Notes under the pieces: model-generated
Told to the model about the DNA's origin: nothing
The model's input: only the letters and a program-made list of their open reading frames with translations
The model's database searches: none
Part shown: positions 1-64,000 of the stretch, one piece after another
How the letters are laid out: every line of letters begins with the position of its first letter
Numbering within the stretch: the stretch's first letter is position 1
Assembly (NCBI GenBank): GCA_036835125.1
Contig: DAITMO010000001.1
Coordinates: forward strand, 191,508-255,507
Direction: 5' to 3'
DNA length: 64,000 nt
Origin: Patescibacteria group bacterium
Lineage (GTDB): Bacteria > Patescibacteriota > Microgenomatia > UBA8517
Program-made: the position numbers and the translations under genes

Positions 1-461
1 TTGCGGAGGCAAGCGTTATTACTACCAAACTTCATACAACAACACATTTATTGCAAGCTGCCTTAAGAGAGGTTTTAGGGGAACACGTTGGGCAAAAAGG
101 AAGCCATATTACGGCAGAAAGGTTAAGGTTTGATTTTTCCCATCCACAAAAACTGACGGAAGAAGAAGTGAAAAAAGTTGAAGACTTGATGAATAAAAAA
201 ATAAAAGAGGATTTGCCTGTAACGTTTACAACAATGACTTTGCCCGAAGCCATTAAAATTGGCGCCATGCATTTCTTTGCAGAGAAGTATGGAGATGAAG
301 TTAAGGTGTATAAAATTGGAGAGCCAAACACTCCCTTTAGCACTGAAGTGTGTGGCGGTCCTCACGTTGCTCGCACAGGTGAGATTGGAGATGTTAGAAT
401 AATTAAGCAAGAGAAAATAGGAGCAGGGATTATAAGGATCTATATATCTCTTGTAAGTTAA
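1..461 (+). CDS. alaS: Alanyl-tRNA synthetase, C-terminal (editing-domain) portion. The gene starts upstream of the window and stops right after the editing domain, so the C-Ala domain is absent.
   Basis: In-frame from nt 3: ...HTTTHLLQAALREVLGEHVGQKGS... and ...CGGPHVARTGEIGDVRII...IGAGIIRIY match the AlaRS editing-domain HxxxH and CxxxH zinc motifs. Stop TAA at 459-461. Confidence 0.8.
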   Translation, partial: AEASVITTKLHTTTHLLQAALREVLGEHVGQKGSHITAERLRFDFSHPQKLTEEEVKKVEDLMNKKIKEDLPVTFTTMTLPEAIKIGAMHFFAEKYGDEVKVYKIGEPNTPFSTEVCGGPHVARTGEIGDVRIIKQEKIGAGIIRIYISLVS

Positions 462-2675
462 ATGAACCTCAAAGATATTCTATCAATAAAAGACAACCCA
501 CCAGAGCTTTATTGGGCTTTGGTTATAGAAAAAGGATTGGTTCAATCCGGAATATGGTATGTTGGTGAAGGTAAAGCAGAAGTAATAGGAATTGGCACAG
601 GAATTCCTTGGGAAGAGGAAGATGAACTAATTGAAGCTACTGATGCAGCACTTTCTTCTGCTATACAAAAACTACCTGATAACTATCCAGAACCAACAAA
701 AACTGTTTTTGGAGTTTCCACCTCATGGGTAAAAGATGGAGAAATATCTCCGGAAAATTTGGGGAAAATAAAAAAACTATGTACAGATCTTTCTTTAACT
801 CCTGTTGGCTTTGTGGTTCTTCCTGAAGCAATTGCGCATTTCTATAAGTCTGAAGAAGGAGCCCCTCTTAATGCAATAGTATTAAAAGCTGACGATAATA
901 ATCTGGAATTATCCATTTTTAAACTAGGTACTCTTTCAGGGACAACAGAAGTTTCAAGAAGTGTTTCTTTGGTGGATGATGTGATTGAGGGCCTTTCAAG
1001 GTTTGAAGGAGAAAACCCTCTTCCTACAAGATTCGTTGTGTATGACGGAAAAGAGGGGGATTTAGAAGAAATCAAGCAAACATTACTTCAAGCAGATTGG
1101 GGTGAGGCAAAGGTTTCCTTTTTGCATACACCTCAGGTAGAAACTCTTAGTCCTGATAAAAAAGTTATGGCAACGGCTCTTGCGGGAGGTTCAGAGATTG
1201 GAGACGTGACGGCTGTTTCTTCCCAGACAGAGGATGATGAAGAAGACAACCCTCAAGATCAAAACGAAAATCTTACAAGCACAGATATAGAGACAAAAAA
1301 TAATACAGCAGAGGATTTTGGTTTTAGTGTGGGGGAAGATATCTCTTCCCTTAAAAAGGAAGATGTAGAAAATCTTCAGTCTTATATACCAGAATCTCCA
1401 CCAATTCAGGATTCCACTTTAAATTTAAACATTCAACCATCTCTCGCTCCAAAAATGACAGCAAGTGACTATATAACCAAATCAAAGAGTTTGTTTCATT
1501 CTTTTTCAGCTAAAATTTTTCCCGGTAAAACTCAAAGCAATGTTGGTAGAAACAAGAAACTAATTGCTGTAGGAATTGCTCTAGGTTCAGTTTTACTATT
1601 TATTTTGAGTTTATGGCTTTTTGTTCAAACAGCAAAAGTTAGCATTTATGTTGCTCCAAAAAGAGCGGAAGAAAATGTCAAAATTACCTTTGACACAAAA
1701 GGAAGTTTTGATATATCAACAGGTTTGATACCTGCATCTCGTGTGACTGAAGAAGCAATTGGAGAAAAAACTAGTTCAACAACAGGAACAAAACTAATTG
1801 GAGAAAGAGCAAAAGGTAATGTCCAAATTGCCAATGGAAATAGTGCTTCAATAAACTTATCTTCTGGAACAATAATCACTTCTTCGTCAGGATTTAAGTT
1901 TAAATTGGACAATGAAGCATCAGTTTCGGGTCAACTCCTGCCAGGATCTCCTGGTACATCAAACATAAACGTAACAGCTTATGATATTGGAGCACAATAC
2001 AATTTGGCAAAAGGTGAAGTATTTAGTGTTGGTAATTATTCAAAATCTTTAGTTGCCGCTACCTCAACAAATGATTTTAGTGGTGGAAGTAGTCAGGAAA
2101 TCTCAGCGGTAGACAAAGATGATCAGCAAAATTTATTAGAAGAGTTAAAAACTGAACTTGAAAGAAAGGCCAATGCAAGTCTTTCTTCAAAAATATTAGG
2201 TAGTCAAATTTTAGTAAATGACTCAGCAAATATTGAGATTGTTAGCGAGGATTTTGATCATGCCATAGGTGATCAAGCTGATAGTCTCAAACTTTCTCTC
2301 GAAATAAAAACATCATCCCTGGCAGCAGATAGAGAAAAGTTAATTGAATATGCAAAAAGTATGTTGTCTAACAAAACTCCTGGTGGATACACACTTTCTT
2401 CGGATCAGGTTGATTTTAAGTTTACCTTTGTTGAAGAAATTGATGATAAGTATGTGTATGATGTTGTTGTGGGAGGAAATTTCCTACCAGCAGTTGATAT
2501 AGAGAAAGTTAAAAAAGTAATTTCAGGAAAATCTATAACTGAATCAAAAAGATACTTAGATGCGGTTCCTGGTTTTGATCATGCTGATATTAGTCTAAAG
2601 ATTAAACTTCCTGGTCCATTTAAGACAATACCTTGGATTACAAAGCATATTACTGTTGAAGTTCGCCCTGAGTAA
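462..2675 (+). CDS. Large hypothetical membrane protein (737 aa). N-terminal cytoplasmic domain is faintly actin/FtsA/PilM-like, followed by an acidic linker, one TM helix and a Ser/Thr/Gly/Asn-rich extracytoplasmic domain.
   Basis: ATG overlaps the alaS stop (TAAATG). TM segment LIAVGIALGSVLLFILSLWLFV. Acidic stretch TEDDEEDNPQDQNEN. Long uninterrupted ORF with no antisense competitor. Confidence 0.5.
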   Translation: MNLKDILSIKDNPPELYWALVIEKGLVQSGIWYVGEGKAEVIGIGTGIPWEEEDELIEATDAALSSAIQKLPDNYPEPTKTVFGVSTSWVKDGEISPENLGKIKKLCTDLSLTPVGFVVLPEAIAHFYKSEEGAPLNAIVLKADDNNLELSIFKLGTLSGTTEVSRSVSLVDDVIEGLSRFEGENPLPTRFVVYDGKEGDLEEIKQTLLQADWGEAKVSFLHTPQVETLSPDKKVMATALAGGSEIGDVTAVSSQTEDDEEDNPQDQNENLTSTDIETKNNTAEDFGFSVGEDISSLKKEDVENLQSYIPESPPIQDSTLNLNIQPSLAPKMTASDYITKSKSLFHSFSAKIFPGKTQSNVGRNKKLIAVGIALGSVLLFILSLWLFVQTAKVSIYVAPKRAEENVKITFDTKGSFDISTGLIPASRVTEEAIGEKTSSTTGTKLIGERAKGNVQIANGNSASINLSSGTIITSSSGFKFKLDNEASVSGQLLPGSPGTSNINVTAYDIGAQYNLAKGEVFSVGNYSKSLVAATSTNDFSGGSSQEISAVDKDDQQNLLEELKTELERKANASLSSKILGSQILVNDSANIEIVSEDFDHAIGDQADSLKLSLEIKTSSLAADREKLIEYAKSMLSNKTPGGYTLSSDQVDFKFTFVEEIDDKYVYDVVVGGNFLPAVDIEKVKKVISGKSITESKRYLDAVPGFDHADISLKIKLPGPFKTIPWITKHITVEVRPE

Positions 2676-2702
2676 GCCTCATTATTGTTGTACAATTGGA
2701 GC

Positions 2703-3392
2703 ATGACACAAAAGAAGATATTACGCGTCTCTGCAATCATTTCTGGGATTTCAGGTTTAGTAATTTTAGCTGGAGTTATTTTCCCAATTGTTAATTACAA
2801 CATTAAATATTCAAGGAATTTTACTGAATTTATTTCTCCACTTGCAGATCCGGGTCAACAAGTACAGGGACTTTTGACAACATCTTCAGGTGATGGAAAA
2901 GACGACACAAAAGCAAGCAGTTGGTTTGCGGGTGGAGCCAAAAGTGAAGATTTTGAAATTGATAGTTCAGAAACCTATACAGTTTCAATTCCAAAACTAA
3001 AAATAGAGTCAGCAAGAGTTTTAATCGGGGGAGAAGATTTAAGTAAAAGCCTAATTCATTATCCAGGAACAGCCATGCCAGGGAAACGTGGTAATTCAGT
3101 AATCTTTGGACATTCAATACTTCCAATATTCAACAATCCCAAAAATTATATTTCTATTTTTACAATGCTCCCAACTCTCAAAAAAGGAGACCTTATTTAT
3201 ATAAACTATGATGGTATTTCATTTACATACAAAATTGAACAAATGTTTGAAGTACTCCCGACAGACCTTCAAGTATTAGATCAAGATAAAACAGATTCGT
3301 TCATTACATTAGTAACCTGTGTCCCACCAGGAGACCCAAGAGACCCAAAAAGACTTATTGTTCGCGCAAGAGTTGTTCCACCTGAAGAGTAA
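2703..3392 (+). CDS. Sortase family transpeptidase, N-terminally membrane anchored.
   Basis: N-terminal TM. Motifs ...VIFGHSILP... (His), ...FITLVTCVPPG... (TLxTC Cys) and downstream Arg. GGAG 6 nt upstream of ATG 2703; the track's TTG start at 2685 is less likely. Confidence 0.8.
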   Translation: MTQKKILRVSAIISGISGLVILAGVIFPIVNYNIKYSRNFTEFISPLADPGQQVQGLLTTSSGDGKDDTKASSWFAGGAKSEDFEIDSSETYTVSIPKLKIESARVLIGGEDLSKSLIHYPGTAMPGKRGNSVIFGHSILPIFNNPKNYISIFTMLPTLKKGDLIYINYDGISFTYKIEQMFEVLPTDLQVLDQDKTDSFITLVTCVPPGDPRDPKRLIVRARVVPPEE

Positions 3393-3401
3393 AATAAAAT
3401 A

Positions 3402-3779
3402 ATGAATAGATATAAAAAAATACTGGGAATAGACTACGGCAGAAGTAAAATCGGACTAGCAATTTCCGATGGGCCACTAGCAGAACCATTCAAAGTAATT
3501 AGATACAAAAACAAAGAATCAGTAGTTGAAGAAATTAAAAAAATAATTGAATATGAAAATATTGAAAAAGTGGTAGTTGGAGTATCAGAAGGAGAAATGG
3601 GAGAAGAAAGTAAAAACTTTGCAGAAAATTTCAATGCAGAAACTTTTGATGAAACTTTAACCTCACAAGATGCACAGTTTCTTTCCCAGGAAGCAGGAAT
3701 AGGAAGAAAAAAAAGAAAAGAAATGGAAGATGCATATGCAGCAACAATAATGCTTCAAAATTATTTAGATAGTAAATAA
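3402..3779 (+). CDS. ruvX: Holliday-junction resolvase-like YqgF/RuvX.
   Basis: N-terminus KKILGIDYGRSKIGLAISDG is the classic RuvX/YqgF RNase H-fold signature. 125 aa. Confidence 0.8.
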   Translation: MNRYKKILGIDYGRSKIGLAISDGPLAEPFKVIRYKNKESVVEEIKKIIEYENIEKVVVGVSEGEMGEESKNFAENFNAETFDETLTSQDAQFLSQEAGIGRKKRKEMEDAYAATIMLQNYLDSK

Positions 3780-3795
3780 TCATACCCCATAATAC

Positions 3796-3830
3796 TTGAC
3801 ATTTAGGTTTAAATATAGTAGTATTATTCA
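3796..3830 (+). promoter_or_regulatory. Candidate sigma70-like promoter (TTGACA ... TAGTAT) for the downstream small gene.
   Basis: cttgacatttaggtttaaatatagtagtatt: TTGACA at 3796-3801, ~17 nt spacer, TAGTAT -10-like hexamer. Confidence 0.3.
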
Positions 3831-3917
3831 TACTTAAATAGCCTATATTGCATGGATATATTAAGTAAAATTTAGTACATTAACAAAGAGAGATTAATTC
3901 ATTCCAACTGCTTGAAA

Positions 3918-3958
3918 GCAGCACTCTGGGCATATTTAAACTGTGCTCGGAGTGCTGC
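3918..3958 (+). promoter_or_regulatory. 5'-UTR stem-loop (9-bp perfect stem GCAGCACTC / GAGTGCTGC, 23-nt loop) ~25 nt upstream of the ATG at 3984.
   Basis: Inverted repeat read directly: gcagcactc tgggcatatttaaactgtgctcg gagtgctgc. Confidence 0.35.
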
Positions 3959-3983
3959 TCATTCAAGTAGCAAAGGAGAAAAA

Positions 3984-4352
3984 ATGAATTCGGAATCGAA
4001 ACATTTATTTTATAGAGACCACGGGTTTGTTGTGGTCTCAGATAAGTCGGGTTGGGTACATCAACTAAGTCCATACTCCTATATGAGTGTGGAATTCCCC
4101 CCTGAGATTGTTAGTATAATTGGTAGTGGGGTGTCAGCGAATGAATTACCTTATTATGAGGCGATTATTTTTCTTAAAGGGGAAAAAGAAGCACTTCGGT
4201 GCATAGTTTCTTTTGAAAAGCTTCCCCCAGATGATGAAACAAAAAAAAGAATTTTAGCTGGACGCAAGTTAGGTTTTTTTTCGATCCCTTCTAGATTTGT
4301 AGGTTTTACGGACACTTCTGTATTGGAGGTGTCAAAAATGATTTTTGAATAG
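3984..4352 (+). CDS. Hypothetical protein (122 aa).
   Basis: ATG preceded by AAAGGAGAAAAA Shine-Dalgarno. The track's longer ORF from 3912 would read through the UTR hairpin. No recognised motif. Confidence 0.45.
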   Translation: MNSESKHLFYRDHGFVVVSDKSGWVHQLSPYSYMSVEFPPEIVSIIGSGVSANELPYYEAIIFLKGEKEALRCIVSFEKLPPDDETKKRILAGRKLGFFSIPSRFVGFTDTSVLEVSKMIFE

Positions 4353-4527
4353 CTATAAATAAGGTTCCGATGAAAAGCTCAAGACTACCAAAGTTAGCTT
4401 TGGTGCTATTGATGGTGCGTAGAGTCGAAAGATATCTACCCAGGAATAGCTTAATGTGTACATACTAGCTCAGGATAACCTTGAAACAATTTTTGCAATC
4501 ATCTCTCTTTATTATTTTTTTATTTTC

Positions 4528-4576
4528 GAGCCCTATGTGGATTTTGCGCTTGCGCAACTTTTCACCTCTAGGGCTC
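4528..4576. terminator. Compound inverted repeat between convergent genes: outer GAGCCCTA/TAGGGCTC, inner TTGCGC-tt-GCGCAA. Possible terminator for the minus-strand gene; overlaps its stop codon.
   Basis: gagccctatgtggattttgcgcttgcgcaacttttcacctctagggctc read directly. The flanking U-run is weak, hence low confidence. Confidence 0.3.
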
Positions 4577-5758
4577 AGTTTGTATTATCCTTCTAATTTT
4601 CTCTTTTACTATGTTCCCGTCTCTCTGATCATTTTCAGACCACTTTTCAATATTTTCCAAAACAAATGGTTGAGAAATAAAGAGTTTCCTAAGAGCACTC
4701 ATATTTACCAACTCATTTGTAATTTTGGGATATTTGACCATTGCATCATAAAGTTGAGCTGAAAACCTAAGTTGAATATCTTCTTGTCCTTTTGTTTCTA
4801 TTTCCTGCCCCGAAAATATCCAATTTATTGAATCTATTAATTCTGAGAAATCGGTTTCTTTATCAAATTCAGATACTGGTTCAAATTTAAAATTTTTAAT
4901 TATATCTAAAAACCCTTTTTCTCCAACCAACATTGAATATTGTCCATAAATTGTATTCTCGTGTGAAGTATTATTTTTTACCTTCAATCTATTTGCCAGA
5001 TCAGCTATGGCCGAATCTAAATTATCATTTCCCATGTATGTAGCATAACTGTCATCGAGTATAGAATACCCCATATCAGAAATAATTTTATTTACTTCGT
5101 TATTTATTCTTTCCTCGATTCTTTTTCCGTAGGATCTAAAACCACTTTCTTTTTGAAAATTTGTTACTTCGGCGAGAAAAGCTTTCTCAAGTAGTTTAAG
5201 TTTTTCTAATTCTTCACTTGTTACTTCTGATTTTATTATTTTTACTCCATCAATTTTTTTAGTGACTAATTCATTATCACCGACAGATAATATTCGAGTG
5301 CCCGTTGGCAAACACATTTCCTTTGACCAGAAAGTGTCTGTAGCATGTAAATTTTCTGGATTACCATTTTCTTTTATTAAAGATTTTGCTGGAGCAACTA
5401 CAACCATTTTTGGACCAAACCACTCACCTGAGGAATGACTGTTAACTTTATGATTTACTGACCAATGAACGGTTGAAACATCAAATTTTCCCCTTGAGGA
5501 ATCTTCAACGTTTGTAAGAAGTATTTTATTTTTTCCATTTAGTTCACGAATAGTCATTTGATTCAAGTCTTTTATTGCTCTTACGAAACATATTTGATCA
5601 AGTTCTATATTTGGAGATCCTTCAAACCATTCTCTGCCGGTTGAAGAAATTTGTTGAATTTCTTTATTGTCTTCCATCACGAAAATAATATCATACGTGC
5701 AATAAGTTAGATACTTTTTCGGAGACAATTTCAACCAGCTTGACGGAGAACGTTTCAT
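4568..5758 (-). CDS. Orphan hypothetical protein (~397 aa from ATG 5758; the track shows TTG at 5782). No recognisable catalytic motif; weak H-x3-N-H-x3-N-x-H string.
   Basis: Long clean ORF antisense to nothing. Opposite orientation to its neighbours. Protein starts MKRSPSSWLKL... Confidence 0.5.
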   Translation of the reverse strand: MKRSPSSWLKLSPKKYLTYCTYDIIFVMEDNKEIQQISSTGREWFEGSPNIELDQICFVRAIKDLNQMTIRELNGKNKILLTNVEDSSRGKFDVSTVHWSVNHKVNSHSSGEWFGPKMVVVAPAKSLIKENGNPENLHATDTFWSKEMCLPTGTRILSVGDNELVTKKIDGVKIIKSEVTSEELEKLKLLEKAFLAEVTNFQKESGFRSYGKRIEERINNEVNKIISDMGYSILDDSYATYMGNDNLDSAIADLANRLKVKNNTSHENTIYGQYSMLVGEKGFLDIIKNFKFEPVSEFDKETDFSELIDSINWIFSGQEIETKGQEDIQLRFSAQLYDAMVKYPKITNELVNMSALRKLFISQPFVLENIEKWSENDQRDGNIVKEKIRRIIQTEP

Positions 5759-5798
5759 GGTATAATTTAGACAGATGTTCAAAAGTATAATTGCACCA

Positions 5799-5978
5799 AT
5801 GCAAGCCTGGCTACTCTCTCAAGGGCGATGTGTTGGTTGTGGTACAGAACTTTCAGAAGGGAAAAAGAAAACTACAAAATATGGTGAGCAAGTTACTTGT
5901 ATAAAGTGTGGAAGAATTTTTATTCATGACCCCAAGACAAATAAATATAGACGTGCTCTTCTTGAAGAAGTTGATTAA
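5799..5978 (+). CDS. Small zinc-ribbon protein (~59 aa, CxxC-x17-CxxC).
   Basis: MQAWLLSQGRCVGCGTELSEGKKKTTKYGEQVTCIKCGRIFIHDPKTNKYRRALLEEVD. Divergent from the orphan gene. Confidence 0.45.
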   Translation: MQAWLLSQGRCVGCGTELSEGKKKTTKYGEQVTCIKCGRIFIHDPKTNKYRRALLEEVD

Positions 5979-5985
5979 TAAAAAA

Positions 5986-6933
5986 ATGAAGAAATTTCTA
6001 CTGTTTCCCTTACTTTTGGTTCTAGTGGTTATATTAGGTGGGTATTGGTTCTATAAAAACACAGGACCTGTTTCTTCTTTCGAAAAATATGAATATTTTG
6101 TAATAGAAAAAGGGTCAGGTGCTTCACAGGTTGCCGCAAAGCTTGAAAAAGAAGGACTTATTAAAAATGCTTTAGCTTTTAAGGTTTATATGCAGTTTAC
6201 TGGTCAAAGTGGAAAAATCCAAACAGGTGAGTTTAGGCTTACTCCTTCATATTCACTTTTCCAAACAGTTACAGCTCTTTTTAATGGTCCTGTTGAACTT
6301 TGGGTAACAATTCCTGAAGGCTTGAGACGTGAAGAAATAGCAAATAAGTTTGCGCAAGCTTTAGATAAAGATAATGCTTTTTTTGATGAGTTTTTGTCAG
6401 CTTCAAAAGGAAAAGAAGGTTATCTATTTCCTGAAACATATCTTTTTCCCAAAGAGGCAAGTGCATCAGCAATTGTTAAGAGGATGGTTTCTACATTTGA
6501 TTTAAAAACTGGAAGTCTTGAAAACAAGTCTGGTATGACTTTTGAAAAAGCAATTGTTTTAGCATCCTTAATTGAACGTGAGACAAAAACTGATCTCGAG
6601 CGCCCTATGGTTGCTGGAATATTAGTTAATAGGCTTGAGGCAGGTTGGCCTCTTCAAGTTGACGCTTCAGTTCAGTATGCAGTGGGAACATCAAAAAATT
6701 GGTGGCCAATTTTGACTCTCGATAATTTAGCAACAACCTCTTCCTACAATACTTATAAAAACCAAGGACTACCTCCTACCCCAATTGCAAATCCGGGACT
6801 TTCTTCTATTAAGGCTGCATTAAATCCAACAACTAATGATTATTGGTATTATATTCATGACAATTCAGGTGTTATTCATTATGCAAAGACCTTAGCAGAG
6901 CACAACACAAATATTGCAAAATATCTTAGATAA
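5986..6933 (+). CDS. mltG: Endolytic murein transglycosylase MltG/YceG family.
   Basis: N-terminal TM MKKFLLFPLLLVLVVILGGYWF, then YceG-like segments (...GEFRLTPSYSLFQTV...YLFPETYLFPKEAS...). Start taken at MKKFLL (ATG 5986) rather than track 5908. Confidence 0.75.
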   Translation: MKKFLLFPLLLVLVVILGGYWFYKNTGPVSSFEKYEYFVIEKGSGASQVAAKLEKEGLIKNALAFKVYMQFTGQSGKIQTGEFRLTPSYSLFQTVTALFNGPVELWVTIPEGLRREEIANKFAQALDKDNAFFDEFLSASKGKEGYLFPETYLFPKEASASAIVKRMVSTFDLKTGSLENKSGMTFEKAIVLASLIERETKTDLERPMVAGILVNRLEAGWPLQVDASVQYAVGTSKNWWPILTLDNLATTSSYNTYKNQGLPPTPIANPGLSSIKAALNPTTNDYWYYIHDNSGVIHYAKTLAEHNTNIAKYLR

Positions 6934-6965
6934 TCCAAACTGTAGTGAATTTACCATTTTCCTGC

Positions 6966-6993
6966 TTGACATAGAAAAAAATATAGATATAAT
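6966..6993 (+). promoter_or_regulatory. Near-consensus sigma70 promoter upstream of rpoB (TTGACA-16-TATAAT), followed by small leader hairpins.
   Basis: cttgacatagaaaaaaatatagatataat: TTGACA at 6966-6971, TATAAT at 6988-6993. Confidence 0.5.
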
Positions 6994-7069
6994 CCTGTCT
7001 TAGGCGTACATGAATGGTACGTTCACTCCGCTTCTAGTGGCGGTTCTTTATTGTTTTTGAAACAAAATA

Positions 7070-10000
7070 ATGATATCTCAAAAATCAACTCGCAAAAATT
7101 TTGGTAAAGAAGAAAAAGATCTACCAAAAATTAATTTGTCTGAAGTACAAAGAGAGAGTTGGCAATGGTTTTTAGGAGAAGGGATCAAAAATGAACTTGC
7201 TACAATTTCTCCAATTGATGATTTTACAGGCAAAAACTGGCAACTTTTCTTAGGTGATCATTCTTTAGGACTTCCAACTATTTCTCCAAGAACGGCTCAG
7301 AAAAAAGGAATTACATACGCTTCACCAATAAAAATAAATGCAACTTTAGTAAACAAAAGGACAGGGAAAGAAGTAACTCAAGAAGTTTTCTTGGGAGATA
7401 TTCCTCAAATGACCACTGCGGGAACTTTTATTATTAATGGAATCGAAAGGGCTGTTATTAATCAGATAGTGAGATCTCCAGGAGCATATTTTTCAGGAGA
7501 GCTAGACCCTTCTTCTGGTCGTGTTTTGTATAAAGCTGAAGTCAGACCCCTTCATGGTAGTTGGCTTGAATTTGAGGTAACTAGAGGGGATCTAATCTAC
7601 GCCAGAATAGATAGAAGAAGAAAAGTATTAGCAACAACATTCCTAAGAGCCTTAGGAGTAGACAGTGATCAAATGATAATTGATGTTTTTAAAGAAATAG
7701 ACACAGATAAAGACCATAAATATATTGAAGCAACCTTAAAAAAGGATAATGCCAAAACTCAAGAAGAAGCATTAATTGAAATCTACAGAAAGATGAGGCC
7801 GGGAGAACCTGCAGTTTTAGAAAATGCAGAAGGATTATTTGCTTCCCTTTTCACAGACGGTAGACGATATGATTTAGGAAAAGTAGGAAGGTTCAAAATA
7901 AACAAAAAATTAGGATTAAATGTCCCTAATGAAAAAGAAAATTGGGTATTAACAAGACAGGATGCAGTAGCAACAGTCTCGTATCTTATTGGTTTGCAAA
8001 ACGGAGTTGGAAAGTTGGATGATATTGATCATTTAAGTAATCGTAGATTAAGGCGTGTTGGAGAACTTGTAGCAGTTAATGCTTTTAGGGTTGGACTTTT
8101 AAGACTTGAGAGAAGTGTTAAAGAGAAGATGTCTCTTATTTCCCCAGATGATAGACCACTCCCCGCAACTTTGATTAATGCAAGACCTCTTATCGCTTCC
8201 CTTAATGAATTTTTTAGAAGCAATCAACTTTCAACAATTTTAGATGACACAAATCCTTTAAGCGAAGTTGATAATCTTCGCCGTGTTTCAGTCCTTGGAA
8301 CTGGAGGTATAAATAGAGAAAGAGCCAGTTTCTCAATACGTGACGTTAATGCAAGTCAATATGGAAGAATTGATCCAATCAGATCTCCTGAAGGACCAAA
8401 TATCGGTCTTGTCACTTACTTATCTCTTTATGCAAGAGTTAACGAGTTTGGATTTTTGGAAACACTTTATAAGAAGGTTGTAAAAGATGGAAAGAAAATG
8501 AAGGTTACAGATGAGATAGTATATCTTTCAGCTGATGATGAAGAAGATCATTATATTACTCACTCAGGAATTGGAATTGATGAAAATGGATACATTACCG
8601 ACAAAAGAGTACCTTTAAGATATAGGGGCAAATTTATTGAAGGCGCGTCAAACTTGGTTGAATATATCGATGTCACCCCCCGTCAAGTAGTTGGTGCTAG
8701 TGCCTCCCTTATTCCATTTTTGGCAAACGATGAAGGCAATCGTGCTTTGATGGGTTCAAACATGCAATGTCAGGCAGTTCCTTTGGTTAATCCAGAATCT
8801 CCTATTGTTGGTACTGGAATGGAAGGAGAAATTGCATCAGGAATGGGTAGGGTGGTCAAGGCTAAACATGCAGGAATTGTTGAGTTTGCAGACGGAGAAA
8901 AAGTTGTTGTTAAACTTGCCAAGAAATTAAAAGGAGATGAAGATTTAACTGATGATGTTGAAGTTATTGATGGAGGAACTAGAGAAGTCTATCATTTAAC
9001 CAAATTTAAGAGAACTGCTCATTCTACATGTTATAACCAAATTACAAGAGTAATGTCCGGTCAAAAAGTTGCCGAGGGTGATATTTTAGTAGATGGTCCA
9101 GCAAGTGAAAATGGTGAGCTTGGACTCGGACGTAACTTAACAATTGCATATACAAGTCTTGGTGGTTATGGATTTGAAGACGCAATTTTAATTTCAGACA
9201 GGCTTGTTAAAGAAGATCTTTTAACATCAATTCACATTGAAGAATATGAAGCTGAAGTTGTTGATACCAAGCTTGGACCTGAAGAGATAACCAATGATAT
9301 TCCTAATGTTTCCGAAGCAGAACTTGCAAATTTAGCCTCCGATGGAATAGTAATGATTGGAGCTGAAGTTGGACCAAATGACATATTGGTAGGAAAAATT
9401 GCTCCAAAGGGTGAAACAGAATTGACTTCTGAAGAAAGACTTTTAAGAGCAATTTTTGGAGAAAAAGCAAGAGAAGTAAGAGACACATCTTTGAGAGTTC
9501 CTCATGGTGAACGCGGAACTGTTGTTGAAGTTCAAATTTTAGATAGAGATAAGGGGGATGAATTGGGACCTGGGGTTATAAAGAAGGTTATTGTTAGAGT
9601 AGCCCAAATAAGGAAAATCACGGTTGGAGACAAAGTTGCAGGACGTCACGGAAACAAAGGAGTGGTTAGTAAGATTATGCCTGTTTCTGACATGCCGTAC
9701 CTTGCAGATGGAACACCTGTAGACATTTGTATTTCCCCTCTTTCAGTTATTTCTCGTATGAACTTGGGCCAACTTATGGAAGCACATCTCGGTTGGGCTC
9801 TTAAAACTGAAGGAATAAAGGGTGCTCTTCCGGTTTTTGACAAGATTGGGGCAGAGATTATTGCAGATGAACTTAAAGCTGCTGGTTTGCCTGTAAATGG
9901 AAAAGCAAGGCTTTACGATGGTAGGACTGGTGAAGCTTTCCAAGAGGATACTGTTGTTGGAGTTAGCTACATTATGAAGCTTATACACATGGTTGAGGAT

Positions 10001-10498
10001 AAAACTCATGCCAGATCAACTGGTCCATACTCTTTAGTCACTCAACAACCTCTTGGAGGAAAGGCTCAAATGGGAGGCCAAAGGCTTGGAGAAATGGAGG
10101 TTTGGGCACTTGAATCTCATAGGGCTTCTCATACATTGCAAGAAATGATAACAATCAAATCCGACGATGTGTTGGGTCGTGCAAAAGCATTTGAAGCAAT
10201 AGTTAAGGGTACAGAAATTCCAGAATCAACAATTCCTGAAAGCTTTAAGGTTTTAGTCCGTGAACTTAATTCACTTGGTCTTGCTATTGATCCCAAAGGG
10301 GCTGTGTTGGCAAAAGAAGAAGTTTTAGATGTTGCTGAGGGAGAAAAATTTGCAGAAGCACTGGGAGCTGAAGCTGTAGTCACAGATGAGTTAACAGATG
10401 ATACAGGACTTATGGAAATAGAAGAAGTTGTTGAGCCTGAGACAGAAGCAGAACTAGAAGCCGAAGTTGAAGTGAATACTAAAGAAACGGAAGAATAA
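7070..10498 (+). CDS. rpoB: DNA-directed RNA polymerase beta subunit.
   Basis: 1142 aa. Hallmark blocks ...RRLRRVGELV..., ...GRHGNKGVVSKI..., ...NMQCQAVPL... with acidic C-terminal tail. Confidence 0.95.
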   Translation: MISQKSTRKNFGKEEKDLPKINLSEVQRESWQWFLGEGIKNELATISPIDDFTGKNWQLFLGDHSLGLPTISPRTAQKKGITYASPIKINATLVNKRTGKEVTQEVFLGDIPQMTTAGTFIINGIERAVINQIVRSPGAYFSGELDPSSGRVLYKAEVRPLHGSWLEFEVTRGDLIYARIDRRRKVLATTFLRALGVDSDQMIIDVFKEIDTDKDHKYIEATLKKDNAKTQEEALIEIYRKMRPGEPAVLENAEGLFASLFTDGRRYDLGKVGRFKINKKLGLNVPNEKENWVLTRQDAVATVSYLIGLQNGVGKLDDIDHLSNRRLRRVGELVAVNAFRVGLLRLERSVKEKMSLISPDDRPLPATLINARPLIASLNEFFRSNQLSTILDDTNPLSEVDNLRRVSVLGTGGINRERASFSIRDVNASQYGRIDPIRSPEGPNIGLVTYLSLYARVNEFGFLETLYKKVVKDGKKMKVTDEIVYLSADDEEDHYITHSGIGIDENGYITDKRVPLRYRGKFIEGASNLVEYIDVTPRQVVGASASLIPFLANDEGNRALMGSNMQCQAVPLVNPESPIVGTGMEGEIASGMGRVVKAKHAGIVEFADGEKVVVKLAKKLKGDEDLTDDVEVIDGGTREVYHLTKFKRTAHSTCYNQITRVMSGQKVAEGDILVDGPASENGELGLGRNLTIAYTSLGGYGFEDAILISDRLVKEDLLTSIHIEEYEAEVVDTKLGPEEITNDIPNVSEAELANLASDGIVMIGAEVGPNDILVGKIAPKGETELTSEERLLRAIFGEKAREVRDTSLRVPHGERGTVVEVQILDRDKGDELGPGVIKKVIVRVAQIRKITVGDKVAGRHGNKGVVSKIMPVSDMPYLADGTPVDICISPLSVISRMNLGQLMEAHLGWALKTEGIKGALPVFDKIGAEIIADELKAAGLPVNGKARLYDGRTGEAFQEDTVVGVSYIMKLIHMVEDKTHARSTGPYSLVTQQPLGGKAQMGGQRLGEMEVWALESHRASHTLQEMITIKSDDVLGRAKAFEAIVKGTEIPESTIPESFKVLVRELNSLGLAIDPKGAVLAKEEVLDVAEGEKFAEALGAEAVVTDELTDDTGLMEIEEVVEPETEAELEAEVEVNTKETEE

Positions 10499-10529
10499 TT
10501 TGTGATAAAATACTAATCTTGACGAAAAC

Positions 10530-13500
10530 ATGGAACAATTAGCAGATTTAAAAAATTTAACAGATTTTAAGAGTTTACTTATAAGATTAGCCTCTCCAGA
10601 GGAGATTCGTGCATGGAGTAGAGGAGAAATAACAAAACCTGAAACTATTAATTATAGAACTCTTAAACCCGAAAAGGATGGCCTTTTTGATGAGAGAATT
10701 TTCGGACCCACAAAAGACTGGGAGTGTTACTGTGGAAAGTATAAAAGAATCAGATACAAAGGAGTTATTTGTGATAAATGTGGGGTTGAAGTCACAGAAT
10801 CAAGAGTCAGACGTGAGAGAATGGGACACATTTCCCTGGCTACACCTGTGGCCCATGTTTGGTTTTTCAAAGGAGCTCCAAGCAAAATCTCTCTTCTTTT
10901 GGGTGTTGCTCCAAGAGGAATAGAACAAGTTATATATTTTGCCAGATATTTGGTTACTGAAGTTGATGAAGAGGGAAGAAAAGTGGCCATTAAAAATATA
11001 CAAGAAGCCAAAGATAGTAGTCTTGTGGAGATTGCTGAGAATTTCAAATCTAAACGAGATGCTTTGAAAATTGAGGAAAATGAAGCTAAAGAAAAAATTG
11101 CCACAAAGATAAAAGACAAAGAACAAGCTTCTTTGGCGGTTGGAGAAATAGAGCTTAATCTTAGAAAAAAAGAAGCCGCAATTAATGAAGAAGAAAAGTC
11201 TACTATTGCACGAACAAGTGAACTTTTTGAAAATTTAATAGCAATTATCAAAAGTTTAAGACCTCTTAGTATATTAAGTGAAGAGGAGTTTGATGAACTT
11301 TATAATCGTGAAGCAACTGATTTCTTTGTTGCAAAAATGGGAGCAGATGCTGTGCTTGAGGCAATTGGAAAAGTAAACCTTGAAGAAGTTGCAAAAGAAC
11401 TTCGTGAAGAAATAAGTTCCACAAAAGGTGGTAGTTCAAAATACATAAAAATAGTCAAAAGACTCAAATTAATAGATGGACTTAGACGTGCAAAAGTAAA
11501 TCCATCTTGGATGGTAATGAAAGTATTGCCGGTTCTTCCTCCTGACCTACGACCAATGGTTCAACTTTCAGGTGGACGTTTTGCAACAAGCGACCTTAAC
11601 GATCTATATAGAAGAGTAATAAACAGGAATAACAGACTAAAACACCTTATTGGCCTTGGTGCACCTGAAATAATTTTAAGAAACGAAAAAAGGATGCTTC
11701 AAGAGGCGGTAGATTCTTTGATTGACGCTTCTCAAAGAAAAGCAACAAGAAAATCTCGTGGAAGACAGCCCTTAAGAAGTTTATCTGACATGCTTCGTGG
11801 AAAACAAGGAAGATTTCGACAAAACCTTCTTGGAAAGCGTGTTGATTATTCGGGGCGAAGTGTTGTTATAGTTGGACCTGAACTTAAACTTACACAGTGC
11901 GGACTTCCTAAAGATATGGCTCTTGAGATGTTTAAACCCTTTGTGTTGAAAGAAATGATTGCTCGTGGAATTGCACCAAACGTCAAAAGTGCTAAAAATA
12001 TGCTTGAAAGAAGACCACCAGAGGTATTTGATATTTTGGAAGAAATTACAAAGAATCATCCAGTACTTCTCAACCGTGCTCCTACATTGCACAAGCTTTC
12101 AATCCAGTCGTTCTACCCAGTTTTGATTGAAGGAAGTGCTATAAGGTTGCATCCAGCGGTATGTAGTGGATTTAATGCTGATTTCGATGGAGATCAAATG
12201 GCTGTCCACGTTCCTCTTTCAGAAAAAGCCATTGAAGAAGCAAGGACACTAATGCTTCCTACCAACAATTTACTTAAACCATCTGATGGTGGTCCTGCAG
12301 CAACACCTGCAAGTAAAGAAATTGCATTAGGAGTATATTATTTAACGTCAAAAGACAACAATCTTGAAACCTACAAGAGTATTTTTGTAGACAAAGAAGA
12401 GGCTATTCTTGCCCAACAGATAGGTAAAATATCTATAAGACAACTGATCAAAGTTAAAGTAGGAAAAGAAATTGTTGAAACAACTGTTGGTAGATTAATC
12501 TTTAATGAGGTTCTTCCAGAAAACTTTGATTTTATAAATGAAGCAGTGACCTCTTCTGTAATAAAATCTTTGTTTGTTAAAGCATATGCAACGGTGTCTA
12601 GAGAAAGAGTCGTTCAGCTTGTAGATGATGTTAAGAATCTAGGTTTCTATGGGGGAACAATTTCAGGTATTTCTTTTGGAATATTTGATGCAAAAGTATT
12701 TCCAGGTAAGGCAAAAGTTTTGGAAGAAGCAGATAAGAAAGTTTCGGAGATTGAAGAAAATTTTCATCAAGGTTTAATTACAGCAGAAGAGAAACGTCGA
12801 CTTACTCAGGAAATTTGGATTGATGTCTCAGAGGACTTGGCAGATAAAACATGGAATGAGATGGAGCCAGACAATCCAATTCGTGTAGTAATTGATGCTA
12901 AAGTCGGGCGTGCTTCCAGAGACCAAGTTAAACAGCTTGCAGCTATCCGTGGACTTGTGGTGGACCCTATGGGTAAGATTGTTGAACTTCCAATCAAGAG
13001 TAACTTTAGAGAAGGGCTTTCTGCCTTTGAGTATGTTACAAGCTCTCGTGGATCCAGAAAAGGATTAACAGACACCGCCATCAAGACTGCAGATGCGGGT
13101 TATTTGACTAGACGATTAGTAGATGTTGCACACGATTTGATAATTAGACAAGATGATTGTGGTGAAAGTGAAGGATATGAAATCAAAAAAAGTATCAGAT
13201 CCCAATCTTTTGTAAACAGAATTTTTGGAAGATTTGCAGCACGAGATATTGTTTCTAAAAATGGTAAAACAATGTTAGTTTCTGCTGGAGAAATTATAGA
13301 TGAGGCTTTAGCAAAGAAAATTGATGAGGAGGGAGTATCATCAGTGTTTGTTAGGTCTCCTCTTACATGTAAAGCTAGACATGGAATCTGTGTAAAGTGT
13401 TATGGTTGGGATCTTGGGACGAGATCTACTGTTGAAATTGGAATGCCTGTTGGTGTGGTCGCAGCTCAATCTATTGGAGAACCAGGAACTCAACTTACCC

Positions 13501-14240
13501 TTCGTACTAAGCATGCTGCAGGTGTTGTCGGAATTGACGTCACACAAGGTTTACCACGTGTTGAGGAACTTGTTGAAGCACGTCTTCCAAAAGTTGTTTC
13601 TGCACTTGCTGAAATTACAGGTAGAGCAAGAGTAACTGAAACTGATGAAGGATGGAAAGTTACAATTACGGCTAAAGGTACACAAAAAGAGGAAAAAGAA
13701 TATATTGTTCCCAAGACTTTGGAGCTTAATATTGAGGATGGAGAATTAGTTGAGGCAGGGCGTCCACTTGCAAAAGGTTCCCTAGATATCAAAGATATTC
13801 TTTCAATTAAGGGACTTAAATCAGCTCAAGAATATATTGTTAATGAAATTCAAAATGTTTATGAATCCCAGGGGATTCCAATAAACGATAGACATGTTGA
13901 AGTTATTGTCAGAAAAATGAGTGATGAAGTTAGAATTGTTACAACTGGTGACACACCTTTCCTTCCAGGAGAGCTCACAAGCCGTACCAATTTTGATGAG
14001 GAAAATGAAAAAGTATTGGCAGCAGGTGGAGAACCAGCAAGTGCTCAACAGGTGGTTTTGGGTATAACAAGACGTGCCCTTTATACAGATAGCTGGCTTT
14101 CTGCAGCATCATTTGAACAAACAACAGATGTTCTTACAGAATCTTCTCTTCTAGGACGCGAAGATTATCTTATAGGACTAAAAGAGAATGTTATTATAGG
14201 TAGACTTATCCCAGTATCACCAGAAAAGGCTCAGTTATAA
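10530..14240 (+). CDS. rpoC: DNA-directed RNA polymerase beta' subunit.
   Basis: 1236 aa. Zn-finger [23 protein letters not shown], the [14 protein letters not shown] catalytic motif, trigger-loop and C-terminal Cys motifs. Confidence 0.95.
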
Positions 14241-14247
14241 TTATATT

Positions 14248-14664
14248 ATGCCAACAGTAAATCAATTAGTTAGATTCGGTCGAAAGAAAAGTATTAAAAA
14301 GACCCAGACAACATCTTTAAAAAAGTCTTTTAATGCAATGACTAGAAAATTTTCTAGTAGCCACTCCTCTTTCAAGAGAGGAGTTGTATTGGCTGTTCGT
14401 ACAATGACACCAAAAAAACCAAATTCTGCTCTTCGTAAAGTTGCAAGGGTAAGACTTTCAAATAAACAGGAAATCACAGCTTATATTCCAGGAGAAGGAC
14501 ATGAGTTGGCAGAACATTCAATTGTTATGGTTAGAGGAGGGCGTGTTAAAGATCTTCCTGGTGTAAAATATCATGTTGTTCGTGGTAGGTATGATACGAC
14601 TGGAGTTTCAGGGAGACAGGCTGGAAGAAGTAAGTATGGAGCAAAGAAAGGGGGAAATAAATAA
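14248..14664 (+). CDS. rpsL: 30S ribosomal protein S12.
   Basis: [14 protein letters not shown]...[16 protein letters not shown]. Confidence 0.95.
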
Positions 14665-15143
14665 TGGCAAGAAAAGGTACTATTAAAATCAAAATAGTTG
14701 AGCCAGATCCAATTTATAGTGACAGACTTGTAACAAAGCTTATAAATAGAAGCATGATTGATGGTAAAAAATCAGTAGCAAGAAAGGAAATTTATAAAGC
14801 TTTTGAAATAGTGAAAGAAAAAACAGAAAGCGATCCTTTAAAAGTATTTAATCAGGCACTCGACAATATTAGACCTACAATGGAAGTTAGACCCCGAAGA
14901 ATTGGTGGAGCGGCATATCAGGTTCCTCAAGCTGTTCGTGGAGTAAGACGTGACTCTTTAGCAATAAGATGGTTAGTTTTAGCTGCCAATGCAAAATCAA
15001 ATTCCGAATTCCACACATATGCAGAAAAGCTTGCAACAGAAATAATGGATGCAGCAAAAGGTGAAGGGTCTACAGTAAAGAAGAGAACTGATATGGAAAA
15101 AACAGCAGAAGCGAATAAAGCATTTAGTCATTTTAGATGGTAA
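14664..15143 (+). CDS. rpsG: 30S ribosomal protein S7.
   Basis: [31 protein letters not shown]...; ATGG overlap with the rpsL stop. Confidence 0.95.
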   Translation: MARKGTIKIKIVEPDPIYSDRLVTKLINRSMIDGKKSVARKEIYKAFEIVKEKTESDPLKVFNQALDNIRPTMEVRPRRIGGAAYQVPQAVRGVRRDSLAIRWLVLAANAKSNSEFHTYAEKLATEIMDAAKGEGSTVKKRTDMEKTAEANKAFSHFRW

Positions 15144-15175
15144 TCCTATAATATTCAATTTGTTAGAATAACAAT

Positions 15176-17344
15176 ATGGCAGAAGTAGCAAAGAAAAAAG
15201 CGAGCATTGTAGTCACTGCGACAAAAGATCGCAATGTTTCCTATGAAAAAATTAGAAACATTGGAATTATTGCACATATTGATGCAGGAAAAACTACAAC
15301 TACAGAGAGACTTCTTTTTGAAACAGGACGTACATACAAGCTAGGTTCGGTTGATGATGGAACAACAGTTACAGACTGGATGGCACAAGAGCGTGAGCGT
15401 GGAATCACTATAGTTTCAGCTGCAATAACTGCTTTCTGGGATCTTAAGAATGCAACTTCAGTTGAGGCAGGCCACTACAGAATAAATCTTATTGATACAC
15501 CCGGACACATTGATTTTACTGCAGAAGTTGAGCGTTCCTTAAGGGTTCTTGATGGAGCTGTAATGGTTTTTGATGGAAGAACGGGAGTTGAAAGCCAATC
15601 CGAAACAGTTTGGAGACAGGCTGATAAATATAATGTTCCAAGAATTTGTGTTCTTAACAAATTAAACTTAATTGGAGCTGATTTTGAGTCTTCAATTAAA
15701 TCGATTCGTGAGAGACTTCGAGCCAATGCCTCACCTGTAGTATATCCAATAGGTCTTGAACATGAACATAGAGGTGTTATTGATCTAATTAAAATGAAGG
15801 CTTTAACATATAAAGCAGTTGAAGATCATGCTCTAACAGAAGAAGAAATTCCAGGAGATTTACTAGATATTGCCAAAAAATACCGTTCAGAACTTATAGA
15901 AAAAGTATCTGAATTTGATGATGAAGCTCTTAATATGTATTTGGAGGGTAAAGAGCCTGATGAAGCAACTCTTAAGCGTGCAATAAGGAAGGGTGTAATA
16001 TCAGGAAAATTCTTCCCAGTGTTTGGAGGAGATAATAGAACAGCAGAAAGCCAGTTGCTTTTAGATGGAGTAGTTGAATACTTACCTTCCCCAATTGACC
16101 TTCCTCCAGTTGAAGGATCCAATCCAAAAACAGGAGAAAAAGAAACAAGGGAAAGAAAAAATGAAGCCCCAATGAGTGCCTTGGCATTCAAAGTTATAAC
16201 AGACCCACACGTTGGACGTCTGGTGTACGTTAGGGTTTATTCAGGATCAATCAAAGCAGGGCAAGAGGTTTATAACACTTCAAAGCAAAAAAGTGAAAGA
16301 ATTGGAAAATTACTTCTACTTCATGCAGACCAAAGAGAACTGATCGAAGAAGCATTTGCTGGAGAAATTGTAGCTGTAGTTGGAGTTAAAGAAACTTCAA
16401 CTGGGGACACAATTTGTGATACAGGTCATTCCATTATTCTTGAATCAATTACTTTTCCTGAGCCCGTTATATCTCTGGCAATTGAGCCTGCTACCAAAAT
16501 TGATCAGGAGAAAATGGGAATTGCATTAAATAAACTTTCAGACGAGGATCCAACATTTAGAATCAAGAGTAATGCTGAGACAGGACAAACAATTATTAGT
16601 GGAATGGGAGAACTTCAGCTTGAAGTTTTAGTTGATCGTATGAAGAGGGAGTTTAATGTTATAGCTCAAACTGGTGCACCACAAGTTGCATACAAAGAAA
16701 CAATTGGCAAGCTTGGTGAAGGTGAGGGTAAGTATATTAGACAAACTGGAGGTCGTGGTCAATATGGACACTGCTTGCTTCGTTTAGAGCCTCTTGGACG
16801 TGGTGAAGGATTTGAATTCAAGAGTGAAATCAAAGGTGGAGCAATTCCTCAAGAATACATCCCAGCAATTGAAAAAGGTATTATTGAAAAAATGGAAAAT
16901 GGAGTTATGGCGGGATTCCCAATGGTTGATATGAGAGTTGTTGTGTATGACGGTAGCTTCCATGAAGTTGATTCTTCTGAAATGGCATTTAAGATTGCAG
17001 GGAGCATGGCACTTGAAGCAGCATTTAAAAATAGTGATCCAACACTTCTTGAACCTATTATGAAGGTTGAGGTGTTTACACCAGGTGAGTATATGGGAGA
17101 TGTTATCGGAGATTTATCAAGTAAACGTGCTCAAGTATCTGGAAGTGAAGAAAAAGGAGGAGAAACAGTTATTTATGCACAAGCCCCACTATCTGAGTTA
17201 TCTGGATATGCTACAAAACTAAGATCCTTAACTCAGGGTAGAGCAAGGGCTTATGTGGAACCAAGTCATTATGAAGTAGTTCCAAGCCACATTGCAGCTC
17301 AAATTGTAGAGAAGAGTGGTAAGGTTGAAATGCCACGAGGCTAA
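15176..17344 (+). CDS. fusA: Elongation factor G.
   Basis: GIIAHIDAGKTTTTER, DTPGHIDF, NKLN G-domain motifs. 722 aa. Confidence 0.95.
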   Translation: MAEVAKKKASIVVTATKDRNVSYEKIRNIGIIAHIDAGKTTTTERLLFETGRTYKLGSVDDGTTVTDWMAQERERGITIVSAAITAFWDLKNATSVEAGHYRINLIDTPGHIDFTAEVERSLRVLDGAVMVFDGRTGVESQSETVWRQADKYNVPRICVLNKLNLIGADFESSIKSIRERLRANASPVVYPIGLEHEHRGVIDLIKMKALTYKAVEDHALTEEEIPGDLLDIAKKYRSELIEKVSEFDDEALNMYLEGKEPDEATLKRAIRKGVISGKFFPVFGGDNRTAESQLLLDGVVEYLPSPIDLPPVEGSNPKTGEKETRERKNEAPMSALAFKVITDPHVGRLVYVRVYSGSIKAGQEVYNTSKQKSERIGKLLLLHADQRELIEEAFAGEIVAVVGVKETSTGDTICDTGHSIILESITFPEPVISLAIEPATKIDQEKMGIALNKLSDEDPTFRIKSNAETGQTIISGMGELQLEVLVDRMKREFNVIAQTGAPQVAYKETIGKLGEGEGKYIRQTGGRGQYGHCLLRLEPLGRGEGFEFKSEIKGGAIPQEYIPAIEKGIIEKMENGVMAGFPMVDMRVVVYDGSFHEVDSSEMAFKIAGSMALEAAFKNSDPTLLEPIMKVEVFTPGEYMGDVIGDLSSKRAQVSGSEEKGGETVIYAQAPLSELSGYATKLRSLTQGRARAYVEPSHYEVVPSHIAAQIVEKSGKVEMPRG

Positions 17345-17354
17345 AAGTTCCCTG

Positions 17355-17384
17355 TTGACAGGCACAATTAGCCTTGGGTATAAT
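17355..17384 (+). promoter_or_regulatory. Consensus sigma70 promoter for tuf (TTGACA-17-gTATAAT).
   Basis: ttgacaggcacaattagccttgggtataat read directly. A GGTTAC-aaa-GTAACC leader hairpin follows. Confidence 0.55.
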
Positions 17385-17446
17385 TCAATCTCAGGTTACA
17401 AAGTAACCCTTGTAACATTAAAAAGTAAGTTATATAATACATACCT

Positions 17447-18640
17447 ATGGCAGGCGACGCAAAACAAAAATTTGAAAGAAGCAAACCACACGTAAACATT
17501 GGTACTATTGGTCACGTTGACCATGGTAAAACAACTTTAACTTCAGCAATTACATTAGTTTTAGCAAAGAAAGGTTTAGCACAAGCTAAAAAATATGAAG
17601 ATATTGATAGTGCTCCAGAAGAAAGAGAGCGTGGAGTCACAATCAATCTTTCTCACCAAGAATATGAAACAGAGAAAAGGCATTATGCTCACATTGATGC
17701 TCCAGGACATGCTGATTACATCAAAAACATGATCACAGGAGCAGCTCAAATGGATGGAGCAATTTTGGTAGTTTCCGCAGCTGACGGTCCAATGCCTCAA
17801 ACTCGTGAACACGTTATTTTAGCTAAACAAGTTAATGTTCCAGCAATAGTAGTCTTCCTTAATAAATGTGACATGGTATCAGATCCTGAGCTTATTGATT
17901 TGGTTGAAGCTGATGTTAGGGAGCTTCTTAAGAAATATGGATATCCAGGCGATGAAGTTCCTGTAATCAAGGGAAGTGCTCTTAAAGCAATTGAGGGAGA
18001 TGCCGAAGCAGAGAAGAAAATTCAAGAGCTTATGGATTCTGTTGATAGTTACATTCCAGATCCAGTTCGTGAAGTTGACAAGCCATTCTTAATGGCTGTT
18101 GAGGATGTTTTTACAATTCAAGGACGCGGAACAGTTGTTACAGGAAGAGTTGATCGTGGAGTTATCAAAGTCAATGAAGAAATTGAAATAGTTGGACTTA
18201 AAGAGACACAAAAATCAGTTGTAACTGGTCTTGAAATGTTTAGAAAGACACTTGATGAAGCTCAGGCGGGAGACAATGTTGGAGTATTGCTTCGTGGAAT
18301 TGAAAAATCTCAAGTTGAACGTGGTCAGGTTCTTGCAAAAGCAGGAAGCTTAACACCTCATACAGATTTTGAAGCAGAAGTTTATATCTTAAGTAAAGAA
18401 GAAGGGGGTCGTCACACACCGTTTTTTACAGGCTACAAGCCACAATTTTACATAAAGACAGCAGATATTACAGGTGAGGCCACACTTCCAGAAGGAATTG
18501 AAATGGTTATGCCTGGAGATAATGCAAAAATGACTGTTAAGCTTATTGCCCCAGTCGCAATGGAGGAAGGATTTAGATTCGCAATTAGAGAAGGTGGACA
18601 CACGGTTGGAGATGGTGTTATCACAAAAATCCTTAAGTAA
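17447..18640 (+). CDS. tuf: Elongation factor Tu.
   Basis: [23 protein letters not shown]; 397 aa. Confidence 0.95.
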
Positions 18641-18655
18641 TTAGTACCTTAACCA

Positions 18656-18964
18656 ATGGCAAGCTCAAGACTTAGAGTAAAGCTCAAGAGTTACGACCAT
18701 AGAGTCGTAGACGAAGCGGCAGCTAAAATTGTAGATACCGCTCTTGCTACTGGTGCAAAAATAGTTGGCCCCATTCCTCTCCCCACAAAAAGATCCATGA
18801 TGGCAGTTAAGGAATCTCCTTTTACTGACAAAGATGCACAGGAACATTTTGAAGTATTAGTTCATAAACGCTTAATTGACATAGTTGATCCATCAGCTCG
18901 TACAGTTGATTCTCTTGGAAATATGGATCTTCCTGCTGGTGTTTCCATTGAGATTAAGATGTAA
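18656..18964 (+). CDS. rpsJ: 30S ribosomal protein S10.
   Basis: RLRVKLKSYDHRVVDEAAAKIVDTALATGAKIVGPIPLPT. Confidence 0.95.
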   Translation: MASSRLRVKLKSYDHRVVDEAAAKIVDTALATGAKIVGPIPLPTKRSMMAVKESPFTDKDAQEHFEVLVHKRLIDIVDPSARTVDSLGNMDLPAGVSIEIKM

Positions 18965-19061
18965 GTCTTCAATTCAGTATTTGCCTTTTTTCTACAAAAA
19001 GTTTAATTTTAAATTACTAGTGGGAAAAGAACTGCCAAGTAATGGTTTTGTAGATAAGGTA

Positions 19062-19250
19062 ATGGCTTTTGATAGATATTTAGGAGATGACAGTAAAGTG
19101 TCTCTCACAGCTTATTATCTCTATCTAAAACGCCTAAGATTAGGGATATCAGGCTCTGCTGATGAGGATTGGAAAAAGGCTGAAAAATTAGTTGAAGGCC
19201 GAATTGTTAGAAAGTTGAATCAGAAGCTTGCGGAAGCTCGAGCTATTTGA
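19062..19250 (+). CDS. Small hypothetical ORF (62 aa) inside the rpsJ-rplC insert. Coding status uncertain.
   Basis: ATG 19062 with upstream AAGGT. MAFDRYLGDDSKVSLTAYYLYLKRLRLGISGSADEDWKKAEKLVEGRIVRKLNQKLAEARAI. The part of the track ORF upstream of this ATG overlaps rpsJ and was discarded. Confidence 0.3.
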   Translation: MAFDRYLGDDSKVSLTAYYLYLKRLRLGISGSADEDWKKAEKLVEGRIVRKLNQKLAEARAI

Positions 19251-19330
19251 TATAATTCCCCTCATAACATGAATGTGGTTATTCTAGTTACTAGCCACGA
19301 TTAGAGTCTTTGAAAGGAAAGCTTCAGGGG

Positions 19331-19357
19331 AAGCGCCTTACAAAGGCGCTTTTTTGT
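19331..19357 (+). terminator. Rho-independent terminator (9-bp perfect stem AAGCGCCTT / AAGGCGCTT, loop ACAA, then a T-run) between rpsJ and rplC, inside the S10-operon.
   Basis: gaagcgccttacaaaggcgcttttttgttg read directly. Confidence 0.6.
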
Positions 19358-19407
19358 TGTTTAATGCCTCAACTGACGCGGTGAGTTAGGTGGGGTCCAA
19401 AACCAAA

Positions 19408-20205
19408 ATGATAAATACTATTTTAGGATCAAAAGGAGTTTGTTCTCAAACCTTTATTGAAGGTATGAGGATTCCTGTTACAAAGGTTGTTGCAGGTCCT
19501 TGTGTCGTGACACAAATTAAAAAAGAAGATAAAGATGGATATTGGGCAATTCAGATTGGTTTTTCCTCAAGGCGCGAAAAAAATACTTCAAAATCCCTCC
19601 AGGGACATTTAAAAGAAACCTCAAAAGACAAAATTTATCCAAGATTTTTACAAGAAATAAGAGTAGAAAAGGAACCTGAAGTTAAAGTAGGAGACATTGT
19701 AAATGCCTCCGAAATTTTTAATAAAGGAGACGTTGTTGAAGTTTCCGGAATATCAAAAGGTAAGGGGTTTGCGGGAGTTGTTAAAAAATGGAACTTTAGA
19801 GGAGGACCAAGAACACACGGACAAAGTGATCGTGAGAGAGCTCCAGGTTCAATTGGACAAACAACAACTCCAGGTAGGGTTTATAAAGGAAAGAAAATGG
19901 CAGGACGCATGGGGGGAACTCAGGTTACCATCAAAAATCTTCATATAATTGATGTAAATACAGAAACAAATGAAATAGAAATTTCAGGTCAGATCCCAGG
20001 TACAACTGGTTCTTTGGTTCGCATCAAAAAGATTAAAGCAGGAAGCTTGAAAGATTTGGAGAAAGAAACTGTGGCACAAGTAGTTGAGGGAGCTGAAGCA
20101 AAAATTGCAGGTGGTAATGGAGTATCTCAGAGTCAGGCAGAGGCTCCTACCGAAGCACCAACTGAAGCTCAAGTACCAACATCTGAAGAACCAAAGACAG
20201 AATAA
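19408..20205 (+). CDS. rplC: 50S ribosomal protein L3 with a low-complexity C-terminal extension (AEAPTEAPTEAQVPTSEEPKTE).
   Basis: MINTILGSKGVCSQTF...GISKGKGFAGVVKKWNFRGGPRTHGQS. Start taken at ATG 19408 rather than track 19390. Confidence 0.9.
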   Translation: MINTILGSKGVCSQTFIEGMRIPVTKVVAGPCVVTQIKKEDKDGYWAIQIGFSSRREKNTSKSLQGHLKETSKDKIYPRFLQEIRVEKEPEVKVGDIVNASEIFNKGDVVEVSGISKGKGFAGVVKKWNFRGGPRTHGQSDRERAPGSIGQTTTPGRVYKGKKMAGRMGGTQVTIKNLHIIDVNTETNEIEISGQIPGTTGSLVRIKKIKAGSLKDLEKETVAQVVEGAEAKIAGGNGVSQSQAEAPTEAPTEAQVPTSEEPKTE

Positions 20206-20209
20206 GACT

Positions 20210-20911
20210 ATGAAAATACAAAAATTTACATCAAAAGGAGTTAAGGTGGGAGAAGTTTTATTACCAAAAGAAATTGGAATGGAAGTTAATCTTCCTCTTT
20301 TGGCTCAAGCCGTTTATGTCTATGAGAACAGAGCTCATGTAGGGCTCAGGAAAACAAAGACAAGGGCAGAAATAAATAGGACAACAAAGAAAGTTTACAG
20401 ACAAAAAGGAACAGGTGGGGCAAGACATGGAAGTAGACGTGCGAATCTTTTTGTTGGTGGAGGAGTGGCTCTTGGTCCCAGGCCAGTTAAAAGAGAATTA
20501 AATCTTTCAAATGCAATTAAAGCTAAAGCAAAATCTATGGCATTTAGTTTTAAAGCAGGAGAAAAAGAACTTATCTTCGTTTCTGGAATTTCAAAAATTA
20601 TTAAGACAAAAGAGGCAGGAGAACTTCTTAAAGCTTTGAAAAAAGAGGTTGGTGGAAAGAAATTTACATTTGTTCTTTCTGAAAAGGCAAAAGATGTTTC
20701 AAAATTCTTAAAGAATCTTGATAATACATCATACGTTTTTTATAAAGATGTAAATGCATACGATATTTATAAAGGTGGAATAGTTATTTTAGATGAAAAT
20801 GTTTTTATCTCAGAAAAATCAGTAAAGATGGTTGAGAAAAAGGTGACTGAAACAAAAAAAGTTGCAACCAAAAAGACAGTTAAAGTAGTTAAAAAGGAAA
20901 TTAAAAAATAA
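20210..20911 (+). CDS. rplD: 50S ribosomal protein L4 with a Lys/Val-rich C-terminal tail.
   Basis: ...YRQKGTGGARHGSRRANLFVGGGVALGPRPVKRELNLS... The track ORF's N-terminal extension overlaps rplC and was trimmed to ATG 20210. Confidence 0.9.
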   Translation: MKIQKFTSKGVKVGEVLLPKEIGMEVNLPLLAQAVYVYENRAHVGLRKTKTRAEINRTTKKVYRQKGTGGARHGSRRANLFVGGGVALGPRPVKRELNLSNAIKAKAKSMAFSFKAGEKELIFVSGISKIIKTKEAGELLKALKKEVGGKKFTFVLSEKAKDVSKFLKNLDNTSYVFYKDVNAYDIYKGGIVILDENVFISEKSVKMVEKKVTETKKVATKKTVKVVKKEIKK

Positions 20912-20913
20912 TT

Positions 20914-21189
20914 ATGTTTAAACCAGTTTATACAGAAAAAAGTTTGAAAGAAGCCAAAAAAGGAAACTATACCTTTAAGGTAGATTTGAATATGACTAAA
21001 AAACAAATTGCAGGTAAAATTGCATCCATTTTTGGAGTAAAAGTGATTGATGTGAGGACAGCAAAAATTGGTCCTGAAAAAGGAAGAAACGCCAAAGGAA
21101 GGAAATTTACCAAAATGGCAGTAAAAAAGGCAATTGTTTCTCTTAAAGATGGTGATAAAATTGATGTTTTTGAGGAAGGAAAGAAATAA
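20914..21189 (+). CDS. rplW: 50S ribosomal protein L23.
   Basis: MFKPVYTEKSLKEAKKGNYTFKVDLNMTKKQIAGKIASIFGVKV. Confidence 0.9.
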   Translation: MFKPVYTEKSLKEAKKGNYTFKVDLNMTKKQIAGKIASIFGVKVIDVRTAKIGPEKGRNAKGRKFTKMAVKKAIVSLKDGDKIDVFEEGKK

Positions 21190-21191
21190 TT

Positions 21192-21941
21192 ATGAAACTA
21201 AAAAGAATATTATCTAAAAAAGCAGGAAGATCAAATGGAAGTGTCGTAGTTAGACACCAAGGTGGACGCGAAAAAAGATTTTTGCGTGAGATTGATACCC
21301 TTAGGTCAAAAAAGGATATATGGGGTGTGGTTGAAACTATTGAGTACGATCCCAATAGAGGTGCAGATATTGCAAAAGTTCTCTATGAGGATGGTGAAAG
21401 GAATTATATAGTTAACCCAATAGGTTTGAAAGTTGGCTCAAAGGTGATTGCTTCTGAAGCTGCACCTATTGAGACAGGAAACGCATTACCTTTAAAGGCA
21501 ATTCCAGTAGGAACACCAATTCACAATATTGAAATAACCAAAGGAAAAGGTGGGCAAATGGTTAAAGGGGCAGGAAGTGTGGCAACTGTATTTGGAAAAG
21601 AAGATTTATGGGTTTTGGTCAAACTTCCGTCAGGTGAGATCAGAAGATTTAATCCTGAATGCCTTGCGACCGTTGGACAAATTGGAAACGAGAATAGGAA
21701 AAATGAAATAATAGGAAAAGCGGGCAGAAAAAGACATATGGGGATTCGCCCAAATGTCAGGGGAGTTGCAATGAATCCTCATGCACACCCACATGGGGGA
21801 GGAGAAGGTCGAAGTAGTGTTGGTTTGAAATATCCAAAAACTTTTTACGGAAGGAAAGCTGTAGGAAAGACTAGAGGAAAAACCCGATACTCAAATCGTT
21901 TTGTAGTTCAAAGGAGAGGAGGCAAGTCAGTACTTGGTTAA
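21192..21941 (+). CDS. rplB: 50S ribosomal protein L2.
   Basis: ...[31 protein letters not shown]... Confidence 0.95.
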   Translation: [249 protein letters not shown]

Positions 21942-21944
21942 AAT

Positions 21945-22226
21945 ATGGCAAGAAGTAGCAAAAAAGGTCCATTTGTAGACCCAATACTAGTTAAAAAAGT
22001 TGAAAAGGGAATGGGGGCAAAAGAGAGTCCAATTAAAACTTGGTCTAGAAAATGCCAGATTTCCCCTGATTTTGTTGGAAAATATTTTCAGGTTCATAAT
22101 GGACGTGTATTTATTGATGTTTTTATTACAGAAGATATGGTGGGTCACCGCCTTGGAGAATTTTCTCCAACAAGAACATTTAGAGGACATGGAGAAATAG
22201 TTAAGAGAACGATGGATAAGACCTAA
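21945..22226 (+). CDS. rpsS: 30S ribosomal protein S19.
   Basis: [18 protein letters not shown]...[32 protein letters not shown]. Confidence 0.95.
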
Positions 22227-22260
22227 CGGTCTTCGTCAAGGCGTAAGACATAAAATTATA

Positions 22261-22689
22261 ATGAAAAAAGAATACAAATCAACACAAAAGTTTTTACTTG
22301 AGAGCCCAAGGAAGATTAGACTTGTTGTGAAGGTTGTTAAAAAGATGAGTCCAGTTGAAGCAGTTGAAAAGTTGCCATTTCTTGGTAAAAGGGCAGCAGG
22401 AGACTTGGCAAAAGTTATCAAAAGTGCAATTGCTAATGCTAGAAATCAAGGGGTTGCTGACACAGATTTGATATTTAAAGAAATTCAAATTGGAGAAGGA
22501 CCAAGATTAAAAAGAGGTAGACCGGTAAGTCGTGGCATGTGGCATCCTGTAAAAAAGAGAATGGCCCATATTAGGGTTGTTTTAACAACCAATATAAAGG
22601 TTGAAGAGAAAAAGGAAGTAAAAGTGGAAGAACCAAAAACAGAAAAGAAAGAAGTTAAAAAAATAGTAAAAAAGGAGGTAAAAAAATAA
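22261..22689 (+). CDS. rplV: 50S ribosomal protein L22 with a KEVKK-repeat C-terminal tail.
   Basis: ...RKIRLVVKVVKKMSPVEAVEKLPFLGKRAAGDLAKVIKSAIANA... Confidence 0.9.
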   Translation: MKKEYKSTQKFLLESPRKIRLVVKVVKKMSPVEAVEKLPFLGKRAAGDLAKVIKSAIANARNQGVADTDLIFKEIQIGEGPRLKRGRPVSRGMWHPVKKRMAHIRVVLTTNIKVEEKKEVKVEEPKTEKKEVKKIVKKEVKK

Positions 22690-23343
22690 ATGGGACAAAA
22701 AGTAAATCCAATAGGTATTAGAGTAGGAAATTTCTTGACTTGGAAGTCAAGGTGGTTTGCTGATGGTGGAAGCTTTAAGAATTTCTTAGTTGAGGATATT
22801 AAAATTAGAGAAGAATTAACAAAGAGACTTAAGCTTGCAGGTATTACTGGGGTTGAAATCGAAAGACTTCCAAAAAGTATGGTGGTTGTTATTACAGTAA
22901 GTAGGCCCGGTGTTGTTATTGGACGTGGTGGATCAGGAATTGAGGATGTTAAAAAATATATCTTAGACGTAATGAGTGAGGTTAGGGGTAAAAGAGTAAA
23001 GGATGTTAAAATAGATATTAGAATAAATGAGGTTAGAAATCCCGAACTTTCGGCATATTTGGTTGCAGAAAGAATTGCAGGAGAAATGGAAAGAAGAATT
23101 CCCCATAGACGTGCAGTTCAAAAAGCAATTGAAAGAGTTATGGCAGGAGGAGCCCTTGGAATAAAGGTGGTATTAAGTGGACGTATAAATGGAGCTGAAA
23201 TTAGTAGGGTTGAAAAATATCATCAAGGATCAGTCCCTGCACAGACTTTAAGAGAAGATATTGATTATGCACAAGTTCCAGCATCTTTAGTTAGAGGTTA
23301 TGTAGGAGTTAAAGTTTGGATTCACAAAAAACAGGAGGAATAA
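22690..23343 (+). CDS. rpsC: 30S ribosomal protein S3.
   Basis: MGQKVNPIGIRVGNFLTWKSRWFA...; KH domain GRGGSGIEDV. Confidence 0.95.
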   Translation: MGQKVNPIGIRVGNFLTWKSRWFADGGSFKNFLVEDIKIREELTKRLKLAGITGVEIERLPKSMVVVITVSRPGVVIGRGGSGIEDVKKYILDVMSEVRGKRVKDVKIDIRINEVRNPELSAYLVAERIAGEMERRIPHRRAVQKAIERVMAGGALGIKVVLSGRINGAEISRVEKYHQGSVPAQTLREDIDYAQVPASLVRGYVGVKVWIHKKQEE

Positions 23344-23345
23344 AT

Positions 23346-23759
23346 ATGTTACAACCAAAAAGAAGAAAATATGTTAAAGACTTTAGGGGTAGAAGGAGAG
23401 GAAATGCTACTCGCGGCAATGCAATTTCCTTTGGTGATTTTGGTCTGAAAGCTCAAGAAGTTGCCTGGGTAACAAGCGCACAGATTGAGGCCGCCAGACG
23501 TACAATAACACATCACCTTAAAAGGGGTGGAAGGGTTTGGGTTAGGGTCTTCCCTGACAAACCAATTACAGGGCGTCCCGCAGGAAAACGTATGGGTGGA
23601 GGAAAGGGAGACATTTCAACTTATGTTGCAGTAGTCAAACCAGGACTCATTCTTTTTGAAGTTGCAGGAGCTCCTGCAAGCGCTGTCAAAGAAGCTTTTA
23701 GAAAAGCTTCAGCAAAGTTACCAATTGATGCAAAATTTGTAAGTCGGGAGGAAGAATAA
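23346..23759 (+). CDS. rplP: 50S ribosomal protein L16.
   Basis: MLQPKRRKYVKDFRGRRRGNATRGN...; ATG directly after the rpsC stop. Confidence 0.95.
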   Translation: MLQPKRRKYVKDFRGRRRGNATRGNAISFGDFGLKAQEVAWVTSAQIEAARRTITHHLKRGGRVWVRVFPDKPITGRPAGKRMGGGKGDISTYVAVVKPGLILFEVAGAPASAVKEAFRKASAKLPIDAKFVSREEE

Positions 23760-23794
23760 TTTTTTGTATATAAAAAATTAAAAAAAATAAACAT

Positions 23795-24052
23795 ATGAAA
23801 AAGAAAGAATTTAACCAGTTAAGAGAAAAAGACACAAAAGAATTAGCAAAAATGGTTTTTGGAAAAAAGTTAGAACTTGAAAAAGTTAGGATGAAGATGT
23901 TTGGAGGACGTGAGAAGAATTTGAAAGTGGGGAGGATTTTAAGAGCAGAAATTGCTAAAATACTAACCTTGATTCGAGAAAAAGAGATTATTGAGAGTTT
24001 ACAAGCAAAAGAAAAGAAAGAAGAAAAAGTGACTGAGGAAAAGAAGAAATAA
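23795..24052 (+). CDS. rpmC: 50S ribosomal protein L29 with a Lys/Glu-rich tail.
   Basis: MKKKEFNQLREKDTKELAKMVFGKKLELEKVRMKMFGG... Position between rplP and rpsQ. Confidence 0.85.
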   Translation: MKKKEFNQLREKDTKELAKMVFGKKLELEKVRMKMFGGREKNLKVGRILRAEIAKILTLIREKEIIESLQAKEKKEEKVTEEKKK

Positions 24053-24066
24053 ATATTTTTTAAACT

Positions 24067-24315
24067 ATGAAAATTTTTACAGGAAAAGTAATAAGTTTGA
24101 AACAGGCAAAAACTGCTACTGTTTCAGTGGAAAGAGTAAAAGTACATCCTTTGTACAAAAAAAGATTTACCAGGTCTACCAAGTACCAGGTTCACGATGA
24201 GGTTGGTACAAAAATTGGTGACACCGTAAAATTCACTGCAGGAAGGCCTTATTCAAAAACAAAGAAATGGAAAATTATTAAAGTTGTTGGAGAGAAGAAA
24301 GGAGAAAACAAATGA
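24067..24315 (+). CDS. rpsQ: 30S ribosomal protein S17.
   Basis: MKIFTGKVISLKQAKTATVSVERVKVHPLYKKRFTRSTKYQVHDE. Confidence 0.9.
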   Translation: MKIFTGKVISLKQAKTATVSVERVKVHPLYKKRFTRSTKYQVHDEVGTKIGDTVKFTAGRPYSKTKKWKIIKVVGEKKGENK

Positions 24316-24677
24316 TACAGTTAAGAAGTATGCTGGTACCGGCAGATAACAGTGGGGCAAGGAGAATCATGGTAATTGGAGTTCCTGGGAGGCTTGGAAA
24401 GATTGCAACTCTTGGAGATGTTGTTTTGGGAGTTGTTAAAGAGGCAGATCCAGCAGGAATTGTTGGAAAACATGAGAAAGTACAGGTTTTGATTGTAAGA
24501 ACCCACAAAGAAGTTGGAAGGAAAGATGGAACCTATATTAGGTTTGATGATAATGCAGGAGTTGTTATTGATAAACAAGGGTTACCAAGAGGTACTAGAA
24601 TTTTAGGTCCTATTGCAAGAGAGGTAAAAGAAGCAGGATACAATAAGATAGCGTCTCTAGCAAAGGAAGTTGTCTAA
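24312..24677 (+). CDS. rplN: 50S ribosomal protein L14.
   Basis: MIQLRSMLVPADNSGARRIMVIGV...; ATGA overlap with the rpsQ stop. Confidence 0.95.
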   Translation: MIQLRSMLVPADNSGARRIMVIGVPGRLGKIATLGDVVLGVVKEADPAGIVGKHEKVQVLIVRTHKEVGRKDGTYIRFDDNAGVVIDKQGLPRGTRILGPIAREVKEAGYNKIASLAKEVV

Positions 24678-24701
24678 TTAAAAAAATAATAAATAAAAAA
24701 T

Positions 24702-25016
24702 ATGTTGAAATTTAAAATTGGAGACACGGTTAAAGTAACAATAGGAAAAGACAAAGGTAGAGAAGGTAAAATTGAAAAAGTTTTATCAGCTACTTCCAAA
24801 GTTATTGTTCCAGGAATCAACCTTTACAAAAAACATATGAAGGGTTATGGAGATGTAAAGGCCGGAATTTATGATATTCCAAGAGCTTTAGGTTTTGGAA
24901 AAATTGCTTTAGTTTGTCCAAAATGTAAAAAGATTACAAGAGTTGGATTTAAGTTTGCTGGAGAGGACAAAGTTAGAATTTGTAAAAAGTGTGGAAAGGA
25001 AATTGATACTAAATAA
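24702..25016 (+). CDS. rplX: 50S ribosomal protein L24 (KOW domain) carrying a C-terminal C4 zinc-ribbon extension.
   Basis: KFKIGDTVKVTIGKDKGREGKIEKV (KOW) ... ALVCPKCKKITRVGFKFAGEDKVRICKKCGKEID (CxxC-x17-CxxC). Confidence 0.85.
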   Translation: MLKFKIGDTVKVTIGKDKGREGKIEKVLSATSKVIVPGINLYKKHMKGYGDVKAGIYDIPRALGFGKIALVCPKCKKITRVGFKFAGEDKVRICKKCGKEIDTK

Positions 25017-25018
25017 CT

Positions 25019-25570
25019 ATGAATAGATTACAAGAAAAATATATAAAAGAAGTAAAGGAAGAGTTGGCGAAAGACTTAAATATCAAGAATTCTTTTGCAG
25101 TTCCAAAATTAGAAAAAGTTGTTCTTAATATGGGGGTGGGGGCATTAAGTAAAAATCAACAACAAATGGATGCATTAAAGAAAGATTTGGCAACCATTAC
25201 TGGACAAGCTCCATCTATTAGGAATGCAAGAGTTTCAATTGCAAGTTTCTCTCTTCGTGAAGGAATGCCTGTTGGACTTTCTGTTACTTTAAGGAAAGAG
25301 AAAATGTATTCATTCATAGATAGACTTTTTTCAGTAGTACTACCCCGTCTTCGTGATTTTAGGGGAGTTTCAGCTAAGTCATTTGATGGTAGAGGAAACT
25401 ACACATTGGGATTTGCTGAACACACAGTTTTTCCTGAAATCGACTCAACAAAAAGTGCTAGCCCTCATGGCATGGAAATAAGTATTGTTACAACCGCCAA
25501 GAACGCTAGCGAAACAAAAAGACTTTTAGAACTTTTAGGTATGCCATTTGAAAAGGAGGAAATTAAATGA
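25019..25570 (+). CDS. rplE: 50S ribosomal protein L5.
   Basis: [41 protein letters not shown]. Confidence 0.95.
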
Positions 25571-25752
25571 GTACAACAGCAAAAGAAGTAAGAGAAACAA
25601 AAAAACTTAAGTTTAAGGTTCGATATAGAAACAGATGTAAAATCTGTGGAAGATCTCGTGGTTATATGAGAAAATACGGTCTTTGCAGGCTTTGCTTTAG
25701 AGAACATGCAATGAAAGGAGAAATTCCGGGAGTTAGAAAGGCAAGTTGGTAA
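25567..25752 (+). CDS. rpsN: 30S ribosomal protein S14, zinc-binding type Z (61 aa).
   Basis: ...[39 protein letters not shown]. Confidence 0.9.
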
Positions 25753-25761
25753 ACTAAAAAT

Positions 25762-26139
25762 ATGACAAACTATTCAACAGGAGACTTTTTAATAAGAATA
25801 AAGAATGCAGCTTTAGCAGGTAACAAGGAGGTTGTTGTAAAATCCAACACAAAACTTGTTGCGGTTTCTGAAGCTCTCAAAAAAATGGGATTTCTTGATA
25901 CTGTTAAAAATGAGAAAGGAATGCTCACTGTAACTTTAACTTTTAAGAGTAAAAAGCCAAGACTTATGAATTTAAAGCTTGTTTCAAAGCCTGGACTTAG
26001 AGTTTATATGGGAGTGGATGAACTTACTTCCCACAAGAGTCCATCAGTTCTTTTGGTTTCTACACCAAAAGGAGTAATGGCTTCTTTGAAGGCAATTAAG
26101 GAAAGAACAGGTGGAGAAGTTTTAGCAGAGATTTGGTAA
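25762..26139 (+). CDS. rpsH: 30S ribosomal protein S8.
   Basis: DFLIRIKNAALAGNKEVVVKSNTKLVAVSEALKKMGFL. Confidence 0.95.
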   Translation: MTNYSTGDFLIRIKNAALAGNKEVVVKSNTKLVAVSEALKKMGFLDTVKNEKGMLTVTLTFKSKKPRLMNLKLVSKPGLRVYMGVDELTSHKSPSVLLVSTPKGVMASLKAIKERTGGEVLAEIW

Positions 26140-26155
26140 TTATTAGAATATAAAT

Positions 26156-26704
26156 ATGAGCAAAATTGGAAAACAACCAGTCACAATACCAGAAGGAGTA
26201 AATGTAGAAGTTTCAGGACATACTGTAACTATTACTGGACCAAAAGGAACAATGAAAAAACACTTTGCTCCTGAGATTAGTGTGGAAGTTAAAGATAAAG
26301 AGGTAATAGTAAGTGCTAAAGGGAATAGCAAATATGTTATGTCCCTTTTTGGAACAACAAGAGCTCTAATCAATAATGATGTAATTGGAGTTTCAAAAGG
26401 ATGGAGTAAACAGCTGGAACTTGTTGGAACTGGATTTAAGGCAGAAACAAACGGAAGTGAGTTAACTCTTGTTGTTGGGTATTCTCACCCAGTAAAAATA
26501 AAAGCCCCAGAGGGAATTACTTTTAAAGTTGAGAAATTGACTGTTACTGTAGAAGGATACAATAGAGAGGTTGTTGGTCAGATAGCCTCTGACATTAGAA
26601 GTGTTAGACCACCTGAACCATACAAAGGAAAAGGAATAAAGTATATTGATGAGGTAATTAGAAGAAAAGCAGGTAAAGCTGCAGCTGCAAAGACTGCTGC
26701 CTAA
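26156..26704 (+). CDS. rplF: 50S ribosomal protein L6.
   Basis: MSKIGKQPVTIPEGVNVEVSGHTVTITGPKG. Confidence 0.95.
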   Translation: MSKIGKQPVTIPEGVNVEVSGHTVTITGPKGTMKKHFAPEISVEVKDKEVIVSAKGNSKYVMSLFGTTRALINNDVIGVSKGWSKQLELVGTGFKAETNGSELTLVVGYSHPVKIKAPEGITFKVEKLTVTVEGYNREVVGQIASDIRSVRPPEPYKGKGIKYIDEVIRRKAGKAAAAKTAA

Positions 26705-26737
26705 ACTGATAAGTATTAGAAATTAAAAAATATAACC

Positions 26738-27091
26738 ATGAAAAATTTACAATTAAAAGCTAAAAGATATCAGGAGAGAAAGAAAAGAGTTCGTGCAAAA
26801 ATTGAAGGAACAAAAGATTTGCCAAGATTTTCAGTTTTTCGTTCAAACAGTCATATATATGGGCAACTAATTGATGATGTAACAAAAAAGACTTTGGTTT
26901 CTGGCTCTGATTTAAAGTCAAAAGAAAAAGGAACAAAATCGGAAATTGCAGGGAAAGTTGGAGAAGAAATTGCAAAAGAGGCACTCGCAAAGAAAATTAA
27001 AAAAGTAGTTTTTGACAGAAATGGTTTTACCTATCATGGAAGAGTGAAAGCTCTTGCTGAAGGAGCAAGGAAAGGAGGATTAGTATTCTAA
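26738..27091 (+). CDS. rplR: 50S ribosomal protein L18.
   Basis: ...[30 protein letters not shown]...[26 protein letters not shown]. Confidence 0.9.
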
Positions 27092-27126
27092 TTACAAAAG
27101 TTTTTAAATTAGAATAATTAAAAAAT

Positions 27127-27618
27127 ATGGCATACAACAGAGGACAAAGACAAGATTATCAAGGACCTCCAAAAGAGTTTGAGGAAACAGTGGTTCAGAT
27201 AAATAGAATTAGCAAGAAAACAAAAGGTGGAAACCAGATTAGATTCTCAGCTCTTGTTGTCGTTGGAGACAGAAAAGGAAAAGTTGGTGTTGGAATTGCT
27301 AAAGCAACAGACGTTAGAAATGCTATTAGAAAAGCCATAGAAGCAGCAAAAAGAAATCTTGTAATTGTTCCTTTGGTTGGAACAACAATTCCATATTCAG
27401 TTGATCAAAAGTTTTCTGCAGCAAAAATACTATTGAAACCTGCTCCTCCGGGATCTGGTATTATTGCAGGTGGACCTATGAGAGTAGTTTTGGAAGCTGC
27501 AGGAGTTAGGGACGCAGTTGGAAAAATCTTGGGAACAAAGAATAAAATTTCAAATGTTTATGCAACACTAAAAGCCCTTGAAACAATATCAGGAATGGTT
27601 GAGATTAAAAGAAAATAA
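27127..27618 (+). CDS. rpsE: 30S ribosomal protein S5.
   Basis: ...RFSALVVVGDRKGKVGVGIAKATDVRNAIRKA...GSGIIAGGPMRVVLEAAGV... Confidence 0.95.
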   Translation: MAYNRGQRQDYQGPPKEFEETVVQINRISKKTKGGNQIRFSALVVVGDRKGKVGVGIAKATDVRNAIRKAIEAAKRNLVIVPLVGTTIPYSVDQKFSAAKILLKPAPPGSGIIAGGPMRVVLEAAGVRDAVGKILGTKNKISNVYATLKALETISGMVEIKRK

Positions 27619-27644
27619 ATAGTTTTTAAATTAAAATAATTACA

Positions 27645-27926
27645 ATGACAAATTTACCTAAAGTAGTAGCAAAAAGTAAAAAGAGAGTTGGACGCGGAAT
27701 GGGTAGTGGCAAAGGATCTCATACTTCTAGTCGTGGACAAAAAGGACAAAAGAGTAGGGGTCACATTGGAGTTCTTTTTGAAGGAATGAAGATGAGAAAG
27801 AGTTTCTTAAAAAGACTTCCTCTTATTCGTGGAAAAGGAAAGTTCCATGCTAAAAAAACCAGACGTGAGAAATATGCTGCTTTCAAAAGTAGGAAAGCTG
27901 CTCCAAAAGATACTGCTAAAAAATAA
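27645..27926 (+). CDS. rplO: 50S ribosomal protein L15, N-terminal portion only (93 aa); the ORF stops right after an A6 run.
   Basis: KRVGRGMGSGKGSHTSSRGQKGQKSRG...KRLPLIRGKGKFHAKK...FKSRKAAP aligns with the L15 N-half (E. coli ...RRLPKFGFTSRKAA...). Stop TAA 27924-27926 immediately follows aaaaaa at 27918-27923. Confidence 0.8.
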   Translation: MTNLPKVVAKSKKRVGRGMGSGKGSHTSSRGQKGQKSRGHIGVLFEGMKMRKSFLKRLPLIRGKGKFHAKKTRREKYAAFKSRKAAPKDTAKK

Positions 27927-27928
27927 GA

Positions 27929-28210
27929 ATGGAACAAGGACTAAAGATTGATCAGAATCCAGACTTTGATCAGTGGAAAGCCGATAATGAAAGACTTACA
28001 TTAGCAGGACTTCAAAATGATGACGACGAAATAATTGATGCAGTAAAAGCTAGATGTATCAGTAGGTTTGGTAAATCTGCTGGTAGTCTATACTTTAGAG
28101 GATTGATAGCAACTTTCCCCGAAAGACACAAAGATCTTTTTCCAGAAATTTATGATCCAGAGACTGGATTAATGCACGGAGAGGTTTTGGATTCGGTTGC
28201 AAATCCTTAA
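27929..28210 (+). CDS. rplO: Probable continuation of rplO in the -1 frame (L15 C-terminal portion, diverged). Otherwise an acidic 93-aa hypothetical protein.
   Basis: Adding one A to the A6 run fuses the frames (...TAKKIRMEQGLKID...). ...ERLTLAGLQ... and ...AVKARCISRFGKSAGS... resemble the L15 C-terminal ...LKAAGLI... and ...VKAHAFSKSA... segments. Similarity is weak. Confidence 0.4.
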   Translation: MEQGLKIDQNPDFDQWKADNERLTLAGLQNDDDEIIDAVKARCISRFGKSAGSLYFRGLIATFPERHKDLFPEIYDPETGLMHGEVLDSVANP

Positions 28211-28247
28211 TTACTTGGTTTAACTCTTCTTATTTTTAGTGTAGGAT

Positions 28248-28595
28248 TTGGTTATGGTTCAAAAGTTTCCCCACAACAAACTCATTCGAGACAATATTCC
28301 TGAAGTAATTGAAAAAGCTGGTGGAAAGTATGAGACAAAAGTTTTAAATGATGATGAACTGGATGTTGAACTTAGGAAAAAGCTTTTAGAAGAAACAAAT
28401 GAAATTTTAGAGTCCTCCGATGAACATTTACCAGAGGAACTTGCAGATGCTCTTGAAGTGATAGAATCGTTAGCTGAAACTCATGGGTTGAAACTCTCAG
28501 ATATTCAAAAGATTCAGGAGGAGAAAAGGGGTAAAAGGGGAGGATTTAAAAAGAAATTGTTTTTAATTTGGTCAACACAACCTTCTGGAAAATAA
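28248..28595 (+). CDS. MazG-like / all-alpha NTP pyrophosphohydrolase family protein (115 aa).
   Basis: FPHNKLIRDNIPEVIEKAGGK...EETNEILESSDEHLPEELADALEVIESLAETHGL...KRGKRGGFKKKLFL matches the small dimeric MazG/PRA-PH-like NTP-PPase signature (KLVRDKIPE...EE[LV]xD[VA]Le...RGGF). Confidence 0.55.
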   Translation: MVMVQKFPHNKLIRDNIPEVIEKAGGKYETKVLNDDELDVELRKKLLEETNEILESSDEHLPEELADALEVIESLAETHGLKLSDIQKIQEEKRGKRGGFKKKLFLIWSTQPSGK

Positions 28596-29053
28596 AATGT
28601 TTATGTAAAAAAAACTTGGGGCTACCAATGATGTTTCAATTTGATAGCCCCAATGTGTTTGTTGTTCGGCTTTTGAAAGCGTTACTTTAGCCGATATTTC
28701 ATGCGCTGTTTCATGAACCAAATTTTGACATCGATTTCCTGATAAGCAGAACGAAACCAATTCGTAATTTGATTGAGTGTGATCCGTAAAAGGATCAGGA
28801 TGGCCTTTAGGCTTGCATTTGCCTTCAGGATTCTTCCCGTCTTGGTCACACCACATCCGTCGGAACACATCAAAAGTGTCCCGTCCGTGCAGAGAGCGGA
28901 ATATCCGGCGGTTTTGAGAACGATTAGGGTTCTCTCATCGTCGGACTCTGGTTCTCCGCAGCCTGGTTTCAAAGTAATTTCATCGCCTTTTTTTAAGTCG
29001 GCAATGATATACGCACCAGGGTCGACCATACTGCCATATCCACAACAACACAT
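28572..29053 (-). pseudogene. Cys-rich HExxH (zinc-metallopeptidase-like) gene split over two overlapping frames; probably a frameshifted remnant. Local GC is clearly higher than the surroundings.
   Basis: Frame A from ATG 29053 has the strong SD AGGAGGTGA and reads MCCCGYGSMVDPGAYIIADLKKGDEITLKPGCGEPESDDERTLIVLKTAGYSALCTDGTLLMCSDGCGV. It degenerates after ~70 aa. Frame B (28868 downwards) reads ...CDQDGKNPEGKCKPKGHPDPF...CLSGNRCQNLVHETAHEISAKV (HExxH). The tail of frame B runs through the 28616-28653 hairpin. Confidence 0.45.
28616..28653. terminator. Inverted repeat TTGGGGCTA / TAGCCCCAA (9-bp stem, 20-nt loop) between the MazG-like gene and the convergent HExxH gene remnant.
   Basis: cttggggctaccaatgatgtttcaatttgatagccccaatg read directly, preceded by aaaaaaaa. 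Confidence 0.4.
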
Positions 29054-29161
29054 AACTCACCTCCTGGAATATTAGAGAACGAAGGCATATTCTACCCTGT
29101 AGTATGAATAATTTCAAGTTTTCTGCATAGTATAAGCATATTATTGTGATAGAATTCAGAT

Positions 29162-29728
29162 ATGTTGGAATTTTTTGGGATAACTTCAGGGATACTTGCG
29201 ATTGTTGCTGTAGTCCCATACATTCGGGATATTCTAAAAAAGACAACAAGACCTGAAAGGGCAAGTTGGCTTATTTGGACAGTGCTTGGTAGTATTGCTT
29301 TCTTTTCTCAACTTGCTAAAGGAGCAACAAACTCTTTATGGATGACAGGGTTAAGTACTCTATGTGTTTTGACTGTGTTTTTACTTTCTTTAAAACATGG
29401 AGAAGGAGGCCTTATAAAAAGAGATATTATAGCTTTAGTCTTTGCTTTTGTTGGTTTGGTATTATGGTTTTTTACAAAAGACGCAACAATTGCTCTTTTA
29501 ATTGTAATTGCAGTTGATTGTTCAGGGTCAATTCTTACAATCACAAAATCATACAAAGATCCTGAAAGTGAAACAATGAGTACTTGGATATTGGCAAGCA
29601 TTTCTGGTTTGTTTGGTACTCTATCGGTTGGTGTATTTAATTGGATTCTTCTTATATACCCACTTTATATTTTGTTTGCAAATTTTGCTGTTACATTGGC
29701 AATTGTATTGGGGAAAAGAGCTAAGTAA
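29162..29728 (+). CDS. Integral membrane protein with ~6 TM helices (188 aa); possibly a small PnuC-like solute or nucleoside transporter, unconfirmed.
   Basis: Six hydrophobic segments (GILAIVAVVPYI, WLIWTVLGSIAFF, LSTLCVLTVFLLSL, IIALVFAFVGLVLWFF, IALLIVIAVD, ILLIYPLYILFANFAVTLAIVL). Confidence 0.5.
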   Translation: MLEFFGITSGILAIVAVVPYIRDILKKTTRPERASWLIWTVLGSIAFFSQLAKGATNSLWMTGLSTLCVLTVFLLSLKHGEGGLIKRDIIALVFAFVGLVLWFFTKDATIALLIVIAVDCSGSILTITKSYKDPESETMSTWILASISGLFGTLSVGVFNWILLIYPLYILFANFAVTLAIVLGKRAK

Positions 29729-29780
29729 CAATTTTTATTCAATAAAATTTTTTAGAGTTTGATTGTGTTAAACTCCAATT

Positions 29781-30182
29781 ATGAAAAAGAAAGTATACCT
29801 TGCAGGACAATCTAATGAGTATGAGAAAAACTGGAAAGAAAAGTTTAAAAAGATTTCAGGATTTGATTTCTATGATTGGGAATTTGATTCTGACCAAAGT
29901 TCTCCTGATACATATTTCCCTGAAGATTTAACTGGAATTAAAAATACAAAATATATGGTTGCAAATCCTGGGGTTGCACCTTCTGAAGGAACATGGATAG
30001 AGATTGGATATTTCTATGCTATGAATACTAAAAAGCCTGGAGACTTTTGTAATAAATTAATAATTATTTGGAAGAAAGACAGAAAGCCTGTTTGGTCAAT
30101 AGATTTTGTTAAAAAAACTGGGTATGTGGTTTCTTCCATTCCTGCTGCAATTAAAAAATTAAGGGAGATTTCTGGACAGTGA
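29781..30182 (+). CDS. Nucleoside 2-deoxyribosyltransferase-like (NDT / Rcl-like Rossmann) protein (133 aa).
   Basis: N-terminal KVYLAGQ and the block PSEGTWIEIGYFYAM match the NDT-family KIYLAGP and D-x-G-T-x-x-E-x-G-[YF]-A catalytic-Glu signature. Confidence 0.5.
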   Translation: MKKKVYLAGQSNEYEKNWKEKFKKISGFDFYDWEFDSDQSSPDTYFPEDLTGIKNTKYMVANPGVAPSEGTWIEIGYFYAMNTKKPGDFCNKLIIIWKKDRKPVWSIDFVKKTGYVVSSIPAAIKKLREISGQ

Positions 30183-30206
30183 CATATGTTGTGATACAAT
30201 TCGGCT

Positions 30207-30770
30207 ATGGTAGAAACGAATGTTTTTGAAGGTAGACTTGCCACACTTACAAAAGTTTTAAAAGAGATTCCCGAAGTTAAATATATAGGTGACCCTATTT
30301 TAAGAATAGAAACAGAAGAGGCAACTTTGGAGGAAGGAGTCGAAATTGGGGAAAAACTTGGTAAAGTTCTTCTGAAATACAGAGAAATTGCAGGATATGG
30401 CAGAGGGTTTGCCGCTCCTCAAATTGGAATTGGAAAATCTGTTTTTACAACATTTGTTGATGACAAGATTCAGATTTTTATCAATCCTAAAATTACTAAA
30501 ACTTCTGAAACAAAAAATTACTACAAAGAACTCTGTCTTAGTTCTGGAATATTATCGGCAGACGTTGCACGGCCTGAATGGATAGAAATGGAATGGATGG
30601 ATATGGAAGGTAAAATGCATAAAGAAAGATTCGATGGGTTTTTGGCAAGACTCTATCAACATGAAGAGGGACACCTTAGAGGAATTGTTAATATAGATAT
30701 CTGTGAAGATGAAGGTTTGGAAATTTGTACGTTTGATCCACTTAAAGAAACATTAAGGTCTTCAAGATAG
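30207..30770 (+). CDS. def: Peptide deformylase.
   Basis: All three PDF motifs: GRGFAAPQIGIG (motif I), ELCLSSG (EGCLS-like), QHEEGHLRG (HExxH). Confidence 0.75.
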   Translation: MVETNVFEGRLATLTKVLKEIPEVKYIGDPILRIETEEATLEEGVEIGEKLGKVLLKYREIAGYGRGFAAPQIGIGKSVFTTFVDDKIQIFINPKITKTSETKNYYKELCLSSGILSADVARPEWIEMEWMDMEGKMHKERFDGFLARLYQHEEGHLRGIVNIDICEDEGLEICTFDPLKETLRSSR

Positions 30771-30811
30771 AAATTGCTACATTCGAAATTTGGTTTTCAA
30801 GATGATAGTAT

Positions 30812-31495
30812 ATGAGAATGGATACAAAAACACATTGGGACAAAAGTCATCAAAAACATCCTGATAAAAGGGAACCTTCAAATTATGCTATAGATAAAGA
30901 AAGATCTTTTCCGAGGAGTTCTATGGTTTGCGACTTGGGTGGAGGAGATGGTGCGGATAGTTTATATTTTCTAAAACAGGGGCATAATGTTTTCCACTGT
31001 GATATTTCTCCAATTGCTGTAGAAAAAGCTAGAAGAAAAACTGATGAGGCAGGATTTTCAAAAAACTTTTCAACGGCTGTTGTTGATTTGAATAAAGACA
31101 AGATTCCAAAATCTGACAACTTTTTTGATATTGTTTATTCAAGACTCTCCTTACATTATTTTGATCAAGACAGAACAAGAGAGATATTGGCAGATGTTAA
31201 AAGAGTTTTGAAACCTGGAGGGGTAGCATTTATTGCAGTTAAATCACCTGATGACAAAAATGAAATGGAGTTCTTAGAAAAAAATAATGAAAAAATTGCA
31301 GAAGGACTTTACAGAGAAGATTCGGTATTGAAGTCCAGGTACACAAAACAACAATATGAAACTATTTTGAAGAATGCTGGTGTTGATAATTATGAAATAA
31401 ATGATTATGAGGAGACTTTTGGAGAGAGTAAAATATATGTAAAGTCTGGTGCAGACAAACTTCTTTATTTGGAAATAACAATCCACAAGATTTGA
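30812..31495 (+). CDS. Class I SAM-dependent methyltransferase.
   Basis: Motif I VCDLGGGDGADS; post-II VLKPGGVAFIAV. Confidence 0.7.
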   Translation: MRMDTKTHWDKSHQKHPDKREPSNYAIDKERSFPRSSMVCDLGGGDGADSLYFLKQGHNVFHCDISPIAVEKARRKTDEAGFSKNFSTAVVDLNKDKIPKSDNFFDIVYSRLSLHYFDQDRTREILADVKRVLKPGGVAFIAVKSPDDKNEMEFLEKNNEKIAEGLYREDSVLKSRYTKQQYETILKNAGVDNYEINDYEETFGESKIYVKSGADKLLYLEITIHKI

Positions 31496-31528
31496 CACTT
31501 TCGAAATCGTTGGTGATATCATGTTTAT

Positions 31529-32170
31529 ATGACTACTTTTAAAGGAGTAGTAAAAGCAAGAATAATTGATGCTCGTTTTGCAACTTCAGGAAAGGTTAGT
31601 GTTGTTAAAAAGTTTACAGGAGATACTGTTAAGAAGGGAGATTTATTGTCTTCTTTAGAAAGAAAGACTGCTCAGGCTACACTTGATAGGGAGCTTGCCG
31701 ATTTTGAAAGGGTAAGGGCAGACTTTGAAATATTTAATCAGAAGAATCCAAATCCTACAGAGGCAATAGATAAATATTTAAAAACAGAAAAACAGGCAAC
31801 ACTAAATGCTGCTGTTAAAAGTGTGGAAATGGCAAAGGCTGGGGTGGACGCTTGTGATCTATTTTCTCCAGTGGATGGAATAGTAATAGATGATAGTAGT
31901 GTTGTGGCAGGATTAAATATTACTCCTGCTAGTTCTCCTTTTAAAATAATTGATACCAGTTCCTATTTTGTTGAAGTAGAAATTGGGGAGAAAGATATTA
32001 AAAATTTTAAAGAAGAAAAAGAGGTAAAAGTAAAAATAACAAGTTTGGGAATAGAACTAAAGGGAAAGATGGGAAAGGTACAGAGTGATGGGAAAAGGTT
32101 GTGTGTAAAAATTAAGACATCGGATTCTCTAGACGCCCCAGTGGGACTAAGTGTAACGATCAAATTTTAA
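31529..32170 (+). CDS. Biotin-lipoyl-like / HlyD-like barrel-sandwich domain protein with no cognate pump nearby.
   Basis: GKVSVVKKFTGDTVKKGDLLSSLE (lipoyl-like hairpin), a coiled-coil segment, then beta-rich C-terminus. No signal peptide or TM. Confidence 0.4.
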   Translation: MTTFKGVVKARIIDARFATSGKVSVVKKFTGDTVKKGDLLSSLERKTAQATLDRELADFERVRADFEIFNQKNPNPTEAIDKYLKTEKQATLNAAVKSVEMAKAGVDACDLFSPVDGIVIDDSSVVAGLNITPASSPFKIIDTSSYFVEVEIGEKDIKNFKEEKEVKVKITSLGIELKGKMGKVQSDGKRLCVKIKTSDSLDAPVGLSVTIKF

Positions 32171-32173
32171 GAA

Positions 32174-32566
32174 TCACCGCCCTTGTGTTTCGGGTTGTTT
32201 GGACTCAAATACATACCCTTCATGAATTTTGTAACCATTAACTTGAGTATTCTCTAGTTTTACATTAGACCCGTCTTGCACCCTTATACTCGCAGTTATT
32301 AATTGAACCAAATGTTCGTCTGGTTGAAATATTCCCAGTCTGGCTATTGTTGATATTTCTTCAGAGTTTAAATTCTTTTTTATTATTCCAGCAACGTAAT
32401 CAAAACTTTCTCTTGGATTATCTCTTGAAATCCATGGTGCTGAGGCAATAACAGACCACTTGTCTATATATTCATCCATTTTGAGAACCATAAAAAGATA
32501 AAAGTCACCTTTGTCACTTTTTATTTCATTAAAAATATTTCTAAATTTGTCGATTAAATTTTCCAT
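32174..32566 (-). CDS. Hypothetical protein (130 aa), translationally coupled downstream of the HEPN gene; candidate cognate partner.
   Basis: Its ATG (32566-32564) lies 1 nt after the upstream gene's last base. MENLIDKFRNIFNEIKSDKGDFYLFMVLKMDEY... has no recognised motif. Confidence 0.45.
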   Translation of the reverse strand: MENLIDKFRNIFNEIKSDKGDFYLFMVLKMDEYIDKWSVIASAPWISRDNPRESFDYVAGIIKKNLNSEEISTIARLGIFQPDEHLVQLITASIRVQDGSNVKLENTQVNGYKIHEGYVFESKQPETQGR

Positions 32567-32567
32567 A

Positions 32568-32990
32568 TCACCATTTATGTTTGACCCACTCTAAAAATCC
32601 ACTTGTCTTGTCTTCAAGGGCAGCAAATTTGTCTTGGATTGCCGTTGCTGTATATATATTCATATTATATCTTATTTCAGGTTTCCAATCCTTTGTTAAT
32701 ACAGACCAGCTATTAAAAAGACTAGGGTTTTTAACAAGGTCTATCTCTGTTGAATAACCAGAAAGTAGTAACAACCTATCAAACTCATGGGTTGCGAAAA
32801 CGTTTTGAAACTTTCCAGTGTCTGGGTATTCGTTGATTCGTAATTTACGACAAATTACAGCTTTTAATGAACACTCAACAACATAACCCAATAGGTATCC
32901 GGCGGTATCGTTGTCACCGGCTTGAAACAATATTTTAGCAGCTTTTAACTTGGCTTTTGCAGCTGTCTTAAGACTCGTTCGATTTAACAC
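32568..32990 (-). CDS. HEPN-domain protein (140 aa; predicted RNase-type toxin or abortive-infection module).
   Basis: AKAKLKAAKILFQAGDNDTAGYLLGYVVECSLKAVICRKL ... FATHEFDRLLLLSGY ... matches the HEPN layout (helix with E-K-x-LKA, then T-H-[DE]-[LF]-x-x-L). Apparent GTG start with no SD. Confidence 0.5.
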   Translation of the reverse strand: MLNRTSLKTAAKAKLKAAKILFQAGDNDTAGYLLGYVVECSLKAVICRKLRINEYPDTGKFQNVFATHEFDRLLLLSGYSTEIDLVKNPSLFNSWSVLTKDWKPEIRYNMNIYTATAIQDKFAALEDKTSGFLEWVKHKW

Positions 32991-33073
32991 AGTAATGCAA
33001 TTATATAACTATTGTAAAGATAATGTTTATAAAAGTTGGTATCCACAAACACTTACTGTGATACTATGAATAT

Positions 33074-33772
33074 ATGGCCAAATCTTCAAAGAAAAGTAAC
33101 AAGGTTAAAAAATTTAAAACATCTAAACTTTCTTTTAAAAAAGCTGTAGTTGCTATTGGTGCTATTGGGATAATTGCAGGAAGTGTTCCTGTTGTTAAAA
33201 GGGTTATTGATCCGAGTGAATTGGTTACTGAAGTGATTGATGGGGATACGTTTAGGATTGGGAATAGACAAACTATTAGATTCTATTCTGTTGATGCTCC
33301 TGAGCTTGGTAATTGTTATGGGGAGGAGGCAAAAGAAGCATTAACTAAAAAGATATTGGGTAAAAAGGTAATAATAAAATCTCCTAGAACTGATTACTAC
33401 AAAAGAGTACAAGCATATGTGTATGTAGATGGGGAATTTGTAAACGAATATATGGTTAAAAATGGGTTTGCGATGGAACATGGGGAGGGAACACCTGAAA
33501 CAGATATTGTTAAAGAGGCTAATACTTTTGCAAAAGAAAATAAGTTGGGAATATATTCTGAGAAGTGTTCTCCCTTAGTTTCTGAAAATAAAAACTGTGT
33601 AATAAAAGGACAGATTCCATATGATTATGGTCCCGAAAAGAAAGTATATTTACTACCAGGGTGTCGGAATTATGAACAAACAAAGGTTGAGAGATTCCGT
33701 GGGGAAGATTGGTTCTGTAGTGAGAAGGAAGCAAAAGATGTAGGCTTCACTAAATATGAATACTGTCCATAA
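33074..33772 (+). CDS. Membrane-anchored thermonuclease (SNase-like) with a C-terminal Cys-rich extension.
   Basis: N-terminal TM AVVAIGAIGIIAGSV. SNase core VIDGDTFRIGNRQTIRFYSVDAPE ... EYMVKNGFA. C-terminus carries six Cys (CSPLV...NCVIKG...PGCRNY...WFCSEKE...YEYCP). Confidence 0.75.
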   Translation: MAKSSKKSNKVKKFKTSKLSFKKAVVAIGAIGIIAGSVPVVKRVIDPSELVTEVIDGDTFRIGNRQTIRFYSVDAPELGNCYGEEAKEALTKKILGKKVIIKSPRTDYYKRVQAYVYVDGEFVNEYMVKNGFAMEHGEGTPETDIVKEANTFAKENKLGIYSEKCSPLVSENKNCVIKGQIPYDYGPEKKVYLLPGCRNYEQTKVERFRGEDWFCSEKEAKDVGFTKYEYCP

Positions 33773-33808
33773 GTTTGCTTCTTATTTTTTTGATATACTA
33801 AAGGTCAT

Positions 33809-34411
33809 ATGAAAACACAAGTTGTTGTAATCCATGGTGGGGATGCTTTTGAGAAATATGAAGATTATTTAGAAAACCTTCAGACAAAAGAAGTTTCTTT
33901 AGAGAAAGTTCGTTCAATTGGATGGAAAGCAAATTTAGGAAAAGATCTTGGTGAAGATTTTGATGTGTTACTTCTCAAAATGCCCAATGGACAAAATGCT
34001 CGTTATAATGAATGGAAAATATGGTTTGAAAGATTTATTCCACTTTTTAATGAGGAGATTATATTAGTTGGGCATTCTCTTGGCGCAATCTTTTTAATTA
34101 AATATTTTTCAGAAAATGTTTATCCAAAGAAAATAAAAGCTACTATTTTGGTTGGGGCTCCATATAATACTTTGGAATTTCATCCGCTTGTAGATTTTAC
34201 AATTACAACACCACTTAATGGTTTTATTAAACAATCAGGAGAAACTGTTTTCTATCATAGTAAAGATGACAAAAATGTTCCTTTTGAAAACATGGAAAGA
34301 TACAAAGAAAAACTACCAAATGCAGTTTTTAATGTTTTTGAAGATAGAGGACATTTTAATGATGAATCTTTTCCTGAGATTGTTGAATTGATTAAAACGT
34401 TTGCTTCTTAA
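33809..34411 (+). CDS. Alpha/beta serine hydrolase (YdeN/RBBP9-like esterase family).
   Basis: GHSLG nucleophile elbow (LVGHSLGAIF). ~200 aa with downstream D and H (EDRGHF). Confidence 0.65.
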   Translation: MKTQVVVIHGGDAFEKYEDYLENLQTKEVSLEKVRSIGWKANLGKDLGEDFDVLLLKMPNGQNARYNEWKIWFERFIPLFNEEIILVGHSLGAIFLIKYFSENVYPKKIKATILVGAPYNTLEFHPLVDFTITTPLNGFIKQSGETVFYHSKDDKNVPFENMERYKEKLPNAVFNVFEDRGHFNDESFPEIVELIKTFAS

Positions 34412-34435
34412 ATATTTTTAAATTAGAATTGGGAT

Positions 34436-35089
34436 ATGAAATTACTTTTAACATCAGCAGGACTTTCAAACAAAACAATTTCAAAAGCACTAGAAAAGTT
34501 GGTTGGAAAACCTGCAAATAAAACAAAGATTGTTTTTGTTCCAACAGCTGCAAATGTTGAAGATGGTATTAAAGATTGGCTTATAAAAGATTTATGTAAT
34601 CTCCAAAATCTGGGGTTTGCGATAGATATTGTTGATATTTCTGCTGTTGATAAAAATGTGTGGTTACCAAGAATAAAAACAGCTGATGTAATTTTCTTTG
34701 GTGGTGGAAATACTTTTTATTTAATGTCTTGGCTTAGAAAAAGTGGATTGGACGAAGTTTTACCAGAACTTTTAAAAACAAGAGTTTATGTAGGAATAAG
34801 TGCAGGAAGTATGGTGGCAACCAAAAATTTGAGAATGAGTACTTCACAGAAATCTTATGCAGAAAAAGTCTTTCCTCTTAAGAATGATAAAGGTCTTGGT
34901 TTTGTAGACTTTCATGTAAGACCCCATCTTAATTCAAAATATTTTCCAAAGCTACGTACTAAGTTTATTAAAGAAATTGCTAAAGATATTCCAGAACCAG
35001 TTTATGCAATAGATGACAATACAGCAATTGTTATAGATGGTAAAAATATAAATGTTATTTCAGAGGGAAAATGGGTTAGATTTAGTTAA
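34436..35089 (+). CDS. Peptidase E / S51-family (class I glutamine-amidotransferase-like) dipeptidase.
   Basis: FFGGGNTFYLM and GISAGSMV are the S51 signature blocks. Confidence 0.7.
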   Translation: MKLLLTSAGLSNKTISKALEKLVGKPANKTKIVFVPTAANVEDGIKDWLIKDLCNLQNLGFAIDIVDISAVDKNVWLPRIKTADVIFFGGGNTFYLMSWLRKSGLDEVLPELLKTRVYVGISAGSMVATKNLRMSTSQKSYAEKVFPLKNDKGLGFVDFHVRPHLNSKYFPKLRTKFIKEIAKDIPEPVYAIDDNTAIVIDGKNINVISEGKWVRFS

Positions 35090-35416
35090 ATGAGTAAACT
35101 AAAAATAGTTGTATTTGTTCCAAAAACACATACGGATATTGTGAGAAAGACTATTGGTGATGCTGGTGGTGGAATTATTGGAAATTACAACTATTGTAGT
35201 TATTCAGTAGATGGTGTTGGAAGATTTATTCCAGCTGATGGGGCAAATCCTACAATTGGGGAAGTTGGAAAACCTGAGGAAGTTGTTGAGGAAAGAATTG
35301 AATTTGTTTGTGACAGGGAAAAGGCAAAAGAAGTTATTCTTGCCATGAAGAAAGTACATCCATATGAAGAAGTTGCTTTTGATATTTATCCTCTGATTTC
35401 TGAAGACGAATTATAA
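35090..35416 (+). CDS. Small PII/CutA-like fold protein (108 aa); function unknown.
   Basis: C-terminal ...KKVHPYEEVAFDIYPL resembles the CutA ...HPYE.PE...LPI ending. Weak. Confidence 0.3.
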   Translation: MSKLKIVVFVPKTHTDIVRKTIGDAGGGIIGNYNYCSYSVDGVGRFIPADGANPTIGEVGKPEEVVEERIEFVCDREKAKEVILAMKKVHPYEEVAFDIYPLISEDEL

Positions 35417-35836
35417 ATGGAAGAATTTATTAGAAGTGTTGCGATAGTTGTTTTTACTGATGATAAAGATGTTGTTGTCCAGGAAAGAGGAGCAGTTTCC
35501 AAGGTTGGAGAAAAATATGGATTTTGGGGAGGGAAAATAGAGGTTGGCGAGACTCCAGAAGAAACTATTAAAAGGGAAATAAAGGAAGAAATGGGTTTTG
35601 AATTAAAAAATTTCTCTTATTTAGGCAGTTTTCCATATGAAGTAAAAGAGGAGTGTCAATGGAAAGGTGGAAAAATTAATCAGGAAGTTTTTATTTCTCC
35701 AATTAGTGAAATTCCTAAAGATGTAAAAATATCTGAAGGAAAAGGACTTATGAAAATGCCGATTGAGGAAGTCAGGAAAGGTATTGGTTTCCCTATTGGC
35801 AGTACTTACTTTATTGAACCAATTAAGTTTGTCTGA
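35417..35836 (+). CDS. NUDIX hydrolase.
   Basis: Nudix box GGKIEVGETPEETIKREIKEEMG (GX5EX7REUXEEXGU). Confidence 0.75.
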   Translation: MEEFIRSVAIVVFTDDKDVVVQERGAVSKVGEKYGFWGGKIEVGETPEETIKREIKEEMGFELKNFSYLGSFPYEVKEECQWKGGKINQEVFISPISEIPKDVKISEGKGLMKMPIEEVRKGIGFPIGSTYFIEPIKFV

Positions 35837-35843
35837 TTTATAC

Positions 35844-36476
35844 TCAGGATTGATTTAATAACTCTTTAATTCTTGGAATTGCTTTTTGGAGGGCTTTTTC
35901 TCTGTGGTTTAGTTTTTCTCCTTTTTCCTCAGCCTTTAGATGATGTTGTTCTCCTAAAAGCATATTCCATTCTGTTACAAAAAATAATGATTCAAAGGGA
36001 AAGCCATCAACTCTTATGTTACTTGGTTTTTCTAAAATTATACCTCTAAGAATTCCATCGAAAGTTTCTATTGTTCCATTAGGTTGTCCAAGAGCTAAGA
36101 CTGTTCTAAATTGTGCCCCTCTTTTTTCCAATGGAATACCTTTCATCTTTTCCAAACAATAATCAATAATCTCCTGGTCAGTCATTTTTGTTTTTCCATT
36201 TCTCCACCTTCTAACATGGATTCCAGGTTCTCCTCCTAAAGCATCAATCTCAAGTCCCGTATCATCAGCCAAAATCAGTTTATTATCAATGGCTTCCCAA
36301 AAACCTTCTACTTTTAAGGTGGCGTTTTCTTCTAATGTTTTTCCTGTTTCAGGAATATCTAGTTCTATACCTAAATCTTTTGGGCAGAAAACTTTTACTC
36401 CATTGAAATTAAGTAGTTTGGAAATTTCAATTACTTTTCCTGGGTTATTCGTGGCATACAAAAGCTCTTTTGACAT
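35844..36476 (-). CDS. rdgB: Non-canonical purine NTP pyrophosphatase (dITP/XTP-ase, Ham1/RdgB).
   Basis: LLYATNNPGKVIEI..., ...ADDTGLEIDALGGEPGIHVRRW..., ...FESLFFV... are the RdgB signature blocks. Confidence 0.85.
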   Translation of the reverse strand: MSKELLYATNNPGKVIEISKLLNFNGVKVFCPKDLGIELDIPETGKTLEENATLKVEGFWEAIDNKLILADDTGLEIDALGGEPGIHVRRWRNGKTKMTDQEIIDYCLEKMKGIPLEKRGAQFRTVLALGQPNGTIETFDGILRGIILEKPSNIRVDGFPFESLFFVTEWNMLLGEQHHLKAEEKGEKLNHREKALQKAIPRIKELLNQS

Positions 36477-36526
36477 AAGGCGACATTAACATTAATAATC
36501 ATTGTTTTCAATGATATACTCCAATT

Positions 36527-37105
36527 ATGGATAAAGTTGATCAGGATATTGAAGCAAGAATCAAAATAGGAGAAATGAAAAAAGTTGAAGAAATATTAGA
36601 CACAACTCCATATTTAGGTTCCAGCCCATCTAAAGAATATAAATCTATAATATTCGGGAATACAGGTTTTCAAATCCGTTTTGACTCTGAGGGAAATACG
36701 TTTGACTTTATGCCAGAAGGCAAGGATCATATAAAGACGAACGATCCAGCATCGGAAAACAATCGATCAAAATATGCATCTATTTTAGGATCATCATTGT
36801 TTGGACTACATGTGTTATTAAATGATCAGAAAAAACTGTTGGAATTCGGAATAGACGGTTCAAGAATAACTAGTGTTTATGCACTTACAAACGAAAGACT
36901 TATAGATGCTGTTGTTAATTTATTTTCTCGTAGTAACATACCTGATTTGGCTACCAGTAATCCTGAGAAAACTTTTGTAAACATCAATCTCCAAGGCTTT
37001 AAGGAACTTGAAGAAGAGGACTCTCTGATTAAATACTTGAAACGACTTTCGGAAAGGACGAAAGATACAACTGTTACCTATGACAAGTTTGTTCGATGGA
37101 GATAG
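36527..37105 (+). CDS. Hypothetical protein (192 aa).
   Basis: Clean ORF with no recognised motif. Last gene of the accessory block before secY. Confidence 0.4.
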   Translation: MDKVDQDIEARIKIGEMKKVEEILDTTPYLGSSPSKEYKSIIFGNTGFQIRFDSEGNTFDFMPEGKDHIKTNDPASENNRSKYASILGSSLFGLHVLLNDQKKLLEFGIDGSRITSVYALTNERLIDAVVNLFSRSNIPDLATSNPEKTFVNINLQGFKELEEEDSLIKYLKRLSERTKDTTVTYDKFVRWR

Positions 37106-37162
37106 CTGAATATTAATTAAAACTATTTTTAGCCTCCAATTTGGGTTATAATCCATTTATCA

Positions 37163-38449
37163 ATGCTTAAAAACATTACACAGTTTTTTATTAGGGCCTG
37201 GAAAACTCCATCTGTCAGGAAAAAGCTTATTATCACAGGTATCATTCTTGTGGTTTTTAGGCTTGCTGCTCACATTCCTGCAGCTGGTATTGATAGAACA
37301 ACCTTGCAAGCATTGTTTTTAGGAAGTCCACTTTTATCTTTGCTTGATGTGTTTTCAGGTGGAACTATGGCTAATTTTTCTATTCTTGCACTGGGCCTTA
37401 ATCCATACATTAATGCTTCTATCGTTTTCCAACTTTTAGGGTATGTAGTTCCTTCAATTGGAGAACTTCAAAAGGAGGGAGAATATGGCCAAGAGAAGTT
37501 GAATCAGTATACACGTCTTTTGACTATTCCTTTAGCTGCAGTACAAGCATTTGGGATGTATGCCCTTCTTAAGGGGCAGAATGTTATAACAAGTCTTTCA
37601 CCTATGGCTATAGTAACACTGGTGATTACAATGACGGCAGGTACTATTTTTGCAGTGTGGTTGGGAGAGCTAATTACAGAATATGGATTCAAACAAGGAG
37701 TTTCCATTCTTATTTTTACAGGAATTATTGCAAGACTTCCTGTAATTTTTCAGCAATCAGCTAGCATTTTCCAAAGTCAGGATATTTTTAAGATTATTAT
37801 TCTTTTGGTAGCAATAGTTTTGATTATTGGTGCAGTTGTCTTTGTTGGTGAGGCAACTCGGAATATTCCAATTCATTATGCAAAAAGAAGAACTGAATCA
37901 GGTCTTGCCGCATCCTCATATTTACCTTTGAGGTTAAATCAAGCAGGAGTCATCCCAATAATCTTTGCGGTTTCTTTAGTTCTCATGCCTTCTATGATTG
38001 GACAGTTTTTAAGTGGGGTAGGCAATGAAAAAATAGCATCAATCGCAAGTAGTATTGCGACAAATTTCAATTCCCAAACAGTTCTTTATAATGTCATTTA
38101 CTTTTTCCTTGTTTTTGGGTTTACATATTTTTATACAGCAGTTGTATTTAATCCTGAAAAGATTTCTGAAGATTTACAAAAAGGAGGAGGTTTTATTCCA
38201 GGTATAAGGCCAGGAAAGGAAACAGAGAAGTATCTCTCCCACGTTCTTTCAAGAATAACTGTGGTTGGAGGGGCTTTTTTGGGTCTTGTTGCAGTAATGC
38301 CGTCCCTGTTTACTAATTTTGTTGGATCTTCCAATATGGCAATTGGAGGAACAAGTATTCTGATTGTTGTGTCTGTTGTCTTGGAAGTAATTAGAGAGAT
38401 GGAAGGCGAACTTGTAATGGAGAGGTATGACAGATTCATTAGGAATTAA
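37163..38449 (+). CDS. secY: Preprotein translocase subunit SecY.
   Basis: 10-TM profile; ...LGLNPYINASIVFQLL... Confidence 0.95.
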   Translation: MLKNITQFFIRAWKTPSVRKKLIITGIILVVFRLAAHIPAAGIDRTTLQALFLGSPLLSLLDVFSGGTMANFSILALGLNPYINASIVFQLLGYVVPSIGELQKEGEYGQEKLNQYTRLLTIPLAAVQAFGMYALLKGQNVITSLSPMAIVTLVITMTAGTIFAVWLGELITEYGFKQGVSILIFTGIIARLPVIFQQSASIFQSQDIFKIIILLVAIVLIIGAVVFVGEATRNIPIHYAKRRTESGLAASSYLPLRLNQAGVIPIIFAVSLVLMPSMIGQFLSGVGNEKIASIASSIATNFNSQTVLYNVIYFFLVFGFTYFYTAVVFNPEKISEDLQKGGGFIPGIRPGKETEKYLSHVLSRITVVGGAFLGLVAVMPSLFTNFVGSSNMAIGGTSILIVVSVVLEVIREMEGELVMERYDRFIRN

Positions 38450-38477
38450 TTATGGTGATAACCCAAAGAATTAGATT

Positions 38478-39119
38478 ATGAATATTTTACTCATTGGTCC
38501 TCAGGGTTCGGGAAAGGGAACTCAGGCAGAAATACTTTTGAAAACTTCTGGTCTTTTCTATGTGGAAATGGGTGGAATTTTACGTGAAGCTGCCAGAAAC
38601 AATCAAACTATTGATAAGTTTTTGACTGAAGGAAAGCTTGTTCCTGACAATGTGGCTTTAACTCTTGTTATAGATAAAATTGAAAAGGAAAATCCGGGTA
38701 AAGATAATATTCTTTTTGATGGTTTTCCAAGATCGGTTGCGCAATATGAGATGCTTTCCAAGTGGCTTTTGGAGAAAGGCCAAAAAATTAATGTAGCAAT
38801 TTTAATCAATATTTCTGATGAAGAGTCTATTAGAAGACTTTCTGCAAGAAGGAAATGTGGGACTTGTGGAAAAATCTGGAACCTTGTTACAGAACCTAAA
38901 CCTCCTACACCCGAAAAATGTGAGTGTGGAGGAGAGCTTATTCAAAGGGAAGATGACATGCCGGAAGCAATTAAGACAAGGCTTGAGGCATACCACACAA
39001 CAACCGATGAATTAGTTAAACTACTTAGTGAAAAGGGAGATTTACTTGAAGTTGATGGAACAAAACAGATTTCTGATGTTACAAAAGATATTGTTGAAGG
39101 GTTAAAAAAATGGAAATAA
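38478..39119 (+). CDS. adk: Adenylate kinase with zinc-binding lid.
   Basis: MNILLIGPQGSGKGTQAE...; lid CGTCGKIWN...CECGGEL. Confidence 0.9.
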   Translation: MNILLIGPQGSGKGTQAEILLKTSGLFYVEMGGILREAARNNQTIDKFLTEGKLVPDNVALTLVIDKIEKENPGKDNILFDGFPRSVAQYEMLSKWLLEKGQKINVAILINISDEESIRRLSARRKCGTCGKIWNLVTEPKPPTPEKCECGGELIQREDDMPEAIKTRLEAYHTTTDELVKLLSEKGDLLEVDGTKQISDVTKDIVEGLKKWK

Positions 39120-39123
39120 CCTC

Positions 39124-39873
39124 ATGATTAAAATTAAAACCCCGGAAGAAATTAATATTATGGCGGAAGGTGGAGCCAAATTGGGAAGAGTTAAACATGA
39201 GCTTGCCAAGGCGGTTAAGGTTGGGGTTAGTGCTTTAGATATTGAGGATTTGGCTATGAAATTAATTCGTGAAGAAGGAGCTGAAGCTTCATTCGCAAAA
39301 GTTCCTGGATATCACTGGGCAACATGTGTGAATATAAATGAAGGTTTAGTTCATGGGATACCTACAGCAGACTTAATTTTCAAAAATGGAGATGTGGTTA
39401 GTATTGACGTTGGAGTATATTTCAAGGGTTTTCATACAGATACTTCTATAACAGTTGGAATAAATGTAGAGCCTGAAATTAGGAATTTTTTAAGAGTTGG
39501 GGAAGAAACTTTAAACAAGGCTATTAAGGTAGCGAGGCCAGGCAACCACATATATGACATTTCCAAGGTAATTGAAGAGAATATTGAAGGATCTGGTTTT
39601 TCAACAATCAAAGCTTTAGTTGGACATGGAGTTGGGAGGGAGCTTCATGAAGATCCCCAAATACCCTGTTTTGTACCTGGGAGGATTGAAGATAGTTCTG
39701 AGATTTGCCCTGGAATGGTGTTTGCAATTGAGGTCATGTACGCGATGGGAAGTGATAAAGTAGAGATTTTAAAAGATGGGTGGACAATAGGAATGCGAGA
39801 TGGTAAAATATCAGGACTTTTCGAAGATACCGTAGCTGTGACAGAAAATGGTATACAGGTTCTGACAAAGTAG
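39124..39873 (+). CDS. map: Methionine aminopeptidase type I.
   Basis: ...GYHWATCVNINEGLVHGIP...DVGVYFKGFHTDTS...HGVGRELHEDP... Confidence 0.9.
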   Translation: MIKIKTPEEINIMAEGGAKLGRVKHELAKAVKVGVSALDIEDLAMKLIREEGAEASFAKVPGYHWATCVNINEGLVHGIPTADLIFKNGDVVSIDVGVYFKGFHTDTSITVGINVEPEIRNFLRVGEETLNKAIKVARPGNHIYDISKVIEENIEGSGFSTIKALVGHGVGRELHEDPQIPCFVPGRIEDSSEICPGMVFAIEVMYAMGSDKVEILKDGWTIGMRDGKISGLFEDTVAVTENGIQVLTK

Positions 39874-39889
39874 TATCTTTGAAATTTAT

Positions 39890-40105
39890 ATGAAGACAAA
39901 AGATGTAGTTTTAGTAGATGGAAGCGTCTCTAGTGCCCTTCCCAATACGATGTTCAGAGTTGAACTTACGGATGGAAGGAGCATTTTAGCTACCCTAACG
40001 GGTAAAATGAGGAGAAATTACGTAAGAATTTTTCCTGGGGACAAAGTTAAAGTAGAGATGACTCCATATGACGAAGGAAGGGGAAGAATAGTCTACAAGT
40101 ACTAA
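39890..40105 (+). CDS. infA: Translation initiation factor IF-1.
   Basis: ...FRVELTDGRSILATLTGKMRRNYVRIFPGDKVKVEMTPYD... Confidence 0.95.
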   Translation: MKTKDVVLVDGSVSSALPNTMFRVELTDGRSILATLTGKMRRNYVRIFPGDKVKVEMTPYDEGRGRIVYKY

Positions 40106-40181
40106 TACTTGTTAAGCTAAGAAAATACAAGTATTAAGGTAATTCCCAAACAATCGTCAAATTATTTTTAATAAATTAATT

Positions 40182-40295
40182 ATGAAAGTTATTAGTTCAA
40201 TTAAAGCTAGGTGTAAAGATTGTAAGATAGTTAAGCGCCGAGGGGTGCTTTATGTTATTTGCAAAAACCCTAGGCATAAACAAAGACAGGGATAA
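40182..40295 (+). CDS. rpmJ: 50S ribosomal protein L36 (37 aa); not in the ORF track because <60 aa.
   Basis: Own translation: [37 protein letters not shown] (C-x2-C-x12-C-x4-H). Expected position between infA and rpsM. Confidence 0.85.
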
Positions 40296-40327
40296 ATAAA
40301 ACTTCCACGGTAACGTGGTAAAAATAT

Positions 40328-40729
40328 ATGACACGTATTGCAGGTATCGATTTACAAGACAACTGGAAGGTAGATTATGCATTAACCAAGTTAAGAGGCT
40401 TGGGATGGACTTTATCGGTAAAAGTTCTTAAGGATGCTGGAATTGATGCAAAAAAGAGAATAACTGAGCTTACAAGTGATGAAGTTTCGAAAATTAGCAC
40501 AGAGCTTGAAAAATACAAGATTGAAGGAGACCTTATAAGAGAAGTCAGAGAGAATATTCAAAGACTTCAAGTAATTGGTTCATATAGAGGAATTAGACAT
40601 AACAGGAGTTTGCCCGTGAGGGGACAAAGAACAAGAACAAACGCACGTACAAAAAGAGGTAAAAGAAAGACAATAGGTGCATTTAAGAAGGAAGCTTTGG
40701 CAAAGACAGCAGCAGCTAAGAAAGAATAA
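40328..40729 (+). CDS. rpsM: 30S ribosomal protein S13.
   Basis: MTRIAGIDLQDNWKVDYALTKLRGLGW... Confidence 0.95.
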   Translation: MTRIAGIDLQDNWKVDYALTKLRGLGWTLSVKVLKDAGIDAKKRITELTSDEVSKISTELEKYKIEGDLIREVRENIQRLQVIGSYRGIRHNRSLPVRGQRTRTNARTKRGKRKTIGAFKKEALAKTAAAKKE

Positions 40730-40731
40730 AA

Positions 40732-41127
40732 ATGGCAAAAAAGAATATTAAAACAAAGAAAAAAGCGGTTAAAAAAGATGTTGGAATGGGGAAAGTTTAT
40801 ATTTCTGCCTCATTCAATAATACTTTAGTTACTCTTACAAATATGGAGGGTGAAACATTAGCTTGGGGTTCTTCGGGTGCATCAGGTTTTAAAGGAACAA
40901 AGCGTGCTACACCATTTGCAGCAACTTCCGCAGTTGAGAAAGTTGTAAATAAAGGGAAAGAAGAAAATGGTGTTACTGAAGTTGAAATTTACATTAAAGG
41001 TCCTGGAGCAGGAAGGGATGCTGCACTACGTGCGGTTAAAGCAACTGGAGTTAAAATTGCTCTAATTGCTGATATTACACCGATTCCTCACAATGGACCA
41101 AGACCAAAGAAGAAGAGAAGGGTTTAA
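40732..41127 (+). CDS. rpsK: 30S ribosomal protein S11.
   Basis: ...GKVYISASFNNTLVTLTNMEGETLAWGSSGASGFKGTKR... Confidence 0.95.
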   Translation: MAKKNIKTKKKAVKKDVGMGKVYISASFNNTLVTLTNMEGETLAWGSSGASGFKGTKRATPFAATSAVEKVVNKGKEENGVTEVEIYIKGPGAGRDAALRAVKATGVKIALIADITPIPHNGPRPKKKRRV

Positions 41128-41146
41128 AAATTATTAATTAATCAAT

Positions 41147-41746
41147 ATGGCAAAATATATAGGACCAAAAGATAAATTAAGTAGACGCGAAGGAATTGAT
41201 ATGTTTGGTGCTGGAGCAAAGTTAACCAGGCTTAATGTTCCACCTGGTGTTCATGGACCAAAAGGAACAAGAGGAGGCTCCCAATATGGAAAACAGTTAA
41301 GAGAAAAACAGAAGGTTAAAAGAATTTATGGTGTTTTGGAAAAACAATTTGCAAGGTATGTTGAGGAAGCTTTTAGGTTGAAGGGAAATACTGGAGAAGC
41401 TCTTTTGGTTAGTCTTGAAAGAAGACTTGATAATGTAATTTATAGACTTGGTTTTGCTCCAAGTAGACCCTCTGCAAGACAAATTGTTTCCCACAGGCAT
41501 GTTTTAGTGAATGGCAAGAAGGTCAATATTCCTTCATACAGTTTGAGAGTTGGAGATACAGTTAGTTTGGACACTAAGGCTTCCAACATTCCTGAAATTA
41601 AGAAAGTTTTGGAGACTAAGGATATCAAAATTCCATCTTGGCTTGAGAAAAAAGCTTTAGTTGGAAAAGTATCAGCATACCCTGTGCGTGAAGAGATTAA
41701 TGAAGCTATTTCCGAGCAGGATATTGTTGAATATTATTCTCGATAA
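41147..41746 (+). CDS. rpsD: 30S ribosomal protein S4.
   Basis: MAKYIGPKDKLSRREG...LERRLDNVIYRLGFAPSRPSARQIVSHRHVLVNGKKVN. Confidence 0.95.
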   Translation: MAKYIGPKDKLSRREGIDMFGAGAKLTRLNVPPGVHGPKGTRGGSQYGKQLREKQKVKRIYGVLEKQFARYVEEAFRLKGNTGEALLVSLERRLDNVIYRLGFAPSRPSARQIVSHRHVLVNGKKVNIPSYSLRVGDTVSLDTKASNIPEIKKVLETKDIKIPSWLEKKALVGKVSAYPVREEINEAISEQDIVEYYSR

Positions 41747-41828
41747 TAAGCTTAATTGTTAGTTTATAACTAGTTGTTGAATCATGCCGAAAGTTAGGGT
41801 ATAATACCTACATTCGGTTAGAAACATT

Positions 41829-42746
41829 ATGCAAGAACCAATGTTTACAGTTACAGAAGAAAAGAAAGAGGCCGGCTATGGGAGGTTTATTATCTCTCCT
41901 CTTGAACAAGGATACGGTCTTACAATGGGTAACTCTTTAAGGAGAGTTCTTTTAACATCTCTCCCAGGACTTGCAATCACTTCAGTTAAAATTGCAGGGG
42001 TTAAACATCAATTTTCAACTCTATCAGGCTTGAAAGAAGATACAGTCGAATTCATTCTTAATCTTAAAAAAGTTAGATTTTCAGGAACAATTGATAAAGC
42101 TGTTAAAGCAACTCTTGAGGTTGAAAAGGCGGGGGAATTCACAGCTAAAGACATAAAAGTTTCTGGTGGAGTCACAGTTGCGAACTCAGAACTTGTTTTG
42201 GGAACAGTGAACAAAGGGTCAAAACTTTCAGCAGAAATGACAATTGAAAGCGGATTTGGTTTCTCTCCTGCTGAGGATAGACCATCAGACACTATTGGTT
42301 TAATTCCAATGGATGCAAGCTTCTCTCCTGTCAAAAGAGTTTCTTATAAAGTTGAGGAAACACGTGTTGGAAGGCTCACTAACTATGACAAATTGGTTTT
42401 AGAACTTTGGACAGATGGAACAATTGATGCGGGAGATGCCATTAAAGAATCTGCAAAAAACATGGTTTCCTACTTTAATCAGATAATTAATCCAAAAAAG
42501 GTTGCAGAAGTAAAAGAAGCTCCAGTAGATAACCTTGGACCTGTAGGGAAGCTTTCAGTTGAGGAAATTGGACTTCCAACAAGAGTTGCTAATGCTCTTA
42601 TTAAAGCTGGTTTTGAAACAGTAGAAGAACTTGCTAACGCAAAGAAGGAAGATCTAGTAAAGGTTAGAAACCTTGGAGAAAAATCCCTCAAGATTGTTGC
42701 TGCTGCACTCGGAACAAAAGGTGTCGAGTTCCTCGCTGTAAAATAA
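41829..42746 (+). CDS. rpoA: DNA-directed RNA polymerase alpha subunit.
   Basis: ...PLEQGYGLTMGNSLRRVLLTSLPG...; C-terminal alpha-CTD ...SVEEIGLPTRVANALIKAGFETVEEL... Confidence 0.95.
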   Translation: MQEPMFTVTEEKKEAGYGRFIISPLEQGYGLTMGNSLRRVLLTSLPGLAITSVKIAGVKHQFSTLSGLKEDTVEFILNLKKVRFSGTIDKAVKATLEVEKAGEFTAKDIKVSGGVTVANSELVLGTVNKGSKLSAEMTIESGFGFSPAEDRPSDTIGLIPMDASFSPVKRVSYKVEETRVGRLTNYDKLVLELWTDGTIDAGDAIKESAKNMVSYFNQIINPKKVAEVKEAPVDNLGPVGKLSVEEIGLPTRVANALIKAGFETVEELANAKKEDLVKVRNLGEKSLKIVAAALGTKGVEFLAVK

Positions 42747-42753
42747 AACAACT

Positions 42754-43251
42754 ATGAACAAGAAGGTGTTCGGAAGAAAACTTTCCCGAAGTCGCCCTGC
42801 TAGAGAGGCTTTATTCGCATCTTTGACAAGGTCACTAATTTTAAACGGGAAGATAGAAACCACCAAAGCAAAAGCTAAGGCGGTTATTGGTAGTGCCGAA
42901 AAAATGGTTACATTAGCCAAAAAGGGTGGAGTAACAGAGCGAAGAATGGTTTTGGCGAGGCTTGATAATAAAAAAGATGCAGTTGAAAGGCTTTTTGGCG
43001 ATATTGCCAAGGCTTTTTCAGATAGAAACTCAGGATTTTTAAGAATAATCTCTCTTCCAAGAAGACGCGGGGATAATGCAGAAATGGCAAGGCTTGAGTG
43101 GACAGAAAAAGTTGAGGTTACTGAGAAGATTGTGGAGAAAAAGGCTGAAAAGAAAGCTGAAACAAAGGCTAAAAAAGAACCAAAAACAAAAGCTGAGACA
43201 AAGAAAACAGTTAAAAAAGAGGTTAAAAAAGAAAGTAAAGCTAAAAAATAA
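42754..43251 (+). CDS. rplQ: 50S ribosomal protein L17 with a long Lys/Glu/Ala-rich C-terminal extension.
   Basis: ...GRKLSRSRPAREALFASLTRSLILNGKIETTKAKAK...; tail KKAEKKAETKAKKEPKTKAETKK... Confidence 0.9.
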   Translation: MNKKVFGRKLSRSRPAREALFASLTRSLILNGKIETTKAKAKAVIGSAEKMVTLAKKGGVTERRMVLARLDNKKDAVERLFGDIAKAFSDRNSGFLRIISLPRRRGDNAEMARLEWTEKVEVTEKIVEKKAEKKAETKAKKEPKTKAETKKTVKKEVKKESKAKK

Positions 43252-43259
43252 ATATAATT

Positions 43260-43673
43260 ATGAAAACATATCAACCAAAAGCAGGAGAAGTTAAAAGAGC
43301 TTGGCATTTAGTTGATGCTAAAGACAAGATACTAGGTAGATTCGCAACTGGTGTTGCTGAGCTTTTGACTGGAAAGAAAAAAGCAGAATTTAGTAAACAT
43401 ATGGACATGGGGGACTATGTTGTTGTTATAAATGCTGAAAAAGTAATGGTTACAGGCAGAAAAGCTTCACAAAAACTGTATAGAACTCACTCTGGATATC
43501 CATCCGGCTATAAGGAGAAAACCTACGGAAAGATGATGGAAACAAATCCTGAGAAAATAATTGAACATGCTGTAGGAGGAATGATTCCGGACAATAAGCT
43601 TAAAAAACCAAGAATGTTAAGATTAAAAGTGGTGGCTGGGGACAAAAACCCTTACGAGGAAAAATTTAAATAA
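43260..43673 (+). CDS. rplM: 50S ribosomal protein L13.
   Basis: MKTYQPKAGEVKRAWHLVDAKDKILGRFATGVAELLTGK. Confidence 0.9.
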   Translation: MKTYQPKAGEVKRAWHLVDAKDKILGRFATGVAELLTGKKKAEFSKHMDMGDYVVVINAEKVMVTGRKASQKLYRTHSGYPSGYKEKTYGKMMETNPEKIIEHAVGGMIPDNKLKKPRMLRLKVVAGDKNPYEEKFK

Positions 43674-43675
43674 AA

Positions 43676-44086
43676 ATGGCAAAAGTTAAAAAAATAGTCT
43701 ATTTATATGGAGTTGGGAGAAGAAGAACTGCTTCAGCCAGGGTTAGAGTCTATCGTGGAAAGGCAGAGAACACTGTAAATGGCATGGTGGCAGCCAAATA
43801 CTTCCCAGGAGAGATTGCGAGCAAAGCCATAGCAAAACCATTTGGGGCAACAGAAACTTCAGATAAATACTATTTCTCAGGAAGAGTACTTGGTGGAGGA
43901 AAAGAAGCTCAGCTTGAAGCTACAGTTTTGGCAATCGCTAGAGCATTAGTTAAAGTTGCACCAGACAAAAACAAATTAGTTCTTAAGAAGTTAGGTCTTC
44001 TTACAAGGGATTCAAGAGAGAGACAAAGAAGAATGGTTGGAAAAGGTGGAAAAGCAAGACGCGCAAAACAATCTCCAAAACGTTAA
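43676..44086 (+). CDS. rpsI: 30S ribosomal protein S9.
   Basis: ...YGVGRRRTASARVRV...; ending ...GGKARRAKQSPKR. Confidence 0.9.
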   Translation: MAKVKKIVYLYGVGRRRTASARVRVYRGKAENTVNGMVAAKYFPGEIASKAIAKPFGATETSDKYYFSGRVLGGGKEAQLEATVLAIARALVKVAPDKNKLVLKKLGLLTRDSRERQRRMVGKGGKARRAKQSPKR

Positions 44087-44127
44087 ACTTCTTTTTTGTG
44101 TTAAAATACGCTCAGGTCGGAAAATCT

Positions 44128-44201
44128 CGGGGTGTAGTTCACCGGTAGAATAGGCGCATGGGGTGCGTCTGAACTGAGTTCAATTCTCAGCACCCCGACC
44201 A
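44128..44201 (+). tRNA. tRNA-Pro (anticodon GGG), CCA encoded.
   Basis: Hand-folded cloverleaf: acceptor CGGGGTG/CACCCCG (7 bp, C1:G72 as in bacterial tRNA-Pro), D stem GTTC/GAAT, anticodon stem GGCGC/GCGTC with loop AT-GGG-GT, 4-nt variable loop, T arm CTGAG-TTCAATT-CTCAG, discriminator A, CCA. Confidence 0.75.
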
Positions 44202-44259
44202 GAATGTTATATTTTGTGCCATTGATTTCAAAAAATGTATGTGGTACAAGTTATCTATA

Positions 44260-45345
44260 ATGGCAAGCAAGAAAAAACCCGAAATAGTAGCACCAGAAAG
44301 ACAAGAAAGTAGTGCAGCTAAACTTCAAGCAATTAAGCTTGCAATGGATCAGATTGAAAAACAGTATGGCAAGGGTTCAATTATGAGACTTGGTGAGAGA
44401 ACTCCTGAACAACTTAAGGTTGAAGTTATTCCAACTGGCTCAATTGCTCTTGATTTGGCTCTCGGTGTAGGAGGCCTTCCTAGAGGCCGTATAATCGAGG
44501 TTTACGGGCCTGAAGCCTCCGGAAAGACTACTCTTGCCCTTTCTGTTATTGCCGAAGCCCAGAAGGCTGGTGGACAGTGTGCGTTTGTTGATGCTGAGCA
44601 TGCACTAGACCCGGTTCGTGCTGAAACAATTGGAGTAAACTTGGATGATCTTCTTTTATCCCAGCCCGATACAGGAGAACAAGCCCTTGAGATTACAGAG
44701 GCTTTAATTAGAAGTGGAGCGCTGGATGTAGTAGTGGTTGACTCAGTTGCAGCACTAGTTCCAAGAGCAGAACTTGAAGGGGAAATGGGAGATTCAGTTA
44801 TGGGAATGCAGGCCAGACTTATGAGCCAAGCGTTGAGGAAACTAACTGGTGCAATTTCAAAGAGCAAAACTGTTCTCATTTTTACAAATCAACTCAGACA
44901 AAAAATTGGAGTTATGTTTGGAAATCCTGAAACTACTCCAGGGGGCTTGGCACTTAAATTCTATGCATCTGTCCGAATTGATGTTAGAAGAATAGAGATG
45001 ATTAAAGAAGGTGAACAAGTAATTGGAGTGAGAACTCGTGCAAGGATTGTCAAAAATAAAGTTGCTCCTCCTTTGAAAGTGGCGGAATTCGATATTATGA
45101 ATGATGTTGGGATAAGTCGTTCAGGAGGACTCTTGGATGTTGCAAGTGAACTTGGAATAATTGGAAAGAGTGGAAGCTTCTTTAACTATGATGGAAAACC
45201 AATTGCACAAGGAAGAGAAGCTGCAAAGGCATACATTAGTGAAAATCCAAAGTTTGGTAGCGAAATTGAAAAGAAGATTAGAGAATTTTCAACATCAGGT
45301 AAAAAACTTCCAAAGGAACTTGGAGAAGAAAAAGAGGAAGAATAG
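44260..45345 (+). CDS. recA: Recombinase RecA.
   Basis: ...[26 protein letters not shown]...; Walker [10 protein letters not shown]; start at MASKKK (the track's alternative is 44239). Confidence 0.95.
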
Positions 45346-45378
45346 GCAAAGTTTGATGCTTCGTAGTAAAATCTTCCT

Positions 45379-46014
45379 ATGCCAGAAGTAACACTTCTAA
45401 AGCCTCAAAAGAATGGGAAAAGAGTAAATGTATATTTGGATGGTGTATTTGGTTTTGGAATAGATCTTGATAATTTAGTTCTTTCTCATATCAAAATAGG
45501 CACTGTTCTGTCTAATGAAGAAGTTGAAAAAATTGTTAGGAAAGCGGAATTTCAAAAGTCTCTTGATAAACTTCTTAAATTTGCAATGTTAAGACCCAGA
45601 AGTGAAAAAGAAATAGATGATTATTTAAAAAGGAAAAAGGTTCATGAAAGTATGTGGGAGGATTTAAGTGAAAAGCTTCAACATTTTGAACTTCTAGATG
45701 ATGCTAAATTTGCAAAATGGTGGGTAGATCAGAGGCTAGCATTTAAAAAGATTTCGGCAAAAGTGTTGAAGTTAGAACTTTTTAAAAAGGGAATTAAAAA
45801 AGAAATAGTTAATGATGTTCTTAATGAGACTCCAATCAATGAAGAAAAAATGGCCAAAGATCTTTTGGAAAAGAGGTCTTACAGATGGGAAGGTTTGGAA
45901 CCTAGAGTTGCCAAACAAAAAAAGTTTCAATATTTAGCGGGGAAGGGGTTTGATTTTGAGGTTGTTAAAAAAATTCTTTCTTCAGAGGTGGATGAATTAA
46001 AAAGTGATATCTGA
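45379..46014 (+). CDS. recX: RecA regulator RecX.
   Basis: Position immediately after recA. Helical repeats ...ALKLLSRRPRSEKEI-like (KFAMLRPRSEKEIDDYLKRKKV). Confidence 0.7.
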   Translation: MPEVTLLKPQKNGKRVNVYLDGVFGFGIDLDNLVLSHIKIGTVLSNEEVEKIVRKAEFQKSLDKLLKFAMLRPRSEKEIDDYLKRKKVHESMWEDLSEKLQHFELLDDAKFAKWWVDQRLAFKKISAKVLKLELFKKGIKKEIVNDVLNETPINEEKMAKDLLEKRSYRWEGLEPRVAKQKKFQYLAGKGFDFEVVKKILSSEVDELKSDI

Positions 46015-46120
46015 TATAATAGCTTCTAGAGTCAAAGAAATATGGTACAAAGAACTCAAAAATTAGCTTCTTTTGCCGTTGGTCTTTAAAAGGCCTTTTT
46101 CTTCTTTGGCTTTATAATAT

Positions 46121-47284
46121 ATGACTACACAAGACGAATACAAAAACAAACTTTCTAAGATTGCAAAATTAACTGTTGATGAAGCTAAGAAGGAACTATT
46201 AAATGAAGTCCAAAAAGATTTATCTTCTGAAATTGCTAAAAAGGTTAGAGCAGCTGAAGAAAAAATTAAAGAAGATGCTAATGAAGAAGCTCGCGAGATA
46301 CTTTTGGACGCAATGAAGCATGGAGCTACTACTTATACTGCAGAGTACACTGTTTCATCTGTTACAGTTCCTAATGAAGATGCAAAAGGCAGAATTATTG
46401 GAGCGGGTGGAAAAAATATTCGTGCTTTTGAAAAAGCTGCAATGGTTGAGATCGAGATTGATGAGACTAACGAGATTAGAATTTCCTCTTTTGATTCTGT
46501 AAGGCGCGAGATTGCGAGACGTGCCTTGGAAATTCTTATAAAAGATGCAAGAATTCAGCCTTCAAGAATTGAGGAAGTAGTTGCCCAAGTTAAGACACAA
46601 ATGGAGGATGTTCTTTTGGAAGAGGGTAAAAAGATCTGTCATGAATGTGGAGTATTTAATCTTCCAGTTGAGCTTATGCGTATGATTGGGAAATTTAAGT
46701 TTAGAACTTCCTATGGTCAAAATCTTGGAATTCATACGATTGAGGAAACAAAAATGGGAGTTGCGGTTGCCCAAGAGATTGGTGCAAATGCTGATGTAGT
46801 TAGACTTGGATGTTTACTGCATGATATTGGAAAGGTTGTTACAAATGAGGAGGGTAATCACATTGATCTTGGAGTAAATCTTTGCAAGAAATACGGAATT
46901 CCAAAAGAAGTTATTGCCTGTGTTGCCGAGCATCATGAAGATAAACCATTTAGTAGTAACGAAAGTGTAATTGTTTGGATTGCGGATGCAATTTCAGGGA
47001 GTAGACCAGGAGCCAGATATGAACCACACGAAGATTATGTTAAAAGAATGAGTACCATTGAAGATATTGTTAAAGGTTTTCCTGGAGTAATCGAAGCATA
47101 TGCGTTTCAGGCAGGACGCGACGTTCGTGTAATTGTTAATCCAGACGAGGTAGATGATGATAAATTAACTGTTCTTGCTCATGATATGGCCAAAAAGCTT
47201 GAAAAAGAGGCTGAATATGCAGGACAAATTAAAGTCTCAGTCATTCGTGAAGTGAGAGCTATCGAGACAACTTCTGCAAAATAA
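46121..47284 (+). CDS. rny: Ribonuclease Y-like (KH + HD domains) lacking the usual N-terminal TM anchor.
   Basis: KH: GRIIGAGGKNIRAFEKAAMVEIEID. HD: ...LLHDIGKV...AEHHED... N-terminus is a coiled coil with no hydrophobic segment. Confidence 0.8.
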   Translation: MTTQDEYKNKLSKIAKLTVDEAKKELLNEVQKDLSSEIAKKVRAAEEKIKEDANEEAREILLDAMKHGATTYTAEYTVSSVTVPNEDAKGRIIGAGGKNIRAFEKAAMVEIEIDETNEIRISSFDSVRREIARRALEILIKDARIQPSRIEEVVAQVKTQMEDVLLEEGKKICHECGVFNLPVELMRMIGKFKFRTSYGQNLGIHTIEETKMGVAVAQEIGANADVVRLGCLLHDIGKVVTNEEGNHIDLGVNLCKKYGIPKEVIACVAEHHEDKPFSSNESVIVWIADAISGSRPGARYEPHEDYVKRMSTIEDIVKGFPGVIEAYAFQAGRDVRVIVNPDEVDDDKLTVLAHDMAKKLEKEAEYAGQIKVSVIREVRAIETTSAK

Positions 47285-47296
47285 TTACTAGTTTTC

Positions 47297-47325
47297 TTGA
47301 CATTCATTCATTTTTGCCGTACTAT
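47297..47325 (+). promoter_or_regulatory. Sigma70-like promoter TTGACA-17-TACTAT ending ~9 nt before the hup ATG, implying a leaderless or very short-leader mRNA.
   Basis: cttgacattcattcatttttgccgtactatcgagacaatATG. Confidence 0.45.
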
Positions 47326-47334
47326 CGAGACAAT

Positions 47335-47610
47335 ATGACAAAAGCAGAACTTCTTGATCAAGTTGCTAGGAAAGCTCATTTAACCAAAAAAGCTGCAGAG
47401 GAAGCAATAGATGTGTTTTTAGATGAGGTAGGAAGAGTACTTAGCAAAGGTGAAAAAGTAGTTCTTTCAGGTTTTGGAACTTTCAGGGTTATTTCAATGA
47501 AAGGAAAAACTGTTAAAATTCCAAAGACTGACAAGATGGTTTCAATTAAGGCTCACAGACTTCCAAGGTTTACTCCAGGAAAGAAATTAAAAAGACAAGT
47601 TTCCAGATAA
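47335..47610 (+). CDS. hup: DNA-binding protein HU.
   Basis: MTKAELLDQVARKAHLTKKAAEEAIDVFLDEV...SGFGTFRV...HRLPRFTPGKKLK. Confidence 0.85.
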   Translation: MTKAELLDQVARKAHLTKKAAEEAIDVFLDEVGRVLSKGEKVVLSGFGTFRVISMKGKTVKIPKTDKMVSIKAHRLPRFTPGKKLKRQVSR

Positions 47611-47667
47611 CATACTTCTTTCATTTTGTTTTTAGATTTTGAGTTTTCTCTAATGTATACTTGGGTT

Positions 47668-48645
47668 ATGGATAGGGCTATTATTGTTGATTCACTAGTT
47701 AAAAATTTTGAAATGGTGGTAAAAGAGCCAGGTCTTTTAGGCTCTTTTAAATCACTTATCTCTCCAAAAAAGAAAATAATACACGCATTAAAAGAAATCT
47801 CTTTTACCATTCAACCGGGAGAGTTGGTTGGGTTTATTGGTCCAAATGGAGCAGGTAAAACTACAACATTAAAGACACTCTCTGGACTTTTATATCCAAC
47901 AAGCGGTTTTGTAAGTGTTTTGGAATACGATCCTTGGGACAGGAGTCCAGAGTTTCTAAAACAAATTGCACTTGTCATGGGACAAAAAAATCAGCTTTGG
48001 TGGGATTTGCCTGCAATTGAAACGTTTGAACTCAATCGTGCAATATATGATATGCCGGCACGGACTTATGTAGAGAACTTAAAGGAACTTACAGATTTGT
48101 TAGAAATAGGCAAGCTTATGAACACTCCTGTTAGGAAACTTTCTTTAGGGCAACGTATGAGAATGGAGCTTGCAGCAGCTCTTCTTCATAGACCTAAGGT
48201 TTTATTTTTAGATGAACCTACAATTGGGTTGGATGTTATAGCACAAGCCAAGATTCGTGATTTTATATATGATTACAATACAAAATTTGGAGCAACTATA
48301 CTTCTAACTTCACATAATATGAACGATCTAACTAATCTTGCAAGGCGAGTGATTATTATTAGCAGTGGAAAAATTTTATATGATGGGGCTTTTGAGGAAC
48401 TAATAAATAAATATGCAAAAGAAAAATTAATTAAAGCAAGACTTATTAACGAAAACAATATTGCGGATCTTGAAAAAATTGGAAAGATAAAAAAACTTGC
48501 TTTTCCTGAAGTTGTAATTTCAGTACCGAGATCTGCTTCGGCGGTTGCTGCTGCAGAATTATTACAAAATTTTCCAGTTGATGATTTAACAATTGAGGAA
48601 ATTCCAGTTGAAGAAGTAATTAAAAAGGCGTTTGGTGAAAAGTAA
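47668..48645 (+). CDS. ABC transporter ATP-binding protein (ABC-2 type).
   Basis: Walker A GPNGAGKTT, signature LSLGQRMR, Walker B LLFLDEPTIGLD, H-loop SHNM. Confidence 0.8.
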   Translation: MDRAIIVDSLVKNFEMVVKEPGLLGSFKSLISPKKKIIHALKEISFTIQPGELVGFIGPNGAGKTTTLKTLSGLLYPTSGFVSVLEYDPWDRSPEFLKQIALVMGQKNQLWWDLPAIETFELNRAIYDMPARTYVENLKELTDLLEIGKLMNTPVRKLSLGQRMRMELAAALLHRPKVLFLDEPTIGLDVIAQAKIRDFIYDYNTKFGATILLTSHNMNDLTNLARRVIIISSGKILYDGAFEELINKYAKEKLIKARLINENNIADLEKIGKIKKLAFPEVVISVPRSASAVAAAELLQNFPVDDLTIEEIPVEEVIKKAFGEK

Positions 48646-48647
48646 CT

Positions 48648-49451
48648 ATGAGGAAGTATTTACAAATCTTCAAAATATCTTTTCAGGAAGAATTCGCTTA
48701 CAAATGGAATTTTATACTGTGGAGATTTAGAAACGTTCTTCAAATTATTCTAACTTACTTTTTATGGAGTACTGTTTATAGTGATCCTGGAAGATATATC
48801 TTTGGATATGATAGAGCAAGGATTCTAACATATATCTTTGGTGTGATGGTGGTTCGTGCTCTTGTTTTTTCTGCCAAGACGATGGATGTGGCTAACGATG
48901 TTGCAACGGGAGATCTTTCAAACTATTTACTAAAACCAATGAATTATTTTAAATATTGGATGACGCGTGATGTTGCAAGTAAAGTTTTGAATATTAGTTT
49001 TGCGATTTGTGAATTTGCAATTTTATTTTTCATTTTCAAACCTGAATTCTTTTTACAAACAAATCTGATAACACTTGGGGCATTTATTTTAAGCATAATA
49101 CTGGCAATACTCATTTATTTTTTGATACTTTTTCTATTAAGTTCAATTCCATTTTGGGTGCCAGAAATTGGGTGGGCATCACACTTTCTTGTAACAATAG
49201 TATTAACAGAGTCTCTATCTGGGGCGCTTTTCCCAATTAATATACTTCCCCAAACTATACAGGCAGTAGTATTAGCCACACCATTTCCATATTTGATTTA
49301 TTTTCCAATAGAAGTTTATTTGGGTAATATCACAGGTTTGTCTTTATTGGGAGGGCTTGGGGTGTCAATTGCATGGGTTGGAATTTTATGGATTACTCTA
49401 AAAATAGTTTGGCAAAAGGGATTAAAAGCATATCAAGCATTTGGAAGATGA
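48648..49451 (+). CDS. ABC-2 family permease.
   Basis: 6-TM profile directly after the ATPase. Confidence 0.6.
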   Translation: MRKYLQIFKISFQEEFAYKWNFILWRFRNVLQIILTYFLWSTVYSDPGRYIFGYDRARILTYIFGVMVVRALVFSAKTMDVANDVATGDLSNYLLKPMNYFKYWMTRDVASKVLNISFAICEFAILFFIFKPEFFLQTNLITLGAFILSIILAILIYFLILFLLSSIPFWVPEIGWASHFLVTIVLTESLSGALFPINILPQTIQAVVLATPFPYLIYFPIEVYLGNITGLSLLGGLGVSIAWVGILWITLKIVWQKGLKAYQAFGR

Positions 49452-50236
49452 AAAAGCTAAAAAAATATCTTAAGATTTGGTGGAAGATGAGTGCAAACTC
49501 TTTTTCAATAGTTTTAGGACAAAGAATCGCTCTTACCACTTTTTTAATTGGGAAGACATTTCGTTTTTTAATATTTTTTGGGTTCTTATTTTTTCTTCTT
49601 AAAGGAACTGGAAATCTATTAGGGTATACTTCTGATCAAATTATTTTCTTTTACCTATCTTTTAATTTAATTGATGTGATGGTTCAGTTTTTGTATAGGG
49701 AGGTTTATAGATTCCGTTCAATGATTATAAAAGGGGATTTTGATTTGGTACTGGTTAAACCAATAAGTGCCCTTTTTAGAGTATTGATGGGAGGAGCTGA
49801 CATAATTGATCTTATTACAATTCCGCCAGTAATAATTTTACTTATTATTTATGGAGCAAGACTTAATCCAAATTTTGTTGGGATCTTAGGATATTTAGCT
49901 CTTTTGTTTAACGGATTTTTGATTGCTACAGCATTTAGTATATCAATACTTGCTCTTGCAATTATCACTTTGGAAATTGATCACTCGATTATGATTTATA
50001 GAGATCTCACAAATTTAGGAAAGCTCCCTGTTGATATATATAAGGAACCTTTAAGGACAGTTATAACTTACTTAATACCTGTGGGGGTAGTTATGACACT
50101 ACCTGCTAAAACACTAATGGGAATGACTGGGTTTTGGGAAATTCTAGGGGCTTTTTTGGTTGGAATTATTAGTCTTATTTTAGCTTTTCGATTTTGGAAA
50201 CATGCTTTGACGAAGTACACTAGCGCAAGTAGTTAA
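49448..50236 (+). CDS. ABC-2 family permease, second subunit.
   Basis: ATGA overlap with the previous gene at ATG 49448. Multi-TM. Confidence 0.6.
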   Translation: MKKLKKYLKIWWKMSANSFSIVLGQRIALTTFLIGKTFRFLIFFGFLFFLLKGTGNLLGYTSDQIIFFYLSFNLIDVMVQFLYREVYRFRSMIIKGDFDLVLVKPISALFRVLMGGADIIDLITIPPVIILLIIYGARLNPNFVGILGYLALLFNGFLIATAFSISILALAIITLEIDHSIMIYRDLTNLGKLPVDIYKEPLRTVITYLIPVGVVMTLPAKTLMGMTGFWEILGAFLVGIISLILAFRFWKHALTKYTSASS

Positions 50237-50238
50237 AT

Positions 50239-51234
50239 ATGAACGAGAAAAGCTTGATTAATAAAAATCTAAAACTATTAGTTATTTGTGGTCCGACTGC
50301 AACAGGAAAAACTTCTTTAGCAATTAAACTTGCAAAAAAATTAAATGGGGAAATTGTTTCTGCTGATTCTCGCCAGGTCTATAAAGGGCTTGATATTGGG
50401 ACGGGAAAAGATTTGCCTAAGGGTGCAAAGATAAAATACCTTTGGATCAAAAAGTTTGGTTACTATGAAGTAGAAGGAGTTAAAATTTGGGGGTATGATT
50501 TGGCGGATCCCAGACATAGTTTTAGTGTTTCTCAATATTTGAAATTTGCTGATAGGGTAATAACTGACATACAAAAACGTGGGAAACTTCCAATTATTGT
50601 GGGTGGTACTGGTCTTTACATTAAAGGAATGATTGACGGAATCCCGACAGTGGAAATTCCTGTTAATTCTAAATTAAGAAAAAGTCTTGAAGAAAAAGGA
50701 GTTCACGAACTATATGAGCAGTTGGCACAGATAGATTCATTAAGGGCTGCAGAAATGAATTCTTCGGATCGGAAAAATCCAAGAAGGTTGATTAGAGCTT
50801 TGGAAATATCTATGTGGAAAGTAACTCATGGAGAAAAAGACAAAAAAACAGATAGAGTCATTTATGATGTTTTACAAATTGGATTAAAGGCAGAAAGTGA
50901 GTATATTTATGAAAAAATTGAAAGTAGAGTTACGACACGTTTCAAAGAAAAACTCAAAGATGAAATTGCGGGTCTTCTCAAAAATCACGTAGATTGGGAC
51001 ACGCAATCAATGAGTTCGATGGGCTATGGACAATGGAGGGATTTTTTTGAGGGAAAAAAGCCAGAAACTGAAATTATAAGAATATGGGAAAGTGAAGAAA
51101 AGAAATATGTTAAGCGTCAGATGATTTGGTTTAAGAAAGATAAACGAATAAATTGGTTTGACGTTAATGATACCAATTATCCCGAAAATGTGGAAATAAT
51201 GGTTCAAAAATGGCATAATACTACAAATGGTTAG
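50239..51234 (+). CDS. miaA: tRNA dimethylallyltransferase.
   Basis: LLVICGPTATGKTSLAIKLAKKLNGEIVSADSRQVYKGLDIGTGK. Confidence 0.85.
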   Translation: MNEKSLINKNLKLLVICGPTATGKTSLAIKLAKKLNGEIVSADSRQVYKGLDIGTGKDLPKGAKIKYLWIKKFGYYEVEGVKIWGYDLADPRHSFSVSQYLKFADRVITDIQKRGKLPIIVGGTGLYIKGMIDGIPTVEIPVNSKLRKSLEEKGVHELYEQLAQIDSLRAAEMNSSDRKNPRRLIRALEISMWKVTHGEKDKKTDRVIYDVLQIGLKAESEYIYEKIESRVTTRFKEKLKDEIAGLLKNHVDWDTQSMSSMGYGQWRDFFEGKKPETEIIRIWESEEKKYVKRQMIWFKKDKRINWFDVNDTNYPENVEIMVQKWHNTTNG

Positions 51235-52198
51235 AAAAATAGACATTTCTCATAAAACTGTAATATTTACAATTCTTATTCTTTTAGGACTTTGGTTTTT
51301 GTATTACATAAGAGGCATTATCATGATGCTTTTTGTTGCGTTCCTTCTTACAACAATTCTTAACCCTCTTGTTAATTTGATGGCAAAAATAAAATTGCGA
51401 AGGAGTATTTCTGTTGCTATTACTTTTGTACTGGTAATAGGAATACTTGGAGGATTGATTGCATTGATTGCACCAGTATTAGTTCAGGAAACAACTAATT
51501 TTGTTAATGCTCTTCCAGGATATTTAACCAATATTGGAATTGATGATTCTGCCACAAAAAATCTTATAGGGACTCTAGTTCAGCAAATAGGAGGAGTTCT
51601 TAATTTTACATTCTCAATATTCTCAAATGTATTTTCAGTAATAACAGTATTAGTATTTACTTTTTATCTTCTTTTGAGTTATCCAATGATTAAAGAACAG
51701 GCAGTGTCTTTACTTGGAGAGGAAAGGGGAAAAAGAATATTCGATCTTATTTCTTCAATTGAGGAGAGACTAGGAAAGTGGTCCAGAGGACAACTAATAT
51801 TAATGCTTTCAGTTGCTGTTGGTAATTATATTGGATATCTTCTTTTGGGGATACCATTTGCTCTACCTTTAGCTGTTTTGACAGGGATATTTGAAATAGT
51901 TCCAACACTAGGACCTATTATTTCTGCAGTTCCAGCTGTTTTAATTGGATTCGGAATTTCTCCACTTGTTGGTGTTGGGGCGGCTATTGTTGCTTTGATA
52001 GTAAATCAGCTTGAAAATTATATATTAGTTCCAAAAATAATGCAGAAATCTGCAGGTGTTTCACCTTTACTTGTACTTCTTTCTGTAGCTATTGGAGTAA
52101 AACTGGCTGGAGTAATGGGAGCATTAATTGCCGTTCCATTTGTTGTTACACTTCAAACAGTAATAAAGAAATATTACAGTGATAGTTTTGAAAAATAA
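51227..52198 (+). CDS. AI-2E family (PerM/YhhT-like) transporter.
   Basis: 8-TM profile; ...GIFEIVPTLGPIISAVPAVLIGF... Confidence 0.65.
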   Translation: MVRKIDISHKTVIFTILILLGLWFLYYIRGIIMMLFVAFLLTTILNPLVNLMAKIKLRRSISVAITFVLVIGILGGLIALIAPVLVQETTNFVNALPGYLTNIGIDDSATKNLIGTLVQQIGGVLNFTFSIFSNVFSVITVLVFTFYLLLSYPMIKEQAVSLLGEERGKRIFDLISSIEERLGKWSRGQLILMLSVAVGNYIGYLLLGIPFALPLAVLTGIFEIVPTLGPIISAVPAVLIGFGISPLVGVGAAIVALIVNQLENYILVPKIMQKSAGVSPLLVLLSVAIGVKLAGVMGALIAVPFVVTLQTVIKKYYSDSFEK

Positions 52199-52283
52199 TC
52201 GAAGATACTATTAAACTCAAAAAAACCTCCACCTAGCTTCAATAGCAAAACTATCTCAGTTCAGTGGAGATTTACTGTTGGGA

Positions 52284-52421
52284 TTACTTTTTTTTCTTAG
52301 CTGTTTTCTTAACTTTCTTAACGACCTTTTTTACTTTCTTTACAGCTTTCTTTACAGCTTTTTTAACAACTTTCTTGGCTGGTTTTTTGTGGACTACTTT
52401 TTTGGCAGTTTTCTTTTTCAT
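52284..52421 (-). CDS. 45-aa highly basic Lys/Ala/Val-repeat peptide (histone H1/Hc1-like tail composition); not in the ORF track.
   Basis: Own translation of the minus strand: MKKKTAKKVVHKKPAKKVVKKAVKKAVKKVKKVVKKVKKTAKKKK. Strong SD AGGGGGTGA 8 nt upstream; TTGACA-17-TAATCT promoter-like hexamers upstream. Confidence 0.4.
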   Translation of the reverse strand: MKKKTAKKVVHKKPAKKVVKKAVKKAVKKVKKVVKKVKKTAKKKK

Positions 52422-52501
52422 TTAAATCACCCCCTGACTATATACTAAATTGAGATTAGATTAATGAAAATTAAGTGTCAAGTGGATGAAATTAGTGACA
52501 C

Positions 52502-52530
52502 AAAAAATCCCGCAATTGCGGGATTTTTGT
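52502..52530 (-). terminator. Rho-independent terminator (perfect palindrome TCCCGCAATTGCGGGA flanked by A/T runs) immediately 3' of rnpB; bidirectional in form.
   Basis: caaaaaatcccgcaattgcgggatttttg read directly. Confidence 0.6.
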
Positions 52531-52850
52531 ACTCTGGAGATTAGTAAGCCAGGTTCTGTTTCTCGATAACCATCCATCTAAGCCCTCGAACCTTTGGACT
52601 CGGGAAAGCATCCTCAAGCGTCCATTTCGGAGGTTGCAGTTGATAAGGGTTGCCGCTTTTCACTCGTTTTTTTCTACCTTTAGGGTAAAAAAATCGACAT
52701 AGTCTCTGTGGTCCTATCTGGCCTATAAATTAAACTTGCGTTTTTTCTATAGTCTCTGATTTTCATCAGATATCATGCTTTCTACTGCCTGGACTTTCCT
52801 CCCACATCTTTTTTAGAGATAGGGCGATTATCCTTTCTCCAGAGTGAGGC
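52529..52850 (-). ncRNA. rnpB: RNase P RNA (bacterial type, reduced, ~320 nt) on the minus strand.
   Basis: Minus-strand reading contains GGGAGGAAAGTCCAGGC (P4 5' strand; consensus GAGGAAAGTCCGGGC) ~45 nt from the 5' end and ACAGAACCTGGCTTA (P4 3' strand; consensus ACAGAACCCGGCTTA) near the 3' end. 5' ACTCTGGAGA and 3' TCTCCAGAGT pair as P1. Terminator follows. Local GC is higher than the surroundings. Confidence 0.65.
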
Positions 52851-52884
52851 TATTATACCATTATTGAGTCAATTTTTCAGTTAA

Positions 52885-53604
52885 TTAGGAGACTAGTGTT
52901 CCAATGTTTTTACCTTGCAATATTTTTTCTAAATTATTTAAATTATTTATGTTAAAAACTATAATTGGCATGTTGTGTTTTTGGCACATTGCAAAAGAAG
53001 TTCCATCCATTACCCCTAAATGTTTTTCTAAAGCTTCTTGATAACAAAGTTTTTTATACAATTTTGCGTTTTTATTTTTTGATGGATCTTCAGTGTATAT
53101 TCCATCAACAATTGAAGCTTTTAAGATAACATCACAGTGAAGTTCAATTGATCTGAGAGCTGCACCTGAATCTGTTGTAAAAAAGGGGTGTCCTGTTCCT
53201 GCAGTTAATATAACAATTCTTCCTTTTTCTAAATGTCTTATGGCACGTCTCCTAATATATGGTTCAGCGACAGATTTTATTTCAAAAGCTGTCATCATGC
53301 GTGTGGGAGCTCCAAGTCTTTCGAGAGCTTCTTGAAGAGCTATACCATTAATAACAGTTGCAAGCATTCCCATATAATCTGCTGTTGCTTCATCAACCAG
53401 TGTTGCTCTTTCTCTGCCTCTAAAAATATTCCCTCCTCCAACAACTATTGCTAAGTCAATTTTTGTCTTTTTAATAATTTTTATTAATTGCAAAGCGATG
53501 CCCTCATAGGCTTTGAAGTTAATTCCTTTATCGTCTTTTTCTGCAAATAACTCACCAGTAAGTTTAAGAAGAACCCTTTTATATTTGAGTTTTTTATTTG
53601 CCAC
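52885..53604 (-). CDS. pyrH: UMP kinase.
   Basis: KRVLLKLTGELFAE...; VVGGGNIFRG. Confidence 0.9.
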   Translation of the reverse strand: MANKKLKYKRVLLKLTGELFAEKDDKGINFKAYEGIALQLIKIIKKTKIDLAIVVGGGNIFRGRERATLVDEATADYMGMLATVINGIALQEALERLGAPTRMMTAFEIKSVAEPYIRRRAIRHLEKGRIVILTAGTGHPFFTTDSGAALRSIELHCDVILKASIVDGIYTEDPSKNKNAKLYKKLCYQEALEKHLGVMDGTSFAMCQKHNMPIIVFNINNLNNLEKILQGKNIGTLVS

Positions 53605-53708
53605 TAGGGTATTTTAACACATAGTCAAATTTGTGGTAGTTAAAGATATAGAAGATATATTGATATATGTTTTCAAAATTAATAATTTAATTCTGTTAAA
53701 ATACAGAT

Positions 53709-54152
53709 ATGAAACTTGTAGTCCAAAGAGTTAGTAAAGCAAAAGTTACGGGGATTGAAAGTGGAAAGACTTTTGGAGAAATTGGTGATGGTCTTTTTGT
53801 CTTGGTGGGTTTTAAGAAAGGGGATACAGAAAAAGAAATTGATTATTTAGTAGAAAAGTTAGTTAAACTTCGAGTTATGAAAGATGGAGAAAAGAAAATG
53901 AACCTTTCAGTACTGGACACAAAAGGTGAAATTTTAGTTGTCTCACAATTTACTCTTTATGCTGATACAAAAGATGGAAATAGACCTAGCTTTATAAATG
54001 CAGAGGAACCGAATAAAGCCTGTGAATTATATGAATTGTTTATTAAAAAATTAAAAGAAATGGGAGTTAAAATTGAGACGGGAAGTTTTGGTGAATATAT
54101 GCAGATAGAAGCAGAACTTGATGGGCCTGTTACGATTCTATTATCAAATTAA
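53709..54152 (+). CDS. dtd: D-aminoacyl-tRNA deacylase.
   Basis: MKLVVQRVSKAKV...SQFTLYADTKDGNRPSF... Confidence 0.85.
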   Translation: MKLVVQRVSKAKVTGIESGKTFGEIGDGLFVLVGFKKGDTEKEIDYLVEKLVKLRVMKDGEKKMNLSVLDTKGEILVVSQFTLYADTKDGNRPSFINAEEPNKACELYELFIKKLKEMGVKIETGSFGEYMQIEAELDGPVTILLSN

Positions 54153-54812
54153 TTGATTTTGCTTCAAAAAATTCTTCAACTTTTTAATTGATCTGAATTG
54201 TCTTCCAATTGAAACTATATAGCGATTTGCATCGGTCCAATATTTTTTTGGAAGAACTTTTATTAGTTCCTTTTCTGTCTCATTGGGAGTTTTTGTATGT
54301 ACCCAACCTAATAAGTTTGAAATTCTATGTACATGGGTATCAACTGCGATGGCAGGTACTCCAAAGGCTCTATTTAGGACTAAATTTGCAGTTTTAATTC
54401 CAACTCCAGGTAGAGAAGTAAGATCATTTAAATTATTTGGGACTTTACCATCAAATCTTTTTATTATTATTTCTGACAATTCTTTTATATGTTTTGCTTT
54501 TGTTTTATAAAATCCAACAGAGTATATCAATTTTTCAATTTCCGATTGAGTTAATTTTGAAAGTGTTGGGAAGTTGGGTGCTTTATTAAATAGTTTTTTT
54601 GCAGATAGAAAAGTAGTGTTATCGTTTGTTCTCGAGGACATTAGGGTTGAAACGAGAGTTTTATATGGATTGTTTCCAAATACTTCTAAGGGAACTAATA
54701 CATAGTGTTTTTTGAAGACTTTAAAAACTTTTTCGAAGTTTTTCATTTTTCTTTCTAAACGCAAAAGGGGCCGGACGTACCGGTGCCCTTTTGTTTTAAG
54801 TTTATCCAACAA
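54144..54812 (-). CDS. HhH-GPD family DNA glycosylase (endonuclease III-like) without the C-terminal 4Fe-4S Cys cluster.
   Basis: HhH-GPD ...LTSLPGVGIKTANLVLNRAFGVPAIAVDTHVHRISN...; C-terminus has no CxnCxxCxnC. 9-nt convergent overlap with dtd. Confidence 0.7.
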   Translation of the reverse strand: MLDKLKTKGHRYVRPLLRLERKMKNFEKVFKVFKKHYVLVPLEVFGNNPYKTLVSTLMSSRTNDNTTFLSAKKLFNKAPNFPTLSKLTQSEIEKLIYSVGFYKTKAKHIKELSEIIIKRFDGKVPNNLNDLTSLPGVGIKTANLVLNRAFGVPAIAVDTHVHRISNLLGWVHTKTPNETEKELIKVLPKKYWTDANRYIVSIGRQFRSIKKLKNFLKQNQLI

Positions 54813-54818
54813 AGGAGA

Positions 54819-54953
54819 TTATTTACCTCCGATCTTGAACATGGTTGTGCCACAGACTTCACAAACAGCTTTTGTAGCTTTTTTACCATTTTTCATGGTA
54901 ACTTCTTGTGCATCTTTTCCTTCCCTTTTGGCACGACATTTAACGCAGTACAT
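54819..54953 (-). CDS. 44-aa zinc-ribbon peptide (CxxC-x24-CxxC); not in the ORF track.
   Basis: Own translation: MYCVKCRAKREGKDAQEVTMKNGKKATKAVCEVCGTTMFKIGGK. Strong SD AGGGGGTGAGG 8 nt upstream. Confidence 0.5.
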   Translation of the reverse strand: MYCVKCRAKREGKDAQEVTMKNGKKATKAVCEVCGTTMFKIGGK

Positions 54954-55008
54954 CAACGATTCCTCACCCCCTTTCCAGAACAGATATTTCTCATTTAAAC
55001 GGATTAAA

Positions 55009-55293
55009 TTATTTTATAAATTTTATCCAGGCTAAGTATACCACTAGCTCCAGGATTAGAATGAGGCTAATAATTATAAGACTTCTTACAATATCCTTTT
55101 TGGTATTAAGGCTAAATGCCTCTTGTGCCAAAGAATCGGCGTTTTTCCTGTGCCTAATTGAGGCTGAGGGTGCAATTGACGCAATTTTACTTTCCCTATT
55201 GACAGAGGTTTTTTTATTAGCTTCAGGTTGCCATGAAACTAAAAATCCATAATGTGGTTTTTCTTTCTCTTTGCGTGTTCTTTGTATAGCCAT
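55009..55293 (-). CDS. Small C-terminally membrane-anchored hypothetical protein (94 aa).
   Basis: C-terminal TM LIIISLILILELVVYLAWI. Weak overall. Confidence 0.3.
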   Translation of the reverse strand: MAIQRTRKEKEKPHYGFLVSWQPEANKKTSVNRESKIASIAPSASIRHRKNADSLAQEAFSLNTKKDIVRSLIIISLILILELVVYLAWIKFIK

Positions 55294-55396
55294 TTTTCCA
55301 ATTGTATGATGTAAGAAGCCAATTGTAAATTATTTTGGTTCTCCTTGACACCATCTACCCCAAATGTAAAAATGACTAAGTTTTAGTGCGAATCTA

Positions 55397-55855
55397 ATGC
55401 AAAATTTGAGTTTATATATATCAATATTTTTTGGTCTTTGGCTTATAATTTTAAGCTTTTTTTTATATCGTTTTTTTACTATATATAATAAATTAACAAA
55501 AGGGGTTGAGGTTGGGGACATAAAAAAGATATTAGAAAAGATACTTGCAGGTGGAGAAGAAAACACTAAAAGTATTAAGTCGATAATCAAAAGGGTTGAT
55601 AGCATTGAAGAAAAAAACAAAAGTCATATACAAAAAGTTGGACTCATTAGGTTTAATCCATTTAGTGAACTTGGTGGAGACCATAGTTTTTGTTTAGCAA
55701 TATTGGACGATAGGGATACTGGGGTAGTTATCACAGGACTTCATACAAGAGACAGAACTAGGGTGTATATGAAGGATATAAAGGGGGCAAAAAGCAATCT
55801 TGAGCTTTCAAATGAAGAAAAGAAGGCAATTCTTGTTGCACAAAAAGATAAATAA
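55397..55855 (+). CDS. N-terminally membrane-anchored hypothetical protein (DUF4446-like).
   Basis: N-terminal TM; ...IRFNPFSELGGDHSFCLAILDDRDTGVVITGLHTRDRTRVYMK... recalled as a DUF4446 signature. Confidence 0.4.
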   Translation: MQNLSLYISIFFGLWLIILSFFLYRFFTIYNKLTKGVEVGDIKKILEKILAGGEENTKSIKSIIKRVDSIEEKNKSHIQKVGLIRFNPFSELGGDHSFCLAILDDRDTGVVITGLHTRDRTRVYMKDIKGAKSNLELSNEEKKAILVAQKDK

Positions 55856-55882
55856 AAGTGATACAATAAAAAATACGTTTAT

Positions 55883-57124
55883 ATGGACAAATTTAGTTTT
55901 AAAAACCTAATTCATCAGAAAAAATTTGTTATAACTATTAGTTTTGTTGGTTTATTTCTTTTCTCTGTTGGGATTTCTTTAGTGGTTTTTTATTTTGTTT
56001 CTCCAAAGAGTGCATCAAGTTTATTATCTGAGATAAGTAAAAAGACTAAGGTTAATATTAATCTTCCAAAAACAGAAGAGTGTCCAATAAGTGGTGAGAA
56101 GTTTACAACAGCCGAAAGCTCAGTTTGGGAGACAAGGCGACCGATAATTGCAATGATTGAAAATCATTTGGATGCAAGACCTGAATCAGGTTTATCTAAC
56201 GCAGATGTTGTTTATGAAGCAGTTGCTGAAGGTGGAATTACAAGGTTTGCAGCGGTCTTTTATTGTGGAGCATCAGTTGGTGAAGTTGAGGCGGCTCCTA
56301 TTAGAAGTGCTAGGGTTTATTATATAAACATGGCTGCAGGATATGGAACTGATCCAATATACCTTCATCAGGGTGGAGCTAATAATATTTGTAGTACTTG
56401 CCCAGGTGGAGTTAAACCAGCTTCTCAGAGTAATCCCAAAGTGAACACAGTTACTCTTTTAGAAAAACTTGGTTGGGGTGGTGGACCTACTGGAAACAAT
56501 TTCGATGGTGGTTACAATATTGGTTATCCAATTGTGGTTAGAGATCAATATAGGCTTGATCCAAATAATGCTTCTGCCTGGGAACATGCAGTTGTTGCTA
56601 GTTTAGATGAGGTTTGGAAAGAAGCAGAAAAAAGAGGATATAAATTTAAAGATGAAGATGGTACCCCTTGGACAAAAGGGTTTAAGAAATGGACATTCCA
56701 GGATGGGAAAGCTTTAGATACACCAACTGCAACAAATATAAAATTCAACTTCTGGGATAGTATGCCAGGGTACGATGTCGAATGGAAATATGATTCTGCT
56801 AGTAATTCATATCTAAGACATAACGGAGGTAAGGCTCATGTTGATTGGGAGTTTGATAAACCTCAATTAAAAGCCTCAAATGTTGTTATAATGTTTGTCA
56901 AAGAAACAGGACCACTTGATACAGAGCACCACATGTATTACGAGGTTATCGGAACAGGAGAATCAATTGTTTTCCAGAATGGAGAAGCGGTAGAAGGAAC
57001 GTGGAAGAAAGCATCAGCGCTTGACAGGGAAGTTTTTTATGATACAAATGGGAAGGAGATACAAATGGTTAGAGGGGCTACTTGGGTAGAAATGGTTCCT
57101 TCTACAAATAAAGTATCTTATTAA
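55883..57124 (+). CDS. DUF3048-family (YerB-like) membrane-anchored extracytoplasmic protein.
   Basis: N-terminal TM, then ...PIIAMIENHLDARPESGLSNADVVYEAVAEGGITRFAAVF..., the characteristic DUF3048 N-domain block. Confidence 0.5.
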   Translation: MDKFSFKNLIHQKKFVITISFVGLFLFSVGISLVVFYFVSPKSASSLLSEISKKTKVNINLPKTEECPISGEKFTTAESSVWETRRPIIAMIENHLDARPESGLSNADVVYEAVAEGGITRFAAVFYCGASVGEVEAAPIRSARVYYINMAAGYGTDPIYLHQGGANNICSTCPGGVKPASQSNPKVNTVTLLEKLGWGGGPTGNNFDGGYNIGYPIVVRDQYRLDPNNASAWEHAVVASLDEVWKEAEKRGYKFKDEDGTPWTKGFKKWTFQDGKALDTPTATNIKFNFWDSMPGYDVEWKYDSASNSYLRHNGGKAHVDWEFDKPQLKASNVVIMFVKETGPLDTEHHMYYEVIGTGESIVFQNGEAVEGTWKKASALDREVFYDTNGKEIQMVRGATWVEMVPSTNKVSY

Positions 57125-57149
57125 TAGACTAATCTGCTCCAACAAATAG

Positions 57150-57734
57150 ATGGTAAACCTATCTGACATTATTACTTCAAAAGTGAGAATTAAAATTTTG
57201 GAGCTATTTTTTTCCAATCTGAAGGAAGTTTACCATGTCAGAGGAATTGTTCGTGAAACTTCTGAGGAGATTAATGCTGTAAGACGTGAGCTTACTAAAA
57301 TGGAAAAAGATGGTATTCTCAAAAAGGAACCCCGTGGGAATAGAATTTATTACTCTGTTAGGCCAGAATATCCCTTCTTTGGTGATTTGGTTTCAATGGT
57401 TGCAAAAACCACAGGTTTAGGAAAAGTAATAAATGAAAATAAGAATAAAATTGGAAGAATCTCTTTTGTTATGTTTTCAGGAAAATTTGTTAGGTATAAA
57501 GAAAGAAAAAGAGATGATGATGTAGATATTTTAGTAGTTGGAGAAGTTGTTCTTCCTGAGCTCGCATCAATAATTAGAGCAGAAGAGACAAAACGTGATA
57601 TGGAGATTAACTACACAGCAATGAGTAGGGAAGAATATGATTTTAGAAAGAAAAGACGTGATCCATTCCTCTTGGGGATTCTTTCTGGAAGCCGTGCTAT
57701 GATTATAGGGGATGAGGAAGACCTCGTCGGATAA
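57150..57734 (+). CDS. Winged-helix DNA-binding domain fused to a minimal nucleotidyltransferase-like domain; putative regulator.
   Basis: wHTH ...RIKILELFFSN...VRGIVRETSEEINAVRRELTKMEKDGIL...; NTase-like ...FVMFSGKFVRYKERKRDDDVDILVVGE... Confidence 0.45.
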   Translation: MVNLSDIITSKVRIKILELFFSNLKEVYHVRGIVRETSEEINAVRRELTKMEKDGILKKEPRGNRIYYSVRPEYPFFGDLVSMVAKTTGLGKVINENKNKIGRISFVMFSGKFVRYKERKRDDDVDILVVGEVVLPELASIIRAEETKRDMEINYTAMSREEYDFRKKRRDPFLLGILSGSRAMIIGDEEDLVG

Positions 57735-57735
57735 T

Positions 57736-59076
57736 ATGTTTTCTACTCCTGTTAAAAAGCTTATATTTATTGTTGTTTTATCCTTACTCTCAATTTTTAT
57801 AAGTTTGCCAAGAAATTTTTATATCTTTGGAAAATCTGTTAGTTTACCAAACATAAATATCAATATTGGTAAATTCAATCTCAACCGAGAAATAAAAATG
57901 CATTATGGTCTTGATTTGGCTGGTGGAAGCAAGCTTGTATTTGAAGCTGACACAAATGGAATTCCTGGGGAGAAAAAGGAAGATGCACTAATTGGAGTTA
58001 GAAACATTATTGAAAGTAGGGTTAATATGTTTGGGATATCTGAATCGACAGTTCAAACTTCAAAATTTGAAGGAAAAGATAGAATAATAGTTGAGCTCCC
58101 TGGAATTTCTGACACTGCTTCAGCGATAGATTTGATTGGGAAGACTGCTCAGCTTATGTTTGCTGAAGTTCAAATTGCCTCACCTTCTGGGAGTGCAACA
58201 CCTTCTGCTACTCTATCCCCAACAGATCTTACGGGTGCTGACCTTAAAAGCGCACAAGTAGATTTTGATGGGAATACAGGAAGTCCTGTTGTGTCTTTGG
58301 AATTTACTGAAGAAGGTGGAAATAAATTTGCTGAAATTACTGGAAGAAATGTTGGACAAGAACTTCCAATAATACTTGATAATCAAATGCTTTCAGCTCC
58401 CAATGTTTCTGAAAAAATTACTGGTGGTAAAGCTCAAATATCTGGAAGTTTTACACTAGAAGAGGCTAAAAAATTGGCAATACAACTTAATGCAGGAGCT
58501 CTTCCTGTACCAGTGAATTTGATAGAACAAAAAACAGTAGAAGCTACTCTTGGGGCAATTTCAATAAAAGAAAGTATATTGGCAGGAGTTGTGGGTCTTT
58601 TTATGGTTGGAACATTTATGATTTTATCATATGGCAAACTAGGGGTAGTTGCCAACATTGGTCTTTTTGTTTTTTCAGTTATATCTATCGCTCTTTATAA
58701 ATTAATTCCAATAACTCTTACTCTTCCTGGAATTGCTGGGTTTATGCTTTCTATTGGTATGGCTGTTGATAGTAACATTCTTATCTTTGAGAGGTTTAAG
58801 GAGGAAAAGTTGAAGAGAAATATTCCCGATGCACTGGAGGTTTCTTTTGGTAGGGCATGGGATTCTATAAGGGATGCAAATGTGGCAACTATTATTACTT
58901 CTCTAGTACTTATTAATCCAATGAATTGGGAGTTTCTTCCACTTTCTGGACCAGTTAGGGGATTTGCAATCACTCTTTTAATTGGGGTGATTCTATCTTT
59001 GTTTACAGGAATTTATGTTAGTAGAAATTTATTAAGAATTTTTGTCAAAGAAAAAAGAAAGGAGGACAAAAAATGA
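57736..59076 (+). CDS. secD: Protein translocase subunit SecD.
   Basis: ...HYGLDLAGGSKLVFEAD...; six C-terminal TM helices. Confidence 0.9.
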   Translation: MFSTPVKKLIFIVVLSLLSIFISLPRNFYIFGKSVSLPNININIGKFNLNREIKMHYGLDLAGGSKLVFEADTNGIPGEKKEDALIGVRNIIESRVNMFGISESTVQTSKFEGKDRIIVELPGISDTASAIDLIGKTAQLMFAEVQIASPSGSATPSATLSPTDLTGADLKSAQVDFDGNTGSPVVSLEFTEEGGNKFAEITGRNVGQELPIILDNQMLSAPNVSEKITGGKAQISGSFTLEEAKKLAIQLNAGALPVPVNLIEQKTVEATLGAISIKESILAGVVGLFMVGTFMILSYGKLGVVANIGLFVFSVISIALYKLIPITLTLPGIAGFMLSIGMAVDSNILIFERFKEEKLKRNIPDALEVSFGRAWDSIRDANVATIITSLVLINPMNWEFLPLSGPVRGFAITLLIGVILSLFTGIYVSRNLLRIFVKEKRKEDKK

Positions 59077-59882
59077 AGTGGATGAAATACCGCTTTATTT
59101 ATCTTTTGATTTCGGGAACTCTAATAATTGCTGGAATATTATCAATGATTAAATGGGGTTTTAATGTGGGAATAGAATTTACTGGTGGAAGTACTCTTGA
59201 ATATAAACTTCCAAATGGAAACATTAAGACATACAAAGAAAAGGAAATAACTGAGGAACGAAAGATTGAAATTAAAACAAATTTAGAAAAAGAAGTTGGT
59301 GGGGAAGTTTTAGAAGTTGGTTTTGAAAGTATTGGTCCAACAGTTGGACCAGAAACTGTTAAAAGAACAATATATGCTCTTATCATTTCAACTTCTGCAA
59401 TATTACTTTGGATCGCTTATCAGTTCAAAAATTACAAGTTTGGAGTTTCGGCCACACTCGCTACTCTCCATGATAGCCTTATTCTTATTGGAAGCTTTTC
59501 TCTTCTGGGACATTTTTTTGGAGCTGAGATAGATTTCCTTTTTGTGACAGCACTTCTAACCATTCTTTCATTTTCAGTTCATGACACAATTGTTGTTTTT
59601 GACAGAATTAGAGAAATGAGTAAAGGGAGTATTAAAAGTGTTTCAGAGCTTGCTGATATTGCGATTTCCGAAACAATGGTCAGGTCAATCAACAACTCTT
59701 TCACAATTATATTCATGCTTCTATCCCTAATTCTTTTGGGTGGGGAGTCGATTAAATGGTTTGCAGTTGCTCTTCTAATTGGAACGGTGTCAGGTACTTA
59801 TTCATCTCCATTTGTAGCAGTTTCAATTCTTGCAACATGGGATGGTTTTGCAAAAAAGGCTAGATTAAAGAAGTCGAAGTAA
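59073..59882 (+). CDS. secF: Protein translocase subunit SecF.
   Basis: ...GIEFTGGSTLEYKL...; ATGA overlap with secD. Confidence 0.9.
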   Translation: MKWMKYRFIYLLISGTLIIAGILSMIKWGFNVGIEFTGGSTLEYKLPNGNIKTYKEKEITEERKIEIKTNLEKEVGGEVLEVGFESIGPTVGPETVKRTIYALIISTSAILLWIAYQFKNYKFGVSATLATLHDSLILIGSFSLLGHFFGAEIDFLFVTALLTILSFSVHDTIVVFDRIREMSKGSIKSVSELADIAISETMVRSINNSFTIIFMLLSLILLGGESIKWFAVALLIGTVSGTYSSPFVAVSILATWDGFAKKARLKKSK

Positions 59883-61190
59883 TTCTTCTTTATCATTCTC
59901 AACCTCTTTATTTATTACTTTTTCAAATAAATCATTTAATATTTTTCCTACCTCTGGACCTGGTTTAAGGTTTAGTTTTTTCATTACATCGTTTCCATTG
60001 ATTTTTAAGTCTTCCACAGTAAATGGTTCTTTTTGAACTTCGATAAGTCTCTTTTTAAATTCTTCTAGGCGCCAGGAAGTTTCTCTGGCTCCACCTCCAA
60101 GTCTATCGGCTACACGAAGGGAGAGCATTTCTTCCATATTTTCAGGTCCAACATTTCTTAATATTCTTCTAATTGCCGAGTCTGTTTGATTTTCATCAAC
60201 TGTAAATTGATGCCAACGAACAAGTTTTATAAATTTATCTGTTTCTTTATTTGAAAATCTTAGACGTTCTGCGATACTTTCTGCAATTTTTGTTGAAACC
60301 ATTTCATGATTATAGAAAGTAATTACTCCGTTTTGGAGTTTTCTATATGTTTGAGGTTTTCCTATATCATGAATTAGTGTTGCGAAGCGGGTAATAGGGT
60401 CCTTGCTTTTACATTCTTTTAAGCTCATAAAAAGGTGAGTACCAACGTCATATATGTGATGCCTTCCAGGGGACTTTTGTTCAATCCCAAAGCATTTCAT
60501 CAGTTCAGGGATTATCTCTTCCATAAGACCCGATTCTTTGAAGTGAATCATTCCTTCATATGGGTTATCGGATGAGAGGATTTTGAAAAGCTCATCTTTT
60601 ACTCTTTCTTTTGCAATTTTGTTAATAAGTGGGGCATTTTTCTTTATGGCTTCAAAAGTTTTTTCTTCAATTTTAAAGCTTAGCTCACCTGCAATACGAA
60701 CTGCCCTCATCATTCGTAAAGCGTCTTCATTAAATCTTTCATCTGGATTTCCTACTGCTCTTATAAGTTTATCTTTTATATCTTTTTGCCCATCGTAATA
60801 ATCTTCTATTTCATTCTTTTTGTTTAGTGCCATGGCGTTTATTGTGAAGTCACGTCTTGAGAGATCTTCTTTCAAGGTTTTACCCCAAGATATTTCATCA
60901 GGGTGGCGTGAATCAGAATATCCTTTTTCTGTCCTGTAGGTTGTAATTTGAAATGGTTTGGGGAACTCTGGATCAATAAGACCCACTGTTCCAAATTCAT
61001 TATCATAAAATCCGTCTGGTATTACTTTTAAGATTTCTTCAGGTGTTGCGTTTGTTGTAAAGTCCCAATCATTAACAAGCCTGCCCATGATAATATCCCT
61101 AACAGCTCCTCCTGCAACATATATTTCATATCCTTTGGTACTAAATTTGTTCAAAAGACCTTGTACAGATTTTGGTAAATTGATATCCAT
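59865..61190 (-). CDS. cca: CCA-adding enzyme / tRNA nucleotidyltransferase with HD domain.
   Basis: ...GYEIYVAGGAVRDIIMGRLVNDWDFTT...; HD ...LIHDIGKP... Confidence 0.8.
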   Translation of the reverse strand: MDINLPKSVQGLLNKFSTKGYEIYVAGGAVRDIIMGRLVNDWDFTTNATPEEILKVIPDGFYDNEFGTVGLIDPEFPKPFQITTYRTEKGYSDSRHPDEISWGKTLKEDLSRRDFTINAMALNKKNEIEDYYDGQKDIKDKLIRAVGNPDERFNEDALRMMRAVRIAGELSFKIEEKTFEAIKKNAPLINKIAKERVKDELFKILSSDNPYEGMIHFKESGLMEEIIPELMKCFGIEQKSPGRHHIYDVGTHLFMSLKECKSKDPITRFATLIHDIGKPQTYRKLQNGVITFYNHEMVSTKIAESIAERLRFSNKETDKFIKLVRWHQFTVDENQTDSAIRRILRNVGPENMEEMLSLRVADRLGGGARETSWRLEEFKKRLIEVQKEPFTVEDLKINGNDVMKKLNLKPGPEVGKILNDLFEKVINKEVENDKEELLRLL

Positions 61191-61193
61191 AGT

Positions 61194-62852
61194 GTGATAC
61201 CCTATTATAGCAATATGAAATGGGAGATTTTAGATCAATCGAAGGTAGAGAGTCAAAAAGAGCTTATTTCCATTCTTCTTAAGAATCGTGGAGTGGAAAT
61301 GGCAAGAGAAAAAAAGGAGTTTTTAGAACCAACAAATCCTTTAGAAATTGAGATTAAAGAAGTTGGGTTAACTGATACATCTATTAAAAGAGCTATTGAG
61401 AGGGTTAAAAAAGCAAAAAAAAACCATGAGTTTGTTGTTATCTATGGAGATTATGATGCAGATGGAATTACAGCTTCAGCAATCTTATGGGAAACGCTAC
61501 ATGAGGTAGGTCTTGATGTTTTGCCCTTCATACCTGATAGGTTTGAAGATGGTTATGGTATAAAATCTCAGACTGTTGAGAAATTAAAAACAAAGTTTCC
61601 CAACCTTTCTTTGATTATCACAATAGACAATGGAATTGTTGCCTATGATGGAATTAAAAAGGCAAAGGAACTTGGGATTGATACAATAGTTATTGATCAC
61701 CATCAAAAGGGAACAAAAAAACTTTTGACCCCATACGTTTTACACGCAACCAGTATTTGTGGATCTGCACTTGCTTGGTTTTTTTCTAGGGAGCTTTCCA
61801 AATCCTACAAATTACCGATATCTTTATCTCGTTCAAAACTTGAACTTGCTGCAATTGGAACAATTGCTGATCAGATGCTATTAACGGGTGTAAATCGAGC
61901 TGTGGTGAAATTTGGACTAGTTGAACTGAATAAAACAAAGAGACCTGGTCTTTTGAGTCTTTATAAAGACGCTGGAATAAAAGAGATTGGTCCATATGAA
62001 ATTGGATTTGTCATAGCTCCTCGTATAAATTCAATGGGAAGATTAAAAAACGGACTTGAATCTCTAAGGCTACTTTGTACTAAAGACAAAGTTCGTGCAA
62101 TGCGTATTTCGATAGATATTGGGAAGACAAATACTGATCGTCAGAAAATAGTAGATGAAGTAGTTACCCATGCTTTAGAGTCAAACATTGGAGAAAGTGG
62201 CGTTATAGTATTAGCAAGTGAAGTTTATCATGAAGGGGTAATTGGACTGGCTGCAGCAAAGCTTGTAGAAAAGTTTTATAGACCTGCCGTTGTTATATCA
62301 AAAGGAAAAGAGGTTTCAAAAGCCTCTGCTAGGTCTATCTCAGGATTTAACATTATTGAGGCGGTAAGAAGTGTAAATCTTCATATAGAAGGAGGGGGCC
62401 ATCCCATGGCTGCTGGTTTTTCTATAGAGTCAGTAAAAATAGAAAAATTCACTAAAGAAATAAATAAGTATGCAAAAACAATATTAACAAATGAAATGTT
62501 GGAAAAGAAAGTTAAAGTTGATTGCGAAATTAATTTTAAGTTAATAGATAATGTTCTAATTGATTCTTTAAAAATATTTGAACCAGTGGGGCTTGGAAAT
62601 CCTCAACCAGTCTTTGAAACAAAAGGTATTAATTTAGTCGAAGCTAAACCTGTTGGAAGAGATGCAAAACATATTAAGATCAAACTAAAACAAGATGAAC
62701 AAATTTTTGATTCAATATATTTTGGTGGAGGAGAAATTTACTCAAAACTGTCTCCTGATGCAAAAATAGATATTGTTTATAATGTTGAAGAAAATGTTTG
62801 GAATGGATATATAAATATTCAGCTTAGGATTCGAGATTTGAAACTTGCTTGA
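61194..62852 (+). CDS. recJ: Single-stranded-DNA-specific exonuclease RecJ.
   Basis: DHH motifs ...VVIYGDYDADGITASAIL..., ...IVIDHHQ...; DHHA1 ...GGGHPMAAGFS... Confidence 0.85.
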   Translation: MIPYYSNMKWEILDQSKVESQKELISILLKNRGVEMAREKKEFLEPTNPLEIEIKEVGLTDTSIKRAIERVKKAKKNHEFVVIYGDYDADGITASAILWETLHEVGLDVLPFIPDRFEDGYGIKSQTVEKLKTKFPNLSLIITIDNGIVAYDGIKKAKELGIDTIVIDHHQKGTKKLLTPYVLHATSICGSALAWFFSRELSKSYKLPISLSRSKLELAAIGTIADQMLLTGVNRAVVKFGLVELNKTKRPGLLSLYKDAGIKEIGPYEIGFVIAPRINSMGRLKNGLESLRLLCTKDKVRAMRISIDIGKTNTDRQKIVDEVVTHALESNIGESGVIVLASEVYHEGVIGLAAAKLVEKFYRPAVVISKGKEVSKASARSISGFNIIEAVRSVNLHIEGGGHPMAAGFSIESVKIEKFTKEINKYAKTILTNEMLEKKVKVDCEINFKLIDNVLIDSLKIFEPVGLGNPQPVFETKGINLVEAKPVGRDAKHIKIKLKQDEQIFDSIYFGGGEIYSKLSPDAKIDIVYNVEENVWNGYINIQLRIRDLKLA

Positions 62853-62908
62853 CCCCATCTAACTAACCATTTTAATTTCAATGATTAAAATAGATGGGGT
62901 CTTTTGTT
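62851..62908 (+). terminator. Long-loop hairpin terminator after recJ (11-bp stem GACCCCATCTA / TAGATGGGGTC, then a T-run); also 3' of the convergent zinc-knuckle gene.
   Basis: gaccccatctaactaaccattttaatttcaatgattaaaatagatggggtcttttgtt read directly. Confidence 0.5.
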
Positions 62909-62920
62909 CTGACTTTATCT

Positions 62921-63094
62921 TTATTGTGCGGCAAAATAATGTTTTTTGGTGGTGTTTTGATTCGTTGTCTCTGGTATGGTTGGATTTGTTCTGAATCCTT
63001 CAAAATCTTCTGGCAATTCTATAACATCAACATCTTCTTTTTTGGGACAATTATCACTTTCATGCCATTCCGACCCACAGATACTACATTTCAT
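62921..63094 (-). CDS. 57-aa peptide with a CCHC zinc knuckle (C-x2-C-x4-H-x4-C).
   Basis: MKCSICGSEWHESDNCPKKEDVDVIELPEDFEGFRTNPTIPETTNQNTTKKHYFAAQ. Strong SD GAGGAGGA 8 nt upstream; start ATG at 63094 (the track's longer ORF begins upstream of the SD). Confidence 0.45.
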   Translation of the reverse strand: MKCSICGSEWHESDNCPKKEDVDVIELPEDFEGFRTNPTIPETTNQNTTKKHYFAAQ

Positions 63095-63118
63095 AATATC
63101 CTCCTCAAGATATAGTAG

Positions 63119-63180
63119 AAACTGAATAGTCTTAATACACAAATATGCAATTACTTTGTGTATCCATTTCTACTCAGTTT
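63119..63180. promoter_or_regulatory. Long nested inverted repeat (outer AAACTGAATAG / CTACTCAGTTT with one mismatch; inner TACACAAA / TTTGTGTA) just upstream of the zinc-knuckle gene.
   Basis: aaactgaatagtcttaatacacaaatatgcaattactttgtgtatccatttctactcagttt read directly. Confidence 0.3.
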
Positions 63181-63222
63181 TTGTTAAAGAACAATTTTGA
63201 TTAAATAACCAACATTTTTAAC

Positions 63223-63258
63223 ATTAAAAAAACCTCTTTTAATGAAGAGGTTTTACTT
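63223..63258. terminator. Terminator-like hairpin (AACCTCTT-ttaatg-AAGAGGTT) flanked by A and T runs, lying in a divergent intergenic region.
   Basis: ttaaaaaaacctcttttaatgaagaggttttactttt read directly. Confidence 0.35.
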
Positions 63259-63420
63259 TTAAAAACAAAACAAGTAAAACCCCTAGATAAAGAGGTTAAT
63301 AACTGAAATTTGTTTTGTTTCGGCAAAAATATTCATGTTGATATAGGTATTACACAAAAATAATTGGTGCGTGTCAAGAGTAGCTTGGCGAAGGAACGTT
63401 CTGAATGTATAATAGTTCTC

Positions 63421-64000
63421 ATGGAGAGGACACTAATTACTGAAACATCAAAGAAGGTTGGGGAGAAAGTTTGTATCAAAGGTTGGGCGAATACAGTACG
63501 TGATCATGGAAAAATTAGTTTTATAGATCTTAGAGATCGTACAGGAATAGTTCAGTGTGTTGGACAAAATTTAGAGAAGGTTTCACCGGAATCAGCAATC
63601 GAGATTATTGGAACGGTAGCAGAAAGACCTGAAAAACTTATTAACTCAAAAATTAATACAGGGAAAATTGAAATTCAAATAGAAGAACTCAATGTTTTAT
63701 CTCAGGCCAGTGAATTACCATTTGATATAGGTGGCGAAGACTTAAATCTGGACTTACCAACACTTCTGGATAATAGATCTCTTACCCTAAGGCATCCAAA
63801 ACAGCAGGCAATTTTTAAAGTACAAGCTGTAATTATTGATGCTTTTCGTGAAGCACTTATTAAAAAGGATTTTATGGAGTTTCAGGCACCAACCTTAATT
63901 TCAGCGGTTCCCGAAGGAGGAGCTGAAGTTTTTAAGGTTAAGTATTTTGATAATGAGGTATATCTTTCACAAAGCCCACAACTTTATAAATCTCTTTTGG
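63421..64000 (+). CDS. aspS: Aspartyl-tRNA synthetase (class IIb; could be non-discriminating Asp/Asn type), N-terminal portion; continues past the window end.
   Basis: N-terminal OB anticodon-binding domain, then ...LRHPKQQAIFKVQAVIIDAFREALIKKDFMEFQAPTLISAVPEGGAEVFKV...YLSQSPQLYKS... TTGGCG-17-TATAAT promoter-like hexamers just upstream. Confidence 0.85.
   Translation, partial: MERTLITETSKKVGEKVCIKGWANTVRDHGKISFIDLRDRTGIVQCVGQNLEKVSPESAIEIIGTVAERPEKLINSKINTGKIEIQIEELNVLSQASELPFDIGGEDLNLDLPTLLDNRSLTLRHPKQQAIFKVQAVIIDAFREALIKKDFMEFQAPTLISAVPEGGAEVFKVKYFDNEVYLSQSPQLYKSLL

Follow-up and report, generated by a model that had tools for sequence, protein, structure and literature searches.

The rplO-secY junction of the ribosomal-protein operon is normally unbroken, and the locus described here raises the question of how a block of 9,236 bp came to occupy it. 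In the 64,000-nt window (the whole stretch of DNA analysed), the interval from rplO to secY (27927-37162) contains 17 ORFs, 13 on the plus and four on the minus strand (m123, p130, HEPN140 and Ham1), and is ~93% coding, in agreement with the first-pass annotation, which had counted about 17 genes in ~9 kb on both strands. On the 3′ side of secY, adk, map and infA follow in the usual order. The borders are formed by the following features:

27127-27618: S5
27645..27926, plus strand: rplO (uL15), 93 aa, truncated; 5′ border of the putative hotspot discussed below
37123..37152, plus strand: secY promoter-like element CTATTTTTAGCCTCCAATTTGGGTTATAAT, with the -10 box 10 nt before the ATG; 3′ border of the putative hotspot
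37163..38449, plus strand: secY (Pfam SecY, E = 3e-105)

The truncated uL15 retains the N-terminal rRNA-binding extension and lacks the C-terminal globular domain, the alignment ending after about residue 72; it has no Pfam match, and the missing domain was not found elsewhere in the window. Hundreds of uL15 homologs measure 80-97 aa, beside forms of 135-152 aa.

The genome being metagenome-derived, an assembly or binning artefact could have placed unrelated DNA between rplO and secY by a chimeric join. Such a chimera, a concern of the first-pass annotation, is excluded: contigs of two pipelines (Logan and ENA), assembled from six or more samples, show the identical gene order, and a single 26.7-kb contig covers both junctions. 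The locus is also carried by a 778-kb NCBI contig, and homologous inserts occupy the same site in related species, so that an artefact retains almost no probability.

The junction was compared in 79 related species, comprising 49 distant Woesebacteria/Microgenomates (SecY identity <73%) and 30 genomes of the window's subclade (individual relatives are given L numbers). The gap does not extend beyond about 120 bp in 47 of the 49 distant species and is longer than 500 bp (0.5-10.1 kb) in 22 of the 30 subclade genomes, the 9.2 kb and 17 genes of the window being one of the largest inserts. In the SecY tree the insert-bearing genomes form one clade, with basal members in which rplO overlaps secY. 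At the other 13 junctions between L5 and rpoA no gap above 400 bp occurs in the close clade, except at secY-adk (4/30) and in one infA-S13 case (408 bp). In other words, the earlier description of a variable accessory block in an unusual place stands, the two genes being adjacent in the distant relatives and the content of the gap varying among the close ones. The alternative that it had set against an insertion, namely an arrangement typical of the lineage, is true of the break itself; yet the gene set is not fixed.

From rplO up to the HEPN module treated further below, the block carries:

27929..28210, plus strand: o93, acidic 93-aa ORF starting 2 nt past the rplO stop
28248..28595, plus strand: candidate MazG-like all-alpha NTP pyrophosphohydrolase, 113-115 aa (Pfam MazG-like, E = 0.007, sub-threshold)
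28607..28653, minus strand: predicted intrinsic terminator, hairpin 28616-28653 and U8 tract 28607-28614; predicted end of the m123 transcript
28682..29053, minus strand: m123, Cys-rich gene of 123 aa (MCCCGYG...), intact, located within a GC-rich patch
29162..29728, plus strand: memb188, multi-pass membrane protein; predicted leaderless-type promoter TGTGATAGAAT + 6 nt + ATG
29781..30182, plus strand: NDT-like (nucleoside 2-deoxyribosyltransferase-like) protein, 133 aa (Pfam Nuc_deoxyrib_tr, E = 2.7e-4, sub-threshold); predicted leaderless-type promoter
30207..30770, plus strand: def, peptide deformylase (Pfam Pep_deformylase, E = 3e-29); predicted leaderless-type promoter
30812..31495, plus strand: class I SAM-dependent methyltransferase, 227 aa (Pfam Methyltransf_25, E = 1e-18)
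31529..32170, plus strand: short HlyD/membrane-fusion-like barrel-sandwich protein, 213 aa (Pfam HlyD_D23, E = 1e-9); predicted leaderless-type promoter

The first ORF, o93, is probably transcribed by read-through from the spc transcript; gene calls of independent assemblies include it, and it has no match in Pfam, NCBIfam or PADLOC and no homolog in any related locus. Searches of the PDB matched the MazG-like candidate to MazZ (E = 0.36) and the NDT-like protein to CMP N-glycosidase (E = 0.006). The def translation shows the motifs GFAAPQ, CLS and QHEEGH, and every NCBIfam adaptor match of the HlyD-like protein lies far under its cut-off. The MazG-like gene has homologs in the L011, L026 and L092 gaps and memb188 in the L022 and L023 gaps, while orthologs of the HlyD-like gene are present in L007 (78% identity) and L016.

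The minus-strand gene m123 had been taken for a higher-GC, frameshifted HExxH remnant. It proves instead to be an intact gene of 123 aa, with its own Shine-Dalgarno sequence (a canonical AGGAGG, which its neighbours do not have), a promoter-like site at 29117-29089, a terminator and a single other homolog, of 127 aa, which is 47% identical and aligns along its whole length (100%). No Rfam match was found in its region, and the gene is probably of foreign origin. The internal terminator noted earlier appears real, its minus-strand hairpin reaching -21.6 kcal/mol (z = -5.3); a weaker plus-strand hairpin (-18.9 kcal/mol, z = -2.4) lies 3′ of the MazG-like gene. The GC-deviant patch is likewise real, but merely about 350 bp long (28750-29100, 44-54% GC).

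On the other side of the HEPN module the block continues as follows:

33074..33772, plus strand: membrane-anchored staphylococcal-nuclease-like protein (SNase; Pfam SNase, E = 7e-18), N-terminal hydrophobic anchor; predicted leaderless-type promoter
33809..34411, plus strand: alpha/beta serine hydrolase, 200 aa (Pfam Ser_hydrolase, E = 2.6e-9)
34436..35836, plus strand: three-gene unit S51 / NIF3-insert / Nudix, 0-nt spacing
34436-35089, plus strand: peptidase S51 (Pfam Peptidase_S51, E = 3e-36)
35090-35416, plus strand: NIF3-insert/PII-like domain protein (PDB 2gx8 residues 162-264, E = 2.7e-32)
35417-35836, plus strand: Nudix hydrolase (Pfam NUDIX, E = 7e-15)
35844..36476, minus strand: Ham1/RdgB non-canonical purine NTP pyrophosphatase (Pfam Ham1p_like, E = 8e-39); predicted leaderless-type promoter
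36527..37105, plus strand: u192, last cargo gene ahead of secY; predicted promoter TGATATACT + CCAATT + ATG

Here the protein previously labelled CutA-like is a stand-alone NIF3-insert (PII-like) domain. Most other labels hold (def, SAM methyltransferase, HlyD-like, SNase, Ser_hydrolase, S51, NUDIX and rdgB), whereas MazG-like, NDT-like and HEPN reach sub-threshold matches only (E = 0.007, 3e-4 and 2e-4). SNase, found in six gaps, is among the most widespread cargo families. The serine hydrolase is 81% identical to its L007 ortholog, and L026 holds a further homolog; the Ham1 ortholog of the L092 gap, at 73% identity, is likewise encoded on the minus strand. The searches run returned no family match for u192, which has homologs in L007 (36%), L092 (42%) and L088.

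The gaps hold 119 ORFs in total, 73 of which fall in 24 families common to several genomes, in varying order, and 46 of which are singletons. The recurrent pool includes Nudix, SNase, MazG-like, GNAT and hydrolase genes and, now and then, a defence gene, and the content differs between nearly all close relatives. Seven genes are nevertheless collinear in the window and L007, namely HlyD-like, SNase, Ser hydrolase, S51, NIF3-insert, Nudix (these last three keeping the order of the trio) and u192. Six of the seven are 62-86% identical (SecY 82%), u192 only 36%. Because of this shared order and the mostly core-like identities, the block is largely inherited. MazG-like, Ham1, u192 and Nudix are common to the window and L092. 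Cargo loss is directly evidenced in L010, which keeps the last ~43 nt of an SNase gene that is intact in L009; deletion is the only type of event directly documented.

A different origin, that of a recent genomic or defence island, a mobile element integrated between rplO and secY, was implied by the first-pass annotation, which spoke of an island that had invaded or been captured. The use of both strands, the 350-bp patch holding m123 with its foreign-looking Shine-Dalgarno sequence and terminator, the portable HEPN pair and the defence genes of the relatives at this junction would fit this origin. The tetranucleotide composition of the block, however, is native and cannot be told apart from that of the remaining window sequence (z between -1.2 and +0.7); Pfam searches of the block proteins and 46 cargo representatives found no integrase, transposase or recombinase domain; the borders show no flanking direct, inverted or att repeats and no tRNA; and the cargo is mostly metabolic. 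Together with the synteny of the seven genes, six at core-like identity, and the PADLOC result given below, this evidence argues strongly against a recent island, which is very unlikely. The block is not a foreign island of recent date, nor is its arrangement fixed in the lineage; it is probably one of the states taken by a gene-flux hotspot, specific to the lineage, at rplO/secY in a subclade of the tiny, uncultured Candidatus Woesebacteria (Microgenomates, CPR).

The defence question turns on two minus-strand genes:

32174..32566, minus strand: p130, HEPN partner with alpha/beta fold, translationally coupled to the HEPN gene with 1-nt spacing
32568..32990, minus strand: HEPN140, HEPN-domain protein of 140 aa, first gene of the two-gene module; promoter-like site 33029-33000

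Together they are a rare portable two-gene module. HEPN140 itself matches Pfam HEPN below threshold (E = 2.3e-4), all four members of its family match (best E = 3.2e-6), and the family has invariant E39, H68, D71 and R107 and lacks the Rx4-6H motif. Among all 17 block proteins PADLOC gave candidate or generic matches only, namely PDC-M28A (HEPN140, E = 2e-7), PDC-S07 and a partial mad2 match of the methyltransferase confined to its MTase domain, and it found no complete known defence system in the block. The slot between the HlyD-like and SNase genes is occupied by the HEPN pair in the window versus an OLD nuclease in L007, and may be a site at which a candidate toxin/defence pair is placed here and the nuclease in the relative; defence genes at the same junction in relatives encode TIR proteins, an OLD nuclease or an EcoO109I-type restriction-modification pair. 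As to the proposed defence-type island with a candidate toxin module, the HEPN pair is a genuine portable module, but the defence character is weak overall, given the generic PADLOC matches, the absent Rx4-6H motif and a cargo made mostly of nucleotide enzymes and small hydrolases.

The cargo genes are strongly enriched for a signature, TGnTAnnnT (an extended -10 box) placed exactly 6 nt ahead of the start codon, a geometry that suggests leaderless transcription. In the window it precedes seven of the 17 block genes (memb188, NDT-like, def, HlyD-like, SNase, Ham1 and u192) and 4/66 genes elsewhere (p = 9e-4). In the relatives, with ORFs called by a naive longest-ORF rule, it precedes 37/112 gap ORFs vs 10/625 ORFs located outside the gaps of these loci (odds ratio 30, p = 3e-24). 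Of 44 instances, 36 have a spacer of exactly 6 nt. SNase homologs elsewhere (L027, L032) keep the same promoter. The enrichment may in part reflect the monocistronic nature of the cargo; a control with ordinary genes >7.5 kb downstream of secY (5/89, vs 37/112, p = 1e-6) argues against this, the control being small (89 ORFs). Promoters, leaderless starts and the terminator are predicted from sequence geometry and conservation alone. A -10 box so close to the ATG (6 nt) would place the transcription start on the A of the start codon; therefore a -35 box, a leader and a Shine-Dalgarno sequence would not be needed, and the gene with about 20 bp would be portable. The partial transcriptional insulation proposed earlier seems understated, since the majority of the genes seem to form leaderless transcription units of their own.

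The 3′ border offers a possible reason for the opening of the junction. TATAAT is invariant in 26/26 aligned genomes, 8-14 nt ahead of the secY ATG, and the secY transcript, as far as the position of this -10 box indicates, would be near-leaderless. The motif, which occurs once in the window, is present in every break-bearing genome checked (29, one of them outside the subclade, and including L008, L035, L100 and L101); the basal genomes L030 and L031 lack it. Its 5′ half (CTGTTTTTAGGATC) is unlike a -35 box. The same 30-nt motif stands ahead of adk in two genomes with a secY-adk split, and it is 28/30 identical between distant genomes, two facts that a plain promoter does not fully explain.

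According to the hotspot model, secY would have gained its own promoter at the base of the subclade, uncoupling secY-adk-map-infA from the spc transcript. The junction would then tolerate insertions, small genes, between 0 and about 10 kb in all, being gained, lost and reshuffled, most of them as self-contained expression units. The first likely unit is rplO-o93-MazG-like, which would stop at the hairpin around 28.6 kb. The others are memb188, NDT-like, HlyD-like, SNase, Ser hydrolase and u192 as plus-strand single genes; def, possibly with the methyltransferase attached; S51-NIF3 insert-Nudix; m123, HEPN140-p130 and Ham1 on the minus strand; and secY onwards.

Another possibility is that nucleotide sanitation and salvage genes were selected beside adk and the translation genes for co-location or co-expression, the present variability being secondary decay of a large ancestral cluster. 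Nucleotide families do predominate in the recurrent cargo (Nudix in at least nine gaps, SNase in six, MazG-like in four, with Ham1, NDT-like, cytidine deaminase, DHH, HD, CYTH and NTP_transf_6 in addition), adk lies directly 3′ of secY, 70% of the cargo ORFs are co-oriented with the operon, and loss is documented. However, the 46 singletons among 119 cargo ORFs have unrelated functions (GNAT, APH, Erm/KsgA-like, TPR, GDSL, defence genes), cargo order is not conserved across genomes, eight clade genomes have no cargo left, and most cargo genes have predicted promoters of their own, so that co-transcription with the operon would not be required. We therefore regard selected extension of the operon as rather unlikely.

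Under the gene-flux hotspot, judging from annotations of which several are sub-threshold, the cargo would mainly serve the cleaning and scavenging of the nucleotide pool, together with assorted hydrolases and modifying enzymes. Such nucleotide-cleaning cargo would suit an organism presumed to subsist on salvaged nucleotides.

The str-S10-spc-alpha super-operon lies on the plus strand of the window, running from rpoB, rpoC, fusA and tuf to the genes S10 through S5, and on the 3' side of the block it continues with the normal series secY-adk-map-infA-S13-S11-S4-rpoA-L17. The first-pass annotation had reported that rplO and secY are separated by about 9.2 kb and some 17 genes, and measurement bears this out: the block spans 9,236 bp, is ~93% coding and contains 17 ORFs, 13 on the plus and 4 on the minus strand. 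Its landmarks are the following.

end at 27618, plus strand: S5 gene
27645-27926, plus strand: rplO, encoding uL15
27927-37162, both strands: the block
28682-29053, minus strand: m123, a 123-aa ORF (gene ~50% GC) within the GC-rich patch
28750-29100: GC-rich patch, 44-54% GC vs a background of ~34%
37123-37152: conserved element before secY, its single occurrence in the window
start at 37163, plus strand: secY (SecY, Pfam E = 3e-105)

In the canonical spc operon (rplN ... rpsE-rpmD-rplO-secY), secY is co-transcribed after rplO. The window resembles this arrangement in that the other adjacencies from L5 to rpoA are intact, with gaps of few bases. It departs from it in the 9.2 kb between rplO and secY, in a promoter-like element belonging to secY itself, in a hairpin terminator ~0.7 kb downstream of rplO and in an rplO devoid of its C-terminal domain. 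A misjoin does not account for the separation: the contigs that two pipelines gave for at least six samples all have the same genes following rplO, so that the assembly is sound. Moreover, both junctions are covered by a single 26.7-kb contig, and the exact uL15 protein is found on 14 contigs.

To place the block in an evolutionary context, a SecY-based scan with one genome per GTDB species was used, which returned 80 loci (handles L007, L092 and so forth), all from Woesebacteria or other Microgenomates. The close clade (n = 30) comprises loci with at least 74% SecY identity plus five loci fetched via uL15. In the distant species (SecY <73% identity), rplO and secY overlap or are at most ~120 bp apart in 47 of 49 genomes, the exceptions being L035, with a 314-bp gap, and L073, with a 2-kb insertion of an EcoO109I-type restriction-modification system. 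In this last genome, a distant member of the Woesebacteria, the endonuclease and a MerR-fused C5 DNA methylase occupy 7953-9948 between rplO and secY. In the subclade of the window, the interval exceeds 500 bp in 22 of 30 genomes and extends from 0.5 to 10.1 kb (10.1 kb in L007/L013, 9.2 kb in this window, 7.6 kb in L026, 5.8 kb in L020, 4.8 kb in L015, 4.6 kb in L025, 4.5 kb in L092, 4.2 kb in L034, 4.1 kb in L011, and 0.5 kb in the smallest case); in the remaining eight it measures at most ~135 bp. The SecY tree unites the insert-bearing genomes in one clade, whose basal members L030 and L031 still have rplO overlapping secY.

Within the ~20 kb around secY that were examined, turnover is concentrated at rplO-secY relative to the neighbouring intervals. 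Specifically, the L15-SecY interval is longer than 400 bp in 19 of 26 clade loci, and of the 13 remaining junctions between L5 and rpoA none reaches this size in the close clade, barring secY-adk (4/30 close, 8/49 distant) and infA-S13 (single cases of ~410 bp, 408 bp in the close clade). The distant set adds one adk-map and one map-infA case. The secY-adk split, of 0.4-2.5 kb, is found in 12 of the 79 genomes, in both the close and the distant group (L016, L027, L028, L036, L055, L061, L065, L067, L073, L081, L084, L085).

Other variable traits of the operon were also recorded. The interval between rpsJ (S10) and rplC (L3) holds small unannotated ORFs of 74-129 aa in several genomes (19020-19250 in the window, 1293-1517 in L100, 710-1466 in L101), none of which has a Pfam match, which hints at a further, smaller permissive site within the S10 operon. 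The infA-rpsM spacer carries short tandem repeats ~100 nt upstream of rpsM (S13) in L034, L029 and L040 (for example, CTCTAAG in L034 and GGAAACT in L040), and in other genomes it is taken by an rpmJ-like coding sequence. With regard to uL15, its C-terminal domain was sought by tblastn elsewhere and in o93, an ORF of the block, and was not found. Proteins of 82-95 aa without the C-terminal globular domain are encoded in the window and in L007, L012, L019, L030, L034, L066-L068, L090, L092, L100 and L101. Short and full-length forms are interleaved within the clade (L019 is short, L009 and L010 long), which implies several losses, or recombination adjoining the variable interval. Both a uL15 devoid of its C-terminus in some CPR bacteria and the lack of uL30 in CPR bacteria, likewise absent from the operon here, are already known (PMC9297842).

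As to the genes of the block, family searches back the labels def, SAM methyltransferase, HlyD-like (a short, barrel-sandwich protein), SNase (membrane-anchored), serine hydrolase, peptidase S51, Nudix and Ham1/RdgB. The labels MazG-like, nucleoside-deoxyribosyltransferase-like (NDT-like) and HEPN find sub-threshold matches only, and PDB sequence searches with the MazG-like and NDT-like proteins and with u192 gave weak matches or none. The supposed CutA-like protein is instead a free-standing PII-like insert domain of NIF3 (PDB 2gx8, E = 3e-32). For a further ORF of the window, at 5908-6933, the look-up returned no record.

Across the clade, the gaps contain 119 ORFs of at least 60 aa, 73 of which fall into 24 families present in two or more genomes, in varying orders and combinations, and 46 of which are singletons. 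Recurrent cargo includes Nudix, SNase and Ser hydrolase enzymes, GNAT acetyltransferases, a TPR membrane protein, TrpR-like regulators, MazG-like, memb188 and HlyD-like proteins, the NIF3-insert domain, APH kinases, Erm/KsgA-like methylases, cytidine deaminase and NTP_transf_6. The closest relatives of the window are L092, L090 and L007, at ~80% identity of concatenated core proteins; the neighbour-joining tree of these proteins misplaced loci with missing data and was used for pairwise identities only. Seven genes are common to the window and L007 in the same order (HlyD-like 78% identical, SNase 67%, Ser hydrolase 81%, S51 62%, NIF3-insert 83%, Nudix 86%, u192 36%), the core yardstick being 82% for SecY and 75% for adk. 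The window and L092 have in common the MazG-like gene, Ham1 (73%), u192 and Nudix, and the L090 gap contains one GNAT gene and one unknown gene only. The slot between HlyD-like and SNase is filled by the HEPN pair in the window and by an OLD nuclease plus an unknown gene in L007. Loss of cargo is directly evidenced by L010, whose 135-bp gap keeps the final ~43 nt of an SNase gene of which the close relative L009 has an intact copy: a clean deletion scar. The remnant lies upstream of the secY promoter motif (9886-9928 in L010, corresponding to 9911-9953 in L009).

The block had been interpreted as an accessory or defence-type island invading the ribosomal super-operon, a view that is only partly right, as both the marks of a mobile element and an enrichment in defence genes are lacking. 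No integrase, recombinase or transposase was detected by Pfam among the 17 block proteins and 46 cargo representatives, and no long direct or inverted (att-like) repeats bracket 27.9 and 37.2 kb. Nor is there a tRNA target at the block borders; the sole tRNA of the window, tRNA-Pro(GGG), lies at 44128-44201 on the plus strand, with a -10-like TTTGTGTTAAAAT box on its 5' side at 44095-44107. The tetranucleotide distance of the block (z from -1.2 to +0.7) is like that of the rest of the window, and of the compositional deviation formerly noted only the 350-bp m123 patch stands, by its GC content. Given this native composition and the lack of bracketing repeats, the block is native DNA in which genes have been gained, lost and reshuffled locally, rather than a fresh insertion. 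Defence-type genes are scarce, at ~7 of ~130 cargo ORFs: L007 has the OLD nuclease (PADLOC Old, E = 3e-47), L022 and L023 encode TIR proteins, and to these are added a weak PIN match and the HEPN pair of the window. With all 17 block proteins, PADLOC found no complete known system, the matches being PDC-M28A (candidate), PDC-S07 (generic Nudix), mad2 (partial) and SNase (generic) only. The locus is like a defence island in that the same junction in relatives holds an OLD nuclease, TIR-domain proteins or a restriction-modification pair and that one slot alternates between the HEPN pair and the OLD nuclease. It is unlike one in that defence genes are a small minority and no complete system is found by PADLOC in the window.

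The HEPN pair, HEPN140 and p130, deserves separate treatment. PF05168 matches HEPN140 and its three homologs (4/4; best E = 3.2e-6), HEPN140 itself at E = 2.3e-4 and 21.8 bits, the cut-off being 22; with the PADLOC candidate PDC-M28A its E-value is 2e-7. The p130 family is extremely rare, with about 7 members in the database, and in both L094/L095 and L096/L097 the p130 homolog comes immediately after a HEPN-like gene, in unrelated neighbourhoods. The pair is a portable two-gene module, plausibly of the toxin-antitoxin or defence type. It resembles HEPN-MNT type II/VII toxin-antitoxin systems in the tight coupling of a small HEPN protein to a small alpha/beta partner and in recurring as a unit in unrelated contexts. 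It is unlike them in that the HEPN gene comes first, the family is extremely rare, the Rx4-6H motif is absent (R107 is invariant in the four homologs, with no His 4-6 residues after it) and in p130 neither the G[SG]...DxD nucleotidyltransferase signature nor any sequence-level family match was found. PDB profile searches with the alignments of both partners returned nothing, and the single-sequence AF2 model of HEPN140 (pLDDT 46) is too poor for use. Membership of HEPN-MNT is not demonstrable.

The gene m123, in turn, had been taken for a frameshifted HExxH remnant. In fact, its 123-aa frame can be aligned over 100% of the length, at 47% identity, with a 127-aa protein, the only homolog that a collection of 5.8 billion proteins yielded; the HExxH string, which lies in the other frame, is thus incidental. 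The product is Cys-rich, with the N-terminus MCCCGYG. The gene comes with an AGGAGG Shine-Dalgarno sequence, a promoter-like site is located at 29117-29089, and the coding sequence is followed by a terminator with a strong hairpin and U8 (-21.6 kcal/mol, z = -5.3). It alone among the block genes has a classical leader with a Shine-Dalgarno sequence, which fits a foreign origin. A structured RNA was also considered for the GC-rich patch. Folding z-scores are high on both strands, a signal attributed to the terminator and the GC content, and no Rfam family matched the patch at a permissive threshold.

Every clade genome with the break, even with a gap of 65 bp, carries a conserved element immediately 5' of secY, with the consensus CTGTTTTTAGGATCnnnTTTGGGATATAAT followed by 8-14 nt and the ATG. 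The 5' half of this 30-bp element, CTGTTTTTAGGATC, is unlike a -35 box, in contrast to the nearby rpoA promoter with its ordinary TTGAAA-17-TATAAT layout; the TATAAT hexamer is invariant in all 26 aligned genomes. The element is also present in L008, L100 and L101 and absent from L030 and L031. In L016 and L073, where secY and adk are split, an element of this type (30 nt) precedes adk, the L073 copy being identical to the secY copy of the window at 28 of 30 positions. Outside the clade, L035 too has it 5' of secY; that L035 received its insert from the clade was considered and rejected, since only a ~45-bp motif is common to both. Nor does the motif behave as a general promoter, as a position weight matrix gave no other site in the window. 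Its 13-nt core is as frequent as expected by chance, a scan of a viral contig collection returned no match, and the sole metagenome match is unrelated. We infer from the sequence that the element is a dedicated promoter giving a near-leaderless transcript, which would uncouple secY-adk-map-infA from the spc transcript.

The cargo genes appear to carry start signals of their own. In seven block genes (memb188, NDT-like, def, HlyD-like, SNase, Ham1 and u192), TGnTAnnnT is followed by exactly 6 nt and the ATG, so that the -10 hexamer occupies positions -12 to -7 counted from the A of the ATG, a geometry that would correspond to leaderless transcription from the predicted starts. The motif precedes 7 of 17 block genes vs 4 of 66 in the rest of the window (Fisher p = 9e-4). 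Among relatives, it is found at 37 of 112 gap ORFs vs 10 of 625 non-gap ORFs of the same loci (odds ratio 30, p = 3e-24) and vs 5 of 89 ORFs more than 7.5 kb downstream of secY (p = 1e-6), the chance rate being 0.75% at any NTG triplet. A 6-nt spacer separates the box from the start codon in 36 of 44 instances, with tttTTtTGaTAtAaT-tCAatT-ATG as the consensus. Block genes devoid of the motif include o93 and the MazG-like gene, directly after rplO and probably read through from it, NIF3-insert and Nudix, with 0-nt spacing after S51, p130, 1 nt after HEPN140, and m123 with its classical Shine-Dalgarno sequence. SNase homologs located elsewhere in L027 and L032 retain the same promoter, so that the gene and ~20 bp would act as a portable expression unit. 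All these transcription signals are computational predictions. The same motif and spacing also precede fusA (15176) and rpsH (25762), inside big operons, so that internal leaderless starts may exist in ribosomal operons as well. Two divergent genes, at 52885-53604 (minus strand) and 53709-54152, likewise have it; in their vicinity, 52529-52843 on the minus strand matches bacterial RNase P class A RNA (108.9 bits, just over the gathering score of 100).

Taken together, the best-supported reading of the block is that of a clade-specific gene-flux hotspot, licensed by a putative promoter. Many gene-flux hotspots between core genes carry no recognisable mobile element (Oliveira, Touchon, Cury & Rocha 2017, PMC5635113), and the locus resembles these in that one interval concentrates gain and loss, turnover is rapid and a mobile element is absent. 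It differs from them in lying inside the S10-spc-alpha super-operon, in the predicted dedicated promoter of the downstream essential gene and in a cargo of largely leaderless (as predicted), self-promoting single genes; these are the features that would be new. Literature searches turned up no earlier account of a hotspot at rplO-secY or of leaderless cassettes in CPR bacteria, and a paper on the Leptospira S10-spc-alpha locus only confirms its strong conservation.

A bolder proposal, which we consider unlikely, is that the interval is a dedicated integrase-free array. Its unit would be a ~20-bp leaderless promoter fused to one ORF, moving between this site, other loci and other genomes via recombination at the conserved promoter junctions, with the 30-bp secY element as a portable 'exit promoter' licensing insertion beside an essential gene. 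Like integron cassette arrays, the block consists of small, compact single-gene units, mostly co-oriented, whose composition varies between relatives. Unlike integrons, it has no IntI integrase (Pfam, block and cargo representatives), it has no attC sites, its spacers of 0-108 nt being free of recurrent imperfect palindromes, and each unit has its own predicted promoter instead of a common Pc. If true, such an array would represent an undescribed means by which ultra-small genomes maintain a pool of flexible genes within the most conserved of their operons.

The S10-spc-alpha cluster is a textbook case of frozen gene order, in which the rplO-secY adjacency is usually deemed fixed, and its genes serve as a phylogenetic marker set in CPR genome binning. 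Contigs that are broken or odd after rplO in these lineages are not necessarily misassemblies. To our knowledge, no transcription signals have been mapped in Woesebacteria, and a literature search found none; the hotspot reading provides a testable promoter and leaderless-start consensus for the group. In addition, the rplO-secY interval offers a quick metagenome read-out of the variable genes of these reduced genomes, namely genes for the scavenging and cleaning of nucleotides, genes for resistance-like enzymes and the occasional defence module. One junction, once opened, became the local gene-exchange site for a whole subclade, and even the S10-spc-alpha operon would be splittable once the downstream essential gene has a promoter of its own.

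Follow-up and report, generated by a model that had tools for sequence, protein, structure and literature searches.

HEPN RNases act as central effectors in toxin-antitoxin, CRISPR, and abortive-infection systems, and how each of them is restrained is the key mechanistic question. The locus described here lies in a 64,000-nucleotide stretch of DNA from a Patescibacteria group (CPR) bacterium, hereafter the window, and raises this question for a pair of small genes: what kind of module do a HEPN gene and the gene that abuts it form, and does the second product control the first? The original prediction described two same-strand open reading frames (ORFs) of 140 and 130 amino acids (aa) separated by a single nucleotide. 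Coordinates, sizes, and gap are as it gave them, with the correction that both genes lie on the minus strand. The features of the locus are as follows.

32568..32990, minus strand: gene 1, HEPN protein of 140 aa, single-domain, PF05168/HEPN-T type; GTG start, stop codon TGA at 32568-32570.
32174..32566, minus strand: gene 2, partner protein of 130 aa; ATG start; alpha/beta protein of an unnamed family.
32564..32570, minus strand: stop-start junction TGA-T-ATG, with base 32567 as the 1-nt spacer.
33000..33029, minus strand: promoter-like site TAAACA-18 nt-TATAAT, 10/12 matches.

Judging by their numerous homologues, both ORFs are real genes rather than chance reading frames. Searches recovered 31 homologues of the HEPN protein at E<=1e-33, and the partner family comprises 64 homologues by word-indexed search and 987 representative clusters (50% identity) at E<=1e-3, or 290 at E<=1e-10, by exhaustive search. 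The GTG start of the HEPN gene occupies the same alignment column as the ATG, GTG, or TTG starts of its homologues and has no SD-like purine run upstream, as had been surmised from the window alone. Likewise, no well-spaced Shine-Dalgarno sequence precedes the partner ATG, where the only candidate is a GGTGA 1 nt upstream. The 1-nt-spaced junction implies translational coupling of the partner to the HEPN gene, so that both proteins are probably synthesised together. Further upstream, the -10 hexamer of the promoter-like site ends 9 nt before the HEPN GTG; the count of such sites in the window region is not above shuffled expectation. In a comparison across loci, 12 of 20 have a -10-like box whose end falls 3-12 nt ahead of the HEPN start, compared with 31% among control ORFs (p=0.02 by Fisher's test, for loci that are not independent), which weakly suggests that the HEPN-partner transcript may be leaderless or near-leaderless.

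The identification of the 140-aa protein as HEPN, originally made from peptide strings that are indeed found in it, is supported. The Pfam match itself is borderline: against PF05168 the window protein scores 21.8 bits (E=2.3e-4) with a gathering cut-off of 22, and only residues 7-50 align. An Acinetobacter homologue passes the threshold with 26.8 bits over positions 8-107 of the 117 in the Pfam HEPN profile, and four close homologues carry precomputed PF05168 matches. The AlphaFold2 model is all helical (mean pLDDT 90.2, pTM 0.85), and Foldseek ranks 1-8 against the PDB are all HEPN structures (probability up to 1.00, TMq 0.45-0.59), the top entries being 1wol, 1ufb, 4nqf, 2hsb, 2q00, 1o3u, and 3o10. 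Model and matches together describe the all-alpha, up-down helical bundle of the HEPN fold. The protein also matches phrog_5737, a phage protein family in PHROGs, over its full length (E=1.8e-20). By sequence and predicted structure, gene 1 is a classical HEPN-fold protein of the PF05168/HEPN-T type.

The Rx4-6H catalytic motif, which the original prediction proposed to look for in alignments of homologues, is absent from them. R107 is kept in 12 of 13 diverse members of the HEPN clade, none of which has a histidine at +4 to +6 of this position, and in the close clade the +6 residue is a tyrosine (Y113). Upstream of R107, H68 is invariant in the clade; together with E39, K43, R107, and Y108, which are likewise invariant or nearly so across phyla, it forms a set of candidate active-site residues. 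The missing canonical histidine in itself counts against a toxin-antitoxin system of the binding type. We know of no demonstration of RNase activity for the AF0298-like HEPN-T subtype. Proteins of the AF0298 type lack the motif histidine and carry a conserved upstream histidine, and an alternative active site has been proposed for them (PMC3710099); the H68 and R107 arrangement matches that alternative site.

The association of the two genes extends beyond the window. Profile detection places a member of the partner family directly downstream of the HEPN gene and on the same strand in 20 of 21 loci, that is, the retrieved loci with sequence extending past the HEPN gene, which come from CPR bacteria, high-GC bacteria, and plasmids. 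With linkage at this frequency, the pairing is evidently not due to chance. The exception is a Rhizobium plasmid locus, where a downstream ORF of 189 aa overlaps by 34 nt and resembles the family by eye only. Spacing varies from a gap of a few nucleotides (1 nt in the window) to an overlap of 7 or 22 nt, and the HEPN gene is first in every locus examined, as had been noted for the window. Two small genes read in the same direction, with frames that overlap or abut as they do here, are a generic mark of type II-like toxin-antitoxin modules.

A second such mark, patchy distribution in variable contexts with carriage on mobile elements, is also present. Patterns for the close subfamily match in 3 of 185,579 species genomes, and the genes flanking the pair vary by genome (folD/argG, uvrB/pyk, murJ/groEL, squalene synthase/uridine kinase). 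All contigs with an identical neighbour gene carry the pair, so that they do not inform on its gain or loss between strains, and the longest recorded contig that bears it is ~778 kb. Distant pairs occur on Acinetobacter, Deinococcus, and Rhizobium plasmids, in a phage-like contig, and in Klebsiella phage Kp4864-1. Others sit among the accessory genes of the nin region in lambdoid E. coli prophages, which 190 of the 5426 complete genomes of this species carry with the pair (3.5%), O157:H7 and O26 included; the HEPN version there is WP_001038620 and its partner WP_000520499. One O157:H7 genome, among ~60 rows inspected, combines a frameshifted HEPN gene, possibly a sequencing error, with an intact partner; this is too few natural knockouts to serve as evidence. 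Pattern scans of IMG/VR with the HEPN and partner alignments returned no close relative. At the CPR loci, the flanks are housekeeping rather than defence genes. The window neighbourhood is similarly housekeeping or metabolic, the pair does not sit in a defence island, and the composition profile of the window has no GC anomaly that would mark recent transfer, nor is the pair itself atypical. Since the pair is sparse and patchy, has unrelated neighbours, and travels on plasmids and in prophages, it is not the known, conserved housekeeping duo that the original prediction had named as one of its points of failure. A motif search of the window and the loci found no clear minimal nucleotidyltransferase (MNT) gene; a wHTH-NTase-like ORF at 57150-57731 had no PDB match.

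What, then, is the partner? Neither the single protein nor any of the 64 family members has a credible match in Pfam, NCBIfam, PADLOC, PHROGs, or PDB sequences, in line with the initial view that it holds no recognisable domain. Members are mostly bare proteins of 115-135 aa with no extra domain. The AlphaFold2 model (pLDDT 89.7) is a compact alpha/beta domain with the element order a1-b1-b2-a2-b3-a3-b4-b5. Its best Foldseek matches in the PDB come from two HEPN-MNT systems, whose MNT antitoxin chains it resembles weakly (E 4e-3, TMq 0.42-0.45; overall TM 0.35-0.45, E>=4e-3). Generic alpha/beta sandwiches (BolA, KH, and MamM CTD) score nearby, and there is no meaningful match among BFVD viral structures. 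The predicted fold is not clearly new, its nearest relatives being, weakly, the MNT antitoxins. The suggestion of a novel HEPN partner type stands insofar as the protein has no family assignment, and is weakened insofar as its fold is not clearly a new one.

At the sequence level, a canonical MNT can be rejected, and the original prediction had already seen no obvious MNT in it, given the missing GS-x9-D-x-D motif. The hG[GS] and [DE]x[DE] nucleotidyltransferase motifs are absent from the partner sequence and the family alignment, NTP_transf_2, Polbeta, or other NTase Pfam matches number 0 of 64 members, and hhalign gives a probability of 1.9% against a small profile built from MNT chains in the PDB. 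Likewise, no HTH, RHH, or AbrB family matches the window protein or any of the 64 members. Most type II antitoxins carry a DNA-binding domain, and toxin-first gene order is a minority arrangement; the lack of such a domain in the partner and the HEPN-first order speak against a toxin-antitoxin reading. The most conserved residues of the partner are D31, D35, W37, S42, R76, and G111, of which only W37 and G111 are invariant among the 64 members. Acidic residues at 31, 35, and 83/84 are conserved in the CPR and high-GC subfamilies and are not retained in the enterobacterial, Acinetobacter, or Rhizobium versions; where conserved, the cluster of D31, D35, and D83/E84 could be an active site, which would count against a non-enzymatic partner. 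Finally, the partner domain is also found at the N-terminus of fusion proteins, joined to DUF3800, which has a predicted RNase H-like nuclease fold, to repeats, or to another copy of itself. The C-terminal extensions of the longer proteins are NPxxN-type heptad repeats or tandem duplications, in which no Pfam domain was found. Such fusions fit a putative docking domain.

Set beside known systems, the pair shares with type VII HepT-MntA (Shewanella SO_3166/3165, Aphanizomenon, Legionella) the layout of two small adjacent genes, one of them HEPN-fold. The predicted fold of the partner is nearest to the MNT chains 7ae2_B, 7ae9, and 5yep_A/6m6w, and in our reading both follow the order helix, strand, short connector, strand, helix, strand, helix. 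In canonical MNT-HEPN modules, the antitoxin gene lies upstream of a DUF86-family HEPN gene, and MntA controls the HEPN toxin by AMPylation. Here, in contrast, the HEPN gene is first, its product is PF05168/HEPN-T-like with no DUF86 match, and Rx4H is missing; the partner, unlike MntA, has no GS/DxD motifs, no NTase Pfam match, an hhalign value of 1.9%, and an extra C-terminal beta-hairpin. Because the MntA motifs, an NTase Pfam match, and MNT profile similarity are all absent, AMPylation by the partner is unlikely. The HEPN-T proteins AF0298, TM0613, ST0689, and TT1696 (PF05168) share the fold of gene 1, provide its best structural matches, and resemble it in the E..K of helix 2, the H-D-L of helix 3, and the R-Y of helix 4. 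They are typically stand-alone, MNT-paired, or MNT-fused (PMC3710099). The present clade differs in being paired with an unnamed non-MNT family, and its sequence similarity to them is at the Pfam threshold.

RnlA-RnlB and LsoA-LsoB, which also have toxin-first gene order, resemble the pair in that downstream of the HEPN toxin gene lies a small gene (~120-130 aa) whose product, a binding antitoxin in those two systems, has no DNA-binding domain. RnlA and LsoA are, unlike gene 1, large multi-domain proteins with the canonical Rx4-6H motif, and RnlB gave no sequence match and no Foldseek match among the top 50 PDB matches of the partner. Both systems are carried by mobile elements and act against phages (PMC8266594). 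Component A of PADLOC PDC-M28 is also matched, weakly, by the HEPN protein and each of its distant relatives (E 2e-7 to 7e-9; 2e-7 and 29 bits for the window protein). The matches reach no more than 26-34 bits and cover the model in part, and the partners match no PADLOC model, the PDC-M28 components included. Similarly, the E. coli and Klebsiella relatives recall HepS (Gifsy-1) and Tha (S. aureus prophages) as small HEPN proteins in a temperate-phage accessory region. HepS is a single-protein system with the canonical R100-x4-H105 motif (PMC13043305) and was rejected as the same system, the HEPN here being paired and without the motif histidine. Literature searches on PDC-M28, the E. coli accessions, HEPN in Patescibacteria, and NetFlax yielded no description of the pair, and PDC-M28 is named nowhere in the library searched.

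We propose that the two genes form a mobile module of the toxin-antitoxin or abortive-infection type, composed of a HEPN effector and a non-enzymatic binding partner, and we consider the chances of this being right or wrong about evenly balanced. The HEPN fold, the tight linkage and the coupling of the genes, the patchy mobile distribution, and the unassigned partner family are observations, from which we infer the function. By analogy with other HEPN proteins, the HEPN protein would dimerise and cleave RNA, with catalysis presumably by H68 (helix 3), R107-Y108 (helix 4), and E39/K43 in place of the Rx4-6H dyad. The partner would be translated by coupling to the HEPN gene, both products being made together, and its family would be essentially confined to the position directly downstream of this HEPN clade. 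Because it has no enzyme-typical residue set family-wide and lacks the nucleotidyltransferase motifs, the partner most likely holds the HEPN protein in check by direct, stoichiometric, type II-like binding rather than by AMPylation. The RNase would then be set free once the partner is lost or is engaged by a trigger.

Other readings draw on parts of the same evidence. The distant pairs in the lambdoid nin region and a Klebsiella phage, the fusion of the partner domain to DUF3800 and repeat-rich C-terminal regions, and the HEPN matches to phrog_5737 and, weakly, to PADLOC PDC-M28A would all suit a defence complex in which the partner, as sensor or adaptor, docks or senses and recruits the HEPN effector, activates it on phage infection, or connects it with further effectors, giving abortive infection without addiction. 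We regard this as unlikely: partner members are mostly bare 115-135-aa proteins, flanks at the CPR loci are housekeeping, and neither protein matches any validated defence system model. A divergent enzymatic antitoxin, that is, a remodelled NTase-like enzyme that modifies the HEPN protein covalently from a relocated acidic site (D31, D35, D83/E84), is suggested by the MNT antitoxin chains of two HEPN-MNT systems at the top of the Foldseek list and by the acidic 31, 35, and 83/84 common to the CPR and high-GC subfamilies. It is left a slim chance by the hhalign result of 1.9% against the MNT profile, the 0/64 matches to NTP_transf_2 or Polbeta, the loss of the acidic positions in the enterobacterial, Acinetobacter, and Rhizobium versions, and a HEPN protein that belongs to PF05168 and not to the AMPylated DUF86 family.

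Toxicity itself may also be questioned. The HEPN domain of kanamycin nucleotidyltransferase is thought to be a non-catalytic binding subunit, and a non-toxic heterocomplex with a HEPN subunit that binds nucleotide or RNA, in a regulatory or metabolic role, would account for the missing Rx4-6H and for the housekeeping or metabolic neighbourhood in the window; some HEPN domains are, moreover, probably inactive binders. The last point is made in PMC3710099. Such a complex seems quite improbable here, as E39, K43, H68, R107, and Y108 are near-invariant across phyla, unlike in degenerate HEPN domains, and the pair is patchily distributed, sits between variable flanks, and is carried by plasmids and prophages. 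Finally, the polarity could be reversed, with the downstream partner as toxin and the upstream HEPN protein as antitoxin, in keeping with the conserved charged residues of the partner and, as far as gene order goes, with the antitoxin-first order usual in type II operons. We give this very little credence: HEPN is the toxic component in every characterised HEPN toxin-antitoxin system (PMC3710099; PMC7641770), and the frameshifted HEPN gene beside an intact partner in O157:H7, a single case, would be tolerable if HEPN is the toxin.

The proposed module of a HEPN effector and a binding partner also admits a broader version, which we offer tentatively and hold to be doubtful. The partner could be a widespread HEPN-docking domain, possibly a catalytically dead MNT descendant, in which binding has taken the place of AMPylating control and which is able to carry other modules (DUF3800, repeats, or a copy of itself). 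Together with a HEPN-T protein that uses H68 and R107, it would constitute an unrecognised toxin-antitoxin or anti-phage family ranging from CPR bacteria to the prophages of E. coli O157:H7 and O26.

In summary, a HEPN-T clade is coupled to a family of ~1000 clusters (50% identity) that has no Pfam, NCBIfam, PADLOC, or PHROGs name and for which we found no literature, and the pair resembles a toxin-antitoxin or phage-defence module of a variant not yet described. The distant pairs in 3.5% of complete E. coli genomes make the hypothesis directly testable in a standard host. If the partner is a binding inhibitor with an MNT-like fold, it would bridge the enzymatic (type VII) and binding (type II) modes of HEPN control; likewise, a binding inhibitor would provide a test of whether the AF0298-type H/R active site is catalytic. 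For the CPR bacterium itself, the pair is among the few accessory, conflict-type modules that can be recognised in its reduced genome.

The locus considered here consists of two abutting small genes and a promoter-like site upstream of them:

32174-32566, minus strand: partner gene, 130 aa, ATG start
32568-32990, minus strand: HEPN-like gene, 140 aa, GTG start
within 32991-33029, upstream of the HEPN GTG: promoter-like site TAAACA-18-TATAAT, ending 9 nt before the GTG

The original prediction placed both reading frames correctly, and the strand is corrected here to minus for both. A single base lies between the HEPN stop and the partner start (TGA-T-ATG, read along the coding strand), and the sole purine-rich stretch ahead of the partner ATG, GGTGA, lies 1 nt from it. 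This is too near for a normal Shine-Dalgarno (SD) sequence, so the simplest reading is that the partner would be translated by re-initiation coupling to the HEPN gene. The predicted GTG start agrees with the homologues, whose starts (mostly ATG) fall in the same alignment column, and, as also predicted, no SD-like sequence precedes it. At 12 of 20 related loci (60%, versus 31% of control ORFs; p=0.02), the HEPN start codon lies 3-12 nt beyond a -10-like hexamer, in many cases an exact TATAAT; the enrichment is modest, and the loci are not independent and come from AT-rich genomes. The loci with such a hexamer are among the retrieved loci L001-L013 and L035, include an E. coli prophage version and have no SD; a leaderless HEPN transcript, conserved across loci, is possible from this pattern.

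Within a long run of plus-strand genes, the pair alone is on the minus strand, flanked by a convergent HlyD-like gene whose stop is 3 nt away and a divergent SNase-family gene 83 nt away, and its base composition is not atypical. In most bacteria, just rpmD and rplO lie between rpsE and secY. Here, rpsE (S5, about 27127-27618) and secY (about 37163-38449) are separated by about 9.5 kb containing roughly 17 genes (window 27127-38449), including peptide deformylase, a methyltransferase, the HlyD-like protein, the HEPN pair, the SNase, hydrolases, NUDIX, Ham1 and several ORFs without a family; the ORFs directly after S5 and directly before secY have no ribosomal-protein Pfam match. Elsewhere in the window, a 194-aa ORF (57150-57731, plus strand) combines a winged-helix-like N-terminal region with a C-terminal nucleotidyltransferase-motif-like stretch, FVMFSG...DDDVDILVVG, and has no match among PDB sequences. 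The sole Rfam gathering-level matches in the window are a full-length bacterial class A RNase P RNA (52529-52843, minus strand; 108.9 bits) and one tRNA (44128-44198, plus strand).

The 140-aa protein is a member of the HEPN superfamily, as predicted, nearest to HEPN-T/PF05168 and with an AF0298-type variant of the motif. By sequence the match is borderline: Pfam HEPN (PF05168) covers residues 7-50 only (E=2.3e-4, 21.8 bits), 0.2 bits under the gathering score. Four close homologues carry precomputed PF05168 matches, and a distant member of the family, encoded on an Acinetobacter plasmid, exceeds the threshold at 26.8 bits over nearly the whole model. The AlphaFold2 model, built with 26 homologues, is all-helical and confident (pLDDT 90.2, pTM 0.85), and the eight PDB matches that Foldseek ranks highest for it are without exception HEPN structures (ST0689, TT1696, 4nqf, AF0298, SSO P95883, TM0613 and sacsin; probability up to 1.00, TMq 0.45-0.59); on these grounds we consider the predicted fold assignment sound.

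The canonical Rx4-6H motif, proposed as a check on catalysis, is absent from the homologue alignment. R107 is kept in 12 of 13 diverse members, none of which has a histidine at +4 to +6 of it, and E39, K43, H68 and Y108 are invariant among the aligned members. This is the residue pattern of the AF0298-type HEPN-T family, which lacks the motif histidine, retains the basic residue and strongly conserves another histidine on the N-terminal side of the motif, as part of a proposed alternative active site (Anantharaman et al. 2013, PMC3710099). Given the match to this proposed site, catalysis by the protein is plausible.

The 130-aa partner has no recognisable domain, as first noted: neither the single sequence nor 64 collected members match Pfam, NCBIfam, PADLOC, PHROGs or PDB sequences. 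It belongs to a large, unnamed family that goes strictly with this HEPN clade. When 1.84 billion cluster representatives were searched exhaustively by profile, 987 partner clusters were recovered at E<=1e-3 (290 at E<=1e-10), almost all 115-135 aa long. Among the 21 retrieved loci with sequence reaching past the HEPN gene, profiles detect a family member directly 3' of that gene, on the same strand and abutting or overlapping it, in 20: 11 reached via the HEPN protein, seven contigs via five distant partners, and two plasmid loci where the profile matches are weak. L012, whose contig stops shortly past the HEPN gene, falls outside the count, and so does a Rhizobium plasmid whose 189-aa downstream ORF resembles the family by eye only. 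Related loci from the genome collection are candidate-phyla-radiation (CPR; Patescibacteria) metagenome-assembled genomes, which makes it very likely that the window's organism belongs there as well. Between genomes the flanks are unrelated (folD/argG, uvrB/pyk, murJ/groESL, squalene synthase/uridine kinase), and close-subfamily patterns match in only 3 of 185,579 species-representative genomes. This distribution and the unrelated flanks rule out a conserved housekeeping duo, the counter-case named in the original prediction.

The module also resides on mobile elements. With the HEPN protein as query, tblastn detects homologues of 29-36% identity on plasmids of Acinetobacter, Deinococcus and Rhizobium, every one with an overlapping gene directly 3', and the phage family phrog_5737 matches the HEPN protein over its full length (E=1.8e-20). 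A distant pair on a Logan contig (SRR29078159; L021, 1-6381) has phage-like neighbours (an SU10-type adaptor, a tail-protein-like ORF of phrog_17312, an Imm_superinfect protein and an HTH_7 protein), which points to a phage or prophage of an uncultured host as its carrier. Similarly, Klebsiella phage Kp4864-1 encodes a 140-aa HEPN protein and a 134-aa downstream product whose genes overlap by 22 nt. Of 5426 complete E. coli genomes, 190 have one copy of this same pair at 65% DNA identity, O157:H7 and O26 strains included, in lambdoid prophages between the replication genes and ybcN/ninE/rusA/Q, annotated merely as 'HEPN domain-containing protein' and 'hypothetical protein'. The enterobacterial partner matches the window's family weakly (hmmsearch 16 bits; hhalign 25%, E 7.6e-4, 84 collinear columns); its conserved position beside a homologous HEPN gene makes homology probable. 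None of these pairs matches a validated PADLOC defence system, and all the HEPN proteins weakly match PDC-M28A, a component of a PADLOC candidate system.

The partner is modelled by AlphaFold2 (64 sequences, pLDDT 89.7) as a compact alpha/beta domain, a1-b1-b2-a2-b3-a3-b4-b5. Foldseek ranks as its best PDB matches antitoxin chains, confirmed as MNT components, from HEPN-MNT complexes of two different systems: 7ae2_B and 7ae9 E-H (E 4e-3 to 5e-2, with TMq 0.38-0.45 and a probability as high as 0.97 over alignments of up to 142 columns), together with 6m6w_A, 7aer_A and 5yep_A. The likeness is weak, with scores close to those of BolA, KH and MamM-CTD sandwiches. By sequence, nothing ties the partner to MNT, in keeping with the initial reading: the family lacks hG[GS] and DxD motifs and any NTase Pfam match, and its hhalign probability against a small MNT profile is 1.9%. 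C-terminal extensions occur in about a tenth of the listed family members, as NPxxN-type heptad repeats leading into a beta-rich region or as a tandem second copy, and a plasmid relative has a different one:

P0147, P0158, P0183, P0185: N-terminal partner domain, 8-12 tandem heptad repeats of the form (I)NP(V/I)(Y/F/L)N(H/R/P)(T/A/Q), beta-rich C-terminal region without a Pfam match
P0226: tandem duplication of the partner domain
Deinococcus sp. AB2017081 plasmid NZ_CP140099.1 (L017), 2836-4218: 460 aa, downstream of and overlapping a HEPN homologue; partner-like N-terminal region and a DUF3800 domain, for which an RNase H-like nuclease fold is predicted (PMC10910872)

Anatomically, the pair is consistent with a toxin-antitoxin or abortive-infection module: its genes are small and coupled, one product has the fold of a known toxin superfamily, linkage is strict, distribution is patchy, flanks are variable, and the pair occurs on plasmids and in prophages. 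The HEPN protein would be the effector, an RNase using H68 and R107, and the partner a stoichiometric binder holding it inactive, an arrangement to which we give about an even chance. Only W37 and G111 are invariant among the 64 partner members, D31, S42, I74 and R76 are nearly so, and even these drift in the most distant versions, which argues for a binding domain over an enzyme. An acidic cluster (D31, D35, D83/E84) common to the CPR and high-GC subfamilies keeps the enzymatic reading alive, if decidedly improbable. A partner acting as sensor or adaptor within an abortive-infection complex is unlikely, a non-toxic binding complex improbable, and reversed polarity between the two proteins very improbable indeed.

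In its way of working, the module would come closest to HEPN-MNT and RnlAB/LsoAB, yet it belongs to neither: it departs from HEPN-MNT in MNT motif, gene order and DUF86, and has no similarity to RnlA or RnlB. In the literature searched, neither the partner family nor the HEPN-partner pair is described. While the pair is not very surprising to a specialist, its partner family is large and unannotated. The pair can be tested directly in E. coli, with a bearing on the control of HEPN-T proteins and on whether their alternative active site works.
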